In this document: one piece after another, positions 1 to 36,107 of the stretch
Layout of the letters: each line of letters opens with the position of its first letter
Position numbering within the stretch: position 1 is the first letter of the stretch
Source: a virus
Lineage: Duplodnaviria > Heunggongvirae > Uroviricota > Caudoviricetes
DNA length: 36,107 bases
Direction: 5' to 3' (one strand)
IMG/VR virus record: IMGVR_UViG_2630968500_000009
Notes under the pieces: generated by a model
What the model was told of the DNA's origin: nothing
The model's database searches: none
Seen by the model: the letters and a program-made list of their open reading frames with translations, nothing else
Position numbers and translations under genes: made by a program

Positions 1-71
1 ACCAAAGCATGACATCTCTGTTTCGCACCGAAGGTGACACTTCTGCTTTGCGTTGACAGGAGAAGCAGGCT

Positions 72-227
72 ATGAAGCAGCAAAAGGCGATGTTAATCGC
101 CCTGATCGTCATCTGTTTAACCGTCATAGTGACGGCACTGGTAACGAGGAAAGACCTCTGCGAGGTACGAATCCGAACCGGCCAGACGGAGGTCGCTGTC
201 TTCACAGCTTACGAACCTGAGGAGTAA
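72..227 (+). CDS. hokD: Hok/Gef-family type I membrane toxin (51 aa)
   Basis: Hand-translated ORF (below the ORF-track size cut-off): MKQQKAMLIALIVICLTVIVTALVTRKDLCEVRIRTGQTEVAVFTAYEPEE. Single TM helix plus conserved C-terminal tail typical of Hok/RelF; followed by a terminator hairpin. Confidence 0.8.
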   Translation: MKQQKAMLIALIVICLTVIVTALVTRKDLCEVRIRTGQTEVAVFTAYEPEE

Positions 228-295
228 GAGACCCGGCGGGGGAGAAATCCCTCGCCACCTCTGATGTGGCAGGCATCCTCAACGCACCCGCACTT

Positions 296-320
296 AACCC
301 GCTTCGGCGGGTTTTTGTTT
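296..320 (+). terminator. Rho-independent terminator downstream of hok
   Basis: GC stem AACCCGC / GCGGGTT with TTCG tetraloop followed by a T-run. Confidence 0.5.
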
Positions 321-443
321 TTATTTTCAACGCGTTTGAAGTTCTGGACGGTGCCGGAATAGAATCAAAAATACTTAAGTAGCGCGCAGGGATAAGAGGG
401 ATGGTCCCTTAAAGGGGAGAGCTAATTATCCGGAAGGATTCTG

Positions 444-695
444 ATGATGAACATCGAAGAACTGCGTAAAATTTTTTGTGAAGATGGCCTCTATGCTGTG
501 TGCGTTGAAAATGGAAATCTTGTTAGTCATTACCGCATTATGTGTTTGCGAAAGAATGGGGCTGCGTTAATTAATTTTGTGGATGCTCGGGTCACGGACG
601 GATTTATCTTGCGCGAAGGTGAGTTTGTCACTTCATTACAGGCATTGAAAGAGATCGGAATAAAAGCTGGCTTTTCTGCTTTTTCAGGAGAATAA
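444..695 (+). CDS. rem: Small prophage protein (83 aa), Rem-like by position
   Basis: ORF preceded by GGAAGGA Shine-Dalgarno; position between hok and the DUF968 gene matches K-12 Qin order as I recall it. Function unknown. Confidence 0.45.
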   Translation: MMNIEELRKIFCEDGLYAVCVENGNLVSHYRIMCLRKNGAALINFVDARVTDGFILREGEFVTSLQALKEIGIKAGFSAFSGE

Positions 696-761
696 ACTCA
701 TCTACAATCTTGCGCGGGGCTGAACTCCCGCTGAGTAACACCGTGCCACCGGAGAAAACCG

Positions 762-1040
762 ATGGCACGCAACGCAAAATATTACAATTCTGATAATTCG
801 CCCGTTCTTGCCTGCACGCACGGGCGGTATTCTCACGCATTCAAGTCTGAATGGTTCCAGCACCCTCCATGCACTGCAGAACAGGCCGAATGGCTGATTC
901 ATTCTTACCGCAGGCGCGGGTTCGAGGTTAAGAAAGCTCTCAGTCTCGACTATCGGCACTGGATAATCTCTGTCAGGCTGCCTTATTCCGAACGCCCACC
1001 ACGTGCGTCCCGCACTTTCCAGCAACGGATCTGGAGGTAA
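762..1040 (+). CDS. Hypothetical protein (92 aa), translationally coupled to downstream DUF968 gene
   Basis: ORF whose TAA stop (1038-1040) overlaps the GGAGGT Shine-Dalgarno of the next gene, which starts at GTG 1042. No recognisable domain. Confidence 0.3.
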   Translation: MARNAKYYNSDNSPVLACTHGRYSHAFKSEWFQHPPCTAEQAEWLIHSYRRRGFEVKKALSLDYRHWIISVRLPYSERPPRASRTFQQRIWR

Positions 1041-1041
1041 C

Positions 1042-2091
1042 GTGCGGGTATTACTTAGACCTGTTCTGGTGCCTGAGCTTGGGCTGGTGGTCCTTAAGCC
1101 GGGCCGTGAATCCATACAGATATTTCATAATCCTCGAGTGCTGGTGGAACCGGAACCAAAAAGCATGCGTAATCTGCCATCCGGAGTCGTTCCTGCCGTT
1201 CGCCAGCCGCTGGCGGAAGACAAAACATTGCTGCCGTTTTTTAGTAACGAACGGGTGATTCGTGCTGCTGGCGGCGTTGGCGCATTGTCCGACTGGCTAT
1301 TACGTCATGTTACATCCTGCCAGTGGCCTAATGGCGATTACCATCACACTGAAACAGTCATTCACCGTTATGGTACCGGCGCAATGGTGTTGTGCTGGCA
1401 CTGCGACAACCAACTGCGTGACCAGACATCGGAATCACTGGAGCTGCTTGCTCAACAAAATCTGACAGCATGGGTGATTGACGTCATCCGTCACGCAATA
1501 AGCGGTACGCAGGAGCGGGAATTATCTTTGGCTGAATTATCCTGGTGGGCGGTCTGCAATCAGGTGGTGGATGCACTACCTGAGGCTGTATCGCGTCGTT
1601 CGCTGGGATTACCAGCGGAAAAAATCTGCTCGGTGTACCGCGAAAGCGACATCGTACCGGGAGAGCAGACCGCCACCAGCATATTGAAACAACGCACAAA
1701 AAATCTTGCACCGTTGCCTTACGCCCACCAGCAACAAAAATCACCACAGGAAAAGACGGTGGTAAGCATCACCGTTGATCCAGAGTCTCCGGAATCTTTC
1801 ATGAAGCTGCCTAAACGTCGCCGCTGGGTTAAGGAGAAATACACACGTTGGGTTAAGACACAGCCGTGTGCTTGCTGCGGTATGCCAGCCGACGATCCGC
1901 ATCATCTGATTGGTCACGGGCAGGGCGGAATGGGAACAAAAGCACATGATCTCTTTGTGTTGCCTTTGTGCAGAAAGCATCACAACGAGCTGCATACGGA
2001 TACAGTGGCATTTGAAGATAAGTATGGCTCCCAACTGGAGCTGATATTTCGTTTTATCGATCGCGCGCTGGCAATTGGCGTACTGGCGTAA
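1042..2091 (+). CDS. ydfU: DUF968-family prophage protein with C-terminal HNH-like Cys/His motif (349 aa from GTG start)
   Basis: GTG start 6 nt after a strong GGAGGT SD; C-terminus has CACCG...DPHHLIGHG...CRKHHNELH resembling an HNH/zinc-finger nuclease motif; sits immediately upstream of Q. Confidence 0.6.
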   Translation: MRVLLRPVLVPELGLVVLKPGRESIQIFHNPRVLVEPEPKSMRNLPSGVVPAVRQPLAEDKTLLPFFSNERVIRAAGGVGALSDWLLRHVTSCQWPNGDYHHTETVIHRYGTGAMVLCWHCDNQLRDQTSESLELLAQQNLTAWVIDVIRHAISGTQERELSLAELSWWAVCNQVVDALPEAVSRRSLGLPAEKICSVYRESDIVPGEQTATSILKQRTKNLAPLPYAHQQQKSPQEKTVVSITVDPESPESFMKLPKRRRWVKEKYTRWVKTQPCACCGMPADDPHHLIGHGQGGMGTKAHDLFVLPLCRKHHNELHTDTVAFEDKYGSQLELIFRFIDRALAIGVLA

Positions 2092-2104
2092 GTGGAGAAC
2101 GAGC

Positions 2105-2857
2105 ATGAACCTTGAAGCCTTACCAAAATATTACTCCCCAAAATCTCCAAAATTGAGCGATGACGCTCCAGCGACAGGCACCGGTTGTTTAACAATTACG
2201 GATGTAATGGCAGCGCAGGGGATGGTGCAGTCGAAAGCACCACTTGGGTTGGCCTTATTTCTGGCAAAAGTTGGTGTTCAGGACCCTCAGTTTGCGATTG
2301 AAGGCCTGCTAAATTACGCGATGGCACTGGATAACCCGACATTGAACAAATTGAGTGAAGAAATCCGGTTACAGATTATTCCTTACCTCGTGAGTTTTGC
2401 CTTTGCTGATTACTCCAGGTCTGCGGCAAGTAAGGCTCGCTGTGAGCATTGTTCAGGTACGGGATTTTATAATGTATTGCGCGAAGTGGTGAAACACTAC
2501 AGACGCGGGGAATCTGTAATCAAGGAAGAATGGGTGAAGGAACTATGTCAGCATTGCCATGGTAAGGGCGAAGCCAGCACAGCGTGCAGAGGGTGTAAGG
2601 GTAAAGGGATTGTTCTGGATGAAAAAAGAACCCGGTTTCATGGCGTACCGGTATATAAGATTTGTGGGCGTTGTAATGGAAACCGGTTTAGTCGTTTACC
2701 GACCACGCTGGCACGACGTCATGTCCAGAAGCTGGTACCAGACCTGACCGATTATCAGTGGTATAAGGGGTATGCGGACGTCATTGGTAAACTGGTAACA
2801 AAGTGCTGGCAGGAAGAAGCATACGCGGAAGCGCAATTGAGGAAGGTGACGAGATAA
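2105..2857 (+). CDS. Q: Late-gene antiterminator Q (250 aa)
   Basis: Position directly upstream of a promoter/terminator pair and the lysis cassette; Cys-rich zinc-finger-like motifs (CEHCSGTG, CQHCHGKG, CRGCKGKG, CGRCNG); SD GGAGA before ATG 2105. Confidence 0.65.
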   Translation: MNLEALPKYYSPKSPKLSDDAPATGTGCLTITDVMAAQGMVQSKAPLGLALFLAKVGVQDPQFAIEGLLNYAMALDNPTLNKLSEEIRLQIIPYLVSFAFADYSRSAASKARCEHCSGTGFYNVLREVVKHYRRGESVIKEEWVKELCQHCHGKGEASTACRGCKGKGIVLDEKRTRFHGVPVYKICGRCNGNRFSRLPTTLARRHVQKLVPDLTDYQWYKGYADVIGKLVTKCWQEEAYAEAQLRKVTR

Positions 2858-2888
2858 ATGATTTTTGCTGAAGATGGCGACATGATGT

Positions 2889-2917
2889 TTGCATTTTTCA
2901 AAAAATATGGATAAAAT
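2889..2917 (+). promoter_or_regulatory. Candidate late promoter (pR'-like) downstream of Q
   Basis: TTGCAT (-35), 17-nt spacer, TAAAAT (-10); about 30 nt after the Q stop, where lambdoid late promoters lie. Confidence 0.3.
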
Positions 2918-2962
2918 TTTTTCAACGATGGGCTTTGTATACCCGACGTTAAGAAAAAGTAG

Positions 2963-2990
2963 AAAACCCGCTGATGAGCGGGTTTTGTGC
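2963..2990 (+). terminator. Candidate tR'-like intrinsic terminator (Q antitermination target)
   Basis: Hairpin AAAACCCGC-TGATGA-GCGGGTTTT followed by a T-rich tract, about 45 nt downstream of the candidate promoter. Confidence 0.45.
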
Positions 2991-3278
2991 TTTAAATGGG
3001 GCAATGGTAATGTTGAATCTCATCCCGGGACTCATGTCTGTTAACTTATTATTTAGCTGGTGACTTGGTTATTTGCCTGATGTTTAAAATGTTTTCTTCC
3101 AGTACAATGTCCCTAAACACAATGAGTCTGCTTATTATATTATTAGCAGAGCTATTACGGCCAAAGTACAGCATAAGCTTTTAAAGCCAATCAACCAGTC
3201 ATCAAGACAGACGGGGTTATTCATAAAAACTCTCCATGTGTGATCCGATGGGGCCTGAAATTAAAGCTTTAATATAGC

Positions 3279-3491
3279 TCATGAAAGGTAAACATTGGCA
3301 GCTGAAGGGCCACGCAGACCATTTATCCGGCAAAATTCCACGCGTAATCCGGTGGTAATTTCTTCTGCATCGCGGAGATTGAGCGCTGAAACATGAAGCT
3401 GGACATCGATACGACCATCGGATGGGGTGATAAGACCCTTGCCGCTTTTGCCGTCAAAGGTTTTGACAATTCCTGTCATTTTACGGGACAA
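3279..3491 (-). CDS. cspF: Cold-shock-domain protein, CspF-like (70 aa)
   Basis: [26 protein letters not shown]... is a divergent CspA-family member; transcribed divergently from cspB. Confidence 0.8.
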
Positions 3492-3791
3492 AAAAATTCC
3501 TTAATACTGATAACTTGGCGCACTATACACACGTTCCTGAAGAAAGCTATAGTTTTTTGATGGGGTTGAAGATGGCTGGATGTCTAAAATAAACATTGCT
3601 TCATATGTTCAACTATGCGTTAATGATTGCGTCGGTTTGAAGAACAGACGATATACGAAGTAGTTTACTAAAGCAGTTCTCATTTCAGGTGTTATTCACT
3701 TATTCCTTCTTTGAGTCTCTCCAATTAAGTACGAAGTCGTTTCTGTTATGCAAACCATTTATGCCGAAAGGCTCAAGTTAAGGAATGTAGA

Positions 3792-4007
3792 ATGTCAAAT
3801 AAAATGACTGGTTTAGTAAAATGGTTTAACGCTGATAAAGGTTTCGGCTTTATTTCTCCTGTTGATGGTAGTAAAGATGTGTTTGTGCATTTTTCTGCGA
3901 TTCAGAATGATAATTATCGAACCTTATTTGAAGGTCAAAAGGTTACCTTCTCTATAGAGAGTGGTGCTAAAGGTCCTGCAGCAGCAAATGTCATCATTAC
4001 TGATTAA
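3792..4007 (+). CDS. cspB: Cold-shock protein CspB-like (71 aa)
   Basis: [23 protein letters not shown]...VHFSAI... carries canonical CspA RNP1/RNP2 motifs; long AT-rich 5' leader. Confidence 0.8.
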
Positions 4008-4288
4008 AATTCATCGCTCGTCTGTATACGATAACGAAGAAGGCTGATGCCTGAGTAGAGATACGGACAGAGTAGTGAATATTGGATCTCTTTAATAAAA
4101 AGTAAGGAGGTCCAATACATGAAACAATGGCTAGCATATTTGGCAAAATATTAATCAGGAAAAGTATGCTAACCATTGTGGTGAAGTGCAGGTTTGCTGC
4201 ATGAATAGTTTTACAGCAGAAGCTAACTGCTGGCATGGCAAAACAAAGTGCGTAAGTGGATGACTCCCACAAAAAGCACCACAATCTC

Positions 4289-4312
4289 AAACCCGCTCAG
4301 GCGGGTTTTTTA
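4289..4312 (+). terminator. Rho-independent terminator downstream of cspB
   Basis: AACCCGC-TCAG-GCGGGTT followed by TTTTTTATT. Confidence 0.5.
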
Positions 4313-4370
4313 TTATCTGCTTTAAATATATTATTAAAATATAAAAAATACTTGTTACTAATAAAATCAA

Positions 4371-4541
4371 TCAGGCTACAGCTTTAAGATTTGTCTGGAA
4401 TATTTTGTTGCAATGAGGGCAGATCAAAAGGGCACCTTTTTGTACTCTTGAAAAACTGTGTTCTGACTCTTGGGTGCAGTTTGGGCAGGAACATTTAACG
4501 AGATAATTACGGCGTGATTTTGAGTTTTTACGTTCTGACAT
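4371..4541 (-). CDS. Small zinc-ribbon-like protein (56 aa from internal ATG)
   Basis: Two Cys pairs (CSCPNC ... CPHC); AGGAA SD upstream of ATG at 4541; antisense to the late operon between cspB and the holin. Confidence 0.3.
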   Translation of the reverse strand: MSERKNSKSRRNYLVKCSCPNCTQESEHSFSRVQKGALLICPHCNKIFQTNLKAVA

Positions 4542-4760
4542 AGGCTTTTCCTGTATAAATGGCCGTATACAGTACACTAAATATGAAAACATTTCTCGTA
4601 TTATTATTTTATATATGACTTTCTTTCAAAATAATTACCCACATTTTTAATGTGTATGTTTTTTTAGCGCCGTTGAGAACAACGTGTGCTGTCAAAACTA
4701 CCCCGTAGACTCCGATCTTTTCAAACATATTGCACCATCCGTGTACATCGGGGTGAGGAT

Positions 4761-4976
4761 ATGAAATCAATGGATAAGTTAACAACAGGTGTTGCCTATG
4801 GCACATCGGCGGGTAATGCTGGTTTCTGGGCATTGCAGTTACTCGATAAAGTAACTCCGTCACAGTGGGCTGCAATCGGTGTGCTGGGTAGCCTGGTTTT
4901 TGGCCTGCTGACGTATCTGACAAATCTTTATTTCAAGATTAAAGAAGACAGGCGTAAGGCTGCGAGAGGAGAGTAA
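4761..4976 (+). CDS. essQ: Pinholin, phage 21 S-type (71 aa, dual-start motif MKSM)
   Basis: [26 protein letters not shown]...[35 protein letters not shown] closely resembles S21 pinholin; GGTGAGGA SD; two Met codons at positions 1 and 4. Confidence 0.85.
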
Positions 4977-4980
4977 TCCA

Positions 4981-5288
4981 ATGACTCAAGACTATGAACT
5001 GGTTGTGAAAGGAGTCCGTAATTTTGAGAATAAAGTTACGGTAACTGTAGCCTTACAGGACAAAGAACGCTTTGACGGTGAAATTTTTGACCTGGATGTC
5101 GCCATGGACCGTGTTGAAGGAGCTGCGCTGGAGTTTTATGAGGCAGCAGCCAGAAGGAGCGTCCGGCAAGTCTTCCTGGAAGTAGCAGAAAAATTGTCAG
5201 AAAAAGTTGAGTCTTATCTGCAGCATCAGTACTCCTTTAAGATTGAAAATCCTGCCAATAAGCACGAGCGTCCTCATCATAAATATCT

Positions 5289-5292
<4 letters not shown>
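4981..5292 (+). CDS. ydfR: Acidic hypothetical protein interposed in the lysis cassette (103 aa)
   Basis: ORF tightly packed between holin stop and endolysin start; same position as ydfR in K-12 Qin. Confidence 0.6.
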
Positions 5293-6316
<1,024 letters not shown>

Positions 6317-6432
6317 GGTAATATTAAATCGGAACATTTACATCGCGGAATGTAAAATTTAAATAAAAAGGACTCTTCCATGAGCCAAAATTCCTGAAAT
6401 CTTAAGGGTAAGATAAAAGGTCTTAATCAGAA

Positions 6433-6441
6433 TGACACGTT
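6433..6441. repeat. IS1 target-site duplication, left copy (TGACACGTT)
   Basis: Identical 9-bp sequence immediately flanks both IS1 ends. Confidence 0.85.
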
Positions 6442-6496
6442 GGTGATGCTGCCAACTTACTGATTTAGTGTATGATGGTGTTTTTGAGGTGCTCCA

Positions 6497-6772
6497 GTGG
6501 CTTCTGTTTCTATCAGCTGTCCCTCCTGTTCAGCTACTGACGGGGTGGTGCGTAACGGCAAAAGCACCGCCGGACATCAGCGCTATCTCTGCTCTCACTG
6601 CCGTAAAACATGGCAACTGCAGTTCACTTACACCGCTTCTCAACCCGGTACGCACCAGAAAATCATTGATATGGCCATGAATGGCGTTGGATGCCGGGCA
6701 ACAGCCCGCATTATGGGCGTTGGCCTCAACACGATTTTACGTCACTTAAAAAACTCAGGCCGCAGTCGGTAA
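6497..6772 (+). CDS. insA: IS1 InsA (91 aa)
   Basis: [43 protein letters not shown]... matches IS1 InsA. Confidence 0.9.
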
Positions 6773-7194
6773 CCTCGCGCATACAGCCGGGCAGTGACGT
6801 CATCGTCTGCGCGGAAATGGACGAACAGTGGGGATACGTCGGGGCTAAATCGCGCCAGCGCTGGCTGTTTTACGCGTATGACAGTCTCCGGAAGACGGTT
6901 GTTGCGCACGTATTCGGTGAACGCACTATGGCGACGCTGGGGCGTCTTATGAGCCTGCTGTCACCCTTTGACGTGGTGATATGGATGACGGATGGCTGGC
7001 CGCTGTATGAATCCCGCCTGAAGGGAAAGCTGCACGTAATCAGCAAGCGATATACGCAGCGAATTGAGCGGCATAACCTGAATCTGAGGCAGCACCTGGC
7101 ACGGCTGGGACGGAAGTCGCTGTCGTTCTCAAAATCGGTGGAGCTGCATGACAAAGTCATCGGGCATTATCTGAACATAAAACACTATCAATAA
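6691..7194 (+). CDS. insB: IS1 InsB (167 aa; InsAB' transposase made by -1 frameshift)
   Basis: [25 protein letters not shown]... matches IS1 InsB. Confidence 0.9.
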
Positions 7195-7209
7195 GTTGGA
7201 GTCATTACC

Positions 7210-7218
7210 TGACACGTT
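7210..7218. repeat. IS1 target-site duplication, right copy (TGACACGTT)
   Basis: Direct repeat of 6433-6441. Confidence 0.85.
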
Positions 7219-7455
7219 TTATTAATAAATAAAGCTATTCTTTCATTGCTGTGTTTTTCTTTACAAAAGTAATCCTTGCTATGGGTGGTTAATCATGCGT
7301 TAATGGTGTTCTGGTTTGTTACAAATTTATCTGAAGCAGTCATTGTTATAATTTTATTATTTGTACCTCTTGAGATTTCCTTGTTGGTTTTTCTCTCTGA
7401 TATTTTTTTTCGGACCATTCTGCCCAAGGGCTAATTTCTTCAAAAGGTAATAATT

Positions 7456-7668
7456 ATGTCTAACAAAATGACTGGTTTAGTGAAATGGTTTAACCCTGAA
7501 AAAGGTTTTGGTTTCATCACGCCGAAAGATGGCAGCAAAGATGTGTTTGTCCATTTCTCAGCAATTCAGAGCAACGATTTCAAAACATTAACTGAGAATC
7601 AGGAAGTTGAATTTGGTATTGAGAACGGACCTAAAGGTCCTGCCGCTGTTCATGTAGTGGCGCTTTGA
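7456..7668 (+). CDS. cspI: Cold-shock protein CspI-like (70 aa)
   Basis: [38 protein letters not shown]...; long AT-rich leader; CspA-family motifs. Confidence 0.8.
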
Positions 7669-7873
7669 GGTAGACAATATTACAAACCATATTCACTTTA
7701 GATGCCCGTGTTGTCATGGTTCCCAGTATAGAACATCATCTTTTGATGTTTCTGACATGAATCCTTTCGGGGCAAAATGTATCTTTTGTAAATCAATGAT
7801 GATTACATTTGATAATATTTCACAATACTTAAATGCCAGCCGTCTGTCGTTGGATTTAAAAAAGTGAAAATGA

Positions 7874-7897
7874 AGGCTCCTTCGGGAGCTTTTTTGC
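7874..7897 (+). terminator. Rho-independent terminator
   Basis: AGGCTCC-TTCG-GGAGCT hairpin followed by TTTTT. Confidence 0.45.
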
Positions 7898-7939
7898 TTG
7901 GTGTCTATTCGATGGATACTCACATACTACGGTAACATC

Positions 7940-8170
7940 ATGAAAAAAATCATAGTTTTTTTTAACTCTGAACCAGCAGTGGTAGTGCCAGCGATGACTG
8001 GAGTTAACACCATCATGCGTGAATATCCAAATGGCGAAAAAACACACCTTACTGTAATGGCCGCAGGGTTTCCATCTCTGACCGGAGATCATAAAGTCAT
8101 TTATGTAGCCGCGGATCGACATGTTACTTCAGAAGAAATTCTGGAAGCAGCAATAAGGCTCTTGAGTTGA
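7940..8170 (+). CDS. Hypothetical small protein (76 aa from ATG 7940)
   Basis: ORF between cspI and gnsB; weak SD; start uncertain (the track ORF begins at TTG 7898). Confidence 0.35.
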   Translation: MKKIIVFFNSEPAVVVPAMTGVNTIMREYPNGEKTHLTVMAAGFPSLTGDHKVIYVAADRHVTSEEILEAAIRLLS

Positions 8171-8341
8171 TTTGATGCTATTGCATTGATAATTCAGGAA
8201 AATTCTCTTTGTCTGTTTGTGTAAAATTTAGACTATCGTATGTTGATTATTGCGATGTTTCATCTTATCTTTTACACGTTTGCACCATATAATCGACTTA
8301 CTGTGTAACTGGAAAGTCATAACAGACTAAAAGAGGAAATG

Positions 8342-8515
8342 ATGAATATTGAAAACTTAAAAACAAAAGCAGAAGCAGATATTTCTGAATATATAACAAA
8401 AAAAATTATTGAACTTAAGAAAAAGACCGGGAAAGAAGTTACCAGTATTCAGTTTACCGCACGGGAAAAAATGACGGGTCTTGAAAGCTATGATGTCAAG
8501 ATTAATTTAATCTGA
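8342..8515 (+). CDS. gnsB: GnsA/GnsB-family small protein (57 aa)
   Basis: Hand-translated, below ORF-track cut-off: MNIENLKTKAEADISEYITKKIIELKKKTGKEVTSIQFTAREKMTGLESYDVKINLI; AAGAGGA SD; TATAAT box at 8288-8293. Confidence 0.7.
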   Translation: MNIENLKTKAEADISEYITKKIIELKKKTGKEVTSIQFTAREKMTGLESYDVKINLI

Positions 8516-8666
8516 TGTATTCAATAATAAAATTTATCCATAAACCTCGTTTTTACGGGGTTTTGTTATATTTGAATGGTTCCGAATATCTAAATCACAA
8601 TTGTTGATGGTTTTTATTAAACCAATGCAGTCCGGCTCAGGAGTGAGAGAAGCCGGACGTTATGGT

Positions 8667-9077
8667 TTAGCGTGGTAAGATCTGTGTAGTTTTCTGGATG
8701 CTTTCAGTAAATAGTAATGAATTATCAAAGGTATAGTAATATCTTTTTTGTTCGTGGATATTTGTAACCCACCGAAAAACTCCTGCTTTAGCAAGGTTTC
8801 TTCTGTATTCCTGAAATGTGATCTCTCTGGATTTCAGCTTATTAGAGGTCGTTTCTATAAGATGCCTATCCTTTGAAAATTTGACAGACACAATGTTTTT
8901 TAGGCCCTTTAATAACACTGTATTATCATTTTTTAATACAATATGAACATTCTCTGTGGCTAAATAGTAAATGTAATGTGAGACATTGTGACGTTTTAGC
9001 TCAGAATAAAACCATTGATAGTTTAAATCGTTTCGAACTTTATCAAATATTTGTTTAAAAATGACTACCTGATCCAT
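8667..9077 (-). CDS. ydfO: DUF1398-family prophage protein (136 aa from ATG 9077)
   Basis: ORF antisense to the late operon; GGAAGG SD upstream of the internal ATG; conserved position next to cos. Confidence 0.65.
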
Positions 9078-9134
9078 AGATAAACCTTCCATGTGATATG
9101 AGGGGGCGTAGTCTGCACGATTATCTAAATTGCT

Positions 9135-9368
9135 TCAATCTGGTCTGACCTGTTTTCTGAGCAATTCAGTAATGTCACTCTTTTCTTTGTTTGCTTCAGA
9201 AGAAACTCTTTTTTCTGAGCACAGTCTCCGGCGGCAGGCTTCAATGACCCAGGCTGAGAAATTCCCGGACCCTTTTTGCTCAAGAGCGATGTTAATTTGT
9301 TCAATCATTTGGTTAGGAAAGCGGATGTTGCGGGTTGTTGTTCTGCGGGTTCTGTTCTTCGTTGACAT
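9135..9368 (-). CDS. ynfO: Ribbon-helix-helix-like small DNA-binding protein (77 aa)
   Basis: N-terminal basic stretch then NIRFPNQMIEQINIALEQKG...FSAWVIEA, resembling Arc/CopG RHH folds; immediately upstream of and co-oriented with ydfO. Confidence 0.5.
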   Translation of the reverse strand: MSTKNRTRRTTTRNIRFPNQMIEQINIALEQKGSGNFSAWVIEACRRRLCSEKRVSSEANKEKSDITELLRKQVRPD

Positions 9369-9567
9369 GAGGTTGCCCCGTATTCAGTGTCGCTGATTTG
9401 TATTGTCTGAAGTTGTTTTTACGTTAAGTTGATGCAGATCAATTAATACGATACCTGCGTCATAATTGATTATTTGACGTGGTTTGATGGCCTCCACGCA
9501 CGTTGTGATATGTAGATGATAATCATTATCACTTTACGGGTCCTTTCCGGTGATCCGACAGGTTACG

Positions 9568-9579
9568 GGGCGGCGACCT
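9568..9579 (+). other. cos: cosN cohesive-end site (GGGCGGCGACCT), with cosB-like inverted repeats downstream to about 9750
   Basis: The 12-nt lambda cohesive-end sequence preceded by ...GATCCGACAGGTTACG and followed by CGCGGGTTTTCGCTATTTATGAAAATTTTCCGG, as in the lambda genome ends recalled from memory. Confidence 0.8.
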
Positions 9580-9756
9580 CGCGGGTTTTCGCTATTTATG
9601 AAAATTTTCCGGTTTAAGGCATTTCCGTTCTTCTTCGTCGTAACTTAATGTTTTTATTTAAAATACCCCCTGAAAAGAAAGGAAACGACAGGTGCTGAAA
9701 ACGAGCTTTTGGGCCTCTGTCGTTTCCTTTCTCTGTTTTTGGCCGTGGAATGAACA

Positions 9757-10276
9757 ATGGAAGTCAACAAAAAGCAGCTGGCTGACATTTTCGGTGCGAG
9801 TATCCGTACCATTCAGAACTGGCAGGAGCAGGGAATGCCCGTTCTGCGAGGCGGTGGGAAGGGTAATGAGGTGCTTTATGACTCTGCCGCCGTCATAAAA
9901 TGGTATGCCGAAAGGGATGCTGAAATTGAGAACGAAAAGCTGCGCCGGGAGGTTGAAGAACTGCGACAGGCCAGCGAGGCAGATCTCCAGCCAGGGACTA
10001 TTGAGTACGAACGCCATCGACTTACGCGTGCGCAGGCCGACGCACAGGAGCTGAAAAATGCCAGAGACTCCGCTGAAGTGGTGGAAACTGCATTCTGTAC
10101 TTTCGTGCTGTCGCGGATCGCAGGTGAAATTGCCAGTATTCTCGACGGGATCCCCCTGTCGGTGCAGCGGCGTTTTCCGGAACTGGAAAACCGACATGTT
10201 GATTTCCTGAAACGGGATATCATCAAAGCCATGAACAAAGCAGCCGCGCTGGATGAACTGATACCGGGGTTGCTGA

Positions 10277-10302
<26 letters not shown>
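9757..10302 (+). CDS. nu1: Terminase small subunit Nu1 (181 aa)
   Basis: MEVNKKQLADIFGASIRTIQNWQEQGMPVLRGGGKGNEV... matches lambda Nu1. Confidence 0.9.
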
Positions 10303-13983
<3,681 letters not shown>

Positions 13984-14003
<20 letters not shown>

Positions 14004-15303
14004 TCTCCCGCATATTGCCAGCATGGCTTTTAATGAGCCGCTGATGCTTGAACCCGCCTATGCGCGGGTTTTCTTTTGTGCGCTTGCAGGCCAGCTTGGG
14101 ATCAGTCGCCTGACGGATGCGGTGTCCGGCGACAGCCTGACTGCCGGAGAGGCACCCGCGGCGCTGGCGTTATCCGGTGATGATGACGGACCACGACAGG
14201 CCCGCAGTTATCAGGTCATGAACGGCATCGCCGTGCTGCCGGTGTCCGGTACGCTGGTCAGCCGGACGCGGGCGCTGCAGCCGTATTCGGGAATGACCGG
14301 TTACAACGGCATTATCGCCCGTCTGCAACAGGCTGCCAGCGATCCGATGGTGGACGGCATTCTGCTCGATATGGACACACCGGGCGGGATGGTGGCGGGA
14401 GCATTTGACTGTGCTGACATCATCGCCCGTGTGCGAGACATAAAACCGGTATGGGCGCTGGCCAACGACATGAACTGCAGTGCAGGTCAGCTGCTTGCCA
14501 GCGCCGCCTCCCGGCGTCTGGTCACGCAGACCGCCCGGACAGGCTCCATCGGCGTCATGATGGCTCACAGTAATTACGGTGCTGCGCTGGAGAAACAGGG
14601 CGTGGAAATCACGCTGATTTACAGCGGCAGCCATAAGGTGGATGGCAACCCCTACAGCCATCTTCCGGATGACGTCCGGGAGACACTGCAGTCCCGGATG
14701 GATGCAACCCGCCGGATGTTTGCGCAGAAGGTGTCGGCATATACCGGCCTGTCCGTGCAGGCTGTGCTGGATACCGAGGCTGCAGTGTACAGCGGTCAGG
14801 AGGCCATTGATGCCGGACTGGCTGATGAACTTGTCAACAGCACCGATGCGATCACCGTTATGCGTGATGCACTGGATGCACGTAAATCCCGTCTCTCAGG
14901 AGGGCGAATGACCAAAGAGACTCAATCAACAACTGTTTCAGCCACTGCTTCGCAGGCTGACGTTACTGACGTGGTGCCAGCGACGGAGGGCGAAAACGCC
15001 AGCGCGGCGCAGCCGGACGTGAACGCGCAGATCACCGCTGCGGTTGCGGCAGAAAACAGCCGCATTATGGGGATCCTCAACTGTGAGGAGGCTCACGGAC
15101 GCGAAGAACAGGCCCGCGTGCTGGCAGAAACCCCCGGTATGACCGTGGAAACGGCCCGCCGCATTCTGGCCGCAGCACCACAGAGTGCACAGGCGCGCAG
15201 TGACACTGCGCTGGATCGTCTGATGCAGGGGGCACCGGCACCGCTGGCTGCAGGTAACCCGGCATCTGATGCCGTTAACGATTTGCTGAACACACCAGTG
15301 TAA
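13984..15303 (+). CDS. C: Prohead protease / ClpP-like gpC (439 aa from GTG start)
   Basis: VTAELRNLPHIASMAF... as in lambda C; the track ORF extends upstream but the lambda start corresponds to GTG 13984. Confidence 0.85.
14698..15303 (+). CDS. nu3: Scaffolding protein Nu3, in-frame nested within C (201 aa)
   Basis: Internal in-frame ATG (MDATRRMFAQK...) co-terminal with C, as in lambda. Confidence 0.6.
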   Translation: MDATRRMFAQKVSAYTGLSVQAVLDTEAAVYSGQEAIDAGLADELVNSTDAITVMRDALDARKSRLSGGRMTKETQSTTVSATASQADVTDVVPATEGENASAAQPDVNAQITAAVAAENSRIMGILNCEEAHGREEQARVLAETPGMTVETARRILAAAPQSAQARSDTALDRLMQGAPAPLAAGNPASDAVNDLLNTPV

Positions 15304-15312
15304 GGGATGTTT

Positions 15313-15645
15313 ATGACGAGCAAAGAAACCTTTACCCATTACCAGCCGCTGGGCAACAGTGACCCGGCTCATACCGCAACCGCGCCCGGCGGATTGAGTG
15401 CGAAAGCGCCTGCAATGACCCCGCTGATGCTGGACACCTCCACCCGTAAGCTGGTTGAGTGGGATGGCACCACCGACGGTGCTGCCGTTGGCATTCTGGC
15501 GGTTGCTGCTGACCAGACCAGCACCACACTGACGTTCTACAAGTCCGGCACGTTCCGTTATGAGGATGTGCTCTGGCCGGAGGCTGCCAGCGACGAGACG
15601 AAAAAACGGACCGCGTTTGCCGGAACGGCAATCAGCATCGTTTAA
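15313..15645 (+). CDS. D: Head decoration protein gpD (110 aa)
   Basis: [27 protein letters not shown]... matches lambda D. Confidence 0.85.
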
Positions 15646-15700
15646 CCTTACCCTTCATCACTAAAGGCCGCCTGTGCGGCTTTTTTTATGGGATTTTTTT

Positions 15701-16726
15701 ATGTCGATGTACACAACCGCCCAGCTGCTGGCGGCAAATGAGAAGAAATTTAAGTTTGATCCGCTGTTTCTGCGTCTCTTTTTCCGTGAGAGCTATCCCT
15801 TCACCACGGAGAAAGTCTATCTCTCACAAATTCCGGGACTGGTAAACATGGCGCTGTACGTTTCGCCGATTGTTTCCGGTGAGGTTATCCGTTCCCGTGG
15901 CGGCTCCACCTCTGAATTTACGCCGGGATATGTCAAACCCAAGCATGAAGTGAATCCGCAGATGACCCTGCGTCGCCTGCCGGATGAAGATCCGCAGAAT
16001 CTGGCGGACCCGGCTTACCGCCGCCGTCGCATCATCATGCAGAACATGCGTGACGAAGAGCTGGCCATTGCTCAGGTCGAAGAGATGCAGGCAGTTTCTG
16101 CCGTGCTTAAGGGCAAATACACCATGACCGGTGAAGCCTTCGATCCGGTTGAGGTGGATATGGGCCGCAGTGAGGAGAATAACATCACGCAGTCCGGCGG
16201 CACGGAGTGGAGCAAGCGTGACAAGTCCACGTATGACCCGACCGACGATATCGAAGCCTACGCGCTGAACGCCAGCGGTGTGGTGAATATCATCGTGTTC
16301 GATCCGAAAGGCTGGGCGCTGTTCCGTTCCTTCAAAGCCGTCAGGGAGAAGCTGGATACCCGTCGTGGCTCTCATTCCGAGCTGGAGACAGCGGTGAAAG
16401 ACCTGGGTAAAGCGGTGTCCTATAAGGGGATGTATGGCGATGTGGCCATCGTCGTGTATTCCGGACAGTACGTGGAAAACGGCGTCAAAAAGAACTTCCT
16501 GCCGGACAACACGATGGTGCTGGGTAACACTCATGCACGCGGTCTGCGCACCTATGGCTGTATTCAGGATGCGGATGCATTGAGTGAGGGTATTAATGCG
16601 TCTCCCCGTTATCCGAAAAACTGGAAGACATCCGGCGATCCGGCGCGAGAGTTCACCATGATTCAGTCAGCACCGCTGATGCTGCTGGCTGATCCTGATG
16701 AGTTCGTGTCTGTACAACTGGCGTAA
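15701..16726 (+). CDS. E: Major capsid protein gpE (341 aa)
   Basis: MSMYTTAQLLAANE... matches lambda E; the track ORF has a 9-codon upstream extension. Confidence 0.9.
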   Translation: MSMYTTAQLLAANEKKFKFDPLFLRLFFRESYPFTTEKVYLSQIPGLVNMALYVSPIVSGEVIRSRGGSTSEFTPGYVKPKHEVNPQMTLRRLPDEDPQNLADPAYRRRRIIMQNMRDEELAIAQVEEMQAVSAVLKGKYTMTGEAFDPVEVDMGRSEENNITQSGGTEWSKRDKSTYDPTDDIEAYALNASGVVNIIVFDPKGWALFRSFKAVREKLDTRRGSHSELETAVKDLGKAVSYKGMYGDVAIVVYSGQYVENGVKKNFLPDNTMVLGNTHARGLRTYGCIQDADALSEGINASPRYPKNWKTSGDPAREFTMIQSAPLMLLADPDEFVSVQLA

Positions 16727-16767
16727 TCATGGCCCTTCGGGGCCATTGTTTCTCTGTGGAGGAGTCC

Positions 16768-17166
16768 ATGACGAAAGATGAACTGATTGCCCGTCTCCGC
16801 TCGCTGGGTGAACAACTGAACCGTGATGTCAGCCTGACGGGGACGAAAGAAGAACTGGCGCTCCGTGTGGCAGAGCTGGAAGAGGAGCTTGATGACACGG
16901 GCGACACTGCAGGTCAGGATACCCCTCTCAGCCCGGAAAATGTGCTGACCGGGCATGAAAATGAGGTGGTATCAGCGCAGCCGGATACCGTGATTCAGGA
17001 TACGGCTGAACTGGTCACGGTCGTGGCACTGGTGACGCTGCATACCGATGCACTTCACGCCACGCGGGATGAACCTGTGGCATTTGTGCTGCCGGGAACG
17101 GCGTTCCGTGTCTCTGCCGGTGTGGCAGCTGAAATGACAGAGCGCGGCCTGGCCAGAATGCAATAA
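16768..17166 (+). CDS. FI: DNA-packaging protein gpFI (132 aa)
   Basis: MTKDELIARLRSLGEQLNRDVSL...; GGAGG SD upstream. Confidence 0.85.
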   Translation: MTKDELIARLRSLGEQLNRDVSLTGTKEELALRVAELEEELDDTGDTAGQDTPLSPENVLTGHENEVVSAQPDTVIQDTAELVTVVALVTLHTDALHATRDEPVAFVLPGTAFRVSAGVAAEMTERGLARMQ

Positions 17167-17177
17167 CGGGAGGCGCT

Positions 17178-17531
17178 GTGGCTGATTTCGATAACCTGTT
17201 CGATGCTGCCATTGCCCGCGCCGATGAAACGATACGCGGGTACATGGGAACGTCAGCCACCATGACATCCGGTGAGCAGTCAGGTGCGGTGATACGTGGT
17301 GTTTTTGATGACCCTGAAAATATCAGCTATGCCGGACAGGGCGTGCGCGTTGAAGGCTCCAGCCCGTCCCTGTTTGTCCGGACTGATGAGGTGCGGCAGC
17401 TGCGGCGTGGAGACACGCTGACCATCGGTGAGGAAAATTTCTGGGTAGATCGGGTTTCGCCGGATGATGGCGGAAGTTGTCATCTCTGGCTTGGACGGGG
17501 CGTACCGCCTGCCGTTAACCGTCGCCGCTGA
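17178..17531 (+). CDS. FII: Head-tail connector gpFII (117 aa, GTG start)
   Basis: Sequence and length match lambda FII. Confidence 0.85.
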   Translation: MADFDNLFDAAIARADETIRGYMGTSATMTSGEQSGAVIRGVFDDPENISYAGQGVRVEGSSPSLFVRTDEVRQLRRGDTLTIGEENFWVDRVSPDDGGSCHLWLGRGVPPAVNRRR

Positions 17532-17542
17532 AAGGGGGATGT

Positions 17543-18121
17543 ATGGCCATAAAAGGTCTTGAGCAGGCCGTTGAAAACCTCAGCCGTATCAGCAGAACGG
17601 CGGTGCCTGGTGCCGCCGCAATGGCCATTAACCGCGTTGCTTCATCCGCGATATCGCAGTCGGCGTCACAAGTTGCCCGTGAGACAAAGGTACGCCGGAA
17701 ACTGGTAAAGGAAAGGGCCAGGCTGAAAAGGGCCACTGTCAAAAATCCGCAGGCCAGAATCAAAGTTAACCGGGGGGATTTGCCCGTAATCAAGCTGGGT
17801 AATGCGCGGGTTGTCCTGTCCCGCCGCAGGCGTCGTAAAAAGGGGCAGCGTTCATCCCTGAAAGGTGGCGGCAGCGTGCTTGTGGTGGGTAACCGTCGTA
17901 TTCCCGGCGCGTTTATTCAGCAACTGAAAAACGGCCGGTGGCATGTTATGCAGCGTGTGGCCGGGAAAAACCGTTACCCCATTGATGTGGTGAAAATCCC
18001 GATGGCGGTGCCGCTGACCACGGCGTTTAAACAGAATATTGAACGGATACGGCGTGAACGTCTTCCGAAAGAGCTGGGCTATGCGCTGCAGCATCAACTG
18101 AGAATGGTAATAAAGCGATGA
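17543..18121 (+). CDS. Z: Tail completion protein gpZ (192 aa)
   Basis: Matches lambda Z. Confidence 0.9.
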   Translation: MAIKGLEQAVENLSRISRTAVPGAAAMAINRVASSAISQSASQVARETKVRRKLVKERARLKRATVKNPQARIKVNRGDLPVIKLGNARVVLSRRRRRKKGQRSSLKGGGSVLVVGNRRIPGAFIQQLKNGRWHVMQRVAGKNRYPIDVVKIPMAVPLTTAFKQNIERIRRERLPKELGYALQHQLRMVIKR

Positions 18122-18513
18122 AACATACTGAACTCCGTGCAGCCGTACTGGATGCACTGGAGAAGCATGACACCGGGGCGACGCTTTTTGATGGTCGCCC
18201 CGCTGTTTTTGATGAGGAAGATTTTCCGGCAATTGCCGTTTATCTCACCTGCGCTGAATACACGGGCGAAGAGCTGGACAGCGACACCTGGCAGGCGGAG
18301 CTGCATATTGAAGTTTTCCTGCCTGCTCAGGTGCCGGATTCAGAGCTGGATGCGTGGATGGAGTCCCGGATTTATCCGGTGATGAGCGATATCCCGGCAC
18401 TGTCAGATTTGATCACCAGTATGGTGGCCAGCGGCTATGACTACCGGCGCGACGATGATGCGGGCCTGTGGAGTTCAGCCGATCTGACTTATGTCATTAC
18501 CTATGAAATGTGA
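18118..18513 (+). CDS. U: Tail terminator gpU (131 aa)
   Basis: Matches lambda U. Confidence 0.9.
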
Positions 18514-18520
18514 GGACGCT

Positions 18521-19261
18521 ATGCCTGTACCAAATCCTACAATGCCGGTGAAAGGTGCCGGGACCACCCTGTGGGTTTATAAGGGGAGCGGTGACCCTTA
18601 TGCGAACCCGCTTTCAGACGTTGACTGGTCGCGTCTGGCAAAAGTTAAAGACCTGACGCCCGGCGAACTGACCGCTGAGTCCTATGACGACAGCTATCTC
18701 GATGATGAAGATGCAGACTGGACTGCGACCGGGCAGGGGCAGAAATCTGCCGGAGATACCAGCTTCACGCTGGCGTGGATGCCCGGAGAGCAGGGGCAGC
18801 AGGCGCTGCTGGCGTGGTTTAATGAAGGTGATACCCGTGCCTATAAAATCCGCTTCCCGAACGGCACGGTCGATGTGTTCCGTGGCTGGGTCAGCAGTAT
18901 CGGTAAGGCGGTGACGGCGAAGGAAGTGATTACCCGCACGGTGAAGGTCACCAATGTGGGACGTCCGTCGATGGCAGAAGATCGCAGCACGGTGACGGCG
19001 ACGACCGGCATGACGGTGACACCCGCCAGTGCTTCCGTAGTGAAAGGGCAGAGCACCACGCTGACCGTGGCATTCCAGCCGGATGGCGCAACCGACAAGA
19101 GCTTCCGTGCGGTGTCTGCGGATAAAACAAAAGCCACCGTGTCGGTCAGTGGTATGACCATCACCGTGAAAGGTGTTGCTGCAGGCAAGGTCAACATTCC
19201 GGTCGTATCTGGTAATGGTGAGTTTGCTGCGGTTGCAGAAATCAACGTCACCGCCAGTTAA
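18521..19261 (+). CDS. V: Major tail tube protein gpV (246 aa)
   Basis: [24 protein letters not shown]...; C-terminal Ig-like domain; GAGGA SD. Confidence 0.9.
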
Positions 19262-19276
19262 TCCGGAGAGTCAGCG

Positions 19277-19699
19277 ATGTTCCTGAAAACCGAATCATTT
19301 GAACATAACGGTGTGACCGTCACGCTTTCTGAACTGTCAGCCCTGCAGCGTATTGAGCATCTCGCCCTGATGAAACGGCAGGCAGAACAGGCGGAGTCAG
19401 ACAGCAACCGGAAGTTTACTGTGGAAGACGCCATCAGAACCGGTGCTTTTGTGGTAGCGATGTCCCTGTGGCATAACCATCCGAAGAAGACAAAGCTGCC
19501 TTCCATGAATGAAGCCGTTAAACAGATTGAGCAGGAAGTGCTTACCACCTGGCCCACAGAGGCAATTTCTCATGCTGAAAACGTGGTGTACCGGCTGTCC
19601 GGTATGTATGAGTTTGTGGTGAATGATGCTCCTGAACAGGCAGAGGACGCCGGGCCTGCAGAGCCTGTTTCTGCGGGAAAGTGTTCGACGGTGAGCTGA
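19277..19699 (+). CDS. G: Tail assembly chaperone gpG (140 aa)
   Basis: Matches lambda G; contains slippery heptamer near its 3' end. Confidence 0.85.
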   Translation: MFLKTESFEHNGVTVTLSELSALQRIEHLALMKRQAEQAESDSNRKFTVEDAIRTGAFVVAMSLWHNHPKKTKLPSMNEAVKQIEQEVLTTWPTEAISHAENVVYRLSGMYEFVVNDAPEQAEDAGPAEPVSAGKCSTVS

Positions 19700-20115
19700 G
19701 TTTTGCCCTGAAACTGGCGCGTGAGATGGGGCGACCCGACTGGCGCGCCATGCTTGCCGGGATGTCATCCACGGAGTATGCCGACTGGCACCGCTTTTAC
19801 AGTACCCATTATTTTCATGATGTTCTGCTGGATATGCACTTTTCCGGGCTGACGTACACCGTGCTCAGCCTGTTTTTCAGCGATCCGGAGATGCATCCGC
19901 TGGATTTCAGTCTGCTGAACCGGCGCGAGGCTGACGAAGAGCCTGAAGATGATGTGCTGATGCAGAAAGCGGCAGGGCTTGCCGGAGGCGTTCGTTTTGG
20001 CCCGGACGGGAATGAAGTTATCCCCGCTTCCCCGGATGTGGCGGACATGACGGAGGATGACGTAATGCTGATGACAGTATCAGAAGGGATCGCAGGAGGA
20101 GTCCGGTATGGCTGA
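19277..20115 (+). CDS. T: Tail assembly chaperone G-T fusion produced by programmed -1 ribosomal frameshift
   Basis: Slippery sequence G GGA AAG at 19675-19681; the -1 frame continues as VFDGELSFALKLAREMG... to 20115. Confidence 0.7.
19675..19681 (+). other. Programmed -1 frameshift slippery heptamer GGGAAAG
   Basis: Seen directly at the G/T junction. Confidence 0.7.
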
Positions 20116-22669
20116 ACCGGTAGGCGATCTGGTCGTTGATTTGAGTCTGGATGCGGCCAGATTTGACGAGCAGATGGCCAGAGTCAGGCGTCATTTTTCC
20201 GGTACGGAAACTGATGCGAAAAAAACAGCGGCAGGCGTTGAACAGTCGCTGAGCCGACAGGCACTGGCTGCACAGAAAGCGGGGATTTCCGTCGGGCAGT
20301 ATAAAGCTGCCATGCGTATGCTGCCTGCGCAGTTCACTGACGTGGCCACGCAGCTTGCAGGCGGGCAAAGTCCGTGGCTGATCCTGCTGCAACAGGGTGG
20401 TCAGGTTAAGGACTCCTTCGGCGGGATGATCCCCATGTTCCGGGGGCTTGCCGGTGCGATCACCCTGCCGATGGTCGGGGCCACCTCGCTGGCGGTGGCG
20501 ACCGGTGCGCTGGCGTATGCCTGGTATCAGGGTAACTCAACCCTGTCCGATTTCAACAAAACGCTGGTCCTTTCCGGTAATCAGTCGGGTCTGACGGCAG
20601 ATCGTATGCTGGTCCTGTCCAGAGCCGGGCAGGCGGCAGGGCTGACGTTTAACCAGACCAGCGAGTCACTCAGTGCACTGGTTAAGGCGGGGGTAAGCGG
20701 TGAGGCTCAGATTGCGTCCATCAGCCAGAGTGTGGCGCGTTTCTCTTCTGCATCCGGCGTGGAGGTGGACAAGGTCGCTGAAGCCTTCGGGAAGCTGACC
20801 ACTGACCCGACGTCGGGGCTGACGGCGATGGCGCGCCAGTTCCATAACGTGACGGCGGAGCAGATTGCGTATGTTGCTCAGTTGCAGCGTTCCGGCGATG
20901 AAGCCGGGGCATTGCAGGCGGCGAACGAGGCCGCAACGAAAGGGTTTGATGACCAGACCCGACGCCTGAAAGAGAACATGGGCACGCTGGAAACCTGGGC
21001 AGACAGGACAGCACGGGCATTCAAATCCATGTGGGATGCGGTGCTGGATATTGGTCGTCCTGATACCGCTCAGGAGATGCTGATTAAGGCAGAGGCTGCG
21101 TTTAAGAAAGCGGACGACATCTGGAATCTGCGCAAGGATGATTATTTTGTTAACGATGAAGCGCGGGCGCGTTACTGGGATGATCGTGAAAAGGCCCGTC
21201 TTGCGCTTGAAGCCGCCCGAAAGAAGGCTGAACAGCAGAGTCAACAGGACAAAAATGCGCAGCAGCAGAGCGATACCGAAGCATCACGGCTGAAATATAC
21301 CGAAGAGGCGCAGAAGGCTTACGAACGGCTGCAGACACCGCTGGAGAAATATACCGCCCGTCAGGAAGAACTGAACAAGGCACTGAAAGACGGGAAAATC
21401 CTGCAGGCAGATTACAACACGCTGATGGCGGCGGCGAAAAAGGATTATGAAGCGACGCTGAAAAAGCCGAAACAGTCCGGCGTGAAGGTGTCTGCGGGCG
21501 ATCGTCAGGAAGACAGTGCTCATGCTGCCCTGCTGACGCTTCAGGCAGAACTCCGGACGCTGGAGAAGCATGCCGGAGCGAATGAGAAAATCAGCCAGCA
21601 GCGCCGGGATTTGTGGAAGGCGGAAAATCAGTTCGCGGTACTGGAGGAGGCGGCACAACGTCGCCAGCTATCCGCACAGGAGAAATCCCTGCTGGCGCAT
21701 AAAGATGAGACGCTGGAGTACAAACGCCAGCTGGCTGTACTTGGCGATAAGGTCACGTATCAGGAGCACCTGAACGCGCTGGCGCAGCAGGCGGATAAGT
21801 TCGCACAGCAACAACGGGCAAAACGGGCAGCCATTGAGGCGAAAAACCGGGGGCTTACTGACCGGCAGGCAGCGCGGGACGCCACGGAACAGCGTCTGAA
21901 GGAGCAGTATGGCGATAATCCGCTGGCGCTAAATAACGTCATGTCAGAGCAGAAAAAGACCTGGGCGGCTGAAGACCAGCTTCGCGGGAGCTGGATGGCA
22001 GGCCTGAAGTCCGGCTGGAGTGAGTGGGAAGAGAGTGCCACGGACAGTATGTCGCAGGTTAAAAGTGCTGCCACGCAGACCTTTGATGGTATTGCGCAGA
22101 ATATGGCGGCGATGCTGACCGGCAGTGAGCAGAACTGGCGCAGCTTCACCCGTTCCGTGCTGTCCATGATGACAGAAATTCTGCTTAAGCAGGCAATGGT
22201 GGGGATCGTCGGGAGTGTGGGCAGTGTCATTGGCGGTGCTGTCGGTGGTGACGCATCAGCGTCAGGCGGTACAGCTATTCAGGCAGCTGCGGCGAAATTC
22301 CATTTTGCGACCGGGGGATTTACGGGAACCGGCGGCAAATATGAGCCTGCGGGGATTGTTCACCGCGGTGAATTTGTCTTCACGAAGGAGGCAACCAGCC
22401 GGATTGGCGTGGGGAATCTCTACCGGCTGTTGCGCGGCTATGCCACCGGCGGTTATGTCGGTACACCGGGCAGCATGGCAGACAGCCGGTCGCAGGCGTC
22501 CGGGACGTTTGAGCAGAATAACCATGTGGTGATTAACAACGACGGCACGAACGGGCAGATAGGTCCGGCTGCTCTGAAGGCGGTGTATGACATGGCCCGC
22601 AAGGGTGCCCGTGATGAAATTCAGACACAGATGCGTGATGGTGGCCTGTTCTCCGGAGGTGGACGATGA
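20108..22669 (+). CDS. H: Tail tape measure protein gpH (853 aa)
   Basis: Length and sequence match lambda H. Confidence 0.95.
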   Translation: MAEPVGDLVVDLSLDAARFDEQMARVRRHFSGTETDAKKTAAGVEQSLSRQALAAQKAGISVGQYKAAMRMLPAQFTDVATQLAGGQSPWLILLQQGGQVKDSFGGMIPMFRGLAGAITLPMVGATSLAVATGALAYAWYQGNSTLSDFNKTLVLSGNQSGLTADRMLVLSRAGQAAGLTFNQTSESLSALVKAGVSGEAQIASISQSVARFSSASGVEVDKVAEAFGKLTTDPTSGLTAMARQFHNVTAEQIAYVAQLQRSGDEAGALQAANEAATKGFDDQTRRLKENMGTLETWADRTARAFKSMWDAVLDIGRPDTAQEMLIKAEAAFKKADDIWNLRKDDYFVNDEARARYWDDREKARLALEAARKKAEQQSQQDKNAQQQSDTEASRLKYTEEAQKAYERLQTPLEKYTARQEELNKALKDGKILQADYNTLMAAAKKDYEATLKKPKQSGVKVSAGDRQEDSAHAALLTLQAELRTLEKHAGANEKISQQRRDLWKAENQFAVLEEAAQRRQLSAQEKSLLAHKDETLEYKRQLAVLGDKVTYQEHLNALAQQADKFAQQQRAKRAAIEAKNRGLTDRQAARDATEQRLKEQYGDNPLALNNVMSEQKKTWAAEDQLRGSWMAGLKSGWSEWEESATDSMSQVKSAATQTFDGIAQNMAAMLTGSEQNWRSFTRSVLSMMTEILLKQAMVGIVGSVGSVIGGAVGGDASASGGTAIQAAAAKFHFATGGFTGTGGKYEPAGIVHRGEFVFTKEATSRIGVGNLYRLLRGYATGGYVGTPGSMADSRSQASGTFEQNNHVVINNDGTNGQIGPAALKAVYDMARKGARDEIQTQMRDGGLFSGGGR

Positions 22670-22995
22670 AGACCTTCCGCTGGAAAGTGAAACCCGGTAT
22701 GGATGTGGCTTCGATCCCTTCTGTAAGAAAGGTGCGCTTTGGTGATGGCTATTCTCAGCGAGCGCCTGCCGGGCTGAATGCCAACCTGAAAACGTACAGC
22801 GTGACGCTTTCTGTCCCCCGTGAGGAGGCCACGGTACTGGAGTCGTTTCTGGAAGAGCACGGGGGCTGGAAATCCTTTCTGTGGACGCCGCCTTATGAGT
22901 GGCGGCAGATAAAGGTGACCTGCGCAAAATGGTCGTCGCGGGTCAGTATGCTGCGTGTTGAGTTCAGCGCAGAGTTTGAACAGGTGGTGAACTGA
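22666..22995 (+). CDS. M: Tail tip protein gpM (109 aa)
   Basis: Matches lambda M. Confidence 0.9.
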   Translation: MKTFRWKVKPGMDVASIPSVRKVRFGDGYSQRAPAGLNANLKTYSVTLSVPREEATVLESFLEEHGGWKSFLWTPPYEWRQIKVTCAKWSSRVSMLRVEFSAEFEQVVN

Positions 22996-23693
22996 TGCAG
23001 GATATCCGGCAGGAAACACTGAATGAATGCACCCGTGCGGAGCAGTCGGCCAGCGTGGTGCTCTGGGAAATCGACCTGACAGAGGTCGGTGGAGAACGTT
23101 ATTTTTTCTGTAATGAGCAGAACGAAAAAGGTGAGCCGGTCACCTGGCAGGGGCGACAGTATCAGCCGTATCCCATTCAGGGGAGCGTTTTTGAACTGAA
23201 TGGCAAAGGCACCAGTACGCGCCCCACGCTGACGGTTTCTAACCTGTACGGTATGGTCACCGGGATGGCGGAAGATATGCAGAGTCTGGTCGGCGGAACG
23301 GTGGTCCGGCGTAAGGTTTACGCCCGTTTTCTGGATGCGGTGAACTTCGTCAACGGAAACAGTTACGCCGATCCGGAGCAGGAGGTGATCAGCCGCTGGC
23401 GCATTGAGCAGTGCAGCGAACTGAGCGCGGTGAGTGCCTCCTTTGTACTGTCCACGCCGACGGAAACGGATGGCGCTGTTTTTCCGGGACGTATCATGCT
23501 GGCCAACACCTGCACCTGGACCTATCGCGGTGACGAGTGCGGTTATAGCGGTCCGGCAGTCGCGGATGAATATGACCAGCCAACGTCCGATATCACGAAG
23601 GATAAATGCAGCAAATGCCTGAGCGGTTGTAAGTTCCGCAATAACGTCGGCAACTTTGGCGGCTTCCTTTCCATTAACAAACTTTCGCAGTAA
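22995..23693 (+). CDS. L: Tail tip protein gpL (232 aa)
   Basis: Matches lambda L. Confidence 0.9.
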   Translation: MQDIRQETLNECTRAEQSASVVLWEIDLTEVGGERYFFCNEQNEKGEPVTWQGRQYQPYPIQGSVFELNGKGTSTRPTLTVSNLYGMVTGMAEDMQSLVGGTVVRRKVYARFLDAVNFVNGNSYADPEQEVISRWRIEQCSELSAVSASFVLSTPTETDGAVFPGRIMLANTCTWTYRGDECGYSGPAVADEYDQPTSDITKDKCSKCLSGCKFRNNVGNFGGFLSINKLSQ

Positions 23694-23698
23694 ATCCC

Positions 23699-24442
23699 AT
23701 GACACAGACAGAATCAGCGATTCTGGCGCACGCCCGGCGATGTGCGCCAGCGGAGTCGTGCGGCTTCGTGGTAAGCACGCCGGAGGGGGAAAGATATTTC
23801 CCCTGCGTGAATATCTCCGGTGAGCCGGAGGCGTATTTCCGTATGTCGCCGGAAGACTGGCTGCAGGCAGAAATGCAGGGTGAGATTGTGGCGCTGGTCC
23901 ACAGCCACCCCGGTGGTCTGCCCTGGCTGAGTGAGGCCGACCGGCGGCTGCAGGTGCAGAGTGATTTGCCGTGGTGGCTGGTCTGCCGGGGGACGATTCA
24001 TAAGTTCCGCTGTGTGCCGCATCTCACCGGGCGGCGCTTTGAGCACGGTGTGACGGACTGTTACACACTGTTCCGGGATGCTTATCATCTGGCGGGGATT
24101 GAGATGCCGGACTTTCATCGTGAGGATGACTGGTGGCGTAACGGCCAGAATCTCTATCTGGATAATCTGGAGGCGACGGGGCTGTATCAGGTGCCGTTGT
24201 CAGCGGCACAGCCGGGCGATGTGCTGCTGTGCTGTTTTGGTTCATCGGTGCCGAATCACGCCGCAATTTACTGCGGCGACGGCGAGCTGCTGCACCATAT
24301 TCCTGAACAACTGAGCAAACGAGAGAGGTACACCGACAAATGGCAGCGACGCACACACTCCCTCTGGCGTCACCGGGCATGGCGCGCATCTGCCTTTACG
24401 GGGATTTACAACGATTTGGTCGCCGCATCGACCTTCGTGTGA
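23699..24442 (+). CDS. K: Tail tip assembly protein gpK with JAMM/MPN motif and NlpC/P60-like C-terminal region (start uncertain)
   Basis: HSHPGGLPWLSEAD fits the H-x-H-x7-S-x2-D JAMM signature; the open frame is 247 codons from 23699, with an alternative internal start at 23843 (199 aa); 3' end overlaps I by 103 nt. Confidence 0.85.
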   Translation: MTQTESAILAHARRCAPAESCGFVVSTPEGERYFPCVNISGEPEAYFRMSPEDWLQAEMQGEIVALVHSHPGGLPWLSEADRRLQVQSDLPWWLVCRGTIHKFRCVPHLTGRRFEHGVTDCYTLFRDAYHLAGIEMPDFHREDDWWRNGQNLYLDNLEATGLYQVPLSAAQPGDVLLCCFGSSVPNHAAIYCGDGELLHHIPEQLSKRERYTDKWQRRTHSLWRHRAWRASAFTGIYNDLVAASTFV

Positions 24443-25011
24443 AAACGGGGGCTGAAGCCATCCGGGCACTGGCCACACAGCTCCCGGCGTTTCGTCAGAA
24501 ACTGAGCGACGGCTGGTATCAGGTACGGATTGCCGGGCGGGACGTCAGCACGTCCGGGTTAACGGCGCAGTTACATGAGACTCTGCCTGATGGCGCTGTG
24601 ATTCATATTGTTCCCAGAGTCGCCGGGGCCAAGTCAGGTGGCGTAATCCAGATTGTCCTGGGGGCTGCCGCCATTGCCGGATCATTCTTTACCGCCGGAG
24701 CCACCCTTGCAGCATGGGGGGCAGCCATTGGGGCCGGTGGTATGACCGGCATCCTGTTTTCTCTCGGTGCCAGTATGGTGTTCGGTGGTGTGGCGCAGAT
24801 GCTGGCACCGAAAGCCAGAACTCCCCGTACACAGACAACGGATAACGGTAAGCAGAACACCTATTTCTCCTCACTGGATAACATGGTTGCCCAGGGCAAT
24901 GTTCTGCCTGTTCTGTACGGGGAAATGCGCGTGGGGTCACGCGTGGTTTCTCAGGAGATCAGCACGGCAGACGAAGGGGACGGTGGTCAGGTTGTGGTGA
25001 TTGGTCGCTGA
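24340..25011 (+). CDS. I: Tail tip assembly protein gpI (223 aa)
   Basis: Matches lambda I. Confidence 0.9.
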   Translation: MAATHTLPLASPGMARICLYGDLQRFGRRIDLRVKTGAEAIRALATQLPAFRQKLSDGWYQVRIAGRDVSTSGLTAQLHETLPDGAVIHIVPRVAGAKSGGVIQIVLGAAAIAGSFFTAGATLAAWGAAIGAGGMTGILFSLGASMVFGGVAQMLAPKARTPRTQTTDNGKQNTYFSSLDNMVAQGNVLPVLYGEMRVGSRVVSQEISTADEGDGGQVVVIGR

Positions 25012-25029
25012 TGCAAAATGTTTTATGTG

Positions 25030-25052
25030 AAACCGCCTGCGGGCGGTTTTGT
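25030..25052 (+). terminator. Hairpin with T-tract between I and J (possible attenuator)
   Basis: AACCGCC-TGCG-GGCGGTT followed by TTGTCATTT. Confidence 0.3.
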
Positions 25053-25068
25053 CATTTATGGAGCGTGA

Positions 25069-28470
<3,402 letters not shown>

Positions 28471-28488
28471 ATTTTATAACCCAGAACG

Positions 28489-28512
28489 GGCGTCAGAAAT
28501 GACGCCTTTTTT
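28489..28512 (+). terminator. Rho-independent terminator after J
   Basis: GGCGTC-AGAAAT-GACGCC followed by TTTTTT. Confidence 0.5.
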
Positions 28513-28536
28513 ATTGCAGAAAAGCGAGAGGTAATT

Positions 28537-29136
28537 ATGCGTAAACTTTATGCCGCCATTTTGTCCGCAGCCATTTGTCTGGCCGTATCCGGTGCGCCTG
28601 CATGGGCGTCTGAACATCAGTCCACGCTGAGCGCGGGGTATCTTCATGCCTCGACGAACGTTCCCGGCAGCGATGATCTGAACGGGATTAACGTGAAATA
28701 CCGTTATGAGTTTACGGACACACTGGGGCTGGTGACGTCATTCAGCTATGCAGGAGACAAGAATCGCCAGCTTACCCGTTACAGCGATACCCGCTGGCAT
28801 GAAGATTCCGTGCGTAACCGCTGGTTCAGCGTGATGGCGGGGCCGTCTGTGCGCGTGAATGAATGGTTCAGCGCGTATGCGATGGCGGGTATGGCTTACA
28901 GCCGTGTGTCGACTTTCTCCGGGGATTATCTCCGCGTAACTGACAACAAGGGGAAAACGCACGACGTGCTGACCGGAAGTGATGACGGTCGCCACAGCAA
29001 CACGTCTCTGGCGTGGGGAGCTGGCGTGCAGTTTAACCCGACCGAATCCGTGGCCATTGATGTCGCTTATGAAGGCTCCGGCAGTGGTGACTGGCGCACT
29101 GACGGGTTCATCGTGGGTGTTGGTTATAAATTCTGA
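28537..29136 (+). CDS. lom: Lom-family outer-membrane beta-barrel protein (Ail/PagC family), 199 aa
   Basis: Signal peptide ([13 protein letters not shown]) and C-terminal ...[20 protein letters not shown] as in lambda Lom; N-terminal half differs from the lambda Lom I recall. Confidence 0.8.
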
Positions 29137-29163
29137 TTAGCCAGGTAACACAGTGTTATGACA

Positions 29164-29189
29164 GCCCGCCGGTTCAGGCGGGCTTTTTT
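29164..29189 (+). terminator. Rho-independent terminator after lom
   Basis: GCCCGCC-GGTTCA-GGCGGGC followed by TTTTTT. Confidence 0.5.
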
Positions 29190-29200
29190 GTGGGGTGAAT

Positions 29201-32200
29201 ATGGCAGTAAAAATTTCAGGTGTACTGAAAGACGGCACAGGAAAACCGGTACAGAACTGCACAATCCAGCTGAAAGCAAAACGTAACAGTACCACGGTGG
29301 TGGTGAACACGCTGGCATCTGAAAATCCGGATGAAGCCGGGCGTTACAGTATGGACGTTGAGTACGGTCAGTACAGCGTTATTCTGTTGGTGGAAGGATT
29401 CCCGCCGTCACATGCCGGGACCATCACAGTGTATGAAGATTCCCGACCCGGTACGCTGAATGATTTTCTCGGTGCCATGACGGAGGATGATGCCCGTCCG
29501 GAGGCACTGCGCCGTTTTGAGCTGATGGTGGAAGAGGTGGCGCGTAACGCGTCCGTGGTGGCACAGAACACGGCAGCCGCGAAGAAGTCAGCCAGTGATG
29601 CCAGCACATCAGCCCGTGAGGCGGCAACCCATGCGACTGATGCTGCAGGCTCAGCACGCGCAGCCAGCACGTCAGCCGGACAGGCCGCGTCGTCGGCTCA
29701 GTCAGCGACTTCCAGCGCAGGAACGGCATCAACAAAGGCCACTGAAGCATCAAAAAGTGCTGCCGCTGCAGAGTCCTCAAAAAGCGCGGCAGCTACCAGT
29801 GCCAGTGCCGCGAAAACGTCAGAAACGAATGCTGCAGCGTCACAACAATCAGCAGCCACTTCTGCATCCACCGCGACTACGAAAGCGTCAGAAGCTGCCA
29901 CCTCAGCCCGGGATGCGGCGGCTTCAAAAGAGGCGGCAAAATCATCAGAAACGAACGCATCCTCGAGCGCCAGTAGCGCAGCTTCCTCGGCAACAGCGGC
30001 AGGAAATTCCGCGAAGGCGGCAAAAACGTCAGAGACGAACGCCAGGTCTTCTGAAACGGCAGCGGGACAGAGCGCCTCGGCTGCGGCAGGCTCAAAAACA
30101 GCGGCTGCGTCGTCTGCCAGTGCAGCGTCAACAAGTGCCGGGCAGGCCTCAGCCAGTGCCACCGCCGCCGGAAAATCGGCAGAAAGCGCCGCATCGTCTG
30201 CTTCAACAGCCACAACGAAGGCTGGCGAAGCCACTGAACAGGCCAGCGCAGCAGCGAGGTCTGCTTCCGCAGCGAAGACATCCGAAACGAACGCGAAAGC
30301 GTCGGAAACCAGCGCAGAATCCTCAAAAACGGCTGCCGCATCGTCAGCCAGTTCGGCGTCGTCATCGGCATCATCTGCGTCTGCTTCAAAAGATGAGGCG
30401 ACCAGACAGGCGTCAGCAGCGAAGGGTAGCGCCACGACGGCATCCACGAAGGCGACAGAGGCAGCTGGCAGTGCGACGGCAGCAGCTCAGAGCAAAAGTA
30501 CGGCGGAATCTGCAGCAACGCGCGCTGAGACAGCGGCAAAACGGGCAGAGGATATTGCATCCGCCGTGGCGCTTGAGGATGCGAGCACGACGAAAAAGGG
30601 GATAGTACAGCTCAGCAGTGCGACCAACAGCACTTCCGAGTCACTGGCGGCAACGCCAAAAGCCGTTAAGGCCGCGTATGACCTGGCTAACGGGAAATAC
30701 ACCGCACAGGATGCAACGACAGCACAGAAAGGGATAATCCAGCTAAGCAGTGCGACCAACAGCACGTCTGAAACGCTGGCGGCAACGCCAAAGGCAGTAA
30801 AAGCAGCCAATGACAATGCTGAGAAACGTCTGCAGAAAGATCAGAACGGTGCGGATATCCCTGGCAAAGACACCTTTACGAAAAATATTGGTGCCTGCCG
30901 TGCCTTCGGTGGGTCAGTAAGCACAACAACAGGAAACTGGACGACTGCACAGTTTATCGAGTGGCTGGATTCTCAGGGAGCATTTAACCATCCATACTGG
31001 ATGTGCAAGGGTTCCTGGTCTTATGGCAATAATAAAATCATTACTGATACTGGCTGCGGTAATATTCATCTCGCCGGAGCTGTCATTGAAGTAATGGGGA
31101 TAAAGTCAGCGATGACGATCCGCATTACCACACCGACCACCTCCACTGGTGGTGGAACAACTAACGCCCAGTTTACCTATATTAATCACGGAACAGATTA
31201 TTCACCTGGCTGGCGAAGGGACTATAACTCCAGAAATAAGCCAACGGCATCAGAGATCGGGGCGTTACCGTCAGGTGGAACAGCAGTATCATCAGTTAAT
31301 CTGTCTTCAAAAGGTCGGGTAACCGCGCTGACAGACAATACGCAGGGGGCAACAGGTCTTGAGTTATACGAGGTGTATAACAACGGATATCCAACAGCGT
31401 ATGGAAATATCATTCACCTGAAAGGGATGACAGCCGTTGGCGAAGGTGAGTTACTCATCGGCTGGAGTGGTACAAGCGGTGCTCATGCTCCGGCATTTAT
31501 TCGTTCACGACGGGATACGACCGACGCAAACTGGTCGCCGTGGGCGCAGCTTTACACCTCGGCTCATCCTCCTGCAGAGTTTTATCCAGTCGGTGCACCA
31601 ATCCCGTGGCCATCAGATACCGTTCCGTCTGGTTATGCCCTGATGCAGGGGCAGACTTTTGACAAATCTGCTTACCCGAAACTTGCAGCCGCTTATCCGT
31701 CAGGCGTGATCCCTGATATGCGTGGCTGGACGATTAAGGGCAAGCCCGCCAGTGATCGAGCCGTATTGTCTCAGGAACAGGACGGCATTAAATCACACAC
31801 CCACAGCGCCAGCGTATCCAGTACGGATTTGGGGACGAAAACCACATCGTCGTTTGATTACGGCACTAAATCCACGAATAACACTGGTGCGCATACCCAT
31901 AGTGTTAGCGGTACGGCTGCTTCAGCCGGTGCACATACCCATTCGATGACATTTGTTTCAGGTGGTTCCAGTGGTGCTCCGGGAAGTGGATCACCTGATT
32001 ACTCTAAATACAGTGTTAACACTTCTTCTGCAGGCGCTCATACGCACTCTGTATCGGGTACTGCTGCAAGCGCAGGTGCACACGCACATACTGTCGGTAT
32101 TGGTGCTCATACGCACTCCGTTGCGATTGGTTCACATGGACATACCATCACCGTTAACGCTGCTGGTAACGCGGAAAACACCGTCAAAAACATCGCATTT

Positions 32201-32224
32201 AACTATATTGTGAGGCTTGCATAA
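29201..32224 (+). CDS. stf: Side tail fibre protein Stf (about 1007 aa from ATG 29201)
   Basis: [26 protein letters not shown]... N-terminus as in lambda Stf; long Ala/Ser/Thr-rich shaft; C-terminal HxH repeats (GAHTHSVSG...). Confidence 0.85.
29530..30610 (+). repeat. Degenerate tandem repeats encoding the Ala/Ser/Thr-rich Stf shaft
   Basis: Recurrent units such as AAKTSETNA / [16 protein letters not shown] at roughly 100-130 bp periodicity; low-complexity composition. Confidence 0.5.
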
Positions 32225-32799
32225 TGGCATTCAGAATGAGTGAACAACCACGGACCATAAAAATTTATAATCTGCTGGCCGGAACTAATGAATTTATTGG
32301 TGAAGGTGACGCATATATTCCGCCTCATACAGGTCTGCCAGCAAACAGTATCGATATTGCACCGCCAGATATTCCGGCAGGCTTCGTGGCTGTTTTCAAC
32401 AGTGATGAGGCATCGTGGCATCTCGTTGAAGATCATCGGGGTAAAACGGTTTATGACGTGGCTTCCGGCGACGCGTTATTTATTTCTGAACTCGGTCCGT
32501 TACCGGAAAATGTTACCTGGTTATCGCCGGGAGGGGAATATCAGAAGTGGAACGGCACAGCCTGGGTGAAGGATACGGAAGCAGAAAAACTGTTCCGGAT
32601 CCGGGAGGCGGAAGAAACAAAAAACAGCCTGATGCAGGTAGCCAGTGAGCATATTGCGCCGCTTCAGGATGCTGCAGATCTGGAAATTGCAACGGAGGAA
32701 GAAATCTCGTTGCTGGAAGCATGGAAAAAGTATCGGGTATTGCTGAACCGTGTTGATACGTCAACTGCACAGGATATTGAATGGCCAGCACTGCCGTAG
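32224..32799 (+). CDS. tfa: Tail fibre assembly chaperone Tfa (191 aa)
   Basis: Start overlaps stf stop (ATAATGG); sequence resembles lambda/K-12 Tfa proteins. Confidence 0.85.
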
Positions 32800-32896
32800 G
32801 GTAAAACATATAAATTCTATAATTAGATGTATCTTTCCATTTACGGCAAGGAAGGTGGCTTGGAAGACGTAAAGCATCTCACACCGAGATTATTTT

Positions 32897-33487
32897 TTAT
32901 ATGTCAGGTGTCTGAAGTTTTGCTTTGGCTCTTAAAATGGTTTGCCGCGAGGTTTTGAATTCCCGGGCAATGGCACTTATACTTACACCTGACTTAATTC
33001 GTTCGAATACCACCTGTTTCTGTTCTTCATTTAACACAGGTGGTCGACCAAAACGTTTCCCTGCGCCCCGGGCTCTTACTATCCCGGAATGAGTGCGTTC
33101 AAGTAAAAGGTCTCGTTCAAATTCAGCGACTGCTGAAATTACTTGCATCATCATTTTTCCTGTTGGACTGGTCAGGTCAATGCCCCCCAATGCTAAGCAA
33201 TGCACTCTGATACCTGTTTCGGTCAGTTGTTCCACTGTTTTCCTGATATCCATTGCATTACAACCAAGGCGATCCAGTTTTGTCACAATCAATTGATCAC
33301 CACATTTCAGGCGAGCAAGCAACCGGTTAAAACCAGGACGCTCACTGGTTGCTGCTGAGCCGCTAATGTGTTCTTCGATTATTTGCTGAGGTTTGATTTT
33401 AAAACCTGCACTTTCGATTTCCCGGCGTTGATTTTCGGTGGTCTGATCCAGCGTTGATATCCGACAGTAAGCAAAAATTCGAGACAT
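32897..33487 (-). CDS. pinQ: Serine recombinase, resolvase/invertase family (196 aa)
   Basis: N-terminal catalytic motif (YCRISTLDQ with the active-site Ser) and C-terminal HTH; sits beside tfa as pinQ does in Qin-type prophages. Confidence 0.75.
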
Positions 33488-33803
33488 AGTGAGACTCTAT
33501 ACGAAATTGGTGTTCATATCATAATGCATCTCAGAAAATAATTTTGATTATTTTTGTGCATATTTGTATGTACACGTTCGAAAATAAACGAATGCGTATG
33601 CAACCCCGTAATTTTGGTGAGACCCAAAATCGATTTTGTGAAAAATGGCTTTAACTCGGTTTGTTTTTCGAGTTCCGGGCGGACTCAAGGAAGAAGAATA
33701 GTGTTGCGTGTTATTTTAACCAGATTTCAAGTTGTTTGGTCGTGGAAAAGTGGAGCAAAATGTTGTTAAAGTGGAAAAATGATAAAAAAGTAAGTTTATT
33801 ATA

Positions 33804-34037
33804 TTACATTTTACCATTTAAATTTTGGTTGTCTTTAAGAACTGATATCGCTGTTTGTAATAATTCTTTGTTATCCAGCCATGATTTTTTCTTTATGTTT
33901 CCTTCAATGTAATCAAGCAATGTTCTGGTATTGATAGGTCTTCCCTGTTTTGCTACTTCCACTACAGCATCCCCTAGGATAATTCTTACTTCAGGAAGCT
34001 GCGCAGGGAACCACTTTAGGGTGTCTTTTGATTTCAT
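33804..34037 (-). CDS. ydfK: Small protein YdfK/YnaE-like (77 aa from internal ATG)
   Basis: MKSKDTLKWFPAQLPEVRIILGDAVVEVAKQG...; AAGGA SD upstream of ATG 34037; AT-rich long leader. Confidence 0.55.
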   Translation of the reverse strand: MKSKDTLKWFPAQLPEVRIILGDAVVEVAKQGRPINTRTLLDYIEGNIKKKSWLDNKELLQTAISVLKDNQNLNGKM

Positions 34038-34823
34038 GAAGATATTCCTTAAAATATTATTGATTTTCATTGCGATATTGTATGTCTGATTCAGGATATG
34101 TTGACTTATACATCGGTTTTGTCTGGGTTATTGGATATGCCAATCCCTAATTTTATTAGGGCATGACTAAAAATGCTGAATATGATAAGGAGAGATGTGA
34201 TTATCAGTATGCTGTTCATATAGCCTCGAATTAGTAATGTGTTATATATGATATAGTTGACAATTTTTATCTTGGGTGTTCTTAAAGTTCGTAGATAAAC
34301 ATTGTCGTTTCAGGTATACAGGAATGCTAACAGGTGGCAGCAAAAATCAGGCGGTTTATGGCGCAAGCTGAAGCGGCAACTGCAAACTATCTTATGCAGA
34401 GACTCTACACGGATTGGGTTTAAAAGTATACATAGATAACAGTTTTTATCTGAAAAATAAAAATATCAAGGTGATATAGCCTATATGCCTTTGATGCGGA
34501 GGAATGAATGTGATGGGAGTGATGTATCTGAATAGTTGAAAAACCGCAGACACGCCTTATGCAAGAACGTGCTGCGGTTGGCTGGTAAATTTTTCGATAG
34601 TGTGAGTATTGAATGATTTCCAGCCGTTCTTGATTTTACGCATAAATCCATGAAAAAACTACTTATCTGTTGGGGAGTTTTTTTTGGGGCATATATGGGA
34701 CATAAATAGGCCCCAGATAGACACTGAGATCGAACTTAGGATGCTTTTTAAAAAATGCAACTATCTGAAAAAACCTAGAAAACGCCAAGGAAACCACAGG
34801 ATGGGAAAAAACACCTGTGAATT

Positions 34824-36107
34824 ATGGATTTCCAGTTATATTCGCTCGGCGCAGCGTTAGTGTTTCATGAAATATTTTTTCCTGAATCATCAACGGCAAT
34901 GGCGTTAATTCTGGCAATGGGAACCTACGGTGCAGGTTATGTGGCGCGTATTGTCGGAGCATTTATTTTCGGCAAAATGGGCGACAGAATAGGGCGTAAA
35001 AAAGTGCTCTTTATTACCATCACCATGATGGGGATCTGTACCACCTTAATTGGTGTGTTACCGACCTATGCACAGATTGGTGTTTTTGCACCCATCTTGC
35101 TGGTGACGTTGCGTATTATTCAGGGGTTGGGTGCAGGTGCGGAAATTTCCGGTGCCGGTACGATGCTGGCGGAATATGCGCCAAAAGGTAAGCGCGGAAT
35201 TATCTCCTCATTTGTGGCTATGGGAACTAACTGCGGAACCTTGAGCGCAACGGCAATCTGGGCCTTTATGTTCTTCATTCTCAGTAAAGAGGAACTGCTG
35301 GCGTGGGGATGGCGTATACCGTTCCTGGCGAGCGTTGTCGTGATGGTCTTTGCTATCTGGTTGCGTATGAATCTGAAAGAAAGCCCGGTCTTTGAGAAGG
35401 TTAACGACAGTAACCAACCGACAGCAAAACCTGCACCTGCTGGTAGCATGTTCCAGAGCAAATCCTTCTGGCTGGCAACAGGGCTGCGTTTTGGTCAGGC
35501 GGGTAACTCCGGGTTAATTCAGACTTTCCTTGCAGGCTATTTAGTGCAGACGTTATTGTTTAACAAAGCAATTCCAACAGATGCATTGATGATCAGTTCG
35601 ATTCTCGGCTTTATGACCATTCCGTTCCTTGGTTGGTTATCCGATAAAATTGGTCGCCGGATCCCGTATATTATTATGAATACCTCCGCGATTGTGCTGG
35701 CATGGCCAATGCTTTCTATCATTGTAGATAAAAGCTATGCCCCGAGCACCATTATGGTTGCACTGATTGTGATTCATAACTGTGCGGTGCTGGGATTATT
35801 TGCTCTGGAAAACATTACCATGGCAGAAATGTTCGGCTGTAAAAACCGCTTTACCCGGATGGCTATTTCTAAAGAAATTGGTGGTCTTATCGCTTCCGGT
35901 TTTGGTCCTATCCTGGCGGGTATTTTCTGCACCATGACGGAATCCTGGTATCCGATCGCCATTATGATCATGGCATATTCAGTGATTGGTTTAATCTCTG
36001 CGCTGAAAATACCAGAGGTGAAAGACCGTGATTTAAGTGCGCTGGAAGACGCTGCGGAAGATCAACCGCGTGTTGTAAGAGCTGCGCAACCTTCCAGAAG
36101 TCTGTAA
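34824..36107 (+). CDS. ydfJ: MFS transporter, metabolite:H+ symporter family, 5'-truncated at prophage junction
   Basis: Starts inside the conserved first TM segment (MDFQLYSLGAALVFHEIFFP...) and has the GDRIGRKK loop motif; an in-frame stop lies directly upstream (34818-34820), so the native N-terminus (about 25-30 residues) is absent. Confidence 0.7.
   Translation: MDFQLYSLGAALVFHEIFFPESSTAMALILAMGTYGAGYVARIVGAFIFGKMGDRIGRKKVLFITITMMGICTTLIGVLPTYAQIGVFAPILLVTLRIIQGLGAGAEISGAGTMLAEYAPKGKRGIISSFVAMGTNCGTLSATAIWAFMFFILSKEELLAWGWRIPFLASVVVMVFAIWLRMNLKESPVFEKVNDSNQPTAKPAPAGSMFQSKSFWLATGLRFGQAGNSGLIQTFLAGYLVQTLLFNKAIPTDALMISSILGFMTIPFLGWLSDKIGRRIPYIIMNTSAIVLAWPMLSIIVDKSYAPSTIMVALIVIHNCAVLGLFALENITMAEMFGCKNRFTRMAISKEIGGLIASGFGPILAGIFCTMTESWYPIAIMIMAYSVIGLISALKIPEVKDRDLSALEDAAEDQPRVVRAAQPSRSL

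Follow-up and report, generated by a model that had tools for sequence, protein, structure and literature searches.

Genes and features at the locus

The window, by which we denote the whole analyzed stretch of 36,107 nucleotides, is the Qin cryptic lambdoid prophage of E. coli K-12; its first 3 kb are 100% identical to the E. coli K-12 strains C600 and J53. The locus studied here lies at the distal end of Qin's early-right ('nin') operon. It shows the gene order hokD (72-227), rem (444..695), an open reading frame of 92 codons referred to as ORF92 (762..1040), ydfU (b1560, 1042..2091) and ydfT/quuQ (2105..2857), followed by cspF and cspB, where rem, ORF92, ydfU and quuQ are all encoded on the plus strand. 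The upstream neighbor rem, taken from the RefSeq annotation, is separated from ORF92 by 66 nt. The gene quuQ, assigned to the late antiterminator Q by annotation and by a Pfam Antiterm match (E=3.6e-54), constitutes the downstream end of the operon that also contains ORF92 and ydfU. A scan of the plus strand from 762 to 2857 revealed no terminator-like site except for a weak one within ydfU. Matches to the 2.5-kb region occur in 4924 of the 5426 complete E. coli genomes, and the median genome has two such places.

ORF92 runs from an ATG at 762 to a TAA at 1038-1040 and encodes a protein of 92 aa with a pI of 10.2, which PGAP lists as hypothetical protein WP_012304870.1. A Shine-Dalgarno-like GGAG is located 7 nt upstream of the ATG (751..754, plus strand), and diverged homologues retain GGAG, AGAG or GAGG at this position. 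In the MG1655 reference (NC_000913.3), the rem-ydfU interval of 346 bases is devoid of any annotation, and ORF92 is missing there. ORF92 has no match in Pfam or NCBIfam, and a literature search for WP_012304870 returned nothing.

The second gene, ydfU, is opened by a GTG at 1042 and comprises 349 codons, ending at a TAA at 2089-2091. Based on Pfam, PHROG and RefSeq annotation, its product is a DUF968 protein with several domains that belongs to the YdfU/PdcB family. An older model of 362 aa used a longer in-frame start, GTG 1003. We reject this start because nine homologues with 27-73% identity all begin with MR(V/A)LL at the position of GTG 1042, which is also the start used by RefSeq.

ORF92 as a gene and its junction with ydfU

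Selection on the two genes was assessed by Nei-Gojobori dN/dS estimates, comparing the window with ten diverged Escherichia loci. Whole ORF92 yields values of 0.15-0.38, and its conserved core (residues 27-92, 840..1037, plus strand) yields 0.08-0.28. The latter is comparable to ydfU, for which 0.10-0.21 was obtained in those loci diverged enough for measurement. The N-terminal extension of 26 residues (762..839, plus strand) mostly gives values of 0.24-1.05 and also accumulates in-frame indels; it is Escherichia-specific, variable, weakly constrained and predicted to be disordered. ORF92 is a genuine protein-coding gene under purifying selection. A spurious open reading frame is ruled out by the dN/dS values together with the conservation of the family, and the possibility raised in the earlier note, namely that the 92-aa frame might prove non-conserved among homologues, does not apply: the frame is under purifying selection and belongs to phrog_1212. 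This conserved 92-codon gene could be added to the MG1655 reference annotation.

Membership in phrog_1212, a family of 66 positions with unknown function, is based on the family HMM and on common core residues. Residues 27-92 match the complete profile (1-66 of 66) with E=1.7e-35, and K28, H34, C37, T38, Q41, Y49, G53, L60, D63, L73, P74, P80, Q87 and W91 are invariant across the long form found in Escherichia and the short forms found elsewhere. A word-indexed search with ORF92 returned 129 clusters, all from Escherichia or Shigella, with lengths of 90-92 aa and identities down to 63%. By tblastn against phage genomes, homologues of about 66 aa with 37-48% identity were found in Gifsy-1, Gifsy-2, mEp237, SPN3UB, PY54 and phiES15, as well as in phages of Klebsiella, Hafnia and Edwardsiella. 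A profile search yielded 459 clusters. When the ORF92 profile was run by HMMER exhaustively against 1.84 billion representatives, 103 relatives emerged, nearly all of them standalone proteins of 60-100 aa. In other genera, the homologues are standalone proteins of 66-69 aa.

Judged from these profile matches, ORF92 is the Escherichia long form of the phrog_1212/N15 QD1 family, whose members appear as small, basic, standalone proteins of enterobacterial lambdoid prophages. The family includes N15 'Orf QD1', PY54 ORF47 and Gifsy-2 STM1021.1n; ORF92 is 38-39% identical to the proteins of Gifsy-2, mEp237 and PY54, and N15 QD1 (32% identity) is its best fold match in BFVD. The relatives lie between DUF1367 and NinG or YbcO genes, whereas ORF92 has a DUF968 partner and about 25 extra disordered N-terminal residues. 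According to an AlphaFold2 model built on a 31-sequence alignment, the core would adopt a beta-alpha-beta-beta arrangement (strand 29-33, helix 39-52, strands 55-60 and 67-74) with a short C-terminal helix. The pLDDT is about 87-90 in the core and below 50 at residues 5-23. The core ends in a Pro/Arg-rich linker followed by a conserved C-terminal tail, [FWY]-Q-x-[KR]-h-W-[GR].

A single nucleotide separates ORF92 from ydfU, and the two genes are read in different frames. The coupling junction (1033..1044, plus strand) consists of the GGAGG Shine-Dalgarno sequence of ydfU, the TAA of ORF92, a single spacer base and the GTG at 1042; the hexamer GGAGGT occupies 1033-1038, such that the T of the TAA is its last base. 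The overlap of stop codon and ribosome-binding site, the 92 codons and the GTG start described in the earlier note are all correct in their coordinates. All 85 closely related loci and all 10 more diverged loci examined show the junction TGGAGGTAA[C/T]GTG without change, and the spacer measures 1 nt in every one of them; the arrangement goes beyond chance. Since GGAGG precedes the GTG at this invariant junction, the Shine-Dalgarno sequence of ydfU is made by the ORF92 codons W91-R92 (TGG AGG). The junctions of the short forms are equally tight. Here, TGG-GGG-TGA and two further bases precede the ATG of the NinG and YbcO genes, and thus the last codons again make the Shine-Dalgarno sequence of a nuclease gene.

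Translation of ydfU is probably coupled to that of ORF92, because ORF92 codons 83-88 (1009-1022) can pair with both the Shine-Dalgarno sequence (1031-1037) and the start (1042-1048, GTGCGGG) of ydfU. The resulting predicted mRNA hairpin (1009..1048, plus strand) has a local minimum free energy of -19.3 kcal/mol. In 10 homologous loci, 11-14 of its 14 pairs are retained and no compensatory changes were seen; the stability of a 101-nt fold around the junction is unremarkable (z-score -0.64). As modeled, the hairpin is a plausible physical basis for structure-dependent translational coupling. The coupled pair suggested in the earlier note is therefore borne out as a tight, probably translational coupling with a 1-nt junction invariant in 85 and 10 loci.

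The same note had offered a second reading, in which the two frames derive from one ancestral gene broken by a frameshift. In its favor, a 438-aa database protein (P0167) carries ORF92, lacking its last three residues, fused to YdfU. This fusion is, however, a single sequence on one contig. When the 92-aa sequence was compared with the N-termini of DUF968 homologues, none of the 103 relatives from the scan of 1.84 billion representatives placed the ORF92 domain N-terminal to DUF968, the fusion aside. In all loci examined, ORF92 and ydfU each keep their own start, Shine-Dalgarno sequence and stop. YdfU homologues down to 27% identity share the start residue, those of other phages show the same MRxLL start behind an unrelated upstream gene, and the relatives of ORF92 elsewhere are the standalone proteins of 66-69 aa described above. 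DUF968 proteins that lack an ORF92-like N-terminus and conserved separate starts thus speak against a split so consistently that we regard it as hardly conceivable; from these comparisons, the split-gene hypothesis is rejected and can be dropped.

Domain organization of YdfU

In YdfU, a linker that is helical and disordered connects an N-terminal Cys/His domain to a C-terminal HNH/His-Me finger. Pfam DUF968 (PF06147) covers residues 160-346 (1519..2079, plus strand) over the complete profile (1-171 of 171) with E=1.4e-76 and 256.8 bits, compared to a cut-off of 27.8. The CxxC...HH...H...HH motif that the earlier note had recognized in the DUF968 C-terminus is present as C276-A-C-C279, D285-P-H287-H288, H292 and C310-R-K-H313-H314-N315-E-L-H318, and it is an HNH/His-Me finger by profile comparison. 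Its core extends from C276 to H318 (1867..1995, plus strand). Here, CxxC...C-x2-(H/C) would provide the zinc ligands, H287-H288 the putative catalytic/metal pair, and H314, N315 and H318 would be positioned on the helix.

Several profile comparisons point to this assignment. Whole YdfU matches phrog_96 'HNH endonuclease' with E=2.8e-171, and its C-terminal 80 residues match several further HNH PHROGs. Against Pfam HNHc_6 we obtained E=6.3e-6 and 26.3 bits, just under the cut-off of 26.6, and against RecA_dep_nuc E=0.0037 and a score of 17.8, below the gathering cut-off of 26.9. The C-domain aligns with the YbcO family (PF07102, structure 3G27), represented by an alignment built from loci fetched in this analysis, with an hhalign probability of 92.6% and E=4.6e-7. 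The alignment to the HNH of McrA shows the canonical register at E=0.9; in the search of the YdfU profile against all PDB sequences (E<=10), only McrA and zinc-finger noise at E of about 1 were found. The best 120 matches of a protein homologue search with YdfU were close relatives only. The AlphaFold model of YdfU has a mean pLDDT of 45 and was derived from a shallow alignment with 77-90% identity, and thus says little about the fold.

C276, H287, D303 and P308-L309 are invariant in YdfU homologues down to 27% identity, and the set HH...H-(N/D)-x-x-H is kept by all aligned homologues except P1 PdcB. At position 313, His and Cys replace each other, which fits a zinc ligand. Taken at the level of sequence, the C-domain of YdfU is an HNH/His-Me finger whose presumed catalytic and metal-binding histidines are kept. 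The HNH nature of this very protein is already published and not new. Jablonska et al. 2017 (PMC5714182) placed YdfU (NP_416078)/DUF968 in His-Me finger group 7 together with DUF1364/YbcO (3G27) and proposed a role in recombination or repair. Curtis et al. 2014 (PMC4118853) stated that DUF968 bears a zinc-finger HNH motif and proposed an Orf-like nature for the region ahead of it, a proposal that concerns Gram-positive DUF968 proteins. In YdfU, no Orf- or NinB-like part was detected, as lambda Orf (1PC6) did not appear in the PDB profile search (E<=10) and no NinB match was found in Pfam. Our literature searches on ydfU and DUF968 found no biochemical data and nothing functional on ydfU.

The N-terminal 150 residues of YdfU correspond to phrog_11007 and have no Pfam match even at E<=10. 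A homologue alignment delimits a Cys/His motif from C93 to R126 (1318..1419, plus strand), in which seven residues never vary (C93, Q94, C118, W119, D122, N123, R126) and either His or Cys is found at positions 101 and 121. On this pattern, a structural zinc site is probable. A second, degenerate HNH finger (residues 60-135) was considered and discarded, as hhalign against the C-domain, YbcO and NinG was not significant, with probabilities below 1%; the sole likeness between the N- and C-domains is the 9-residue stretch LCWHCDNQL/LCRKHHNEL. PF27659, taken into account as the N-domain by way of database proteins of 607 aa, was likewise discarded: it traces back to a faint CHP02642 match on the Q part of read-through fusions.

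Gene context, proposed function and known systems

All long-form loci have a DUF968 gene, coding for 348-352 aa, next to ORF92 on its downstream side. The genes upstream of this pair vary (rem, hok, ParDE and others), and so do those downstream (RusA with any of three Q families, or Q immediately, which is the K-12 arrangement). The pair is constant between variable flanks and thus travels as one mosaic unit in Escherichia. A different picture emerges from the 29 short-form loci of other genera. Downstream, 19 of them carry NinG, six YbcO (DUF1364), two RusA and the remaining two another gene, while DUF1367 lies immediately upstream in 26 with a gap of at most 8 nt; PY54 and two other loci lack DUF1367. 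Considering the variable downstream nuclease and the tight junctions, the ORF92 family is a regular member of the nin block, indifferent to the nuclease and without an obligate DUF968 partner. YdfU homologues, in turn, have other upstream neighbors: in mEp460 and YeP2 the preceding gene encodes a KilA-N-like protein of 269 aa, in a Providencia phage a protein of 262 aa, in Vibrio phage Her a deoxyribosyltransferase-like protein, and in P1 PdcA. The latter (66 aa, upstream of PdcB) was tried as an ORF92 homologue and rejected at an hhalign probability of 0.15%.

The slot between the nin-like region and Q, according to the earlier note, often holds anti-defence or DNA-processing functions. Since NinG, YbcO and RusA occupy the same slot in relatives, it does hold DNA-processing functions; the anti-defence role gained no support, because PADLOC gave no significant match.

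Our favored reading, held with reasonable rather than strong confidence, describes the distal nin operon as carrying two separate co-expressed genes, where YdfU would be a non-essential, metal-dependent, structure-selective DNA endonuclease and ORF92 a small accessory. A structure-selective activity is most likely for YdfU because, in other lambdoid phages, NinG/Rap, YbcO and/or RusA take the place of the pair, and because of its kinship with YbcO and Ref. Late on the early-right transcript, ribosomes ending ORF92 would expose or re-use the initiation site of ydfU, such that both proteins would be made together, just before Q. YdfU would then act as a zinc-stabilized, divalent-metal-dependent HNH endonuclease, its N-terminal domain probably conferring recognition of DNA or of a partner. 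By analogy to Rap and P1 Ref, it would most likely nick or trim the branched intermediates of replication or recombination, D-loops and junctions for example, while the phage grows lytically. ORF92 would belong to the same recombination module as a co-expressed accessory that binds nucleic acid or protein.

Other readings assign the partnership differently. ORF92 and YdfU might form a dedicated two-subunit system with ORF92 as specific inhibitor, immunity factor, chaperone or specificity subunit. Their 1-nt-spaced adjacency, invariant in all long-form loci while both flanks vary, the restriction of the Escherichia-specific N-terminal extension to loci with DUF968, and the joint supply of both proteins by coupled translation would fit such a system. 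We nevertheless consider it unlikely, given that each family exists without the other and that the short forms precede NinG, YbcO or RusA, which have mutually unrelated folds. Moreover, the genes upstream of full-length YdfU homologues (mEp460, YeP2, Providencia, Klebsiella and Vibrio phages, P1) are unrelated, P1 PdcA among them, and the N-terminal extension itself is almost unconstrained. Conversely, ORF92 might have its functional partner in the DUF1367 protein encoded upstream, which is a putative recombination mediator, and in no nuclease at all; in Qin-type prophages it would then be a leftover after loss of DUF1367. The close upstream position of DUF1367 in 26 of 29 short-form loci ahead of a variable nuclease, and the annotation of mEp237, which lists the DUF1367 protein as NinB/Orf-like mediator, are in agreement with this reading. 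It is rendered unlikely by the long form, which purifying selection has maintained in thousands of E. coli prophages that lack DUF1367, and by PY54 and the two other loci without this gene. Moreover, the literature yielded no function for DUF1367, and nothing functional on pdcB.

A prophage defence or anti-defence effector, formed by YdfU alone or together with ORF92 in place of a recombination nuclease, is very improbable in our view. In the PADLOC comparison, ORF92 had no match, and the sole match of YdfU was PglZ (E=0.078), for which no domain passed. Both genes are situated inside the conserved nin-Q operon beside RusA and Q, outside known defence hotspots, and the published grouping unites YdfU with the recombination nucleases YbcO, NinG-like and Ref-like (PMC5714182). 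Finally, the tail of the ORF92 family, [FWY]-Q-x-[KR]-(A/I/V/M)-W-(G/R)-COOH, resembles the bacterial beta-sliding-clamp-binding motif (Q-x-x-hydrophobic-aromatic). It is conceivable, albeit a long shot, that the family serves as a docking adaptor whose tail tethers to the host beta-sliding clamp or another replisome or recombination hub and thereby directs or times the junction nuclease translated next, be it NinG, YbcO, RusA or YdfU. If true, the ORF92 family would be an unrecognized, nuclease-agnostic part of lambdoid recombination modules, and K-12 would possess an additional functional gene that is unannotated.

Taking the accessory-plus-endonuclease reading as our basis, the locus belongs to the ordinary DNA-processing equipment of phages. 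Its importance lies mainly in annotation, as YdfU is already listed by name among the His-Me finger proteins and the NinG/RusA recombination slot of lambdoid phages, which this is, is well known. Beyond that, the position of the ORF92 family between DUF1367 and a junction nuclease, whose ribosome-binding site it supplies, offers a handle on uncharacterized genes of the nin region.

Among known systems, P1 Ref, a RecA-dependent HNH nuclease (PDB 3PLW), resembles the C-domain of YdfU, as YbcO does, in profile comparison and, on a YdfU model of low confidence, in fold comparison; the Pfam score for Ref lies below the cut-off. Gruenig et al. are said to have described in 2011 a Ref protein of 186 aa that has a disordered basic N-terminus and requires RecA filaments. 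YbcO/DUF1364, known from DLP12 and phage 82 (PDB 3G27), belongs to the same His-Me finger group 7 as YdfU (PMC5714182). It comprises just one domain, about 96 aa long, with no demonstrated activity, whereas YdfU is longer by about 250 residues, which make up the N-terminal Cys/His domain and the linker.

The branch-specific endonuclease NinG/Rap of lambda (PF05766) takes the same place in the nin operon, before Q, as YdfU does. It is a member of the same superfamily, classified in His-Me group 24 (PMC5714182), and in Gifsy-2 as well as 18 other loci its gene directly follows that of a short-form ORF92 homologue. NinG differs from YdfU in domain architecture; YdfU has no Pfam match to PF05766 at E<=0.1, and hhalign assigns the two a probability of 10.5%.

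P1 PdcB is a full-length homologue of YdfU with 26% identity over 347 aa (E=3e-45). Its HNH helix is degenerate, reading CQRDIER versus HHNELH in YdfU, and its gene is placed after phd-doc, outside any nin operon. The pdcB gene is non-essential, as is lambda ninG (PMC10695390). PdcB and YdfU have the N-domain motif C...CWHxDNxxR in common, and this uncharacterized N-terminal Cys/His domain, present in both full-length homologues, is a by-product of interest of our analysis.

Coding status and transcription of ORF92

The 92-codon ORF92 (762-1040 in the window) corresponds to positions of about 1644306-1644584 on the complement strand of the MG1655 reference, NC_000913.3. In this curated record the interval between rem (b1561) and ydfU (b1560) is empty of annotation; the 92-aa protein is called by PGAP in other K-12 assemblies. 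Since purifying selection acts on ORF92, the gap in the reference gene list seems to be a real oversight.

Strong terminator-like hairpins are located after hokD (296-313, plus strand) and just downstream of quuQ, the late antiterminator gene (2963-2986, on the opposite, minus strand). No comparably strong terminator-like site occurs between ORF92, ydfU, and quuQ, which is consistent with a single transcription unit. Farther downstream, a cspA thermoregulator (Rfam RF01766, 158.8 bits) spans the leader and start of cspB (3631-4023, plus strand), as is expected for Qin.

Conserved motifs of the small protein and YdfU

Comparison of C-termini across the small-protein family, to which ORF92 belongs, reveals a conserved extreme end, [FWY]-Q-x-[KR]-(A/I/V/M)-W-(G/R), following a P-R-P-S-R linker and present in 144 of the 197 sequences at hand (ORF92 residues 88-92; 1023-1037). 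This tail resembles a docking peptide of the clamp-binding type. The last two codons of ORF92 also provide the SD for the gene that follows, and thus the constraint on the tail may be dual.

In YdfU, residues 93-126 (1318-1419) carry an N-terminal Cys/His motif, for which homologues from E. coli, Klebsiella, Yersinia, Providencia, Vibrio phages, and P1 were compared. The pattern C-Q...C-W-(H)-x-D-N-x-x-R is invariant, while positions 101 and 121 swap His and Cys among homologues; a zinc site is the likely reading of this pattern. The N-terminal domain is without a Pfam model, and no relationship to HNH could be demonstrated.

Gene neighbourhood and decay of the module

Among the loci encoding the short form of the small protein (L082-L118), 26 of 29 harbor a gene for a DUF1367 protein of approximately 200 aa directly upstream of the small gene (e.g., L083, 2896-3498), usually with a gap of at most 8 nt. 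DUF1367 is uncharacterised and is labelled NinB/Orf-like in one phage record. On the other side of the module, most Qin-type relatives (L122-L126, about 3834-4211) contain a RusA gene between the DUF968 gene and Q. DUF968 is therefore a companion of RusA and not a substitute for it, like YbcO in DLP12 and mEp237. Unlike most of these relatives, K-12 Qin has no RusA gene, and ydfU abuts quuQ.

Several database proteins look like assembly or mutation oddities: YdfU-Q read-through fusions (P0168, P0169, and P0171; 607 aa), one ORF92-YdfU fusion (P0167, 438 aa), one ORF92/YdfU deletion chimera (P0097, 96 aa), YdfU homologues with tandem internal duplications (P0272, P0172, and P0175), and a Salmonella small protein with an internal duplication (P0121). 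In some E. coli genomes, degraded small genes, frameshifted or truncated to 52 aa (L092, about 3054-3212; L119, 3001-3201), adjoin fragmented DUF968 genes. Thus, the module also decays in some cryptic prophages.

Comparison with pdcA-pdcB of phage P1

In phage P1 (L128), pdcA (2177-2377) precedes pdcB (2405-3448). PdcA has 66 aa, the same length as the short-form small proteins, and no similarity between them was detectable. PdcB is homologous to YdfU along its full length (26% identity, E=3e-45), but differs in that its HNH helix (CQRDIER) is devoid of the His/Asn residues.

Follow-up and report, generated by a model that had tools for sequence, protein, structure and literature searches.

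The rzpQ–cspI spacer of a Qin-like prophage contains an IS1 element, which raises the question of how the element came to lie there and whether it matters for the late genes around it. The DNA analysed here (the window) is a stretch of 36,107 bp that, judged by its sequence, covers the right-hand two-thirds of a Qin-like lambdoid prophage of full length, similar to phage PhiR42_1. Our answer is that a complete IS1A very probably entered the AT-rich, non-coding rzpQ/Rz1–cspI spacer of such a prophage by simple insertion, in a close relative of Escherichia coli strain G5, presumably with little effect on late-gene expression. The genes of the window are as follows.

1–2091: hokD, rem, an unnamed ORF and ydfU
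2105–2857: Q antiterminator, intact (PF03589, E 4e-54)
3135–4541: a 29-codon ORF (opposite strand), cspF (opposite strand), cspB and ynfU (opposite strand)
4761–6316: essD holin, ydfR, rrrQ lysozyme and rzpQ with an embedded Rz1-like ORF
5819–6316, + strand: rzpQ (Rz-like spanin, DUF2514), the upstream neighbour of the insertion, intact
5994–6266, + strand: Rz1-like lipoprotein ORF, embedded in rzpQ
7310–7695, + strand: cspI mRNA leader and coding sequence (CDS 7456–7668), the downstream neighbour, intact
7456–8515: cspI, ynfQ/ymcF, ynfR, ynfN and gnsB
8667–9368, opposite strand: ydfO and ynfO
9568: lambda-type cos, GGGCGGCGACCT
9757–32799: nohA/Nu1, terminase, portal, protease, D, E, FI, FII, Z, U, V, G, T, H, M, L, K, I, J, lom, stf and tfa
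32897–34219: pinQ, ydfK and ynfT
from 34824: truncated ydfJ

All 45 annotated ORFs of the window are intact. The insertion hits no coding sequence, as it begins 125 bp past the rzpQ stop codon and ends 238 bp before the cspI ATG. The sequence-only reading had placed the element between Rz/Rz1 and cspI, and the positions of rzpQ with its Rz1-like ORF (5819–6316) and of cspI (7456–7668) bear this out. Since the insertion is intergenic, no reading frame is interrupted. The element should be regarded as a mobile-element insertion and not as a part of the phage, whose lysis and structural genes remain uninterrupted.

The window shares its gene order with the Qin prophage of K-12 and with PhiR42_1 (PV340562.1), running from Q through cspF/cspB, essD, ydfR, rrrQ, rzpQ and cspI and continuing with ynfQ, ynfN, gnsB, ydfO, ynfO and nohA. 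In K-12 Qin, the head and tail genes after nohA have been lost, whereas the window possesses the full structural module together with IS1. PhiR42_1 (48,668 bp; 48.7 kb) has kept its head and tail genes and lacks IS1. This deposited phage genome is collinear with the window, with 96.5–99.9% identity over the aligned blocks. Its collinearity with the window and with the K-12 Qin gene order demonstrates that Qin-type elements exist as complete phage genomes. A literature search on the provenance of PhiR42_1 and ECOR13 gave nothing relevant. Two parts of the window are not aligned to PhiR42_1, namely 27570–28431 in the C-terminal part of J and 31908–32071 within the side tail fibre gene; this mismatch is the usual host-range mosaicism.

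The element and its immediate flanks have the following features.

6433–6441, no strand: left 9-bp target-site duplication, TGACACGTT, abutting the left end of IS1
6442–7209, + strand: complete IS1 (IS1A isoform), 768 bp
6442–6464, + strand: left terminal inverted repeat (IRL), overlapping the promoter-like site at 6449–6476
6497–6772, + strand: insA, 91 codons with a GTG start, zinc ribbon and HTH (PF03811, PF12759)
6748–6754, + strand: A6C slippery motif for a −1 programmed frameshift
6497–7194, + strand: InsAB' transposase frame, 232 aa after the −1 shift, DDE domain
7187–7209, − strand: right terminal inverted repeat (IRR)
7210–7218, no strand: right 9-bp target-site duplication, TGACACGTT, abutting the right end of IS1

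The left end of the element at 6442 is GGTGATGCTGCCAACTTACTGAT, and the right end, read as its reverse complement, is GGTAATGACTCCAACTTATTGAT, with the + strand ending in ...ATCAATAAGTTGGAGTCATTACC at 7209. These are the canonical end sequences of IS1, and the two 23-bp inverted repeats match each other at 18 of 23 positions. The insB frame overlaps insA in the −1 phase and stays open up to 7194. Translation of the window with a −1 shift at A6C yields a continuous InsAB' frame of 232 aa. This protein matches the Pfam families PF03811 (InsA zinc ribbon), PF12759 (InsA HTH) and PF03400 (IS1 DDE, E 9e-78), all beyond their curated cut-offs, and it reaches 243 bits against the NCBIfam IS1 transposase equivalog NF033558 (cut-off 100). 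The earlier claim of an intact 768-bp IS1 is confirmed by the boundaries, both inverted repeats and the A6C motif. Its description of insA and insB as intact needs one amendment. The insA gene and the open insB frame are both present, but insB lacks a separate start codon, and its product is made only as part of the InsAB' fusion. A promoter scan also detected the promoter-like site CTGCCA-16-TATGAT at 6449–6476 within the left end, which we take to be the insA promoter P_IRL, as its position is that known for IS1.

The length, the ends, insA/insB' with A6C, the transposase domains and the 9-bp duplication are all those of the IS1 family. In addition, many E. coli genomes contain IS1A copies that match this one without a single difference over 768 bp (100% identity). 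By sequence comparison, the element is a member of the IS1 family and an exact copy of a common isoform; its identity, completeness and boundaries are matters of direct observation. It does not differ from the IS1A isoform of E. coli in any respect, and only its insertion site is particular to the lineage. Of the 5,426 complete E. coli genomes, 4,971 contain IS1, and the median number of places in a genome is 11. Given its intact sequence, the copy is presumably active.

The two copies of TGACACGTT at 6433–6441 and 7210–7218 are the identical 9-bp flanking repeats that had been described, and this 9-mer is present exactly twice in the 36-kb window, both times adjoining an IS1 end. The chance of a 9/9 match at two fixed positions is about 4^-9 (4e-6). 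According to established IS1 biology, the InsAB' DDE transposase would be made by the −1 frameshift at A6C and would attach the ends of IS1 to target DNA cut with a 9-bp stagger; gap repair would then duplicate TGACACGTT. IS1 favours AT-rich target DNA. With a GC content of 31–36%, the target spacer fits this known preference.

The sequence-only reading further predicted that related prophages would have an empty site with a single TGACACGTT. For the search of 5,426 complete E. coli genomes, the query joined 500 bp from each flank, the left one with a single TGACACGTT. It was covered to at least 80% in 2,103 genomes, with 1,572 records at 99% identity or higher. Among the matches listed, H8–H30 are uninterrupted 1,000-bp pieces with 99.9% identity, including K-12 MG1655, C600, ATCC 8739 and J53. 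In K-12, window positions 2942–6441 align to positions 1–3500 of the Qin locus (L001) and 7210–10285 to positions 3492–6566, so that the two flank alignments overlap by exactly one TGACACGTT. In PhiR42_1, window positions 1–6441 correspond to phage positions 14709–21149 (99.9%) and 7210–27569 to 21141–41498, with a single TGACACGTT at 21141–21149. The predicted empty site is therefore seen in both K-12 Qin and PhiR42_1, with collinear flanks. The uninterrupted junction was also found in five more distinct phages (six records) of 45.3–48.0 kb, namely Tritos, 2H10 (two records), HannyBb, mEp460_ev081 and PhiR63_1.

The occupied site is rare. With 300-bp queries spanning each IS1 junction, both junctions were contiguous in only one of the complete E. 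coli genomes, that of strain G5 (NZ_CP060065.1), which originates from human faeces in Germany. The window corresponds to G5 positions 2309232–2345338, with 32 substitutions in 36,107 bases and no indels (99.91% identity). RefSeq annotates the element at the same coordinates of G5 as 'IS1-like element IS1A family transposase, programmed frameshift' (H4P49_RS11230); hence the insertion is already known publicly for this strain. The genomes in which the 1-kb empty-site query matched in two pieces (H2–H7) do not carry the same insertion; they represent separate IS1 events that differ in position or orientation.

The G5 insertion has the same junctions, duplication and coordinates as that in the window, and differs by two substitutions in IS1 and 30 in tail genes. 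The two differences within IS1, at 6834 and 6837, are synonymous and leave the InsAB' protein identical, while the other 30 cluster in the tail genes Z, U, H, L and J (17408–18427, 20235, 22430–22480, 23558 and 26517–26790). Such clustering suggests gene conversion with other resident prophages or IS1 copies, or assembly consensus effects, rather than clock-like divergence.

Taken together, the empty sites, the junctions confined to G5 and the identical IS1A copies point to a recent, lineage-specific simple transposition. Neither a spread of these junctions over many unrelated lineages nor an empty site with deviating flanks was encountered. We therefore infer that the insertion is of recent date in evolutionary terms and confined to the G5 lineage. 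The recent, clean transposition that had been proposed is in line with the single-copy empty site, the rarity of the insertion and the identity of this copy to the widespread IS1A isoform. The IS1 copy may serve as a convenient lineage marker in studies of this strain. Its importance beyond correct annotation is slight, and it opens no new biological question.

The position of the element within the late genes leads to the first alternative, according to which IS1 is a polar block in the Q-dependent late operon that cuts expression of the cos-proximal head and tail genes and cripples particle production. The element has the lysis genes on one side and nohA/terminase on the other, and it shares the strand of the late genes. 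In ordinary operons, IS1 is the classical case of an insertion that is polar whichever way it points, through Rho-dependent termination, and translation of much of the element would be poor here. Downstream of an intact Q, the + strand carries the lysis genes, cos and the head and tail genes in one orientation, and every structural ORF is intact. The earlier placement of IS1 in a presumptive Q-dependent late unit is consistent with this arrangement of Q upstream of lysis genes, cos and structural genes on one strand. The insertion shares with the classical polar insertions (IS1 or IS2 in gal and lac, and IS elements in lambda) that it sits in a long polycistronic unit and is oriented with transcription. 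It differs from them in that the unit is presumed to be Q-antiterminated, with polarity suppressed, and in that the insertion is intergenic.

The layout of the late unit speaks against such a block. Just past Q, a promoter-like site (TTTGCA-18-TAAAAT, 2888–2917) is followed by a perfect bidirectional hairpin terminator at 2963–2986. As consensus matches at the position expected after Q, these elements (2888–2986) are candidates for pR' and tR'. A second strong terminator-like hairpin on the + strand, also a consensus match, lies at 4289–4308 before the holin gene. If these predictions are correct, the late transcript of IS1-free relatives must already cross both hairpins as well as about 0.7 kb of the antisense genes ydfO and ynfO; reading through these obstacles would thus be nothing new to the late unit. 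No terminator-like site was detected by the scan on the + strand within 6100–7700, IS1 included.

Furthermore, lambda Q is a proven polarity suppressor, as reviewed in PMC12360218. Q-loaded complexes resist both hairpin- and Rho-dependent termination, and Q82 complexes likewise resist Rho (PMC12360218). A CRISPRi study of lambda additionally raised the possibility that Q assists polymerase in passing roadblocks in the late unit (PMC10695390). Provided that the Q protein of this prophage is made and works, RNA polymerase modified by it would resist termination; IS1 would then be expected to have little effect on late-gene expression of the phage, and strong polarity on the head and tail genes appears unlikely. 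The polar-block explanation consequently retains only a small probability.

Two further readings, which we grade together as improbable to a similar degree, concern the neighbourhood of the insertion and the length of the prophage. According to the first, the rzpQ–cspI–ynfQ spacer of Qin-like prophages is a recurrent landing pad for IS1; according to the second, IS1 and ISEc23 together make the prophage too long and thereby hamper cos packaging. Within about 1.2 kb of the site, at least eight to ten independent IS1 events were observed in other E. coli genomes (loci L006–L013; 5,426 complete genomes), which differ in isoform (IS1A, IS1B, IS1X2), orientation, duplication and adjacent deletion. 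They include the following, some of whose positions were derived from annotation coordinates and not from alignment.

HL15 and SF10: inverted IS1X2, duplication ATTAAATCG, equivalent to window 6323–6331
23CRST007: IS1 inside the cspI leader, duplication GTACCTCTT, equivalent to window 7363–7371
FDAARGOS_448 group: IS1 in ynfQ
IAL72xx strains: IS1 in rzpQ
ECCHD184, SX12, EC05 and DFL.5: IS1 with adjacent deletions

The neighbourhood could be an AT-rich landing zone of IS1. If the landing-pad reading were true, IS1 could be a main driver of decay or regulatory rewiring of the cold-shock gene cluster.

Regarding length, the G5 prophage measures about 51.06 kb between the 11-bp repeats TTATGGATTTC, which are putative att sites with the right copy at window position 34822. 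It is longer than its phage relatives (45.3–48.7 kb), and the approximately 51 kb of the G5-lineage prophage is due to IS1 and ISEc23. Over-length for cos packaging caused by these two elements, rather than polarity, might impair the phage. ISEc23 (IS66 family) is inserted in the early region of the G5 prophage, and the neighbouring ynfE/ynfF region of G5 carries IS903B (G5 loci L002 7101–9517 and L014 2068–3036: ISEc23, IS903B). The same early region also contains an ISNCY remnant, but a transposase remnant is likewise found at the corresponding place in PhiR42_1. With IS1 in at least 34 places of G5, this lineage is IS-rich. Because of ISEc23 in the early region of the sister prophage in G5, removal of IS1 alone might not restore particle production. 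IS1 is hence one of at least two IS insertions to weigh before the prophage is assumed to be inducible.

A very unlikely alternative is that the insertion acts through cspI, either by displacing sequence upstream of about −100 or by read-out from IS1, and so alters cold-shock and stress expression of cspI–ynfQ–ynfR–ynfN. The right end of IS1 is located about 92–100 bp upstream of the start of the cspI leader in the same orientation, the ends of IS1 are able to form hybrid promoters, and other strains carry IS1 even nearer to, or within, the cspI leader. However, the likely core promoter of cspI, with −35 TTGCTA at 7276–7281 and −10 GTTAAT at 7299–7304 (hexamers read by eye), is untouched, as is the AT-rich stretch upstream of it (7250–7304 including the promoter). 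The scan also revealed no outward-facing (hybrid) promoter at the right junction of IS1, where manual reading found only weak hexamers.

The distance to the leader follows from the cspA thermoregulator family of Rfam (RF01766), which matches 7310–7695 with 112.8 bits over model positions 1–428. Since this model begins at the mRNA 5' end, IS1 with its right duplication lies upstream of the cspI leader at a distance of about 92 bp. With the insertion at this distance, the promoter region of cspI, whose position is predicted, should be spared. The leader and coding sequence of cspB (3631–4023) match the same model with 158.8 bits. As RF01766 covers the leaders and coding sequences of both cspI and cspB, both prophage cold-shock genes appear to keep a cspA-type thermosensing mRNA.

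It is extremely improbable that the placement of IS1 is an assembly artefact (a misplaced multicopy repeat) or one end of a more extensive rearrangement mediated by IS1. The element is indeed present in many copies (at least 34 places in G5, median 11 per genome) and the two bases differing from G5 could reflect consensus calling, but the independently deposited complete genome of G5 has identical junctions, and the perfect 9-bp duplication with flanks collinear to K-12 and PhiR42_1 is the signature of a simple insertion. A composite transposon, an IS1-mediated deletion and a misassembly were all rejected on the basis of the perfectly collinear empty-site flanks and the shared 9-bp duplication. 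Apart from the IS1 locus, a full-length match to Rfam IS009 (RF02111, 221 bits) was observed at 32567–32765, inside the tail-fibre assembly gene tfaQ.

Follow-up and report, generated by a model that had tools for sequence, protein, structure and literature searches.

The window (the whole stretch of viral DNA analyzed here, 36,107 nucleotides) is a Qin-like lambdoid prophage, and the group of small genes that follows its cold-shock gene cspI is the known cold-shock accessory module of that prophage. An earlier sequence-only reading had picked out three small coding candidates between cspI (7456-7668) and ydfO, namely a Cys-rich frame, a 76-aa ORF and a 57-aa ORF, and all three are present there in both the sequence and the list of open reading frames. 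The features of the region are given below.

7310-7455, plus strand: cspI 5' untranslated leader, a cspA-type thermoregulator (Rfam RF01766)
7456-7668, plus strand: cspI, cold-shock protein of 70 aa (Pfam CSD, E 1.6e-31; RefSeq cspI in identical genomes)
7667-7671, plus strand: Shine-Dalgarno sequence GAGGT for ynfQ, overlapping the cspI stop and lying 7-8 nt before the ATT at 7679
7679-7867, plus strand: ynfQ (YmcF-like), 62 aa, two CxxC pairs, ATT start (RefSeq CDS WP_071524604.1)
7870-7935, plus strand: ynfR, 21 aa (MKAPSGAFLLGVYSMDTHILR), from RefSeq; b4749 in K-12
7873-7895, plus strand: intrinsic-terminator-like hairpin, GGCTCC-TTCG-GGAGC followed by T6, beginning 5-8 nt past the ynfQ stop
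7940-8170, plus strand: ynfN, full-length 76-aa form, with a T8 tract at 7956-7963; the start of the 51-aa K-12 form corresponds to the internal ATG at 8015
8243-8271, plus strand: candidate gnsB promoter, -35 TTGATT (8243-8248), 17-nt spacer, -10 TATCTT (8266-8271), its function predicted from conservation in the alignment
8288-8293, plus strand: TATAAT hexamer, read from the sequence and conserved among E. coli sequences only
8342-8515, plus strand: gnsB, 57 aa, GnsA/GnsB family, with GAGG at 8333-8336, 5 nt before the ATG
8542-8573, plus strand: terminator-like hairpin and T-run after gnsB (consensus scan: 9-pair stem with 4 G-C)
8667-9092, minus strand: ydfO, which bounds the cluster downstream

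The match to RF01766 (cspA thermoregulator) spans 7310-7695 and scores 112.8 bits against a gathering score of 78. An 1181-bp stretch covering 7440-8620 occurs in 2150 of 5426 complete E. coli genomes, the best matches being 100% identical, and RefSeq gives the gene order at the matching E. coli loci as cspI, ynfQ (also labelled ymcF), ynfR, ynfN and gnsB. The cryptic prophage Qin of E. coli K-12 MG1655 carries the same genes in the same order and with the same spacing (cspI b1552, ynfQ b4724, ynfR b4749, ynfN b1551, gnsB b1550), and over the compared stretch its DNA differs from that of the window by a single base. Unlike K-12, the window has an IS1 246 nt upstream of cspI, and its prophage retains terminase, portal and tail genes, judging from long ORFs of those sizes. 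In the window the cluster has the lysis genes (rrrQ, rzpQ) on one side and the terminase genes on the other. The module also follows the lysis genes in Citrobacter prophages and in the isolated phages Tritos, 2H10 and mEp460, and its placement after lysis and before terminase is common to Tritos, 2H10 and the Citrobacter prophages. A metagenome scan with the YnfN alignment returned relatives of at least 93% identity only, among which the five-gene order was fixed throughout.

Every gene of the cluster is already annotated (RefSeq, EcoCyc-style), and the toxin label of GnsB already stands in Pfam and PGAP. A review of the y-ome classes YnfQ, YnfR and YnfN as uncharacterised, the main text of Nakahigashi 2016 does not mention the cluster genes, and PADLOC returned zero matches for the four cluster proteins submitted to it (all except YnfR).

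The three candidates are real genes, and none of them is a chance ORF. Their family matches and RefSeq annotation bear this out, and all three are under purifying selection: when compared with Citrobacter, dN/dS was 0.07-0.13 for ynfQ, 0.11-0.22 for ynfN and 0.05-0.07 for gnsB. Loci L025-L027, whose assemblies are full of frameshifts, were set aside.

The Cys-rich frame is ynfQ. Its product matches Pfam PF23641 (YmcF-like) with an E value of 9.9e-32 over profile positions 1-61 of 62, position 1 falling on the ATT codon, and is 66% identical to YmcF; among NCBIfam models it gave only a sub-threshold match to the ECs_2282/YnfU zinc-binding family. The frame had been described as running from about 7703 to 7870 without an ATG, which was right about the lack of a canonical start and wrong about where the gene begins, since the real start is the conserved, RefSeq-annotated ATT at 7679. 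The frame is open from 7658 to its stop at 7865-7867, the upstream stop being at 7655-7657, and the ATT lies 10 nt after the cspI stop. Canonical starts further upstream were either absent, as they are in the window, or not conserved across the lineages compared. ATT encodes residue 1 in both E. coli paralogues, in other Escherichia, in seven Citrobacter species and at the more distant locus L108, and a GAGG or AAGG overlapping the csp stop, 7-9 nt before the ATT, was kept in every lineage examined. Of 19 distinct sequence variants, 17 keep both the ATT start and the Shine-Dalgarno sequence over the csp stop; ATT conservation fails in one frameshift-ridden assembly and in locus L110, whose ATT lies a codon further downstream. 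The missing ATG of the Cys-rich gene is thus already explained.

Very few E. coli genes, such as infC and pcnB, start at ATT. Together with the absence of ATG, GTG and TTG between the upstream stop and 7757, this rarity could suggest that the frame is a decayed gene that lost its start codon and is no longer translated. We consider such decay extremely improbable. The low dN/dS of ynfQ was obtained with dS above 1, and the four cysteines, the ATT and the Shine-Dalgarno sequence are kept in both paralogues and across genera (the two E. coli paralogues and almost all intact loci examined have C9/C12 and C34/C37; L022 carries C11Y); curated Pfam and RefSeq entries exist for the gene as well. Like ynfQ, infC and pcnB have a conserved ATT start behind a good Shine-Dalgarno sequence. 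The difference is that the Shine-Dalgarno sequence of ynfQ overlaps the stop of a very highly translated cold-shock gene, and initiation therefore probably takes place by coupling or re-initiation.

As to the protein, the model of YnfQ in a recent review is a rubredoxin-like miniprotein that binds metal (PMC13348028). The "ynfQ" of VanOrsdel 2018 was considered as evidence for this gene and rejected, since the name there denotes another gene, of 37 aa, at K-12 coordinate 1632890. That coordinate is the start of the Qin region, and the first gene listed there is now ynfT.

Between ynfQ and ynfN there is a further annotated gene, ynfR, which the earlier list of candidates had omitted. Its start is 2 nt past the ynfQ stop, and 4 nt remain between its end and the ynfN ATG. 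The 5' arm of the terminator-like hairpin consists of the first codons of ynfR, so that the ORF is read across the hairpin; the RNA fold has an energy of -14.9 kcal/mol (z -3.0), and the consensus scan reported the stem at 7876-7889. Equivalent hairpins are found in the cspG locus and in Citrobacter, so the structure has been kept in three lineages. Most Citrobacter loci retain the hairpin without the ynfR ORF, and from these comparisons the hairpin, rather than the ORF, is therefore probably the selected feature. Tagged YnfR protein was reported to be barely seen at 37 C and to rise strongly after cold shock (PMC6001520).

The 76-aa ORF was also correctly identified as a coding candidate, and it is full-length YnfN. 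The protein matches phrog_3425 over positions 1-76 (E 7e-54) and is annotated as WP_000720962.1 at a locus that is 100% identical in DNA. K-12 has T7 in place of the T8 tract of the window, and the resulting frameshift is why K-12 annotates a YnfN of 51 aa that corresponds to the C-terminal part. Citrobacter orthologues are 72-79% identical over 75 residues, and the first 25 codons of ynfN have a dN/dS of 0.06-0.12 against Citrobacter; on these comparisons the conserved form of YnfN is the 76-aa protein, and the 51-aa K-12 version is a frameshift remnant of it. Among 87 sampled loci, 13 had a T7 tract and 1 a T9 tract, and gnsB was intact in all 14. This count drew on a scan of viral contigs with GnsB, from which 80 loci were kept, with identical GnsB in all.

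Published RNA-seq data place ynfN with cspI. Fold rises of 6.5 for cspI, 5.9 for ynfQ and 5.8 for ynfN were reported, with SspA dependence of 38, 42 and 51, respectively (PMC11228462), and gnsB is absent among the genes listed with them. In long-term stationary phase the profiles of cspI and ynfN run in parallel, and gnsB is again absent among the genes listed (PMC7406224).

The 57-aa ORF had been assigned to the GnsA/GnsB family, an assignment that the searches upheld. GnsB matches Pfam PF08178 (GnsAB_toxin) over the entire profile (positions 1-54 of 54), with an E value of 3.3e-35 and 120 bits where the cutoff is 27. It shares 67% identity with GnsA over 57 aa and matches the GnsA structures PDB 4XO2/4XO1 with an E value of 5e-20. 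Its ATG at 8342 is the one conserved in Citrobacter, and the protein of the window is 100% identical to the gnsB product of a K-12 relative, CP178308 (L005). In the homologue search, the matches listed that carried a source name (at least 75% identical) came almost all from Escherichia or Citrobacter, and for that reason there were no distant gnsB contexts to compare.

Several published observations bear on what GnsB does. Plasmids carrying gnsA and gnsB rescue a low-temperature, low-unsaturated-fatty-acid growth defect (bioRxiv 10.1101/2024.03.27.586906), and the same preprint cites Sugai 2001 for a rise in unsaturated fatty acids with gnsA and gnsB, and itself demonstrates the rise directly for gnsA. 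Overexpression of K-12 gnsB was reported to suppress fabA6 and a secG-null mutation (Sugai 2001, as cited in bioRxiv 10.1101/2024.03.27.586906). In one preprint, pBAD overexpression of gnsA or gnsB led to higher persister counts, an outcome compatible with a mild toxin-like inhibition of growth.

A gap of 171 nt separates ynfN from gnsB. The sequence-only reading had given gnsB a TATAAT box of its own, and that hexamer is indeed present; the consensus scan found no good -35 element for it, and beyond E. coli it is not the TATAAT that is conserved. Instead, TTGATT-N17-TATCTT is the only strongly conserved block of the spacer between ynfN and gns when E. coli is aligned with four Citrobacter species. 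A consensus promoter scan did not find a gnsB promoter at its threshold, and TTGATT-N17-TATCTT scores below that threshold. After gnsB, the hairpin at 8542-8573 folds with a centroid of -10.8 kcal/mol (z -2.4).

The cspG locus of K-12 (cspG-ymcF-ymcE-gnsA; b0990, b4723, b0991, b4517) is paralogous to the cluster and shares with it the csp gene and the terminator hairpin. As in the cspI cluster, an ATT-start four-cysteine protein (66% identical) begins 10 nt after the csp stop, and a Gns protein (67% identical) follows. The cspG locus differs in having a gap of only about 194 nt between ymcF and gnsA, and in lacking ynfR, ynfN and the conserved gns promoter block. Its annotated ymcE ORF extends into the genes on either side, ymcF by 26 nt and gnsA by 11 nt, and is unrelated in sequence to YnfN.

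These comparisons bear on how gnsB is transcribed. All five genes are on the same strand, and the consensus scan found no terminator between ynfN and gnsB, which makes some read-through into gnsB likely. It could be, then, that the five genes form a single operon in which most gnsB expression comes from read-through of transcripts begun at the cspI promoter, with no promoter function for the conserved block; gnsA of the cspG locus, which lacks the block, must after all be expressed in another way. Against this, TTGATT-N17-TATCTT stands conserved in a spacer that has otherwise diverged, and gnsB is absent among the genes listed in the two published sets in which cspI and ynfN move together, although that absence counts for little because the lists are truncated. 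On balance we doubt the single operon, while regarding it as a possibility of some weight.

We consider it very likely that the cluster works as the known cold-shock module, with cspI, ynfQ, ynfR and ynfN on one cold-induced transcript, gnsB mainly separate, and YnfN not a dedicated antitoxin. The limits of the operon, the use of promoters, initiation at ATT and read-through of the hairpin are here deduced from sequence and from published fold changes. Cold would induce a single cspI-ynfQ-ynfR-ynfN transcript, on which ynfQ would be made by re-initiation or coupling at its weak ATT. Passage beyond the hairpin would be a matter of read-through, in which a ribosome at the ynfQ stop covers the 5' arm of the hairpin, Csp proteins mediate antitermination, or both. 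For its part, gnsB would be transcribed mainly alone from its own promoter-like block, and abundant GnsB would raise unsaturated fatty acids, as published for overexpressed GnsA and GnsB, and so help membranes in the cold. Should a translational relay of this kind, running from cspI to ynfN by way of an ATT start and a terminator hairpin, prove real, it would illustrate neatly and on a small scale how gene dosing can be tuned to cold, without adding a new principle.

The sequence-only reading had also pointed to a report of a GnsA paralogue as a toxin neutralized by the small protein encoded just upstream, and had proposed that the 76-aa ORF and gnsB may be an analogous pair. This is borne out as far as the label goes: Pfam and PGAP name the Gns family an addiction-module toxin, and YmcE-GnsA is counted among E. 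coli type II systems with a citation of Wei et al. 2015 (PMC8484670). The precedent falters in ymcE, which does not evolve in the manner of a coding sequence. In the part of ymcE that does not overlap its neighbors, dN/dS between E. coli and E. albertii was 0.81, compared with 0.12 for ymcF and 0.016 for gnsA (Fisher p = 0.005). Variable sites at the first, second and third codon positions numbered 9, 6 and 5 in ymcE, as against 3, 2 and 18 and 4, 0 and 16 in the neighboring genes. The ymcE ATG was conserved in 0 of 4 other Escherichia lineages; ymcE is frameshifted in one Escherichia lineage and carries an in-frame stop in another, and gnsA is intact in both. The region is well conserved as DNA, and in this small sample, which provides a lead, it appears more likely to serve gnsA as a regulatory element or leader than to encode a protein. 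The YmcE-GnsA precedent is thus doubtful, as ymcE may not be a true protein-coding gene.

If YnfN and GnsB were a toxin-antitoxin pair like YmcE-GnsA, growth would be inhibited by GnsB unless YnfN, made from the gene just upstream, neutralized it. Synteny is what one would expect of such a pair, with ynfN directly before gnsB in 80 of 80 close metagenomic loci and in all Citrobacter loci but one, and the addiction-module name of the Gns family, the type II entry for YmcE-GnsA and the persister counts after gnsB overexpression all point the same way. Other evidence argues against it. BLASTP gave no alignment of YnfN to YmcE at E<=100, as is also the answer to the alignment of the 76-aa ORF with YmcE that had been proposed (its other proposed partner, YnfN, is the ORF itself), and YnfN matched no NCBIfam model, including NF007379 for YmcE, on which YmcE itself scores 187 bits. 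The gap between ynfN and gnsB contains the conserved promoter-like block. Upstream, ynfN abuts ynfR in a stop-to-start series that also takes in cspI and ynfQ, and in published RNA-seq it is co-regulated with cspI. The two genes also occur independently. YnfN homologues follow a csp gene without a gns gene at L108-L110 and in phage PHB10, where extra ynfN paralogues stand alone, and the cspG locus has gns without ynfN. Frameshifts of ynfN, seen in K-12 and in 14 of the 87 loci sampled, accompany an intact gnsB in every case. The modelled structure of YnfN gave no clear match to an antitoxin fold, and multicopy gnsB rescues growth instead of killing (bioRxiv 10.1101/2024.03.27.586906). As for ymcE, it shows no coding constraint, and two Escherichia lineages in which it is disrupted retain gnsA. 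We therefore find the proposed pairing unsupported and think a toxin-antitoxin relationship between YnfN and GnsB very unlikely. As far as sequence comparison can tell, the analogy to YmcE-GnsA seems to be positional only, and the idea is weakened, not refuted.

A variant of this idea does without homology to YmcE. YnfN could be a non-homologous functional replacement for whatever controls GnsA at the cspG locus, a small protein of new fold that would bind GnsB and moderate how GnsB alters membrane lipids in the cold. The relay from the cspI stop to ATT-start ynfQ, to ynfR across the terminator, and to ynfN would then set the dose of YnfN. We hold this to be very improbable as well. From the evidence above we infer that YnfN is a csp-linked small alpha/beta protein and not a dedicated antitoxin of GnsB.

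A comparison with classical type II modules, such as relBE, which is also in Qin, shows both shared features and differences. In ynfN-gnsB, as in those modules, two small adjacent genes lie on the same strand of a mobile element, and the downstream gene bears a toxin label in databases. Classical modules usually have genes that overlap or lie a few nt apart, whereas ynfN and gnsB are separated by a long gap with its own promoter-like block, and ynfN belongs to another, translationally packed unit. Unlike classical type II modules, too, the two genes have independent phyletic patterns, with natural frameshifts of ynfN in genomes whose gnsB is intact. The toxin-antitoxin label of YmcE-GnsA should accordingly not pass to ynfN-gnsB by position alone.

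The four genes cspI, ynfQ, ynfR and ynfN follow one another with very little intervening sequence. The ATT start of ynfQ lies 10 nt after the cspI stop codon, the ynfR ATG 2 nt after the ynfQ stop, and the ynfN ATG 4 nt after the ynfR stop. These short gaps suggest that the genes would be serially coupled in translation across the terminator hairpin.

Features in the window and, where a locus is named, in the comparison loci
3631-4023: second cspA-thermoregulator match, 158.8 bits, above the score of the cspI-leader match
6442-7209: complete IS1, 768 bp, between rzpQ and cspI
7666-7942, + strand: closely packed run from cspI to ynfN, each stop codon only a few nt (2-10) from the next start
7956-7963: T8 homopolymer, ynfN codons 5-8, with an A7 run before it
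32567-32765: Rfam IS009 RNA match, 221 bits, within the tail-fibre region of the prophage
L002:2590-3287: another IS1, carried by strain 7/2 and by ten genomes like it (H1-H11)
L003:1548-1778: annotated ymcE ORF of K-12
L108:2037-2261 and L110:725-949: second ynfN-like gene, 5' of a csp gene

The T tract of ynfN varies in length. It is T7 in K-12 MG1655 and in 13 of the 87 sampled loci, T9 in one locus, and ynfN is frameshifted in every T7 and T9 case among these sequences. Possible explanations are a hot spot for mutation or an on/off switch at this site, and part of the length variants may be sequencing errors. The second ynfN-like gene, found in a more distant lineage, is 36-55% identical, and no gns gene was present anywhere across the two loci that carry it.

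On either side of the IS1 upstream of cspI lies one copy of its duplicated 9-bp target, TGACACGTT, at 6433-6441 and at 7210-7218. The element sits 246 nt 5' of the cspI ATG, about 100 nt 5' of the start of the cspA-type leader; of the 5426 complete genomes, no more than 42 have its junction. In strain 7/2 and its ten relatives, the other IS1 lies directly 3' of gnsB, where it alters the last codons of that gene (58 aa versus 57). The cspI-gnsB cluster seems to be a repeated IS1 target.

The second thermoregulator match presumably belongs to a cspB-like gene of the same prophage, which would therefore have at least two cold-shock units. YnfQ (7679-7864) has a sub-threshold match in NCBIfam, at E 0.002, to ECs_2282/YnfU, a family of putative zinc-binding proteins. 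Its K-12 representative, ynfU, is located beside cspB in the same prophage. As csp-adjacent CxxC miniproteins, YnfQ and YnfU could be distant relatives. Name-based literature searches for ynfQ can mislead: the "ynfQ" of VanOrsdel 2018 (PMC6001520, Table 1) is another gene, of 37 aa, located at K-12 coordinate 1632890, where the Qin region starts; the gene now listed first in that region is ynfT.

We compared K-12 ymcE with its counterparts in four other Escherichia lineages (L018, L019, L022 and L023), where its start ATG is unconserved. Substitutions are spread evenly over the codon positions (9/6/5), and dN/dS is 0.81, versus 0.02-0.12 for the flanking genes. Two lineages have a disrupted ymcE, one by a frameshift and one by an in-frame stop, and gnsA is intact in both. 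The annotated ymcE ORF shows no coding constraint; perhaps it is not an antitoxin gene but a leader that belongs to gnsA and encodes no protein.

Follow-up and report, generated by a model that had tools for sequence, protein, structure and literature searches.

The ynfO and ydfO genes beside cos in a Qin-like lambdoid prophage: neighboring accessory genes that are probably separable

Gene content of the locus

The window analyzed here (36,107 nt; IMG/VR record IMGVR_UViG_2630968500_000009) is a Qin-like lambdoid prophage that is intact and has its full head and tail operon. Two small genes, named ydfO and ynfO in RefSeq, lie antisense to the late operon in the slot that separates the lysis genes from cos, and the flanking genes (lysis genes, IS1, cspI, gnsB, nu1/nohA, and terminase A) are all on the plus strand (Table 1). 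A first-pass annotation had placed two co-oriented minus-strand genes about 57 nt apart in this antisense slot, and the coordinates, the orientation, and the gap (57 nt) were all borne out. We take the GGGTCCT heptamer to be cosQ; together with the cohesive end of cosN, this places the ynfO ATG 199 nt from a lambda-type right end. The ydfO start was assigned to the ATG of the 136-aa ORF, which has a GGAAGG Shine-Dalgarno sequence 7 nt upstream. A 141-aa ORF starting at 9092 lacks a Shine-Dalgarno sequence and was rejected.

Table 1. Positions of genes, gene segments, and DNA elements in the window
Feature	Position	Strand	Description
Terminator-like hairpin	8618-8669	minus	Overlaps and follows the ydfO stop; lacks a U-tract on the minus strand
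ydfO	8667-9077	minus	136 aa, DUF1398; soluble alpha/beta protein with an internal alpha-alpha-beta-beta-beta duplication
ynfO-ydfO spacer	9078-9134	minus	57 nt; holds the ydfO GGAAGG Shine-Dalgarno sequence and a -10-like GATAAT at 9120-9125 (relaxed promoter scan)
ynfO	9135-9368	minus	77 aa, DUF3950/YlcI-YnfO
ynfO C-terminal tail	9135-9218	minus	Codons 51-77 and stop (9135-9137); lineage specific, varies with downstream DNA
PdhR-box-like palindrome AACAGGTCAGACCAGAT	9138-9154	minus	ynfO 3' end, upstream of ydfO
ynfO conserved core	9219-9368	minus	Codons 1-50: basic N-terminal arm, NIRFP extended segment, helix, G-S-G-N turn, helix; putative RHH-like DNA-binding domain
Lambda-identical segment	9232-9567		100% identical to lambda 48167-48502 (NC_001416); spans ynfO core and cosQ
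Inverted repeat ATCAATTAATACG-N7-CGTCATAATTGAT	9438-9470		70-100 nt upstream of ynfO; 85% complementary
Presumed cosQ, GGGTCCT	9538-9544	plus	Same as lambda 48473-48479
cosN 12-nt cohesive end GGGCGGCGACCT	9568-9579	plus	Lambda right end aligns to 9567

Neither gene is a chance ORF. The dN/dS of ydfO against lambda p78 is 0.18, indicating purifying selection, and the ynfO core has a median dN/dS of 0.09, with third codon positions accounting for 494 of 726 differences. Although the lambda-identical segment covers most of the core and the corresponding ORF is unannotated in the lambda RefSeq record, there is next to no likelihood that ynfO is not a real gene and is kept only through overlap with near-identical cos-flanking DNA, a proposal that the substitution pattern already refutes. 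Among phages whose terminase is of the HNH type (HNH, TerS, and TerL), ynfO homology opens exactly at the ATG and the core stays conserved up to about codon 50 amid unrelated flanking DNA; homologues with 35 to 45% identity occur across Enterobacterales satellites; and ylcI is transcribed in K-12 (PMC12288877). Judged from these comparisons, the ynfO core is evidently a discrete, self-contained selected unit bounded by mosaic junctions, and the tail, set by the junction at about codon 50, would be dispensable.

The GC content is 29 to 37% in the ydfO block, 45 to 47% in ynfO, and about 52 to 55% in the terminase genes, and this break suggests that ydfO and ynfO have different origins. The sole match of an Rfam scan of positions 7000 to 10400 was the cspA thermoregulator that precedes cspI, and none fell inside ynfO-ydfO. 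The content of the slot differs among phages, as seen from the YnfO loci compared in IMG/VR, and the two genes have the attributes of lambdoid morons, namely, a position between conserved modules, an orientation antisense to the late operon, and an atypical composition.

Comparison with lambda, DLP12, and K-12

Lambda carries homologues of both genes in the same slot, from bor/Rz to cos: lambdap78 (DUF1398), with 79% protein identity to YdfO, and a ylcI-like ORF at 48109-48303, with 98% identity over the YnfO core. The first-pass annotation had named bor as the occupant of the lambda slot; bor is indeed there, but not alone. The DNA is identical from about codon 46 of ynfO to cosN. Unlike the prophage studied here, lambda and DLP12 contain an additional segment of about 560 bp with an opposite-strand gene (lambdap79, the equivalent of ybcW), which splits the two genes. 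Their YlcI is 64 aa long and has another tail than Qin-type YnfO, and the Qin-type ynfO is reduced to its last 17 nt beside the DUF1398 gene. The DLP12 equivalent of the lambda set is ybcV-ybcW-ylcI. Lambda still has a strongly constrained, unannotated 64-codon gene beside cos.

The RefSeq names are shared with ydfO (b1549; PDB 2HH8) and ynfO (b4533) of K-12 Qin, and over the 2.6 kb around them the DNA matches strain G5 at 100% identity, as it does K-12 J53, in which an IS4-like insertion interrupts the match. The prophage in the window is intact, unlike K-12 Qin, which is presumably cut off after nohA. Both genes are already known, catalogued Escherichia coli prophage genes and ordinary moron-type cargo, and finding them here adds little in itself. 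The literature assigns a function to neither, as the first-pass annotation had supposed, and a phenotype for ynfO or ydfO would fill in a minor blank in both the E. coli y-ome and the lambda gene map.

The two genes share with the lambda morons bor and lom an accessory nature, insertion between essential modules (bor antisense to the late operon), AT-richness, and, by the literature, dispensability in lytic growth and transcription from the prophage. Bor and Lom, however, belong to the envelope and have established phenotypes, whereas no signal peptide or membrane segment was found in YdfO. A clear promoter/terminator pair for ynfO-ydfO, as in morons, was not found either.

The DUF1398 protein YdfO

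Profile searches, which the first-pass annotation had proposed as a check, matched both proteins to families. YdfO matched Pfam DUF1398 (PF07166) over profile positions 1 to 119 of 119, with an E value of 1.7e-46 and 157.5 bits against a cut-off of 22, confirming the earlier assignment of this protein to DUF1398. It differs by one residue from the protein in the NMR structure 2HH8 and has the duplicated alpha2-beta3 fold of that structure, which is an orphan in structure comparison. A role for YdfO as a charge-driven nucleic-acid binder was considered from its pI of 9.75 and dropped because the pI ranges from 5.8 to 9.7 within the DUF1398 family.

DUF1398 is a narrow family, confined to Enterobacteriaceae, whose genes sit in stress/biofilm islets and moron slots. 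Divergent members adjoin YmgA-like, BhsA-like, and diguanylate-cyclase genes, which were recognized from their translated ORFs by inspection rather than by a family scan. Another member, the paralogue ycgX, is part of the iraM-ycgX-bluR-ycgZ-ymgA-ariR island (PMC3509220). By context alone, DUF1398 genes, which are AT-rich and stress induced, are similar to the stress "connector"/anti-adaptor genes of that region. The labels "envelope protein" and "head protein" given to DUF1398 members are unsupported.

YnfO and the ribbon-helix-helix question

YnfO is a very basic protein (pI 11.5) that matched Pfam DUF3950 (PF13132; E value of 2.7e-21, 75.6 bits against a cut-off of 25) and NCBIfam YlcI_YnfO_N (NF041551; 36.6 bits against a cut-off of 30). 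The first-pass annotation had called it ribbon-helix-helix (RHH)-like. On inspection, the turn and strand signature of RHH proteins is present, with N-I-R-F-P followed by G33-S-G-N-F-S38, and F37, S38, and W40 never vary among the 52 members of the YnfO family, at least 90% of which keep N36. In the AF2 monomer model (pLDDT 68), residues 13 to 18 are extended and are followed by a helix at 19 to 32, a turn, and a second helix from residue 37 onward, and the tail is a low-confidence helix; the strand cannot pair in a monomer. The core of about 45 residues, with its extended segment, helix, G-x-x-S turn, and helix, would be laid out like that of RHH proteins (Arc/MetJ/CopG and the antitoxins ParD, MazE7, and KacA), as would the basic N-terminal arm and the optional C-terminal tail.

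However, no significant sequence, profile, or structure similarity of YnfO to known RHH proteins was found. The top-ranked structural neighbors of the model were the RHH antitoxins ParD2, MazE7, and KacA, none at a significant level, and a HicB-like match in PHROG/Pfam was weak. Neither single-sequence nor profile searches found YnfO homologues in the PDB. In a profile-profile comparison with an Arc/Mnt/AmrZ alignment, whose sequences were confirmed against the PDB, only the strand and helix A were aligned, with a probability of 9%. A divergent satellite subfamily (ARVPHE...GESTGQF), tried as a bridge to RHH proteins, gave no RHH Pfam match. The RHH character of YnfO is statistically unconfirmed, yet plausible. 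Unlike RHH antitoxins, YnfO has no conserved toxin partner and no significant match, and RHH-type dimerization and DNA binding are only putative.

Regulatory elements and expression

The RNA fold of the ynfO-ydfO spacer is no different from that of shuffled sequences (z = -0.45), and no terminator was found in it. The hairpin at the end of ydfO has a folding energy of -21.9 kcal/mol (z = -5.3), and none of 200 shuffles folded equally well. A consensus sigma-70 promoter was not found for ydfO or ynfO, and a relaxed scan gave only weak -10-like elements. The inverted repeat ATCAATTAATACG-N7-CGTCATAATTGAT upstream of ynfO, a candidate operator or promoter element, is kept with few changes in Nu1-type loci only and is absent from BP-4795-type loci. 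The palindrome AACAGGTCAGACCAGAT also adjoins the DUF1398 gene in lambda and DLP12, as seen in the lambda alignment.

A PdhR gSELEX peak and box have been reported at K-12 ynfO/ydfO and ybcV/ybcW, and deletion of pdhR lowered ybcV and ybcW mRNA about 10-fold (PMC7660256). Overexpression of T4 MotB raised ybcV and ybcW more than 1,000-fold in a study whose title ties MotB to H-NS-dependent repression (PMC7827196). Ionic liquid induced ydfO 116-fold, and its overexpression is said, in a second-hand citation, to raise oxidative-stress resistance; that report does not mention ynfO in connection with ydfO induction (PMC4077768). Of the RNA-seq sets for MG1655, at least 50% contained convergent ybcW-ylcI transcripts (PMC12288877), and transcripts of ydfO, ybcV, and ylcI have all been detected in K-12 (PMC4077768, PMC7660256, PMC12288877). 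Knock-down of lambdap78 by CRISPRi showed it to be nonessential (PMC10695390).

Conservation of the pairing

Among 289 unique YnfO loci in IMG/VR, DUF1398 was found only in the Qin-tail class, where 98 of 99 loci had it. The classes lacking it were INEKYSQF (58 loci), Stx/BP-4795 (25), ATDATH (13), and satellite (31 + 48). Conversely, a search with a 7-sequence DUF1398 alignment as the query gave about 30 divergent loci (YcgX type; Klebsiella, Kluyvera, Citrobacter, Salmonella, and others) with varied chromosomal neighbors, and no YnfO gene was present within 6 kb of any of them. E. coli genomes held 8,362 copies of the ynfO core versus 3,876 ydfO-like copies. The many matches to 3.5-kb contigs and to sequences from unrelated taxa were discarded as contamination with lambda control DNA. 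By these sequence counts, the ynfO-ydfO pairing is confined to one mosaic lineage, and each gene is widespread without the other.

The first-pass annotation had likened the layout to a toxin-antitoxin or exclusion module. A type II toxin-antitoxin-like or abortive-infection pair, in which the tail of YnfO as the antitoxin neutralizes YdfO, would account for the order of the genes, with a small RHH-like product encoded ahead of a larger protein, and for the near-constant presence of DUF1398 with the Qin tail, and the nonsignificant structural neighbors are RHH antitoxins with toxin-binding tails, alongside the weak HicB-like match. The Qin-tail co-occurrence would follow from physical linkage; an interaction between the tail and YdfO would also explain it. 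However, the pair conservation expected of a type II system is lacking, because each gene is widespread without the other. DUF1398 genes are intact in the approximately 30 loci without any YnfO and, in lambda and DLP12, intact and under purifying selection despite another tail and an intervening gene. A scan of PADLOC-DB v2 with E values up to 1 returned 0 families for YdfO and 0 for YnfO, no toxin or antitoxin family was matched by either protein in the Pfam and PADLOC scans, and the YdfO fold is an orphan. The 2HH8 entry, an NMR structure, consists of a recombinant, His-tagged YdfO chain and lists no YnfO, and the reported effect of ydfO overexpression, so far as the second-hand citation goes, is protective (PMC4077768). 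One locus has IS5 in place of ydfO and keeps ynfO, and the reverse pattern, which is expected of an addiction module, was seen in no locus. An addiction or exclusion pair is therefore highly improbable, and this part of the first-pass annotation does not hold.

Both genes are co-oriented, the spacing is 56 to 57 nt in 93 of 98 Qin-type loci, and the spacer has no terminator; co-transcription and control of ydfO by YnfO are therefore possible. The inverted repeat upstream of ynfO and the RHH-like core also accord with a regulator-effector operon in which YnfO binds its own operator and controls a bicistronic ynfO-ydfO mRNA, with YdfO as a nontoxic effector. We consider such an operon unlikely, because in lambda, in DLP12, and in every divergent locus, the ydfO-type gene functions with no ynfO ahead of it, and because the DNA directly upstream of ydfO offers a regulatory box of its own together with a -10-like element. 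The GC break between the genes and the induction reports for ydfO, which make no mention of ynfO, also speak against it.

With moderate confidence, we instead regard ynfO and ydfO as neighboring but separable moron-type accessory genes of a Qin/lambda-like prophage that form no obligate module, and they should be studied as separate genes.

Possible roles of the two genes

On the reading of two separable accessory genes, YdfO would be a soluble cytoplasmic protein encoded in an AT-rich block, with low expression in unstressed cells and strong induction under stress from its own upstream regulatory region, including the PdhR-type box. It would be nonessential to phage growth and nontoxic and would most likely modulate host stress physiology through binding to a host partner. 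The 50-residue core of YnfO would most likely be a dimeric RHH-like DNA-binding domain. Transcribed from the (cryptic) prophage, ynfO would most likely encode a small transcriptional regulator that acts on at least its own promoter region.

The distribution of ynfO bears on a link to packaging. The gene is found beside two different terminase systems as well as in cf-PICI satellites, in every case standing alone and antisense, and in lambdoid loci it is always divergent from the terminase genes, whichever the terminase type. The cf-PICIs with YnfO have capsid, portal, and protease genes of their own, and TerS and TerL are also listed among cf-PICI genes (PMC13612085). Together with the strong conservation of the core, this would fit a DNA-binding YnfO that is expressed in lysogens and guards or modulates the cos/terminase region, for example by keeping stray transcription out of nu1/A or HNH-TerS or by joining a packaging conflict between phage and satellite, with YdfO as unrelated cargo. 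This link is decidedly unlikely. DNA upstream of ynfO in loci of one terminase type is unrelated to that in loci of the other, which leaves no shared target beside the gene. Furthermore, in cf-PICIs ynfO lies in the alpA-primase region, away from the packaging genes. Minimal lambda cos function is not known to need the ylcI-like ORF.

Rather unlikely, in our estimate, is a broader proposal in which the 50-residue YlcI/YnfO core is a near-universal small RHH-type regulator, a lone antisense gene at the cos- or terminase-proximal end of lambdoid phages, among them the unannotated lambda gene 199 bp from the right end, and in cf-PICIs. Expressed in lysogens, it would control something common to them, such as the silencing of packaging genes or cos cutting in the prophage, or a helper-satellite conflict, and the tail of the Qin lineage might also bind YdfO.

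Gene positions and flanking region

The window holds an intact lambdoid prophage, and RefSeq assigns its two ORFs to the Qin prophage genes ydfO and ynfO. The first-pass annotation was borne out in its coordinates and family calls, including the ORFs, their strands, the gap between them, the position of cos, and the Pfam matches. The two genes are separated by a 57-nt spacer, and every gene on either flank is plus-strand. No Shine-Dalgarno sequence precedes an alternative in-frame ydfO ATG at 9092. The lambda right end (48502) aligned to window position 9567, and cosN is therefore 199 nt from the ynfO ATG. The 2.6-kb segment around the two genes is 100% identical in E. coli strain G5, with near-identical copies in more than 1,000 complete E. 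coli genomes.

Features of the ydfO/ynfO region, in window coordinates
Feature	Position	Strand	Remarks
essD, ydfR, rrrQ, rzpQ, IS1, cspI, ymcF, ynfR, ynfN, gnsB		plus	one flank
IS1	6497-7194	plus	programmed-frameshift transposase; between rzpQ and cspI
cspA thermoregulator (Rfam RF01766)	7310-7695		112.8 bits; spans cspI 5' leader and coding region
gnsB	8339-8515	plus	convergent with ydfO
Hairpin after ydfO	8618-8669		-21.9 kcal/mol, z -5.3; no U-tract
ydfO	8667-9077	minus	136 aa; GGAAGG 7 nt ahead of ATG
GATAAT promoter candidate	9120-9125		upstream of ydfO
ynfO	9135-9368	minus	77 aa
PdhR box	9138-9154		ynfO 3' end, upstream of ydfO
Inverted repeat	9438-9470		between cosQ and ynfO, upstream of ynfO
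cosQ	9538-9544		placed by lambda alignment; presumed identity, from lambda cos
12-nt cohesive end	9568-9579		placed by lambda alignment
nu1/nohA, terminase A, head genes		plus	other flank

The IS1 element lies within the lysis-to-cos accessory region, and an AT-rich block (7200-9100) carries a row of small genes, cspI (the cold-shock gene of the prophage), ymcF, ynfR, ynfN, and gnsB. GnsB matches the Pfam family "GnsA/GnsB toxin of bacterial toxin-antitoxin system" (E 3.3e-35), and a toxin label in this neighborhood, if any, belongs to gnsB and not to ydfO.

Conservation of the ynfO-ydfO pairing

The pairing of ynfO with ydfO is not conserved. Only one class of YnfO tail was accompanied by a downstream DUF1398 gene, the Qin-type class, with a spacing of 56 to 57 nt at 93 loci. 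At the sole exception (IMG/VR locus L122, 438-1454), an intact Qin-type ynfO is followed immediately by an IS5 transposase in the place of ydfO. The Qin-type pair may be a regulator-effector operon specific to the Qin lineage, or the YnfO tail may interact with YdfO.

YnfO tail classes among 289 unique loci from four IMG/VR scans (the sample is query biased, and class sizes are not frequencies)
Tail class	Unique loci	DUF1398 downstream
Qin-type (CSEKRVS...RPD)	99	98
INEKYSQF	58	0
Stx/BP-4795 (AADIKYAR)	25	0
ATDATH	13	0
Lambda-like	4	0
Satellite	31	0
Divergent satellite	48	0

Across 5,426 complete E. coli genomes, ynfO core DNA is present at 8,362 sites, with a maximum of 12 in a single genome, and ydfO-like DNA at 3,876 sites. 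The GC content breaks between the genes, from 29 to 37% in the ydfO block to 45 to 47% in ynfO. When 1.84 billion representative proteins were searched exhaustively with phmmer, only 200 DUF1398 clusters were returned, many of them fragments. A survey of a single genome from each species limited the true family to Enterobacteriaceae (Escherichia, Shigella, Citrobacter, Klebsiella, Kluyvera, Pseudocitrobacter, and Raoultella, and also Salmonella diarizonae). No YnfO-family ORF was present within 6 kb of any divergent DUF1398 locus (L038 to L072, comprising the YcgX type and types at 25 to 38% identity). The neighbors of these genes, identified by eye from ORF translations rather than by family scan, are varied and chromosomal (diguanylate cyclase, carbonic anhydrase, icd, ttcA/dbpA, and small stress proteins resembling YmgA and BhsA).

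Among 50,697 phage records searched by tblastn, 43 have YdfO homologues and 152 have YnfO homologues. The DUF1398 gene of lambda is lambdap78 (47045-47452, minus), 79% identical to YdfO, and the YnfO homologue is an unannotated ORF (48109-48303, minus; L002 3110-3304), 98% identical over 54 residues. Lambda 48167-48502 is 100% identical to window 9232-9567, and the last 17 nt of Qin-type ynfO, AGGTCAGACCAGATTGA, are retained beside the DUF1398 gene. For lambda, the earlier statement naming bor as the occupant of this slot is thus incomplete, as homologues of both ydfO and ynfO are also there. In lambda and DLP12 (ybcV-ybcW-ylcI), about 560 extra bp with the opposite-strand gene lambdap79/ybcW lie between the two counterparts, which therefore do not form an operon in either phage.

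The module had been proposed to be of the toxin-antitoxin or phage-exclusion type, a reading that the lack of conserved pairing and the intervening gene in lambda and DLP12 disfavor. Where a DUF1398 gene has no YnfO partner, or stands beside another tail, it is still intact and shows purifying selection, and the single decayed locus lost ydfO but kept ynfO. Neither protein resembles a known toxin or defense protein: PADLOC defense models gave no match to YdfO or YnfO, and toxin/antitoxin Pfam families gave none above noise. Furthermore, NMR entry 2HH8 is a recombinant His-tagged YdfO chain, deposited without YnfO. The functional interpretation stood only in part, for the accessory (moron) slot and not for toxin-antitoxin or exclusion activity. 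The best-supported reading is two separable accessory genes. Both are already known, from the E. coli y-ome and the lambda right end, and the slot is an ordinary moron slot.

Lambda right-end DNA was additionally found in assemblies of unrelated taxa, including Brevibacillus, Cohnella, Pedobacter, Flavobacterium, and Kitasatospora contigs (among L011 to L045), Arcanobacterium hippocoleae CP136411 "plasmid unnamed1" (3,566 bp), and hundreds of noisy ~3.5-kb ENA contigs. The most likely source is the 3.6-kb lambda control DNA of nanopore sequencing or a lambda spike-in, deposited as genomes or plasmids. Apparent DUF1398 hosts outside Enterobacteriaceae were rejected as such contamination.

The YnfO core and its contexts

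YnfO matches Pfam DUF3950 (E 2.7e-21) and NCBIfam YlcI_YnfO_N. Its N-terminal 50 residues are nearly invariant across lambdoid copies, and its C-terminal tail comes in six or more unrelated versions that track the downstream DNA, indicating a mosaic junction at about codon 50. The core could be conserved merely as cos-flanking DNA, and this was rejected on several grounds. Among 43 distinct alleles, the median dN/dS was 0.09, with 494 of 726 differences at third codon positions. In phages with HNH endonuclease, TerS, and TerL (BP-4795 and many Stx phages), homology starts exactly at the ATG, preceded by unrelated DNA with a good GAGGA ribosome-binding site. A subfamily 35 to 45% identical to the window YnfO occurs in Klebsiella, Serratia, Yersinia, Dickeya, Pectobacterium, Xenorhabdus, and others, where the gene stands alone in cf-PICI satellites, antisense to their alpA-to-primase operon, and ynfO is divergent from the terminase genes in all lambdoid loci. 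A YnfO-family gene has been listed among cf-PICI accessory genes (PMC13612085).

The cf-PICIs with the lone gene (L387 to L390 around 6001-6204; L003 4001-4204) encode int, alpA, primase, capsid, protease, and portal. Some records annotate a 324-aa ORF on the opposite strand across this gene, so that one of the calls is probably wrong.

It is plausible but unproven that YnfO is a ribbon-helix-helix protein, as had been suggested. The core has a pI of 11.5, and by eye its N-I-R-F-P...G-x-x-F-S-x-W resembles F-N-L-R-W-P...G-R-S-x-N-S-E of Arc/Mnt/AmrZ. An AlphaFold2 model (52-sequence alignment, pLDDT 68) has residues 13 to 18 extended, a helix at 19 to 32, a G-S-G-N turn, and a helix from 37, in a monomer where the defining intermolecular sheet cannot appear. 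Matches to PHROG HicB-like and Pfam HicB_lk/RHH_1 were weak. YnfO would be a small, probably DNA-binding regulator transcribed in the lysogen, with the 50-residue core as its sole conserved part. The remaining interest lies in this lone antisense core, kept next to two kinds of packaging system and in cf-PICIs, and in its absence from the lambda annotation. Lambda RefSeq has no CDS for the homologue, which starts 199 bp from the right end, despite strong purifying selection on the core.

Properties of YdfO

YdfO gave a full-profile match to Pfam DUF1398 (E 1.7e-46) and differs by one residue from the 2HH8 protein. Conserved family positions cluster in the motifs Y-Y-x-x-x-x-T-x-N and L-A-x-A-G-V-F-K/R-W. 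The family pI ranges from 5.8 to 9.7, and charge is therefore not a conserved feature. A match to parafibromin was dismissed as chance. DUF1398 proteins (in the window and in phage records H20 to H55) are labeled "head protein" by PHROG 413 and lambda RefSeq and "putative envelope protein" in some records; these names are without support because YdfO is soluble alpha/beta and lacks a signal peptide, and because lambdap78 is non-essential. Lambda plating was unaffected by lambdap78 knock-down (PMC10695390). The lambdap78 annotation has an extended start (177 aa), and homology favors 136 aa.

The literature search found no function assignment for DUF1398 or DUF3950. The paralogues ycgX, ybcV, and ydfO are recognized in the bluR/ycgZ island and prophages (PMC3509220). 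Expression of ydfO, called a gene "of unknown function," rose 116-fold with [C2mim]Cl, and its overexpression is cited as increasing oxidative-stress resistance (PMC4077768). Both ybcV and ybcW were upregulated more than 1,000-fold upon overexpression of T4 MotB, which the title of that paper ties to H-NS-dependent repression (PMC7827196), and were also upregulated after DNase-toxin induction (PMC12607911). YdfO has been put forward as a drug target among "essential" E. coli proteins (PMC8229198). That listing may be a transposon-insertion artifact of a short AT-rich gene. The prophage bearing ydfO can be deleted, which makes essentiality implausible. YdfO would be a stress-responsive, non-essential cytoplasmic protein of orphan fold, encoded by an AT-rich gene and probably acting on host physiology.

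Transcription and sequence signals

A consensus scan found no sigma-70 promoter in 8300-9800, and a relaxed scan gave only weak candidates, among them the GATAAT, whose -35 region overlaps the PdhR-type palindrome (9138-9154). The ynfO-ydfO spacer had no significant RNA structure (z -0.45), and read-through from ynfO is therefore possible. The stable hairpin follows ydfO.

The inverted repeat ATCAATTAATACG-N7-CGTCATAATTGAT is identical in lambda (48373-48405) and is kept by every Nu1-type locus inspected; HNH-type loci lack it. We know of no function assigned to it; candidate roles are an operator or promoter element particular to this lineage, or a feature of the cos flank.

The PdhR box upstream of ydfO has been reported together with another between ybcV and ybcW, and deletion of pdhR lowered ybcV and ybcW mRNA about 10-fold (PMC7660256). 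DLP12 ylcI is transcribed in K-12, with ybcW-ylcI scored as a convergent excludon in 50% or more of the RNA-seq data sets for MG1655 (PMC12288877).

Follow-up and report, generated by a model that had tools for sequence, protein, structure and literature searches.

A heptad-repeat shaft and two PF03406 units in a lambdoid prophage side tail fibre, with natural length variants at short in-register repeats

The closest described systems to the fibre analyzed here come from EHEC prophages, Ur-lambda, phage Mu, and the K-12 Rac and Qin-like prophages. The EHEC proteins EPclA-D carry a PF08400 N-terminal domain followed by an Ala/Ser heptad region, and their domains have been named PfN, PCoil, Col and Pf2, the last of which is PF03406 (Ghosh et al. 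2012, PMC3368898). PCoil was established by experiment as a trimerizing alpha-helical rod: SEC-MALLS found PfN-PCoil fragments to be trimeric, CD found them to be alpha-helical and to have a Tm of about 49 °C, and electron microscopy gives about 14-16 nm for 116 aa, which fits the helical rise (PMC3368898). The heptad follows the pattern A-x-x-A/S-x-x-S, the absence of a Leu/Ile/Val core was called unusual for coiled coils, and the PCoils of different prophages differ in length by multiples of seven residues (PMC3368898). The side tail fibre (Stf) of Ur-lambda has been modelled as a trimer whose proximal coiled coil spans residues 102-393 (PMC12617516). The Mu fibres S and S' (PDB 5YVQ, 9KI1, 8JU3) attach to the baseplate of a contractile tail, possess neither a PF08400 domain nor a long heptad rod, and have their distal part swapped by Gin inversion.

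The DNA analyzed here (the window, 36,107 nt) is a lambdoid (Qin-site) E. coli prophage carrying J, lom, stf, tfa and pinQ (Table 1), with stf located after J and lom and before tfa, as in Ur-lambda. The stf product comprises 1007 aa from the ATG at 29201, which is the RefSeq start and reads MAVKISG as in lambda, or 1009 aa from a GTG at 29195 (ORF 29195-32224, +); residue numbers follow the GTG numbering. E. coli G5 has an annotated 'phage tail protein' with the same sequence (100% identity), and RefSeq annotates an identical locus with the same gene order, tfa following stf. Related sequence is present in 5,087 of 5,426 complete E. coli genomes, which together contain roughly 15,000 stf copies. 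The stf region analyzed below is very probably the proximal shaft of a lambdoid prophage side tail fibre of the StfR/StfQ type. The solved structure of the Ur-lambda Stf collar, which is almost identical, aligns to residues 3-96 (PDB 9E7M/9MGH, E = 1.3e-51), and the likeness to Ur-lambda Stf extends to the heptad consensus, its flanking anchors, a PF03406 unit after the rod and a tip of the T4 gp37 type. In the protein studied here the tip carries His-x-His repeats and includes the Collar domain PF07484 (Pfam), and the adjoining tfa gene suggests that it depends on Tfa. The segment between PF03406 and the tip, however, is of the Mu S' type here and of the lambda type in Ur-lambda Stf: the variable part of Mu S' aligns to Stf residues 541-697, and this distal shaft module is the second stretch of the match to PDB 8JU3 (E = 3.9e-85 for the whole protein). 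Over stf nt 1-1667, the DNA is 95% identical to that encoding StfR in the Rac prophage of E. coli K-12, and StfR/StfQ-type fibres contain the same 346-aa heptad tract (aa 112-457) and have the same neighbours, tfa and then the pin invertase; K-12 StfR differs in that PF03406 is present only once and the distal half is another, longer one (1120 aa).

Table 1. Position of stf, its neighbours, and the domains, repeats and shadow ORFs located in it. Residues are those of Stf in the GTG numbering.
Feature	Position (nt)	Strand	Residues	Basis or remark
J	25072-28470			ORF list
lom	28537-29136			ORF list
stf, side tail fibre gene	29201-32224	+		ORF list; PF08400, two PF03406 and PF07484 by Pfam
Collar/attachment domain PF08400 (phage_tail_N)	29201-29602	+	3-136	Pfam, E = 1.4e-71
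Heptad shaft ('PCoil')	29534-30571	+	114-459	Autocorrelation, heptad table, Viterbi phase tracking
28-nt in-register repeats (29931-29958 and 30015-30042)	29931-30042	+		Family D3; 89% identical, 84 nt apart
14-nt repeats (30188-30201 and 30335-30348)	30188-30348	+		Family D8; 147 nt apart
DNA direct repeat arm 1 (107 nt)	30576-30682	+		Repeat finder, family D1
Phage_fiber_2 (PF03406) copy 1	30584-30706	+	464-504	Pfam, E = 5.9e-37, two stretches
DNA direct repeat arm 2 (107 nt)	30708-30814	+		Repeat finder, family D1
Phage_fiber_2 (PF03406) copy 2	30716-30838	+	508-548	Pfam, second stretch; 44 aa after copy 1
Distal shaft module	30815-31285	+	541-697	Homologous to variable part of phage Mu S'
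Receptor-binding tip, T4 gp37 type	31580-32221	+	796-1009	PDB 2XGF, E = 4.9e-86
tfa, tail fibre assembly chaperone	32224-32799	+		Pfam Caudo_TAP, E = 9.8e-43
Serine invertase	32897-33487	-		3' of tfa
Shadow ORF, 336 aa, +2 frame of shaft	29595-30605	+		Not a gene
Shadow ORF, 249 aa, antisense to shaft	29698-30447	-		Not a gene
Shadow ORF, antisense	29877-30560	-		Not a gene
Shadow ORF, antisense	30487-30816	-		Not a gene

The first-pass annotation of this DNA had described an Ala/Ser/Thr-rich shaft with recurring TSETNA-type units, and this description is borne out, with Ala, Ser and Thr making up 70-80% of residues about 120-460 and with four occurrences of K(T/S)SETNA, 42, 28 and 84 aa apart. 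The shaft consists of 346 residues, or 49 heptads, with the consensus (S/T)-A-A-(A/S)-(T/S)-S-A, and lies directly after the collar domain. Identity autocorrelation of the protein (aa 105-462, 500 shuffles) yielded z = 8-11 at every multiple of 7, with all other lags at or below expectation, and a phase-tracking Viterbi scan returned a single tract (aa 114-459) with zero register breaks. Within the heptad, position 3 is Ala in 47 of 49 instances, position 6 is Ser in 37 of 49 and position 7 is Ala in 34 of 49. A higher-order repeat was considered and rejected, since the autocorrelation is about equal at 7, 14 and up to 56 residues and reveals no super-period. In the DNA, lags of 21, 63, 84 and 147 nt rose above codon shuffles (z = 5-6), and short repeats within the shaft mostly lie some multiple of 21 nt apart (126, 84, 252, 315, 231, 147, 168, 294, 420, 462, 399 and 336 nt). 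Tandem Repeats Finder, applied to positions 28500-32500 with a minimum score of 30, detected no DNA tandem array, the longest exact direct repeat within 29530-30830 spans 20 nt, and the shaft repeat copies reported by the repeat finder are 66-93% identical over 14-39 nt. The degenerate tandem repeats proposed in the first pass thus hold for the protein, in which periodicity is strong (7 residues, z about 10), and only weakly for the DNA, in which it is weaker (21 nt, z about 5-6). Instead of a DNA tandem array, the shaft is a run of heptads predicted to form a coiled coil.

Many phage fibre shafts are beta-structured. A shaft of that kind, such as a triple beta-helix or beta-spiral in which the 7-residue period is a beta repeat, or else a disordered Ala/Ser/Thr linker, is very unlikely here given that the period is strictly 7 across 346 residues, that AlphaFold2 predicts continuous helices, that the homologous PfN-PCoil is alpha-helical and trimeric with a length in electron microscopy that fits the helical rise (PMC3368898) and that the Ur-lambda Stf model is a coiled coil (PMC12617516), even though Ala and Ser alone occupy the heptad core and Leu, Ile and Val are almost absent from it, a composition as unusual for coiled coils here as it was judged to be in PCoil (PMC3368898). 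The AlphaFold2 monomer model, which is of moderate confidence (mean pLDDT 66), contains helices over model residues 6-180 and 194-365, with pLDDT of about 72-86 across most of both helices and of about 60-66 beside the break between them; the fold-back at model residues 181-193 is probably an artefact. From this model and by analogy with the relatives above, we infer that the shaft is a parallel trimeric alpha-helical coiled coil. Three chains would wind into a rod about 51 nm long in which small residues (Ala, Ser) fill the conserved positions of the 49 heptads, and this rod would extend from the collar domain, the clamp of the fibre on the tail, and keep the receptor-binding tip at a distance. 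The lambda Stf shaft has 241 residues against 346 here, being 105 aa, or exactly 15 heptads, shorter between the same anchors, and the EPclA-D PCoil measures only 88-116 aa; the collagen (Gly-X-Y) domain of EPclA-D is absent from the Stf studied here.

The end of the shaft had been annotated as two imperfect 88-bp direct repeats. Their cores, at 30595-30682 and 30727-30814, were recovered to within 1 nt, but the true repeat unit is 132 nt (44 aa) and not 88: the two arms are 78% identical over 107 nt, lie 132 nt apart and share a 20-nt exact match, AGCAGTGCGACCAACAGCAC, at 30614-30633 in arm 1 and 30746-30765 in arm 2. In the protein, these arms correspond to two copies of PF03406 (125.4 bits against a cut-off of 22, with the best stretch covering profile positions 1-41 of 42), whose KGIxQL motifs are 44 aa apart; lambda has one copy. 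Stf residues 492-570 match the Mu tail fibre protein S (PDB 5YVQ), and Mu S and S' have in common with this region both the PF03406 unit and the 'NGADIPxK' stretch that comes after it. The AlphaFold2 monomer has pLDDT of about 45-58 over the PF03406 segment, and the Mu cryo-EM paper leaves that segment undescribed. The two 44-residue repeats may form a conserved joint between the rod and exchangeable distal modules.

The first pass had further proposed that such repeats could vary fibre length between strains, and length polymorphism was indeed evident among close homologues (n = 118, representatives of 90% identity clusters), so that both outcomes named there as refuting the proposal, a lack of periodicity and a lack of length differences, were contradicted. 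The distance between shared anchors, the first of which is EEVARNA, is 340 aa in 78 of 118 and ranges from 291 to 343 aa in the remainder, and the KGIxQL motif of PF03406 is found once in 17 proteins, twice in 102 and three times in 1, although two of the 17 single-motif proteins (P0001 and P0072) are near full length and their second motif may simply be mutated. Strict quantization of these indels in heptads can be rejected, as 35 of the 118 differ by a non-multiple of 7 (-3 in 12, +3 in 5, -1 in 6, and others). Quantization in heptads is thus a tendency and not a rule, and some relatives of this Stf differ in this respect from EPclA-D; among more diverse PF08400 proteins, the tract may be missing altogether or reach up to 346 aa, and its register is mostly unbroken. 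Several length differences can be traced to base level, and their junctions fall on direct repeats, as the first-pass annotation had anticipated in naming these repeats as sites of recombination and slippage. In one locus (L004), the first 1,700 nt of stf differ from the window in nothing but the loss of 132 nt, and are otherwise 100% identical; the junction of this deletion is the 20-nt exact match (30614 and 30746). Another locus (L005) contains a 132-nt insertion that adds a third PF03406 copy. Within the shaft, one relative (L002) lacks exactly 84 nt (28 aa, 4 heptads) bounded by the repeats at 29931 and 30015, and another (L003) lacks 147 nt (49 aa, 7 heptads) bounded by the repeats at 30188 and 30335.

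Several of these variants come from draft contigs, that of L005 being only 3.3 kb long, so that repeats collapsed or expanded during assembly might be suspected of creating the length differences. The probability of this is nonetheless close to nil, because repeats that are only 78% identical and 132 nt long are easily resolved by short reads, and because complete genomes present both one PF03406 copy (K-12 StfR) and three (strain 884), with 9 of 33 stf spans in a spread sample of complete genomes being 131-132 nt shorter and 2 of 33 being 132 nt longer. In-frame variants may arise because all heptads resemble one another and because the DNA of the two PF03406 units is 78% identical: if in-register copies misalign during recombination or slip, the product would stay in frame and the fibre would be shortened or lengthened. 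Considering that exact identity reaches at most 20 nt, unequal homologous recombination and replication slippage are equally likely mechanisms, and the several such prophages that are usual in an E. coli genome may offer extra recombination partners. Low DNA identity between the repeats, again with at most 20 nt exact, implies that length-change events are probably rare. A contingency locus, in which slippage at high frequency would change the length of the fibre, or turn it on and off, among the members of a clonal population, would accord with copy-number variants between otherwise identical loci and with the 3-aa indels seen in several clusters in a short Ser/Ala-rich stretch near aa 386-400. 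Such a locus is nevertheless highly improbable here: perfect or near-perfect head-to-tail DNA repeats are lacking, as are tandem arrays, shaft copies and exact repeats are as divergent and as short as described above, the observed variants are all intact ORFs, and they separate strains, with no heterogeneity seen within a strain.

In a spread sample of E. coli genome matches, the ends of DNA homology cluster at particular points of stf (in stf nt coordinates), namely at 351-382, where the heptads start, at 845-915, at 1316-1334, and at 1475-1488 and 1620-1626, which are the ends of PF03406 copies 1 and 2, respectively. Proteins of 956 to 1181 aa combine this one 346-aa tract with differing distal halves, and conserved stretches may double as crossover points at which different distal halves are joined on. 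The clustering of joints at PF03406 ends is relevant to the design of chimeric lambda fibres for phage-based delivery (PMC11338833); details of the fusion point are absent from the main text of the lambda base-editing paper. An invertible fibre switch operated by the neighbouring invertase, of the Mu G, P1 C or e14 P type, was also considered and rejected. With up to 3 mismatches to the 26-nt Mu site allowed, no gix-like site was found in the window. The AAACCNNGGTTT core is matched there only as often as chance predicts, and in other places, and the gap between tfa and the invertase is only 97 nt, with no second stf/tfa set. In this, the locus departs from that of Mu.

Long ORFs overlap the shaft in other frames, and the first-pass annotation had attributed them to biased composition, an attribution with which the four ORFs identified here agree. 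Across the shaft, 67% of the bases at stf codon position 2 are C and 1% are T, which leaves the +2 frame and two antisense frames free of stop codons. At least one of the three longest (227-336 aa) could still be proposed as a real gene on account of its length and of the lambda reference record, which annotates an equivalent antisense ORF, 'orf206b', but this proposal deserves almost no credence when the codon position 2 bias alone suffices to remove stops from these frames and the translations are low-complexity strings, rich in Arg/Gln/Pro or in Ala/Asp/Phe. Moreover, substitutions relative to four close homologues fall mainly at stf codon position 3 (28 of 37, 45 of 66, 21 of 24 and 28 of 44), and hence strike the first and second codon positions of the overlapping frames. 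These ORFs are shadows of composition, and annotators should disregard them.

The observation of a repetitive shaft is correct and ordinary, its domains and most of its behaviour being already known: a 2012 paper described the heptad PCoil rod as trimeric and helical, with lengths that vary in sevens (PMC3368898), the architecture of the lambda fibre followed in 2025 (PMC12617516), Pfam curates PF03406 as a repeat, and stf is an annotated tail fibre gene. The periodicity, the domain identities, and the natural length variants with their DNA junctions were observed directly, and the base-level examples of natural length variants arising at short in-register repeats make a small practical addition. 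Fibre length may affect adsorption, and one could imagine the shaft as an adjustable ruler, with unequal recombination in register among heptads and PF03406 units tuning the reach of the fibre; we regard this as doubtful. Were it true, each heptad would contribute about 1 nm, and each 44-residue unit a further increment, and selection would match reach to the depth of the O-antigen or capsule layer of the host; the frequent ±1 and ±3 indels would then indicate that a coiled coil with an Ala/Ser core is unusually tolerant of register breaks.

The shaft encoded by the side tail fibre gene stf is a run of heptads, probably a coiled coil, rather than a tandem array of DNA repeats. Alanine, serine and threonine make up 70-80% of Stf residues between about positions 120 and 460 (residues are counted from the GTG at 29195), and the identity autocorrelation of residues 105-462 peaks at each multiple of seven residues (z = 8-11 against 500 shuffles) while staying at or below expectation at other lags. 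A Viterbi scan for heptads, with seven phases and phase jumps allowed, returned a single tract of 346 residues with zero jumps. The consensus of the shaft is (S/T)-A-A-(A/S)-(T/S)-S-A, with Ala at position 3 in 47/49, Ser at position 6 in 37/49 and Ala at position 7 in 34/49. The TSETNA-type units noticed in the first-pass annotation do recur, as four copies of K(T/S)SETNA spaced by 42, 28 and 84 residues, all in register. The period is weaker in the DNA, where the signal at lags of 21, 63, 84 and 147 nt rises above that of codon shuffles (z = 5-6); short direct repeats within the shaft mostly lie a multiple of 21 nt apart, and the longest exact direct repeat of the whole repeat region is 20 nt. 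Since Tandem Repeats Finder reported no array in the stf region, the description of the shaft as long degenerate tandem repeats holds for protein heptads and not for a DNA array. That the shaft is a slippage-driven contingency locus is likewise improbable, given that near-perfect tandem DNA repeats are absent.

Pfam and solved-structure searches identify Stf as a mosaic fibre. Residues 3-96 match the solved Ur-lambda Stf collar (9E7M/9MGH, E = 1.3e-51), and both units following the rod are Phage_fiber_2 repeats (PF03406, E = 5.9e-37, two stretches), also present in Mu tail fibre protein S (5YVQ). The mosaic distal half spans window positions 30815-32221 (+); repeated GAHTHS-type His-x-His motifs of the tip appear as short DNA repeats at 31886-32121. 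The heptad rod is an already described domain: Ghosh et al. (2012; PMC3368898) studied prophage fibres that, like the window Stf, carry PF08400 followed by a low-complexity stretch, which they termed PCoil. Their PfN-PCoil fragments were trimeric and, by CD, alpha-helical with a reversible transition near 49 °C; electron microscopy put the length of a 116-residue PCoil at about 14-16 nm, the heptad was given as Ala-x-x-Ala/Ser-x-x-Ser, and PCoil length differences as multiples of seven (PMC3368898). In the 2025 paper on the Ur-lambda structure each side fibre is described as an Stf trimer with collar (1-91), linker (92-101), proximal coiled coil (102-393), hinge (394-422) and then a distal part (PMC12617516). 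At 1.48 Å each, the 346 residues would form a rod of about 51 nm. An AlphaFold2 monomer model of residues 95-560 contains helices at model residues 6-180 and 194-365, with pLDDT of about 72-86 over most of their length and about 60-66 beside the break between them; the low-confidence fold-back at this break is probably an artefact of modelling a monomer, and the PF03406 part has no confident prediction. A beta-structured or disordered shaft is unlikely, since the heptad pattern is strict, the model is helical, and published CD and trimer data speak against one.

Features of the stf region, domains of Stf and clusters of homology ends
Feature	Window position	Strand	Stf position	Length	Basis or remark
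J	25072-28470				ORF list + Pfam
lom	28537-29136				Ail_Lom; ORF list + Pfam
stf	29195-32224	+			ORF list + Pfam
tfa	32224-32799				Caudo_TAP; ORF list + Pfam
Serine invertase	32897-33487	-			Resolvase + HTH_7; ORF list + Pfam
PF08400 collar domain			aa 3-136		Pfam
Heptad rod	29534-30571		aa 114-459	346 residues	Viterbi scan
Two PF03406 units			aa 464-548		Pfam
Direct repeat arm 1	30576-30682			107 nt	repeat finder
Direct repeat arm 2	30708-30814			107 nt	repeat finder
Stretch resembling variable part of Mu S'			aa 541-697		8JU3
Receptor-binding tip, T4 gp37 type			aa 796-1009		2XGF, E = 4.9e-86
Homology-end cluster			nt 351-382		start of heptads
Homology-end clusters			nt 845-915 and 1316-1334		within / near end of rod
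Homology-end cluster			nt 1475-1488		end of first PF03406 unit
Homology-end cluster			nt 1620-1626		end of second PF03406 unit

The window is the tail end of a lambdoid E. coli prophage. Its stf DNA is 100% identical to one locus of E. coli strain G5, a Qin-site prophage whose annotated neighbours are gpJ, Ail/Lom, "phage tail protein", tfaQ, pinQ, ydfK, ynfT and a truncated ydfJ. The stf ORF opens with GTG at 29195 and RefSeq begins the gene 6 nt downstream, at ATG 29201; the real start is probably 29201, because the RefSeq protein, lambda Stf and the solved collar all begin there with MAVKISG. Numbering from the GTG (1009 aa) therefore equals lambda Stf numbering plus 2. The invertase lies 97 nt beyond tfa and is of the Pin type (pinQ in the identical G5 locus). 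Neither a gix-like crossover site nor a second stf/tfa set was found anywhere in the window, which ruled out an invertase-driven fibre switch, and the invertase looks like an orphan left from one. Codons for FTKNIG at 30875-30892 (+) align with FIQNLG of Mu S, a stretch that in Mu holds the Gin crossover site. The window DNA has diverged here and is not a gix site; it may be what remains of a former inversion junction.

The shaft also contains ORFs of 336, 249, 227 and 109 aa in other frames, which the first-pass annotation had attributed to biased composition. This attribution is borne out: codon position 2 across the shaft is 67% C and 1% T, a bias that leaves the +2 frame with no stop codons and two antisense frames with two each. 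In four close homologues, substitutions fall on stf codon position 3 in 28/37, 45/66, 21/24 and 28/44 cases; the stf frame alone is under protein-level constraint. Minus-strand orf206b, annotated within the stf shaft in the lambda record (NC_001416, 1248-1868), is likewise a shadow ORF that composition creates.

Fibre length was predicted to vary between strains, and such variation is seen in close homologues, complete genomes and lambda. The distance from EEVARNA to a second anchor was compared in 118 close homologues, each representing a 90% identity cluster, and is 340 aa in 78 of them. Differences that are multiples of seven are -49 (n=1), -28 (n=2) and -14 (n=2); the remaining 35/118 differ by -34, -24 (2), -12, -6 (3), -3 (12), -2 (2), -1 (6), +1 (2), +2 or +3 (5), with -3 and +3 the commonest. 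These -3 and +3 changes lie in a Ser/Ala-rich stretch, at window positions of about 30340-30390 for the commonest case. Heptad quantisation of length changes is therefore a tendency, not a rule, and the Ala/Ser rod seems able to accommodate breaks in register, an addition to the published statement on "multiples of seven". In lambda Stf, reconstructed because the lambda record is frameshifted, the tract runs without a break for 241 residues, and the stretch from EEVARNA to KGIxQL is exactly 105 residues (15 heptads) shorter than in the window protein. In a set of 150 diverse PF08400 proteins the tract may be missing or reach as many as 346 residues, mostly with no break.

The terminal units vary as well. 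The two direct repeats had been put at about 88 bp; their conserved cores were placed within 1 nt, and the true unit is 132 nt (44 aa), the arms being 78% identical at an offset of 132 nt with exact runs of 20 and 17 nt. Of the close homologues, 17 have a single PF03406 motif KGIxQL, 102 have two and 1 has three. Complete-genome spans over both units, from a spread sample in which K-12 and strain 884 alone were read directly, comprised 22 of window length, 9 that were 131-132 nt shorter and 2 that were 132 nt longer. K-12 StfR combines the same 346-residue tract with one PF03406 copy; in strain 884 there are three, of which the first two encode identical protein. The presence of variants in complete genomes excludes assembly artefacts as the source of the length differences. 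The K-12 stfR fibre genes sit in a decayed prophage: in Rac (MC4100 locus, 1347-2942) an IS5-like element splits lom upstream of stfR, and the tape-measure gene is truncated.

DNA of four variant loci was aligned with the window. The first 1,700 nt of stf in L004 are 100% identical except for a 132-nt deletion, whose junction falls in the 20-nt exact match AGCAGTGCGACCAACAGCAC found at 30614 and 30746, and L005 has gained a third unit through an insertion of 132 nt. The other two have shorter shafts: 84 nt (4 heptads) are missing from L002 between 28-nt repeats at 29931 and 30015 (89% identical), and 147 nt (7 heptads) are missing from L003, where the flanking repeats are at 30188 and 30335. 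The repeats had been proposed as sites of slippage and recombination, and these junctions are what misaligned recombination, or slippage, between direct repeats in register would leave behind. Such events are probably rare, because the exact matches are so short. With length varying and a strong period of seven, the original observation is confirmed and its interpretation supported, as corrected here for the unit, the nature of the shaft and the quantisation.

What the window shows is a side tail fibre shaft of the textbook lambdoid type; its domains are published, and DNA homologous to stf occurs in 5,087/5,426 complete E. coli genomes. Where a complete genome has any stf match, the median number of matching places is 2 and the maximum 15-16, and a few hundred places are plasmid-borne; fibre genes thus have many partners to recombine with. 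In spread samples of the genome matches, homology to the window stf ends in clusters (table), and the 346-residue tract is shared by proteins 956 to 1181 residues long that differ in their distal halves. Hence, as part of the long-known mosaic evolution of tail fibres, the conserved rod and the PF03406 units are also sites of crossover at which receptor-binding ends are exchanged.

Follow-up and report, generated by a model that had tools for sequence, protein, structure and literature searches.

The 3′ end of the side tail fiber gene in the window (the whole 36,107-nucleotide stretch of DNA that we analyzed) very probably specifies the receptor-binding module at the C terminus of a lambda-type Stf protein, homologous to the tip of T4 gp37. 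The account that we favor, with a probability of about 0.9, joins an iron needle, an ancient internal duplication, and a mosaic cassette in the explanation of a 17-amino-acid (aa) repeat whose two DNA copies have diverged. The HxH iron-binding needle is already known for the gp37/Stf family. The original prediction, which had pointed out the repeat and proposed that it coordinates metal, was correct in its observation and essentially right in its interpretation. Our additions are small: unit-specific Ser codon families, the boundaries of a cassette, and a rule that relates needle length to module count. The main use of the result is correct annotation, as an intact gp37/Stf-type receptor-binding module of the short-headed type, carried by a complete E. 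coli prophage in the Qin locus.

Gene context of the side tail fiber

The window is a stretch of Escherichia coli chromosome whose Qin locus is occupied by a complete lambdoid prophage. Bases 29000 to 36107 are 100% identical to E. coli strain G5 (NZ_CP060065.1) and to several other genomes. The G5 stretch that matches the whole window is annotated by PGAP from hokD to a truncated ydfJ, and its gene order is nohA, terminase, head and tail genes, J, lom, stf, tfaQ, pinQ, ydfK, and truncated ydfJ. PGAP starts stf at ATG 29201 (1,007 aa), and the mechanical open reading frame starts at GTG 29195 (29195 to 32224, plus strand, 1,009 aa); aa numbers of the repeat units are counted from the GTG. The features used below are as follows.

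25072 to 28470: J (PGAP annotation of the G5 stretch)
28537 to 29136: lom (PGAP annotation of the G5 stretch)
29201 to 32224, plus strand: stf, side tail fiber gene (PGAP start)
31592 to 31735, plus strand: Collar domain PF07484 (aa 800 to 847, E = 6.8e-12), counterpart of T4 gp37 domain D10
31796 to 31804, plus strand: HxH motif 1 (HTH), aligned with gp37 His883/885
31805 to 31885, plus strand: putative ascending needle strand with one 12-aa (SFDYGTK) module, from comparison with homologs
31885 to 32083, plus strand: mosaic cassette unit 1-head-unit 2, from a mismatch map against PhiR29_2 and PhiR26_1
31886 to 31936, plus strand: unit 1, 17 aa, with HxH motif 2 (31892 to 31900) and the first His of motif 3 (31934 to 31942)
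31943 to 32032, plus strand: variable, putative receptor-binding head segment of 30 aa that separates HxH motifs 3 and 4
32033 to 32083, plus strand: unit 2, 17 aa, with HxH motif 4 (32039 to 32047) and the first His of motif 5 (32081 to 32089)
32084 to 32143, plus strand: putative descending needle strand with HxH motifs 5 (HAH), 6 (HTH, 32108 to 32116), and 7 (HGH, 32135 to 32143) at 9-aa spacing
32144 to 32221, plus strand: conserved C-terminal tail, 26 aa, 97 to 100% nucleotide identity to lambdoid relatives
32224 to 32799, plus strand: tfaQ, tail fiber assembly chaperone (Caudo_TAP, E = 9.8e-43)
32897 to 33487, minus strand: pinQ (PGAP annotation of the G5 stretch)

The N terminus of Stf carries the prophage tail fiber domain PF08400 (E = 1.4e-71); this domain, two Phage_fiber_2 (PF03406) matches, and the Collar domain all score above their Pfam cutoffs. 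The tfaQ product is the functional partner required for folding of the Stf tip. An invertible tail fiber segment beside pinQ was considered and rejected: the gap between tfaQ and pinQ is only 97 bp and holds no alternative tfa' or stf', and a search for the Gin/Hin-type crossover site TTCNNNNAAACCNNGGTTTNNNNGAA with up to three mismatches gave no match.

The HxH needle and its T4 counterpart

Translation of the open reading frame confirmed that one 17-aa unit occurs twice, exactly, at aa 898 to 914 (nucleotides 31886 to 31936) and aa 947 to 963 (nucleotides 32033 to 32083). Chance low complexity was rejected as the source of this repeat: when the His-rich final 145 aa were shuffled 5,000 times, 99% of the shuffles had a longest exact peptide repeat of 3 to 5 aa, and none had one above 7 aa. 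Further HxH motifs had been predicted around the units, and seven HxH motifs in all lie within the interval from 31790 to 32150, starting at nucleotides 31796, 31892, 31934, 32039, 32081, 32108, and 32135.

A phmmer search of the PDB matched the last 214 aa of Stf to 2XGF, the T4 gp37 tip (E = 3.5e-87), with aa 129 to 342 of the 342-aa query fragment aligned to chain residues 28 to 242; tblastn against T4 gave 68 to 69% identity. The Collar region aligns to 2XGF and also to the short tail fiber collar 9CUY. All seven HxH motifs align with gp37 motifs, gap-free around each, at His883, 915, 929, 966, 980, 989, and 998, and the motif that ends unit 1 falls on His929/931. In gp37, seven coordinated iron atoms lie along the needle, three His929 residues of the trimer make up one iron site, the H929A and H931A substitutions are lethal and yield no plaques, and domain D10 comprises residues 811 to 881 and 1010 to 1026 (PMC6957217). 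The gp37 equivalent of the Stf C-terminal tail folds back to the collar region. The HxH motif is summarized, and reported to be conserved in lambda, in PMC11705849 with reference to Bartual et al. 2010. Ur-lambda Stf resembles the gp37 tip in both sequence and structure and binds OmpC (PMC12617516), the C terminus of T4 g37 is considered lambda-like in origin (PMC3157838), and a family delimited by homology across the last ~215 aa is on record (PMC9659904).

Beyond being ~69% identical to T4 gp37 in its last 214 residues, Stf shares with it the collar, the seven HxH motifs and their spacing (32, 14, X, 14, 9, and 9 aa), an 11-aa C-terminal sequence, and a chaperone gene adjoining the fiber gene. 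The two differ in the head, whose sequences are unrelated, in the spacing of motifs 3 and 4 (37 aa in T4 versus 35 aa in the window), and in the units, which are identical at 8 of 17 positions in T4 and at all 17 here. The N-terminal 800 aa of the window Stf are lambda-Stf-like, and its chaperone is a Tfa (Caudo_TAP), in contrast to gp38 and gp57A in T4.

Modeled on gp37, each chain of the trimer would exit the collar, climb a thin needle, make a small variable head for contact with the host receptor, and descend. At each of seven needle levels, the HxH motifs of three chains would offer six imidazoles to one octahedrally coordinated metal ion, presumably the Fe(II) of T4, and these sites would rivet the intertwined chains together. 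Units 1 and 2 would form the last ascending and the first descending strands, adjoining the head; each would supply two metal sites, and their small residues (G, A, S, and T) would be under a tight-packing constraint. An AlphaFold2 monomer model of the last 215 aa, built from a 27-sequence alignment, was poor (mean pLDDT, 49; pTM, 0.18) and offered only a low-confidence long hairpin (E106-129/E142-165) in which the two units pair. We infer the Stf trimer, its metal binding, and its strand topology from homology to a solved structure at ~69% identity, and iron as the Stf metal is assumed from T4. The homology to 2XGF and the motif alignment thus support the metal coordination that had been proposed for the His residues, but not its placement in a fiber tip: the motifs belong to the needle shaft beside the head, outside the receptor-contacting tip.

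Our homolog search found 1,685 sequences, the best 120 of which were analyzed. Far from lacking the motif, homologs mostly keep the seven-HxH architecture, with motif starts spaced 32, 14, X, 14, 9, and 9 aa, in 101 of the 121 sequences examined; some P1-like and P2-like tips are without the 14-spaced HxH pairs. X, measured from the start of motif 3 to that of motif 4, spans the variable head and is 35 to 56 aa in the best 120 homologs, and the window Stf reads 32, 14, 35, 14, 9, and 9. The His residues are invariant in motifs 1 and 4 to 7 and nearly so in motif 3 of the 27-sequence alignment. The lowest identity among homologs falls in the head segment between motifs 3 and 4, which has 27 to 44% nucleotide identity to other tip types.

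This contrast bears on the possibility that the HxH motifs, instead of forming structural iron rivets, function in recognizing the receptor or in iron piracy (a "Ferrojan horse") or bind a different metal, for example Zn. T4 gp12 does bind Zn through His residues, and such a hypothesis has been discussed for HxH-bearing fibers (PMC11705849). However, invariant motifs around a hypervariable head are the mark of a scaffold, not of a specificity determinant, and the His residues of T4 lie buried on the axis, with the receptor-contacting residues mapped to the head (PMC6957217). We therefore regard this possibility as very unlikely and retain structural iron sites as the preferred reading.

The same GxHxH-containing motif underlies the Pfam family Phage_fiber (PF03335, a 14-aa repeat). 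In Stf this model scores 19.1 bits (E = 0.0013, aa 895 to 908) against a gathering threshold of 20 bits, and the precomputed Pfam label is present on most homologs, near-identical ones included. The GxHxH repeat is reportedly also the motif of the "His boxes" that Tetart and colleagues are said to have described in T-even adhesins in 1996 and 1998.

Codon divergence between the two units

The two copies of the unit share 34 of 51 bases and differ in 12 of 17 codons, every change being synonymous; the original prediction had noticed the many synonymous differences. Independent back-translations of the unit peptide with prophage codon usage are expected to share 36.8 to 37.4 ± 2.6 bases and 5.3 to 5.7 identical codons; the observed values are 34 and 5. 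Since 34 of 51 is approximately what independent back-translation gives, the DNA-level homology of the units is fully erased and their silent sites are saturated. The longest identical DNA tract between the units is at most 8 nucleotides, and a DNA repeat search did not pick up the pair, reporting only short GAHTH boxes.

All three Ser positions switch between AGY and TCN codons, from AGT, AGC, and TCA in unit 1 to TCT, TCG, and AGC in unit 2. At position 8, Ser is encoded by AGY in 17 of 19 tip types in unit 1 and by TCN in 18 of 19 in unit 2, counts that overstate independence since the tips are related; T4 and four other T-even phages are among those that follow this pattern. Ser positions 6 and 13 have the same kind of unit-specific bias, and T4 gp37 matches the unit-specific families at two of the three positions. 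Because AGY and TCN cannot be interconverted by silent single steps and the families are unit-specific, the identical peptides are held or have been reached by selection in ancient paralogs. The internal duplication is ancient, with T4 and lambda carrying both units, and it is older than the divergence of T4-type from lambda-type tips. Selection, purifying or convergent, keeps the two strands close to a single consensus, and the silent sites have been randomized.

Two of the original claims can be read in this light. Selection on the protein repeat is upheld, in that the same or nearly the same peptide occupies both units across many cassette types and synonymous sites are saturated in paralogous as well as orthologous comparisons. 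The erosion of DNA homology is real and indeed complete, but simple silent drift does not describe it, since the Ser codon families are unit-specific and mostly common to T4. The codon families mark the internal repeat as ancient and indicate that peptide identity can persist or arise without DNA homology, although they leave the understanding of gp37/Stf fibers unchanged.

Recent internal duplication of a 51-nucleotide segment, followed by ordinary silent drift, would account for peptides identical at 17 of 17 positions and for the synonymous nature of all 17 nucleotide differences. Yet it is scarcely credible against silent sites that are as divergent as unrelated encodings (34 bases versus 37 ± 2.6), opposite Ser codon families at all three positions, unit-specific families common to most tip types and, at two of three positions, to gp37, and the presence of both units already in T4.

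Unit 2 is near a single consensus family-wide, and unit 1 is more variable; the two are identical at 9 to 17 of 17 aa positions among homologs, with full identity in 29 of 112 protein clusters. At position 6, the variants in unit 1 (N and G) are neighbors of AGY and those in unit 2 (T and P) are neighbors of TCN. Thus, the variants neighbor the Ser codon family of their own unit, which is consistent with selection on two ancient paralogs. Position 7 covaries between units, with V/V accompanying short heads and L/L or I/L accompanying long heads.

This covariation, together with the noninterconvertible Ser codon families and their predominant unit assignment across 19 tips of the lambda and T4 types, also suggests a different history, in which both strands converged independently on one 17-aa peptide and a pseudosymmetric packing rule around the iron sites sets the sequence. 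We think this unlikely, though it deserves some weight. In a weaker variant, the codon divergence would itself be selected, guarding the head cassette from repeat-mediated deletion. Direct repeats 147 nucleotides apart would be prone to deletion by recombination or slippage, and in both tip types with identical units the identity is slightly under random expectation (34 and 33 bases versus 37). This deficit is not significant, however (P about 0.13 to 0.19); own units share the same codon at a fraction of 0.40, versus 0.354 in the cross-gene control across 14 tip types, and orthologous units are almost equally diverged (0.42 to 0.45), so that age alone accounts for the codon divergence. Neither the back-translation randomization nor the own-versus-cross control over 14 tip types detected selection against DNA repeats, and active avoidance of repeats is in our judgment highly improbable. 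Age, under selection on the peptide, is the explanation that we carry forward.

The mosaic cassette and the needle modules

Outside the cassette, relatives are 95 to 100% identical to the window. Against PhiR29_2, DNA identity is 95 to 99% in the flanks and drops to 73% in unit 1, 44% in the head, and 65% in unit 2; the orthologous unit 2 of PhiR29_2 is identical at 17 of 17 aa but has only 4 of 17 codons in common. Megablast matches are broken into two pieces, which fits a cassette swap. In this comparison the divergent block extends from 31885 to 32080, amid near-identical flanks. Unit 1, head, and unit 2 are thus a single, anciently diverged cassette that moves among otherwise near-identical fibers, the units and head being exchanged together. 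Hypervariable segments are reported to be exchanged at the conserved motifs on either side of them (PMC3157838), and the cassette agrees with this.

Some tip types carry traces of a different process. In the PhiR29_2 type, unit 2 uses the Ser codon families of unit 1 and matches it at 19 of 21 nucleotides over one tract, and the L065-type units have 40 of 51 nucleotides in common, with unit-2 codon families in unit 1. Both are what repeated intragenic gene conversion, a form of concerted evolution that keeps the units identical, would leave behind. In the window, by contrast, both units keep the codon families canonical for their positions, the units hold no identical tract longer than 8 nucleotides, and their identity equals random expectation, so there is very little chance that conversion maintains this pair. 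For the family, occasional intragenic conversion probably does contribute to unit similarity, judging by the PhiR29_2-like and L065-like sequences; for the window, two ancient paralogs under selection remain the preferred reading.

The length of the needle follows a simple rule, with one descending IGAHxHxV module for each ascending SFDYGTK module. Tips with eight or nine HxH motifs gain 10 aa (SFDYGTK module) ascending for every 9 aa (IGAHxHxV) descending, a pairing seen in lambda, PhiZZ30, and an Erwinia phage, and homologs with two or three ascending SFDYGTK modules have one or two extra IGAHxHxV modules descending. This rule and the cassette boundaries (31885 to 32083) should be useful for engineering tail fiber chimeras with new host range.

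Among known systems, Ur-lambda Stf (orf401/orf314) with Tfa resembles the window in its gene order J-lom-stf-tfa, its N-terminal PF08400 and Phage_fiber_2 repeats, and its homologous tip. Lambda Stf differs in having eight HxH motifs, with one extra SFDYGTK module ascending and one extra IGAHxHxV module descending, a longer motif 3-4 spacing of 48 aa, and units identical at 11 of 17 positions. It is also shorter, at 774 aa versus 1,007 aa in the window, and the extra length of the window Stf may correspond approximately to a long Ala/Ser-rich region at aa ~125 to 455.

Serine codon families in the two units

The Ser codon at position 8 of the two 17-aa His-x-His (HxH) units at the Stf C terminus, whose peptides are identical in the window, was compared across 19 tip types, from the window (31886-31936 and 32033-32083) and the homologous tip loci L001-L009 and L038-L096. 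It is AGY in unit 1 of 17 tip types and TCN in unit 2 of 18, and the dependence of codon family on unit extends over both lambda-type and T4-type tips. These unit-specific Ser codon families are a marker of the ancient origin of the internal 17-aa repeat.

Two tip types break the rule: L003 (PhiR29_2), in which the identical tract between its own units 1 and 2 is longer (19/21 nt), and L065 (an IMG/VR contig), whose own units are alike at 40/51 nt. The rule-breaking codons, together with these longer identical tracts, suggest occasional intragenic conversion between the two needle strands.

Needle length and head size

The needle comprises an ascending strand before the variable head and a descending strand after it.

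Tip features in the window, within stf (+ strand)
31805-31885, ascending needle strand
32084-32143, descending needle strand
aa 904, position 7 of unit 1
aa 953, position 7 of unit 2

Needle length is modular in the window and in L002, L005, L007, L008, and L009: each additional 10-aa SFDYGTK module in the ascending strand pairs with one additional 9-aa IGAHxHxV (HxH) module in the descending strand, for a total of 7, 8, or 9 predicted metal sites per needle.

Position 7 covaries between the units among the top 120 protein homologues (P0001-P0120), where V/V is found in 60 clusters, L/L in 28, I/L in 16, and V/L in only 4. Clusters with V/V have short heads (32-38 aa); in those with L/L or I/L, the head is mostly long (about 45-53 aa). 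This covariation may reflect shared lineage or a structural contact.

Upstream, a long low-complexity stretch of Stf rich in Ala/Ser/Thr (aa ∼125-455; 29570-30560) carries numerous short, degenerate repeats (KTSETNA and others like it). It also produces spurious ORFs of considerable length, both in other frames and antisense to stf, e.g., 29595-30605 (+) and 29698-30447 (-). A 107-nt direct repeat (30576-30682 and 30708-30814; 78% identity, 132-nt spacing) encodes both Phage_fiber_2 repeats. The mechanical ORF starts at GTG 29195 (MNMAVKISG…), whereas PGAP places the start at ATG 29201 (MAVKISG…), an N terminus that we take to match lambda Stf.

pinQ and the prophage surroundings

Features outside the tail fibre genes
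32897-33487 (-), pinQ serine invertase (Resolvase and HTH_7)
3279-4007, 7456-7935, and 33804-34219, cold-shock family and small-protein genes
34824-36107, ydfJ (MFS transporter), annotated as a pseudogene without its N terminus

pinQ lies 97 bp past tfaQ. The gap holds no alternative tfa' or stf' segment, and the whole window lacks a Gin/Hin-type crossover site; pinQ appears to be an orphan invertase.

The N-terminally cut ydfJ fits prophage integration into this gene, and the right junction of the prophage is expected somewhere from about 34220 to 34824. Cold-shock family and small-protein genes (cspF, cspB, cspI, ymcF, ynfR, ydfK, and ynfT) are unusually concentrated in the prophage, and an IS1A element (6497-7194) has inserted into its lysis region between rzpQ and cspI.

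Follow-up and report, generated by a model that had tools for sequence, protein, structure and literature searches.

PinQ of a lambdoid prophage as a probable orphaned and degenerating plasmid-type resolvase

Background

Two groups of small serine recombinases are the closest described systems with which the prophage gene pinQ can be compared: the Fis-dependent DNA invertases (Gin, Hin, Cin and PinE) and the resolvases of Tn3 and γδ. The invertases display a mutual identity of about 60% or more, and their crossover sites are two inverted, 26-bp sequences (organised as 12+2+12, ...AAACC NN GGTTT...) that bound a segment beside the recombinase gene; that segment holds alternative C-terminal ends of the tail fibre together with copies of tfa, and an enhancer of recombination to which Fis binds is usually located in the 5' part of the invertase gene. 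For the resolvases, ‘activating’ mutations are known that cluster in the region of residues M103 and V107.

The behavior of Tn3 and γδ resolvases can be attributed in considerable part to individual side chains. Residues R2, R32, K54 and E56 are key components of the ‘R’ (2-3') interface, which is needed for assembly of the res synaptosome; mutants of that interface display less than 0.1% resolution, and the combination R2A/E56K prevents recombination between res sites (PMC9943657). In Tn3 resolvase, R71 is described as one of six residues that are essential for recombination, the R71A and R71K mutants being devoid of recombination and cleaving DNA approximately 1000-fold more slowly, while such mutants still bind DNA (PMC2794168). 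Activated resolvases, of which the ‘NM’ variant of Tn3 resolvase is an example (R2A E56K G101S D102Y M103I Q105L), recombine bare pairs of site I and yield inversions (PMC2794168).

The genes pinQ and pinR are routinely annotated as encoding a ‘DNA invertase’, and an anti-phage mechanism that was described in 2025 builds upon that reading. Here, the pinQ locus of one lambdoid prophage is compared with both groups of recombinases, with the plasmid-borne relatives of its protein product and with the DNA that lies upstream of the corresponding genes.

The pinQ locus and its prophage setting

The window (the whole stretch of 36,107 bases of DNA that was analysed) covers the late region and right end of a lambdoid prophage that occupies the Qin site of E. 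coli, ydfJ, and carries in order J, lom, stf, tfaQ, pinQ, ydfK, ynfT and a 5'-truncated ydfJ (Table 1). The name pinQ is that given by RefSeq in NZ_CP042901.1 (strain CFSAN061762), which is 100% identical to the window over the searched region of 31500-34900. The product of the gene matches the Pfam families Resolvase (PF00239, E 2.5e-36) and HTH_7 (PF02796, E 3.8e-11).

The tfa-pin-ydfK-ynfT end module is common to the K-12 prophages Qin and Rac and to free phages. Within it, tfa is faced by the 3' end of pinQ and not by its 5' end; the arrangement in e14 is the opposite, with the 5' end of pinE adjoining the P segment. In HK225 and other lambdoid phages, a true Gin-type invertase is found in the same slot.

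Table 1. Genes, substituted codons and putative res remnants at the pinQ locus (window positions; residue equivalences from alignment)
Feature	Position	Strand	Description
J	25072-28470		before lom and stf; ORF list and RefSeq
stf	29195-32224		upstream neighbour of tfaQ; full-length, 1009 aa
tfaQ, sole tail-fibre assembly gene	32224..32799	(+)	PF02413; converges on pinQ; listed for context and not as a target
pinQ, small serine recombinase	32897..33487	(-)	196 aa, catalytic domain and C-terminal HTH; intact ORF, Pfam, RefSeq
Codon 76, TGT (Cys)	33260..33262	(-)	equivalent of catalytic R71 of γδ/Tn3
Codon 61, AAA (Lys)	33305..33307	(-)	equivalent of γδ E56, R interface; natural E56K equivalent
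Codon 35, CAA (Gln)	33383..33385	(-)	equivalent of γδ R32, R interface
T113M			equivalent of γδ V107; start of helix E
Putative res site III remnant	33499..33518	(-)	TATGAACA-N5-TTCGTAT; homologous position -31
Putative res site II remnant	33529..33560	(-)	TGCACAAAA-N14-TTTCTGAGA; homologous position -73
Putative res site I (crossover) remnant	33575..33600	(-)	reads CATACGCATTCGTTTATTTTCGAACG; alignment with plasmid homologues
ydfK, cold-shock protein	33804..34070	(-)	RefSeq of identical genome

The search for an invertible segment

The initial annotation described a recombinase gene next to tfa for which an invertible segment could not be detected, and that description stands, for an intact reading frame of 196 residues is accompanied by one tfa. 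Because tblastn searches with Tfa and with the last 350 residues of Stf matched only tfa and stf themselves, the window harbors no second or inverted copy of tfa or of the C-terminus of stf. The same annotation had reported no convincing inverted crossover sites flanking stf and tfa and had proposed a computational search for gix/hix-like inverted repeats, which bore out its impression: a degenerate consensus for Gin/Hin/Cin/Pin crossover sites (TTNTCNNAAACCNNGGTTTNNGANAA) and the 16-mer repeat of e14, CCTTCTCCCAAACCAA, each returned zero matches at three or fewer mismatches across all 36,107 bases.

Searches that made no assumption about a consensus gave a similar outcome. Convincing inverted repeats were absent from 28400-36107 and from 32600-34200, where just short and chance-like pairs of 70-90% complementarity were encountered, and a direct-repeat search around stf-tfa-pin yielded chance-level pairs only. 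A 15-nucleotide pair that flanks pinQ (32868-32882 and 33489-33503, 80% complementary) was considered and judged to reflect chance. The DNA immediately upstream of pinQ, which is described in a later section, has no second copy within the window and is present as a single eroded copy; an intact site I dyad of the type found beside the relatives of pinQ is likewise absent from the window, in which single half-sites of that type occur at chance frequency (14 found, as compared to 13.7 expected). The suggestion that a formerly invertible segment had become fixed finds no counterpart in these results, since neither a leftover of another tfa or of another stf end nor a crossover site was encountered.

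The relationship of PinQ to resolvases and invertases

The PinQ protein encoded in the window matches K-12 PinR at every residue (100%) and shares 99% identity with K-12 PinQ. Its identity to PinE is 39% and to the HK225 invertase 37% (35-39% for the P1, D6 and HK225 invertases considered together), which falls short of the mutual identity of about 60% that is found within the invertase group. Matches of the PinQ sequence to known structures were slightly better for Gin (E 2.7e-29) than for the γδ and Tn3 resolvases (E ~1e-22), and the identity of PinQ to γδ resolvase is only about 35%.

The nearest relatives outside of prophages are proteins on E. coli plasmids, which are 83-85% identical to PinQ (250 records); these are followed by plasmid proteins of Klebsiella and Enterobacter (72-78%), by a relative from Aeromonas (54%) and by one from Phaeobacter (49%), with everything else below 40%. 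Plasmid records that contain a protein at least 60% identical to PinQ number at least 1,779, a scan of one genome per species identified 572 PinQ-like loci, and at least 7,765 PinQ-like protein clusters, all generically named, were found at E <=1e-40. These relatives make up a very large proteobacterial family, most of which is carried on plasmids. The ‘PinQ-like family’ is defined here by an identity of at least 60%, a length of 190-200 amino acids, the presence of Resolvase and HTH_7 domains and a recognition helix of the form T(S/T)RQTI(L/M)R. PinQ itself belongs to the family by identity, length, domains and recognition helix, and is 60-81% identical to 75 family proteins from other species.

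On annotated plasmids the family gene stands by itself, in some cases not far from parAB or from toxin-antitoxin or resistance genes, and the plasmid stretches that were examined display no annotated Tn3-type transposase beside it. No specific NCBIfam family scored above its cutoff for PinQ, a literature search on the family half-site returned no relevant paper, and no characterised member was found among the generically named family proteins.

The premise of the initial annotation that PinQ is a Pin/Gin/Cin-type enzyme was not upheld by this comparison, in which an identity of 37-39% to PinE and the HK225 invertase stands against one of 60-85% to a res-associated resolvase family. By descent, as its sequence relationships indicate, PinQ is a plasmid-type resolvase and not a Gin-type invertase. 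Because it would descend from a resolvase, an invertible stf-tfa segment was never to be expected at this locus, and the missing segment is explained and represents no anomaly.

A putative res site upstream of family genes

Alignment of the DNA upstream of family genes displayed a fixed layout that is constructed from one half-site, TGTMCGAAA. Site I, at approximately -114 from the ATG, is an inverted pair (TGTMCGAAA-N8-TTTCGKACA, 26 bp, with the consensus TGTCCGAAACCGACCGGTTTCGGACA); site II, at approximately -74, is an inverted pair with a centre of 13-15 bp and is followed by a TATAAT box; and site III, at approximately -32, is a direct pair (TTCGKACA-N5-TTCGKAC). Among 80 non-PinQ family loci, and using mismatch thresholds that were picked after the data had been seen, three or fewer mismatches were observed at site I in 63 loci (0 of 1,600 shuffles), at site II in 66 (1 of 1,600 shuffles), at site III in 69 (15 of 1,600 shuffles) and at all three subsites in 62, while two or fewer mismatches at site III were observed in 66 of the 80. 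The catalytic residues and the four R-interface residues are kept in 74-75 of 75 family members.

The natural reading of this arrangement, which we infer from analogy with known resolvases, is that the upstream repeats would constitute a res site and that the members of the family would act as res-dependent multimer or cointegrate resolvases, because the three subsites are built from one half-site and embed a promoter, the R interface is conserved, and the genes are carried on plasmids.

Erosion of the corresponding DNA at pinQ

Approximately 125 bp of DNA upstream of pinQ aligns with the putative plasmid res, and its half-sites are eroded. The best match to site I within 160 bp upstream displays 6 mismatches in 18 positions, a value that lies within the range of shuffled sequences; its dyad scores 1.0 with a position weight matrix, as compared to approximately 34 for two median family half-sites (17 bits each), and the family centre of site I, CCGRYCGG, reads TCGTTTAT at pinQ. 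Site II displays 4 mismatches in 18 positions (four or fewer were reached by 16 of 1600 shuffles) and site III displays 4 in 15. The counts of 6, 4 and 4 mismatches at sites I, II and III are alike in the window, in K-12 pinQ and in K-12 pinR, and place pinQ outside of the three-subsite pattern (three or fewer mismatches at each) that was seen in 62 of the 80 family loci.

A new dyad within the eroded site I (ACGCATTCG-N8-CGAACGTGT, symmetric by eye at 7 of 9 positions) was also considered as a candidate and was dropped, as it is not kept in two other alleles (L014 and L094).

Substituted residues in PinQ

Residue equivalences between PinQ and γδ resolvase were taken from HMMER and MAFFT alignments at approximately 35% identity, with C76 falling opposite R71 in the HMMER alignment to γδ resolvase and Gin. 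Four substitutions (R35Q, E61K, R76C and T113M) are confined to the PinQ clade and fall at positions where the family shows no variation (100%); at those corresponding to R71, R32 and E56, the family residues are Arg (75 of 75), Arg (75 of 75) and Glu (75 of 75), respectively. Position 76 is occupied by Arg in 80 recombinases and by Cys in seven PinQ-type copies among the fetched loci, and by Arg in 112 and Cys in five, all five PinQ-type, among the best 120 homologues. The cysteine is also present in K-12 PinQ, in K-12 PinR and in the L090 allele that is described in the next section.

When the full catalytic set is considered (Y6, R8, S10, Q14, Q19, D/E36, R45, D67, R68 and R71 in γδ numbering), PinQ lacks R71 alone. 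Its R-interface positions read R3, Q35, R59 and K61, corresponding to a loss of two out of four, and K-12 PinQ carries Q3 in addition. PinQ also departs from the family at the position equivalent to M103, and its helix-turn-helix recognition residues (R181, T183 and R186) are as in the family. By analogy with the R71A and R71K mutants of Tn3 resolvase, Cys76 would be expected to cripple catalysis by PinQ, a prediction that is extrapolated from Ala and Lys changes in a 35%-identical enzyme.

Alleles, selection and distribution

A second PinQ allele (L090), which is found at the same Qin locus and is 85% identical at the protein level, shares all four substitutions as well as the eroded DNA upstream; because they are common to an allele that has diverged by 15%, the four substitutions are old. 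Between these two Cys76 alleles, a simple Nei-Gojobori count over 196 codons, which is rough and may be distorted by plasmid/prophage mosaicism, gives a dN/dS of 0.39 (33 nonsynonymous and 24 synonymous differences; p=0.0014 versus neutrality), a value that is 5-20 times higher than the 0.02-0.09 found among res-intact family members.

Of 5,426 complete E. coli genomes, 2,873 (about half) contain the pinQ module, for the most part at an identity of 99% or more. Its pinQ reading frame is intact, with a conservation of 99% or above, in approximately 2,600 E. coli records, and at least 11 temperate phages that have been sequenced also carry the gene; in some strains, IS1 is inserted in the module. 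Because the open reading frame is intact and widespread, is carried by phages and displays a dN/dS that is significantly below 1, pinQ is not a neutral relic.

Hybrid alleles are also found, some of which join an N-terminus of the plasmid type, including Arg76, to a C-terminus of the PinQ type, while one hybrid prophage copy combines plasmid-like sites II-R and III with an eroded site I. Such alleles reveal gene conversion between the prophage and plasmid pools, and their existence shows that both pools come together within the same cells.

Possible explanations for the origin and present role of PinQ

The explanation that we hold to be probable is that pinQ represents an orphaned and degenerating plasmid-type resolvase cassette, in which res has eroded, a catalytic Arg has been replaced by Cys, the R interface has been lost and no target is available in cis. 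A plasmid-type res/resolvase cassette would have been captured in the ‘b’ region (tail-fibre genes to attP) of Rac/Qin-type lambdoid phages, after which crossover site I would have been lost and accessory sites II and III would have eroded. One of six critical catalytic residues (R71 to C) and two of four synaptosome-assembly residues (R32 to Q and E56 to K) would also have been replaced, while the helix that contacts DNA and the reading frame itself would have been kept under weakened purifying selection. Judged from its sequence, PinQ today most likely binds DNA and possesses little if any catalytic (strand-exchange) activity, and its effects, if any, would be exerted in trans; res-dependent resolution by the protein would be very unlikely. 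Because the crossover site, the catalytic Arg and the R interface have decayed, PinQ would have no target in cis within the prophage and would not flip stf-tfa, and a cis-acting tail-fibre switch at stf-tfa is ruled out. The possibility raised by the initial annotation that the recombinase is an orphan was thus well founded, as it is accompanied by neither a cis crossover site nor a second tail-fibre cassette.

A different role for PinQ, as an active DNA invertase that acts in trans to flip Gin-type segments elsewhere (notably the 1.8-kb P segment of e14, which would thereby give rise to a chimeric protein that blocks T2 adsorption), is the subject of published experiments; we regard it as unlikely. 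Kirigo et al. (2025) reported that overproduction of K-12 PinQ from pCA24N-pinQ lifts the P segment's inverted form to 88%, as measured by qPCR, versus 26-30% in controls, that T2 survivors producing PinQ carried the P inversion, that deletion of pinQ sensitises cells to T2, that T2 induces the expression of pinQ/pinR 14-fold, and that PinQ has no effect in ΔstfP, ΔstfE or Δe14 strains (PMC12529663). The shift toward inversion and the T2 sensitivity of the pinQ deletion argue for a real recombinase activity (PMC12529663), and overproduced PinQ protected cells from T2. Two further observations point in the same direction. Given a dyad that is shorter by 1-2 bp, the pair of pix sites comes out at or near the top of the matches to the family model of site I in the e14 region (rank 1 of approximately 5,475 positions); and the natural E56K equivalent, together with changes at the M103 and V107 positions, recalls activated resolvases, because of which a weak, deregulated trans activity of PinQ is conceivable and may exist.

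At the same time, the catalysis in those experiments may have been performed by PinE, because the P segment is locked in a ΔpinE strain that is pinQ+ pinR+, the trans activity is reported in pinE+ cells only, and neither a catalytic-serine mutant, a ΔpinE strain supplied with pPinQ nor an in vitro reaction is described (PMC12529663). Additional arguments against an invertase acting in trans are the presence of Cys at the position of catalytic R71 and the scores of the pix half-sites, which reach at most 1.3 bits as compared to a family median of 17 bits. In the genome that is 100% identical to the searched region, the e14 attachment site is empty (iraM-icd-rluE being contiguous), and the published target is therefore missing at icd. 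A complete, K-12-type P segment with pinE is found in 170 of 5,426 genomes, versus the 2,873 that carry the pinQ module. The earlier proposal of an action in trans thus derives support from published work with the 99%-identical K-12 PinQ (PMC12529663), and is weakened here by Cys76, by the weak pix scores and by the empty e14 site.

A speculative extension, which we consider distinctly unlikely, would be that the PinQ/PinR clade as a whole is a naturally deregulated resolvase. Having been deprived of its accessory sites and of the R interface (through the natural E56K, R32Q and alterations where helix E begins), it would act either as a recombinase of low activity that is independent of context or as a decoy without catalysis, and a prophage could employ it in trans to flip foreign invertible segments, as reported for e14, or to disturb the res-dependent multimer resolution of plasmids with its 85%-identical relatives.

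It is also conceivable, if quite improbable, that PinQ has been exapted as a non-catalytic binder of TGTMCGAAA half-sites, either as a repressor of its own promoter or as a prophage-encoded, anti-plasmid decoy that would occupy the intact res of incoming plasmids with 85%-identical resolvases and would thereby poison the resolution of their multimers. The retention of the helix-turn-helix recognition residues while catalytic and R-interface residues were lost would fit such a role, as would the residual purifying selection on pinQ and the finding for Tn3 resolvase that catalytic and R-interface mutants retain the ability to bind site I (PMC2794168). Plasmids of this kind, which combine an intact res with enzymes that are 83-85% identical to PinQ, occur commonly in E. 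coli (the 250 records noted above), and the plasmid/prophage hybrid alleles place both pools in the same cells. Against this, the purifying selection is weak, IS1 interrupts the module in some strains, and the published phenotype concerns phage and not plasmids.

Finally, the idea that PinQ is a former Gin-type tail-fibre switch, from which a second stf'-tfa' half and one crossover site were deleted, draws on a location beside stf-tfa that resembles those in Mu, P1 and e14 and on the true Gin-type invertase that HK225-type lambdoid phages hold in this slot, but is barely credible in view of the absence from the window of any trace of an additional tfa, of another stf end or of a crossover-like site at three mismatches, the orientation of pinQ (3' end toward tfa, whereas the 5' end of pinE adjoins its segment), the phylogenetic position of PinQ outside of the invertases with upstream DNA homologous to res, the recurrence of the same tfa-pin-ydfK-ynfT order in Rac, Qin and free phages, and the report that BLAST found no inversions in Qin or Rac (PMC12529663). 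No close relative of PinQ (over 90% identical, with Cys76) has so far been encountered in which inverted crossover sites enclose alternative ends of the tail fibre.

Significance

The pinQ gene, its orphan status and its claimed role in trans are already in the literature; new, as far as could be found, are the assignment of the gene to a res-bearing family and the recognition of its eroded res, of the replacement of Arg by Cys and of the loss of the R interface. The annotation of pinQ as a ‘DNA invertase’ should change, and the published inversion result deserves to be re-tested. Beyond pinQ itself, a large and uncharacterised resolvase family with a clean, three-subsite putative res would be of use in plasmid biology and could also supply recombinase parts.

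Comparison with known systems

The K-12 genes pinR (b1374, in Rac) and pinQ (b1545, in Qin) are the counterparts of the gene described here, which they resemble in their protein products and in their neighbours (stf-tfa-pin-ydfK/ynaE-ynfT/ynaM and the prophage end), with the ydfJ insertion site also shared with Qin. K-12 Qin is a remnant, whereas the prophage in the window appears to be complete (J, lom and a stf of 1009 aa).

The resolvases of Tn3 and γδ possess the same domain architecture as PinQ, and share with its family three upstream subsites as well as the catalytic and R-interface residues; the family half-site, TGTCCGAAA, is also almost identical to the sequence of γδ site I-left. 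They differ from the family in that the family subsites are 26 and 32 bp in length, that its site III is a direct repeat, and that no adjacent Tn3-type transposase is annotated. They differ from pinQ itself in that its sites are eroded and its equivalents of R71, R32 and E56 have been replaced.

The Fis-dependent invertases (Gin, Hin, Cin and PinE) resemble PinQ as small, phage-borne serine recombinases with an HTH_7 domain that are encoded beside tail-fibre genes. In contrast to those systems, PinQ is accompanied by neither 26-bp crossover sites nor a second tail-fibre cassette, and its gene lies in the opposite orientation. The recognition helix of PinQ reads TSRQTILR, as opposed to VGVSTLYK in the invertases, and the R-interface residues conserved in the PinQ family are missing from the invertases.

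Activated resolvases, in turn, are like PinQ in carrying the E56K change (or, in PinQ, its natural equivalent). PinQ is additionally without R32 and is altered at the positions of M103 and V107; and whereas the activated mutants keep R71, PinQ has Cys in its place.

Exchange between plasmid and prophage recombinase genes

Several recombinase alleles of this family are hybrids (at 5780-6591 of the variant-allele locus L094, and proteins P0004-P0008), in which an N-terminus of the plasmid type, with Arg at the catalytic position 76, is joined to a C-terminus of the PinQ type, and one prophage copy at a prfC-dinI locus is similarly mixed, with sites II-R and III of the res region plasmid-like and site I eroded. 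Such mosaics are evidence that the plasmid and prophage copies have undergone gene conversion. At some family loci (L027, L036 and L054) the gene and site III are kept and sites I and II are replaced by unrelated DNA, as would be expected if recombination or insertion breakpoints fell inside res.

The pinQ module and its flanks

Immediately past the eroded site I, 125-150 bp upstream of pinQ, lie a perfect palindrome and an overlapping inverted repeat. The palindrome takes the form AAAAATCGATTTTT in the variant alleles L014 and L094, and this joint alteration of both arms hints at a conserved element specific to the prophage lineage, either an RNA hairpin or a site bound by a protein.

In some E. 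coli genomes (matches H161 and H163) the 841-bp pinQ module is interrupted by IS1, so that the match falls into two pieces over 1,617 bp; the insertion suggests that pinQ is dispensable. Similarity to the module begins, in many genomes (for example, matches H12-H14), within tfa, about 110 bp short of its 3' end; this point is a mosaic boundary, which suggests that the C-terminus of Tfa moves together with pin-ydfK-ynfT. Farther away, the low-complexity region of stf generates long spurious open reading frames, both in the alternative frames and on the complementary strand. Because ydfJ is annotated without its N-terminus, the prophage is inserted within that gene and terminates on the right a little upstream of about 34.8 kb.

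Features of the pinQ region and its flanks
Feature	Window coordinates	Remarks
stf central part	29570-30560	encodes long low-complexity region rich in Ala/Ser/Thr
Start of module similarity within tfa	about 32680-32688	
Inverted repeat ATTTTGG/CCAAAAT	33611-33629	7-bp stem
Palindrome CAAAATCGATTTTG	33625-33638	14 bp, perfect
Segment with palindrome and inverted repeat	33611-33638	both elements
ydfJ	34824-36107	N-terminus missing per annotation of the identical genome

An invertase in the equivalent position of phage HK225

At the corresponding place in its b region, with tail fibre/tfa/dinI on one side and attP on the other, phage HK225 carries a true Gin-type invertase (L003, 6998-7546) that is 37% identical to PinQ. 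A second tail-fibre cassette is absent from the HK225 annotation, and the enzyme may be another orphan invertase.

Follow-up and report, generated by a model that had tools for sequence, protein, structure and literature searches.

How does a transporter gene come to begin inside its own first membrane-spanning segment, directly beside a prophage, and what is the roughly 780 bp of AT-rich DNA that lies between it and a ydfK-like gene? These questions are raised by one end of the window, by which we mean the whole stretch of 36,107 nucleotides of viral DNA analysed here (IMG/VR record IMGVR_UViG_2630968500_000009). An initial annotation had proposed that the prophage integrated inside the transporter gene and displaced its 5' end, and that the AT-rich stretch holds the long leader of the ydfK-like gene together with the attachment-site core. 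The first proposal is borne out by what follows and the second has to be redrawn. We are highly confident that the junction is the attR of a Qin-type (mEp460-like) lambdoid prophage inserted in ydfJ, and that the adjoining 780 bp is phage DNA made up of four parts. The junction is already annotated and published, and it is a prophage junction of the textbook type.

A transporter gene without its N-terminus

Two features mark the host edge of the prophage:

34824..36107, plus strand: ydfJ', gene of an MFS transporter (MHS family) from which the promoter and the first 28 codons are missing (TIGR00883 profile, PGAP and comparison with K-12)
34818..34820, plus strand: TGA, phage-derived, in frame with ydfJ and one codon ahead of its ATG (read from the sequence)

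The open reading frame is opened by the ATG at 34824, runs for 427 amino acids to 36107, the last base of the window, and is E. coli ydfJ minus its first 28 codons, with 1 amino acid different from K-12 b1543. It scores 453.5 bits against the metabolite/H+ symporter profile TIGR00883 (cut-off 443.45), where the alignment covers profile positions 7-400, and its alignments to the ShiA and ProP models start at positions 37 and 40. The start of the reading frame thus falls within the first conserved transmembrane segment, as the initial annotation had it, and the profile alignments leave transmembrane segment 1 incomplete, with half of it missing. The in-frame stop that had been placed just upstream is also present, and the codon is TGA.

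Both prophage ends, the empty host site and the free-phage site

The window itself stops short of the left end of the prophage; that junction was read from a near-identical public genome, strain G5 (NZ_CP060065.1), which represents here whatever of the prophage lies beyond the window (positions in it are given as L003). G5 matches window positions 11108-36107 at 99.9% and positions 1-12769 with only two mismatches. Its prophage starts just after rspB, ~51 kb upstream of the window's junction, and continues with an integrase, an excisionase, an exonuclease and the dicB-dicA region before reaching the genes found at the start of the window. Two further features are needed here:

34822..34832, no strand: attachment core TTATGGATTTC, an 11-bp direct repeat common to the left junction, which holds the ATG (Met29) of ydfJ
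L003 8049-9329, minus strand, outside the window: site-specific tyrosine integrase of 426 amino acids, with PF12167 (Arm-DNA-bind_2) and PF00589 (Phage_integrase)

The displaced 5' end of the transporter gene lies beside this integrase. Between rspB and the integrase, G5 encodes a 36-aa ORF, MTIEKHERSTKDLVKAAVSGWLGTALEFMDFKSHAC (L003 7919-8029), which contains the 28 missing YdfJ residues and 5 that are phage-derived (KSHAC). When residues 1-28 of this ORF are placed in front of the window ORF, the resulting 455-aa protein scores 462.9 bits against TIGR00883 and aligns from profile position 1. The longest string common to the two junctions is the core itself, at 34822-34832 in the window and L003 8001-8011 in G5. 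The missing N-terminus and the short shared repeat, which the initial annotation had suggested looking for at the far end, are therefore both there, in a genome near-identical to the window.

The first best-matching genome, that of strain 2452, proved unusable for the left end, as it holds a heavily deleted remnant. In that strain (L001, 159-1725) the Qin-type prophage is reduced to tfaQ-pinQ-ydfK-ynfT, joined to a capsid-gene fragment and a truncated rspA; this arrangement shows that a deletion crossed the left junction.

The host site and the phage site can each be rebuilt from the two junctions, and both rebuilt sequences exist in nature. Joining the host flanks of the left and right junctions gave an 800-bp attB test sequence, which is found as a single piece at 100% identity in many genomes; at least 80% of it occurs in one place in 2,010 of the 5,426 complete E. 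coli genomes, including a few with an IS1 insertion. In strain M217 this sequence is annotated as an intact 1,368-bp ydfJ (455 aa) between rspB and ydfI, so the unoccupied allele proposed for comparison does exist, at full identity. Joining the two phage flanks gave a 583-bp attP test sequence, contiguous over all 583 bases at 98.3-99.7% identity in the phages mEp460_ev081, PhiR42_1, HannyBb and Tritos. The gene order in mEp460_ev081 is tail fibre, tfa, serine recombinase, ydfK homologue, attP, integrase and excisionase, and window positions 32800-34832 are colinear with the free phage at 99.6% identity, the match ending at the last base of the core. Host attB identity starts at 34822, and phage homology stops exactly at 34832.

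The arrangement is widespread. A 2.6-kb region spanning the junction recurs at 100% identity in many E. coli chromosomes and has at least a part-match in all 5,426 complete genomes, 1,985 of which carry the same right junction (at least 80% of the region in one place). RefSeq gives the order across it as pinQ, ydfK, ynfT, ydfJ (missing its N-terminus), ydfI, ydfZ and rspR.

One might suppose instead that ydfJ was truncated by a deletion, an IS event or an assembly artefact. Prophages of the Qin region are often decayed, as the strain 2452 remnant fused to rspA illustrates, and IS elements are present within this prophage as well. Such an origin is, however, at odds with an 11-bp repeat that is exact at both ends, with an attB and an attP that are both natural contiguous sequences, and with the sharing of the junction by 1,985 independent complete genomes, and we give it practically no chance of being correct. 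The reciprocal contiguity of attB and attP, the core at both ends and the end of homology at 34832 together rule out a deletion or an assembly artefact, and they establish site-specific integration into ydfJ.

The course of events can be read from this. The phage went into the host gene ydfJ at codons 27-31 through the action of a tyrosine integrase, and the crossover fell somewhere inside the 11-bp identity TTATGGATTTC that the two attachment sites have in common. The rspAB-side promoter and codons 1-28 have thereby come to lie ~51 kb off at the other prophage end, where they form the 36-aa ynfP ORF, and the remaining 427 codons sit directly behind phage DNA with its in-frame TGA and no evident ribosome-binding site. 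Reading inward, the 780 bp between ydfJ' and ydfK comprise a 238-bp P arm with candidate integrase sites, a strong predicted minus-strand terminator hairpin, a conserved 315-bp candidate promoter/leader region and the small membrane-protein gene ynfT.

Fate of the truncated transporter

To judge from the DNA around its start, ydfJ' is most likely inactive, because what the phage contributes there is a stop codon, and a workable ribosome-binding site is missing. The nearest AGGA is ~21 nt upstream of 34824, so that no Shine-Dalgarno sequence is suitably spaced, and PGAP labels the gene 'incomplete, missing N-terminus' and treats it as a pseudogene. It could nevertheless be argued that ydfJ' is alive, starting at the retained Met29 ATG and expressed by read-through or from a promoter in the phage end, and that it yields a working or altered 427-aa transporter. 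The core does keep this ATG in frame, and the 427-aa form is kept as a CDS in K-12 RefSeq ('putative transporter YdfJ'), such that residual expression is possible. The 427-aa ORF also still scores above the TIGR00883 cut-off, and the junction is retained in ~37% of complete E. coli genomes with ydfJ' ~99% conserved. Against a living gene stand the loss of half of transmembrane segment 1, seen in the starting points of the TIGR00883, ShiA and ProP alignments, the absence of a Shine-Dalgarno sequence at usable spacing, the removal of the host promoter side to ~51 kb away, the pseudogene status given by PGAP, and a published analysis in which the promoter is lost (PMC6379469). We consider a functional ydfJ' unlikely, with a small chance of proving right, and favor loss of ydfJ function as the probable outcome of integration.

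A composite AT-rich stretch

On the phage side of the core, GC content is 28-40% over 33400-34800, against 44-53% in ydfJ and the tail genes. The features of this stretch, ordered from ydfK toward the core, are:

33804..34037, minus strand: ydfK, 77-aa cold shock protein YdfK (RefSeq annotation of identical DNA)
34038..34105, minus strand: spacer between ynfT and ydfK, 68 nt, AU-rich and unstructured, with AAGGA 8 nt ahead of the ydfK ATG
34106..34219, minus strand: ynfT, 37-aa hydrophobic small protein of the YnaM/YnfT family (RefSeq, Pfam and NCBIfam)
34220..34535, minus strand: conserved non-coding region, candidate promoter and leader of a putative ynfT-ydfK transcript
34536..34583, minus strand: predicted hairpin terminator (stem 34544-34577), followed by UUUUUC, at the border of the ynfT-ydfK-pin module and the att arm
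34584..34821, no strand: P arm (attR side), 238 bp, specific to this integrase type (diverges from Rac, contiguous in free phages)
34685..34715, no strand: candidate arm-type repeats within the P arm, TGGGGCA at 34685 and TGGGACA at 34696 (direct, 11 bp apart) and TGGGGCC at 34709-34715 (inverted)

The ydfK-like gene that had been placed at the prophage edge is real. Its product is identical to K-12 YdfK and 1 amino acid off YnaE of Rac, and it matches no Pfam or NCBIfam family; the mechanically called ORF reaches 34070 and exceeds the annotated gene. The spacer upstream of it folds at -1.5 kcal/mol, weaker than shuffled sequence, and includes a promoter-like match, TCAACA-16-TACAAT at 34104-34077, that is a consensus match only. 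YnfT is recognized by both PF23676 (96.2 bits, cut-off 27) and NF041477 (63.9 bits, cut-off 35), and its sequence is identical to those of K-12 YnfT and YnaM. YnaM, the Rac copy, is among small proteins detected experimentally, and the identical small ORF of the ydfJ/ydfK locus is listed too (PMC6001520).

Upstream of ynfT, positions 34220-34535 agree at ~99% identity with the DNA that precedes ynaM in the Rac prophage of K-12, and a 365-bp region within the 780-bp stretch is 99% identical to the Rac prophage. A consensus scan returned a promoter-like match at 34454-34425, and 7 sites in all against 5.4 in shuffled sequence, which is no excess; since such matches are no commoner than in shuffles, we claim no transcription start. 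A published SELEX-predicted ydfK promoter, TTCCCA-16-GATAAT (PMC3946193), was considered and rejected as it maps to 35199-35226 on the minus strand, inside ydfJ and more than 1 kb from ydfK. Short, Hfq-bound RNAs derived from the 5' leader have been reported for ydfK and ynaE (PMC5089854, PMC4152368), and both genes have been reported among cold-shock-related transcripts (PMC7430671). These reports fit a regulated ynfT-ydfK transcript, in which the two genes would be cotranscribed.

The same reports speak for a rival reading, in which ydfK would have a single cold-responsive 5' leader as long as the whole 780-bp stretch, similar to the cspA thermoregulator leaders. The stretch is AT-rich, as that reading would have it, and two true cspA-type leaders lie elsewhere in the window. 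However, no Rfam family matches at gathering level over 33400-34900, where the cspA thermoregulator (RF01766) is absent even at E <= 1, and the stretch is interrupted by the conserved small-protein gene ynfT and by a strong predicted minus-strand terminator at 34544-34577. Its outer 238 bp, moreover, form an att arm that differs between Qin and Rac, though ydfK and ynaE are near-identical, and a promoter located there could therefore not be common to the two genes. A single leader is thus very improbable. Of the long leader suggested in the initial annotation, then, the published leader transcripts of ydfK show that a leader does exist, yet untranslated RNA does not make up all 780 nt, because ynfT, the putative terminator and the P arm lie inside it. 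The attachment core, which that annotation had presumed to lie in the stretch, is found at its very edge, overlapping the ydfJ ATG, and the remainder attributed to a leader is composite.

A 21-nt imperfect direct repeat (17/21) brackets the ydfK-ynfT module, with GAGACTCTATACGAAATTGGT / GAGACTCTACACGGATTGGGT at 33491-33511 and 34399-34419, the one copy immediately ahead of where pin starts and the other upstream of ynfT. The repeat may be a scar left when the module was acquired, or it may be due to chance.

A predicted terminator at the module border

The hairpin folds at -20.7 kcal/mol (z = -3.8), and none of 200 shuffles folded as well. Together with the UUUUUC that follows it, this fold is predicted to be an intrinsic terminator. 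A simple terminator scan did not list it, because its stem is bulged. When the region upstream of ydfK and ynfT was searched against Rfam at permissive thresholds, the result was noise and a sub-threshold match to the CssrB sRNA (RF02799; 24.4 bits against a gathering threshold of 76). We rejected this candidate: its 3' hairpin alone aligns well, and this is the terminator hairpin.

The location of the hairpin depends on the state of the phage. On the circular phage genome, the strand that carries int reaches it ~290 nt downstream of that gene, after crossing the attachment site, while in the prophage it lies between the host junction and ynfT-ydfK. The tI/sib element of lambda occupies the same position, downstream of int across the attachment site. 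A tI/sib-like layout is accordingly found here, with a stable hairpin and U-tract on the int strand past att, and integration parts the hairpin from int. It is conceivable that the hairpin is a shared, portable int terminator or retroregulator, functionally akin to tI/sib, situated at the Qin/Rac exchange border of the ynfT-ydfK-pin module. In the prophage it might then insulate a cold-induced ynfT-ydfK operon from transcription arriving from the host junction, and the Hfq-bound ydfK/ynaE leader RNAs might be its products. We offer this extended role as a tentative proposal that is probably not correct.

The P arm and candidate integrase sites

Homology to Rac ends after the hairpin, at ~34583, which identifies the outer 238 bp as the integrase-specific P arm. 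In mEp460_ev081, PhiR42_1, HannyBb and Tritos this arm is contiguous with the core and with the integrase-side arm. TGGGGCA-type repeats recur on both sides of the core. Besides the three copies in the P arm, the P' arm carries TGGGGCA twice, 11 bp apart (L003 8071 and 8082), and the Rac arm has three copies of GGGGCA. These repeats are candidate arm-type binding sites for the integrase, which has an arm-DNA-binding domain; the motif, whose background in the window is 0.55 per kb, was picked after inspection of the data. In the P' arm, the stretch that separates the core from the TGGGGCA pair includes TATCAAATAGTTA, a perfect match to the IHF consensus (L003 8027-8039, beyond the window). Perfect matches to this consensus number only two in the whole 36-kb window, and the P arm within the window holds no strict match, the one near the core being found in the P' arm only.

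Other features of the prophage

The two cspA thermoregulator matches elsewhere in the window (RF01766, at gathering level) fall at 3631-4023 and 7310-7695, both on the plus strand, with 159 and 113 bits, and are the leaders of the prophage's cspB-like and cspI-like cold-shock genes. With ydfK, these genes make several cold-induced loci on one prophage.

Mobile elements are present as well. A copy of IS1 at ~6500-7260 (ORF 6691-7194) sits between the lysis genes and cspI, as it does in G5, and the early region of G5 has IS66-family and ISNCY elements. In view of these insertions a defective prophage is probable, even though the structural genes are all present. Rfam IS009 (RF02111) also matches with 221 bits at 32567-32765 on the plus strand, within the 3' part of the tail-fibre assembly gene.

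The side tail fibre encoded at 29195-32224 on the plus strand is 1009 amino acids long, with a very long low-complexity center rich in Ala, Ser and Thr, and His-rich GAHTHS repeats near its C-terminus. A Pin-type serine invertase (Resolvase and HTH_7 domains; 32897-33487, minus strand) is encoded beside a single stf-tfa set, and no convincing inverted crossover sites for it were found in 29000-33700.

Significance

The junction explains how, in about one E. coli strain in three, ydfJ and probably also the downstream ydfI came to be severed from the rspAB promoter. The coordinates given here for the parts of the 780-bp stretch, namely the arm, the putative terminator, the leader, ynfT and ydfK, should be useful for work on the ydfK/ynaE cold-shock response and on excision of Qin-type prophages. 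This locus also serves as a calibration case, as a split gene and a prophage junction were rightly read, from sequence alone, out of an ORF that starts inside a transmembrane segment. The junction itself opens no new question.

Comparison with known systems

The closest known system is Qin of K-12, for which a published analysis describes site-specific integration into the 5' end of ydfJ and the resulting loss of 28 N-terminal codons and of the promoter (PMC6379469). In MG1655 the 'cryptic prophage Qin' is annotated at 1632277-1652745, flanked by ydfJ (427 aa) and ynfP, and YnfP and the 37-aa YnaM/YnfT are both among listed E. coli small ORFs (PMC6001520). Both junction sequences, the 11-bp core, YdfK and YnfT are identical between K-12 and the prophage studied here, YdfJ' is 1 amino acid off, and the gene order at this end (ynfT-ydfK-pinQ) is the same. 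The two prophages differ in their completeness. What remains of Qin in K-12 is 20.5 kb long, without head or tail genes and with its integrase broken (the intQ pseudogene), whereas the copy in the window is far fuller and includes terminase, portal, tail and J as well as the 1009-aa side tail fibre. Judged from G5, the whole prophage would be ~51 kb long, with an intact integrase and excisionase and also IS insertions.

The free phages mEp460_ev081, PhiR42_1, HannyBb and Tritos share the P arm-core-P' arm at 98.3-99.7% identity and the same gene order. They differ in being unintegrated genomes, and the comparison with them covered the att-proximal 8.6 kb. Rac of K-12 (pinR-ynaE-ynaM) is alike in its inner portion and unlike in its outer one: the pin-ydfK-ynfT module, the region upstream of it and the terminator-like hairpin are ~99% identical, and the Rac arm carries a similar GGGGCA repeat, but from ~34584 outward the two are unrelated, and neither the arm nor the core nor the host target (ttcA; att site in ttcA/ttcC) is the same. 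Rac also replaces the N-terminus of its target gene, as opposed to simply truncating it (PMC6379469).

The more distant parallel is with lambda and concerns layout. In lambda attP, int lies by the P' arm, an IHF site lies between the core and the P' arm sites, and there are P-arm sites as well. Here, too, int adjoins the P' arm, and an IHF consensus falls between the core and tandem candidate P' arm sites. Candidate P-arm sites lie ~110-140 bp out, and a hairpin stands past att on the int strand, integration parting it from int. In sequence there is no similarity to the lambda att/sib region, and the target differs in kind, lying here within a coding gene and not between genes as in lambda.
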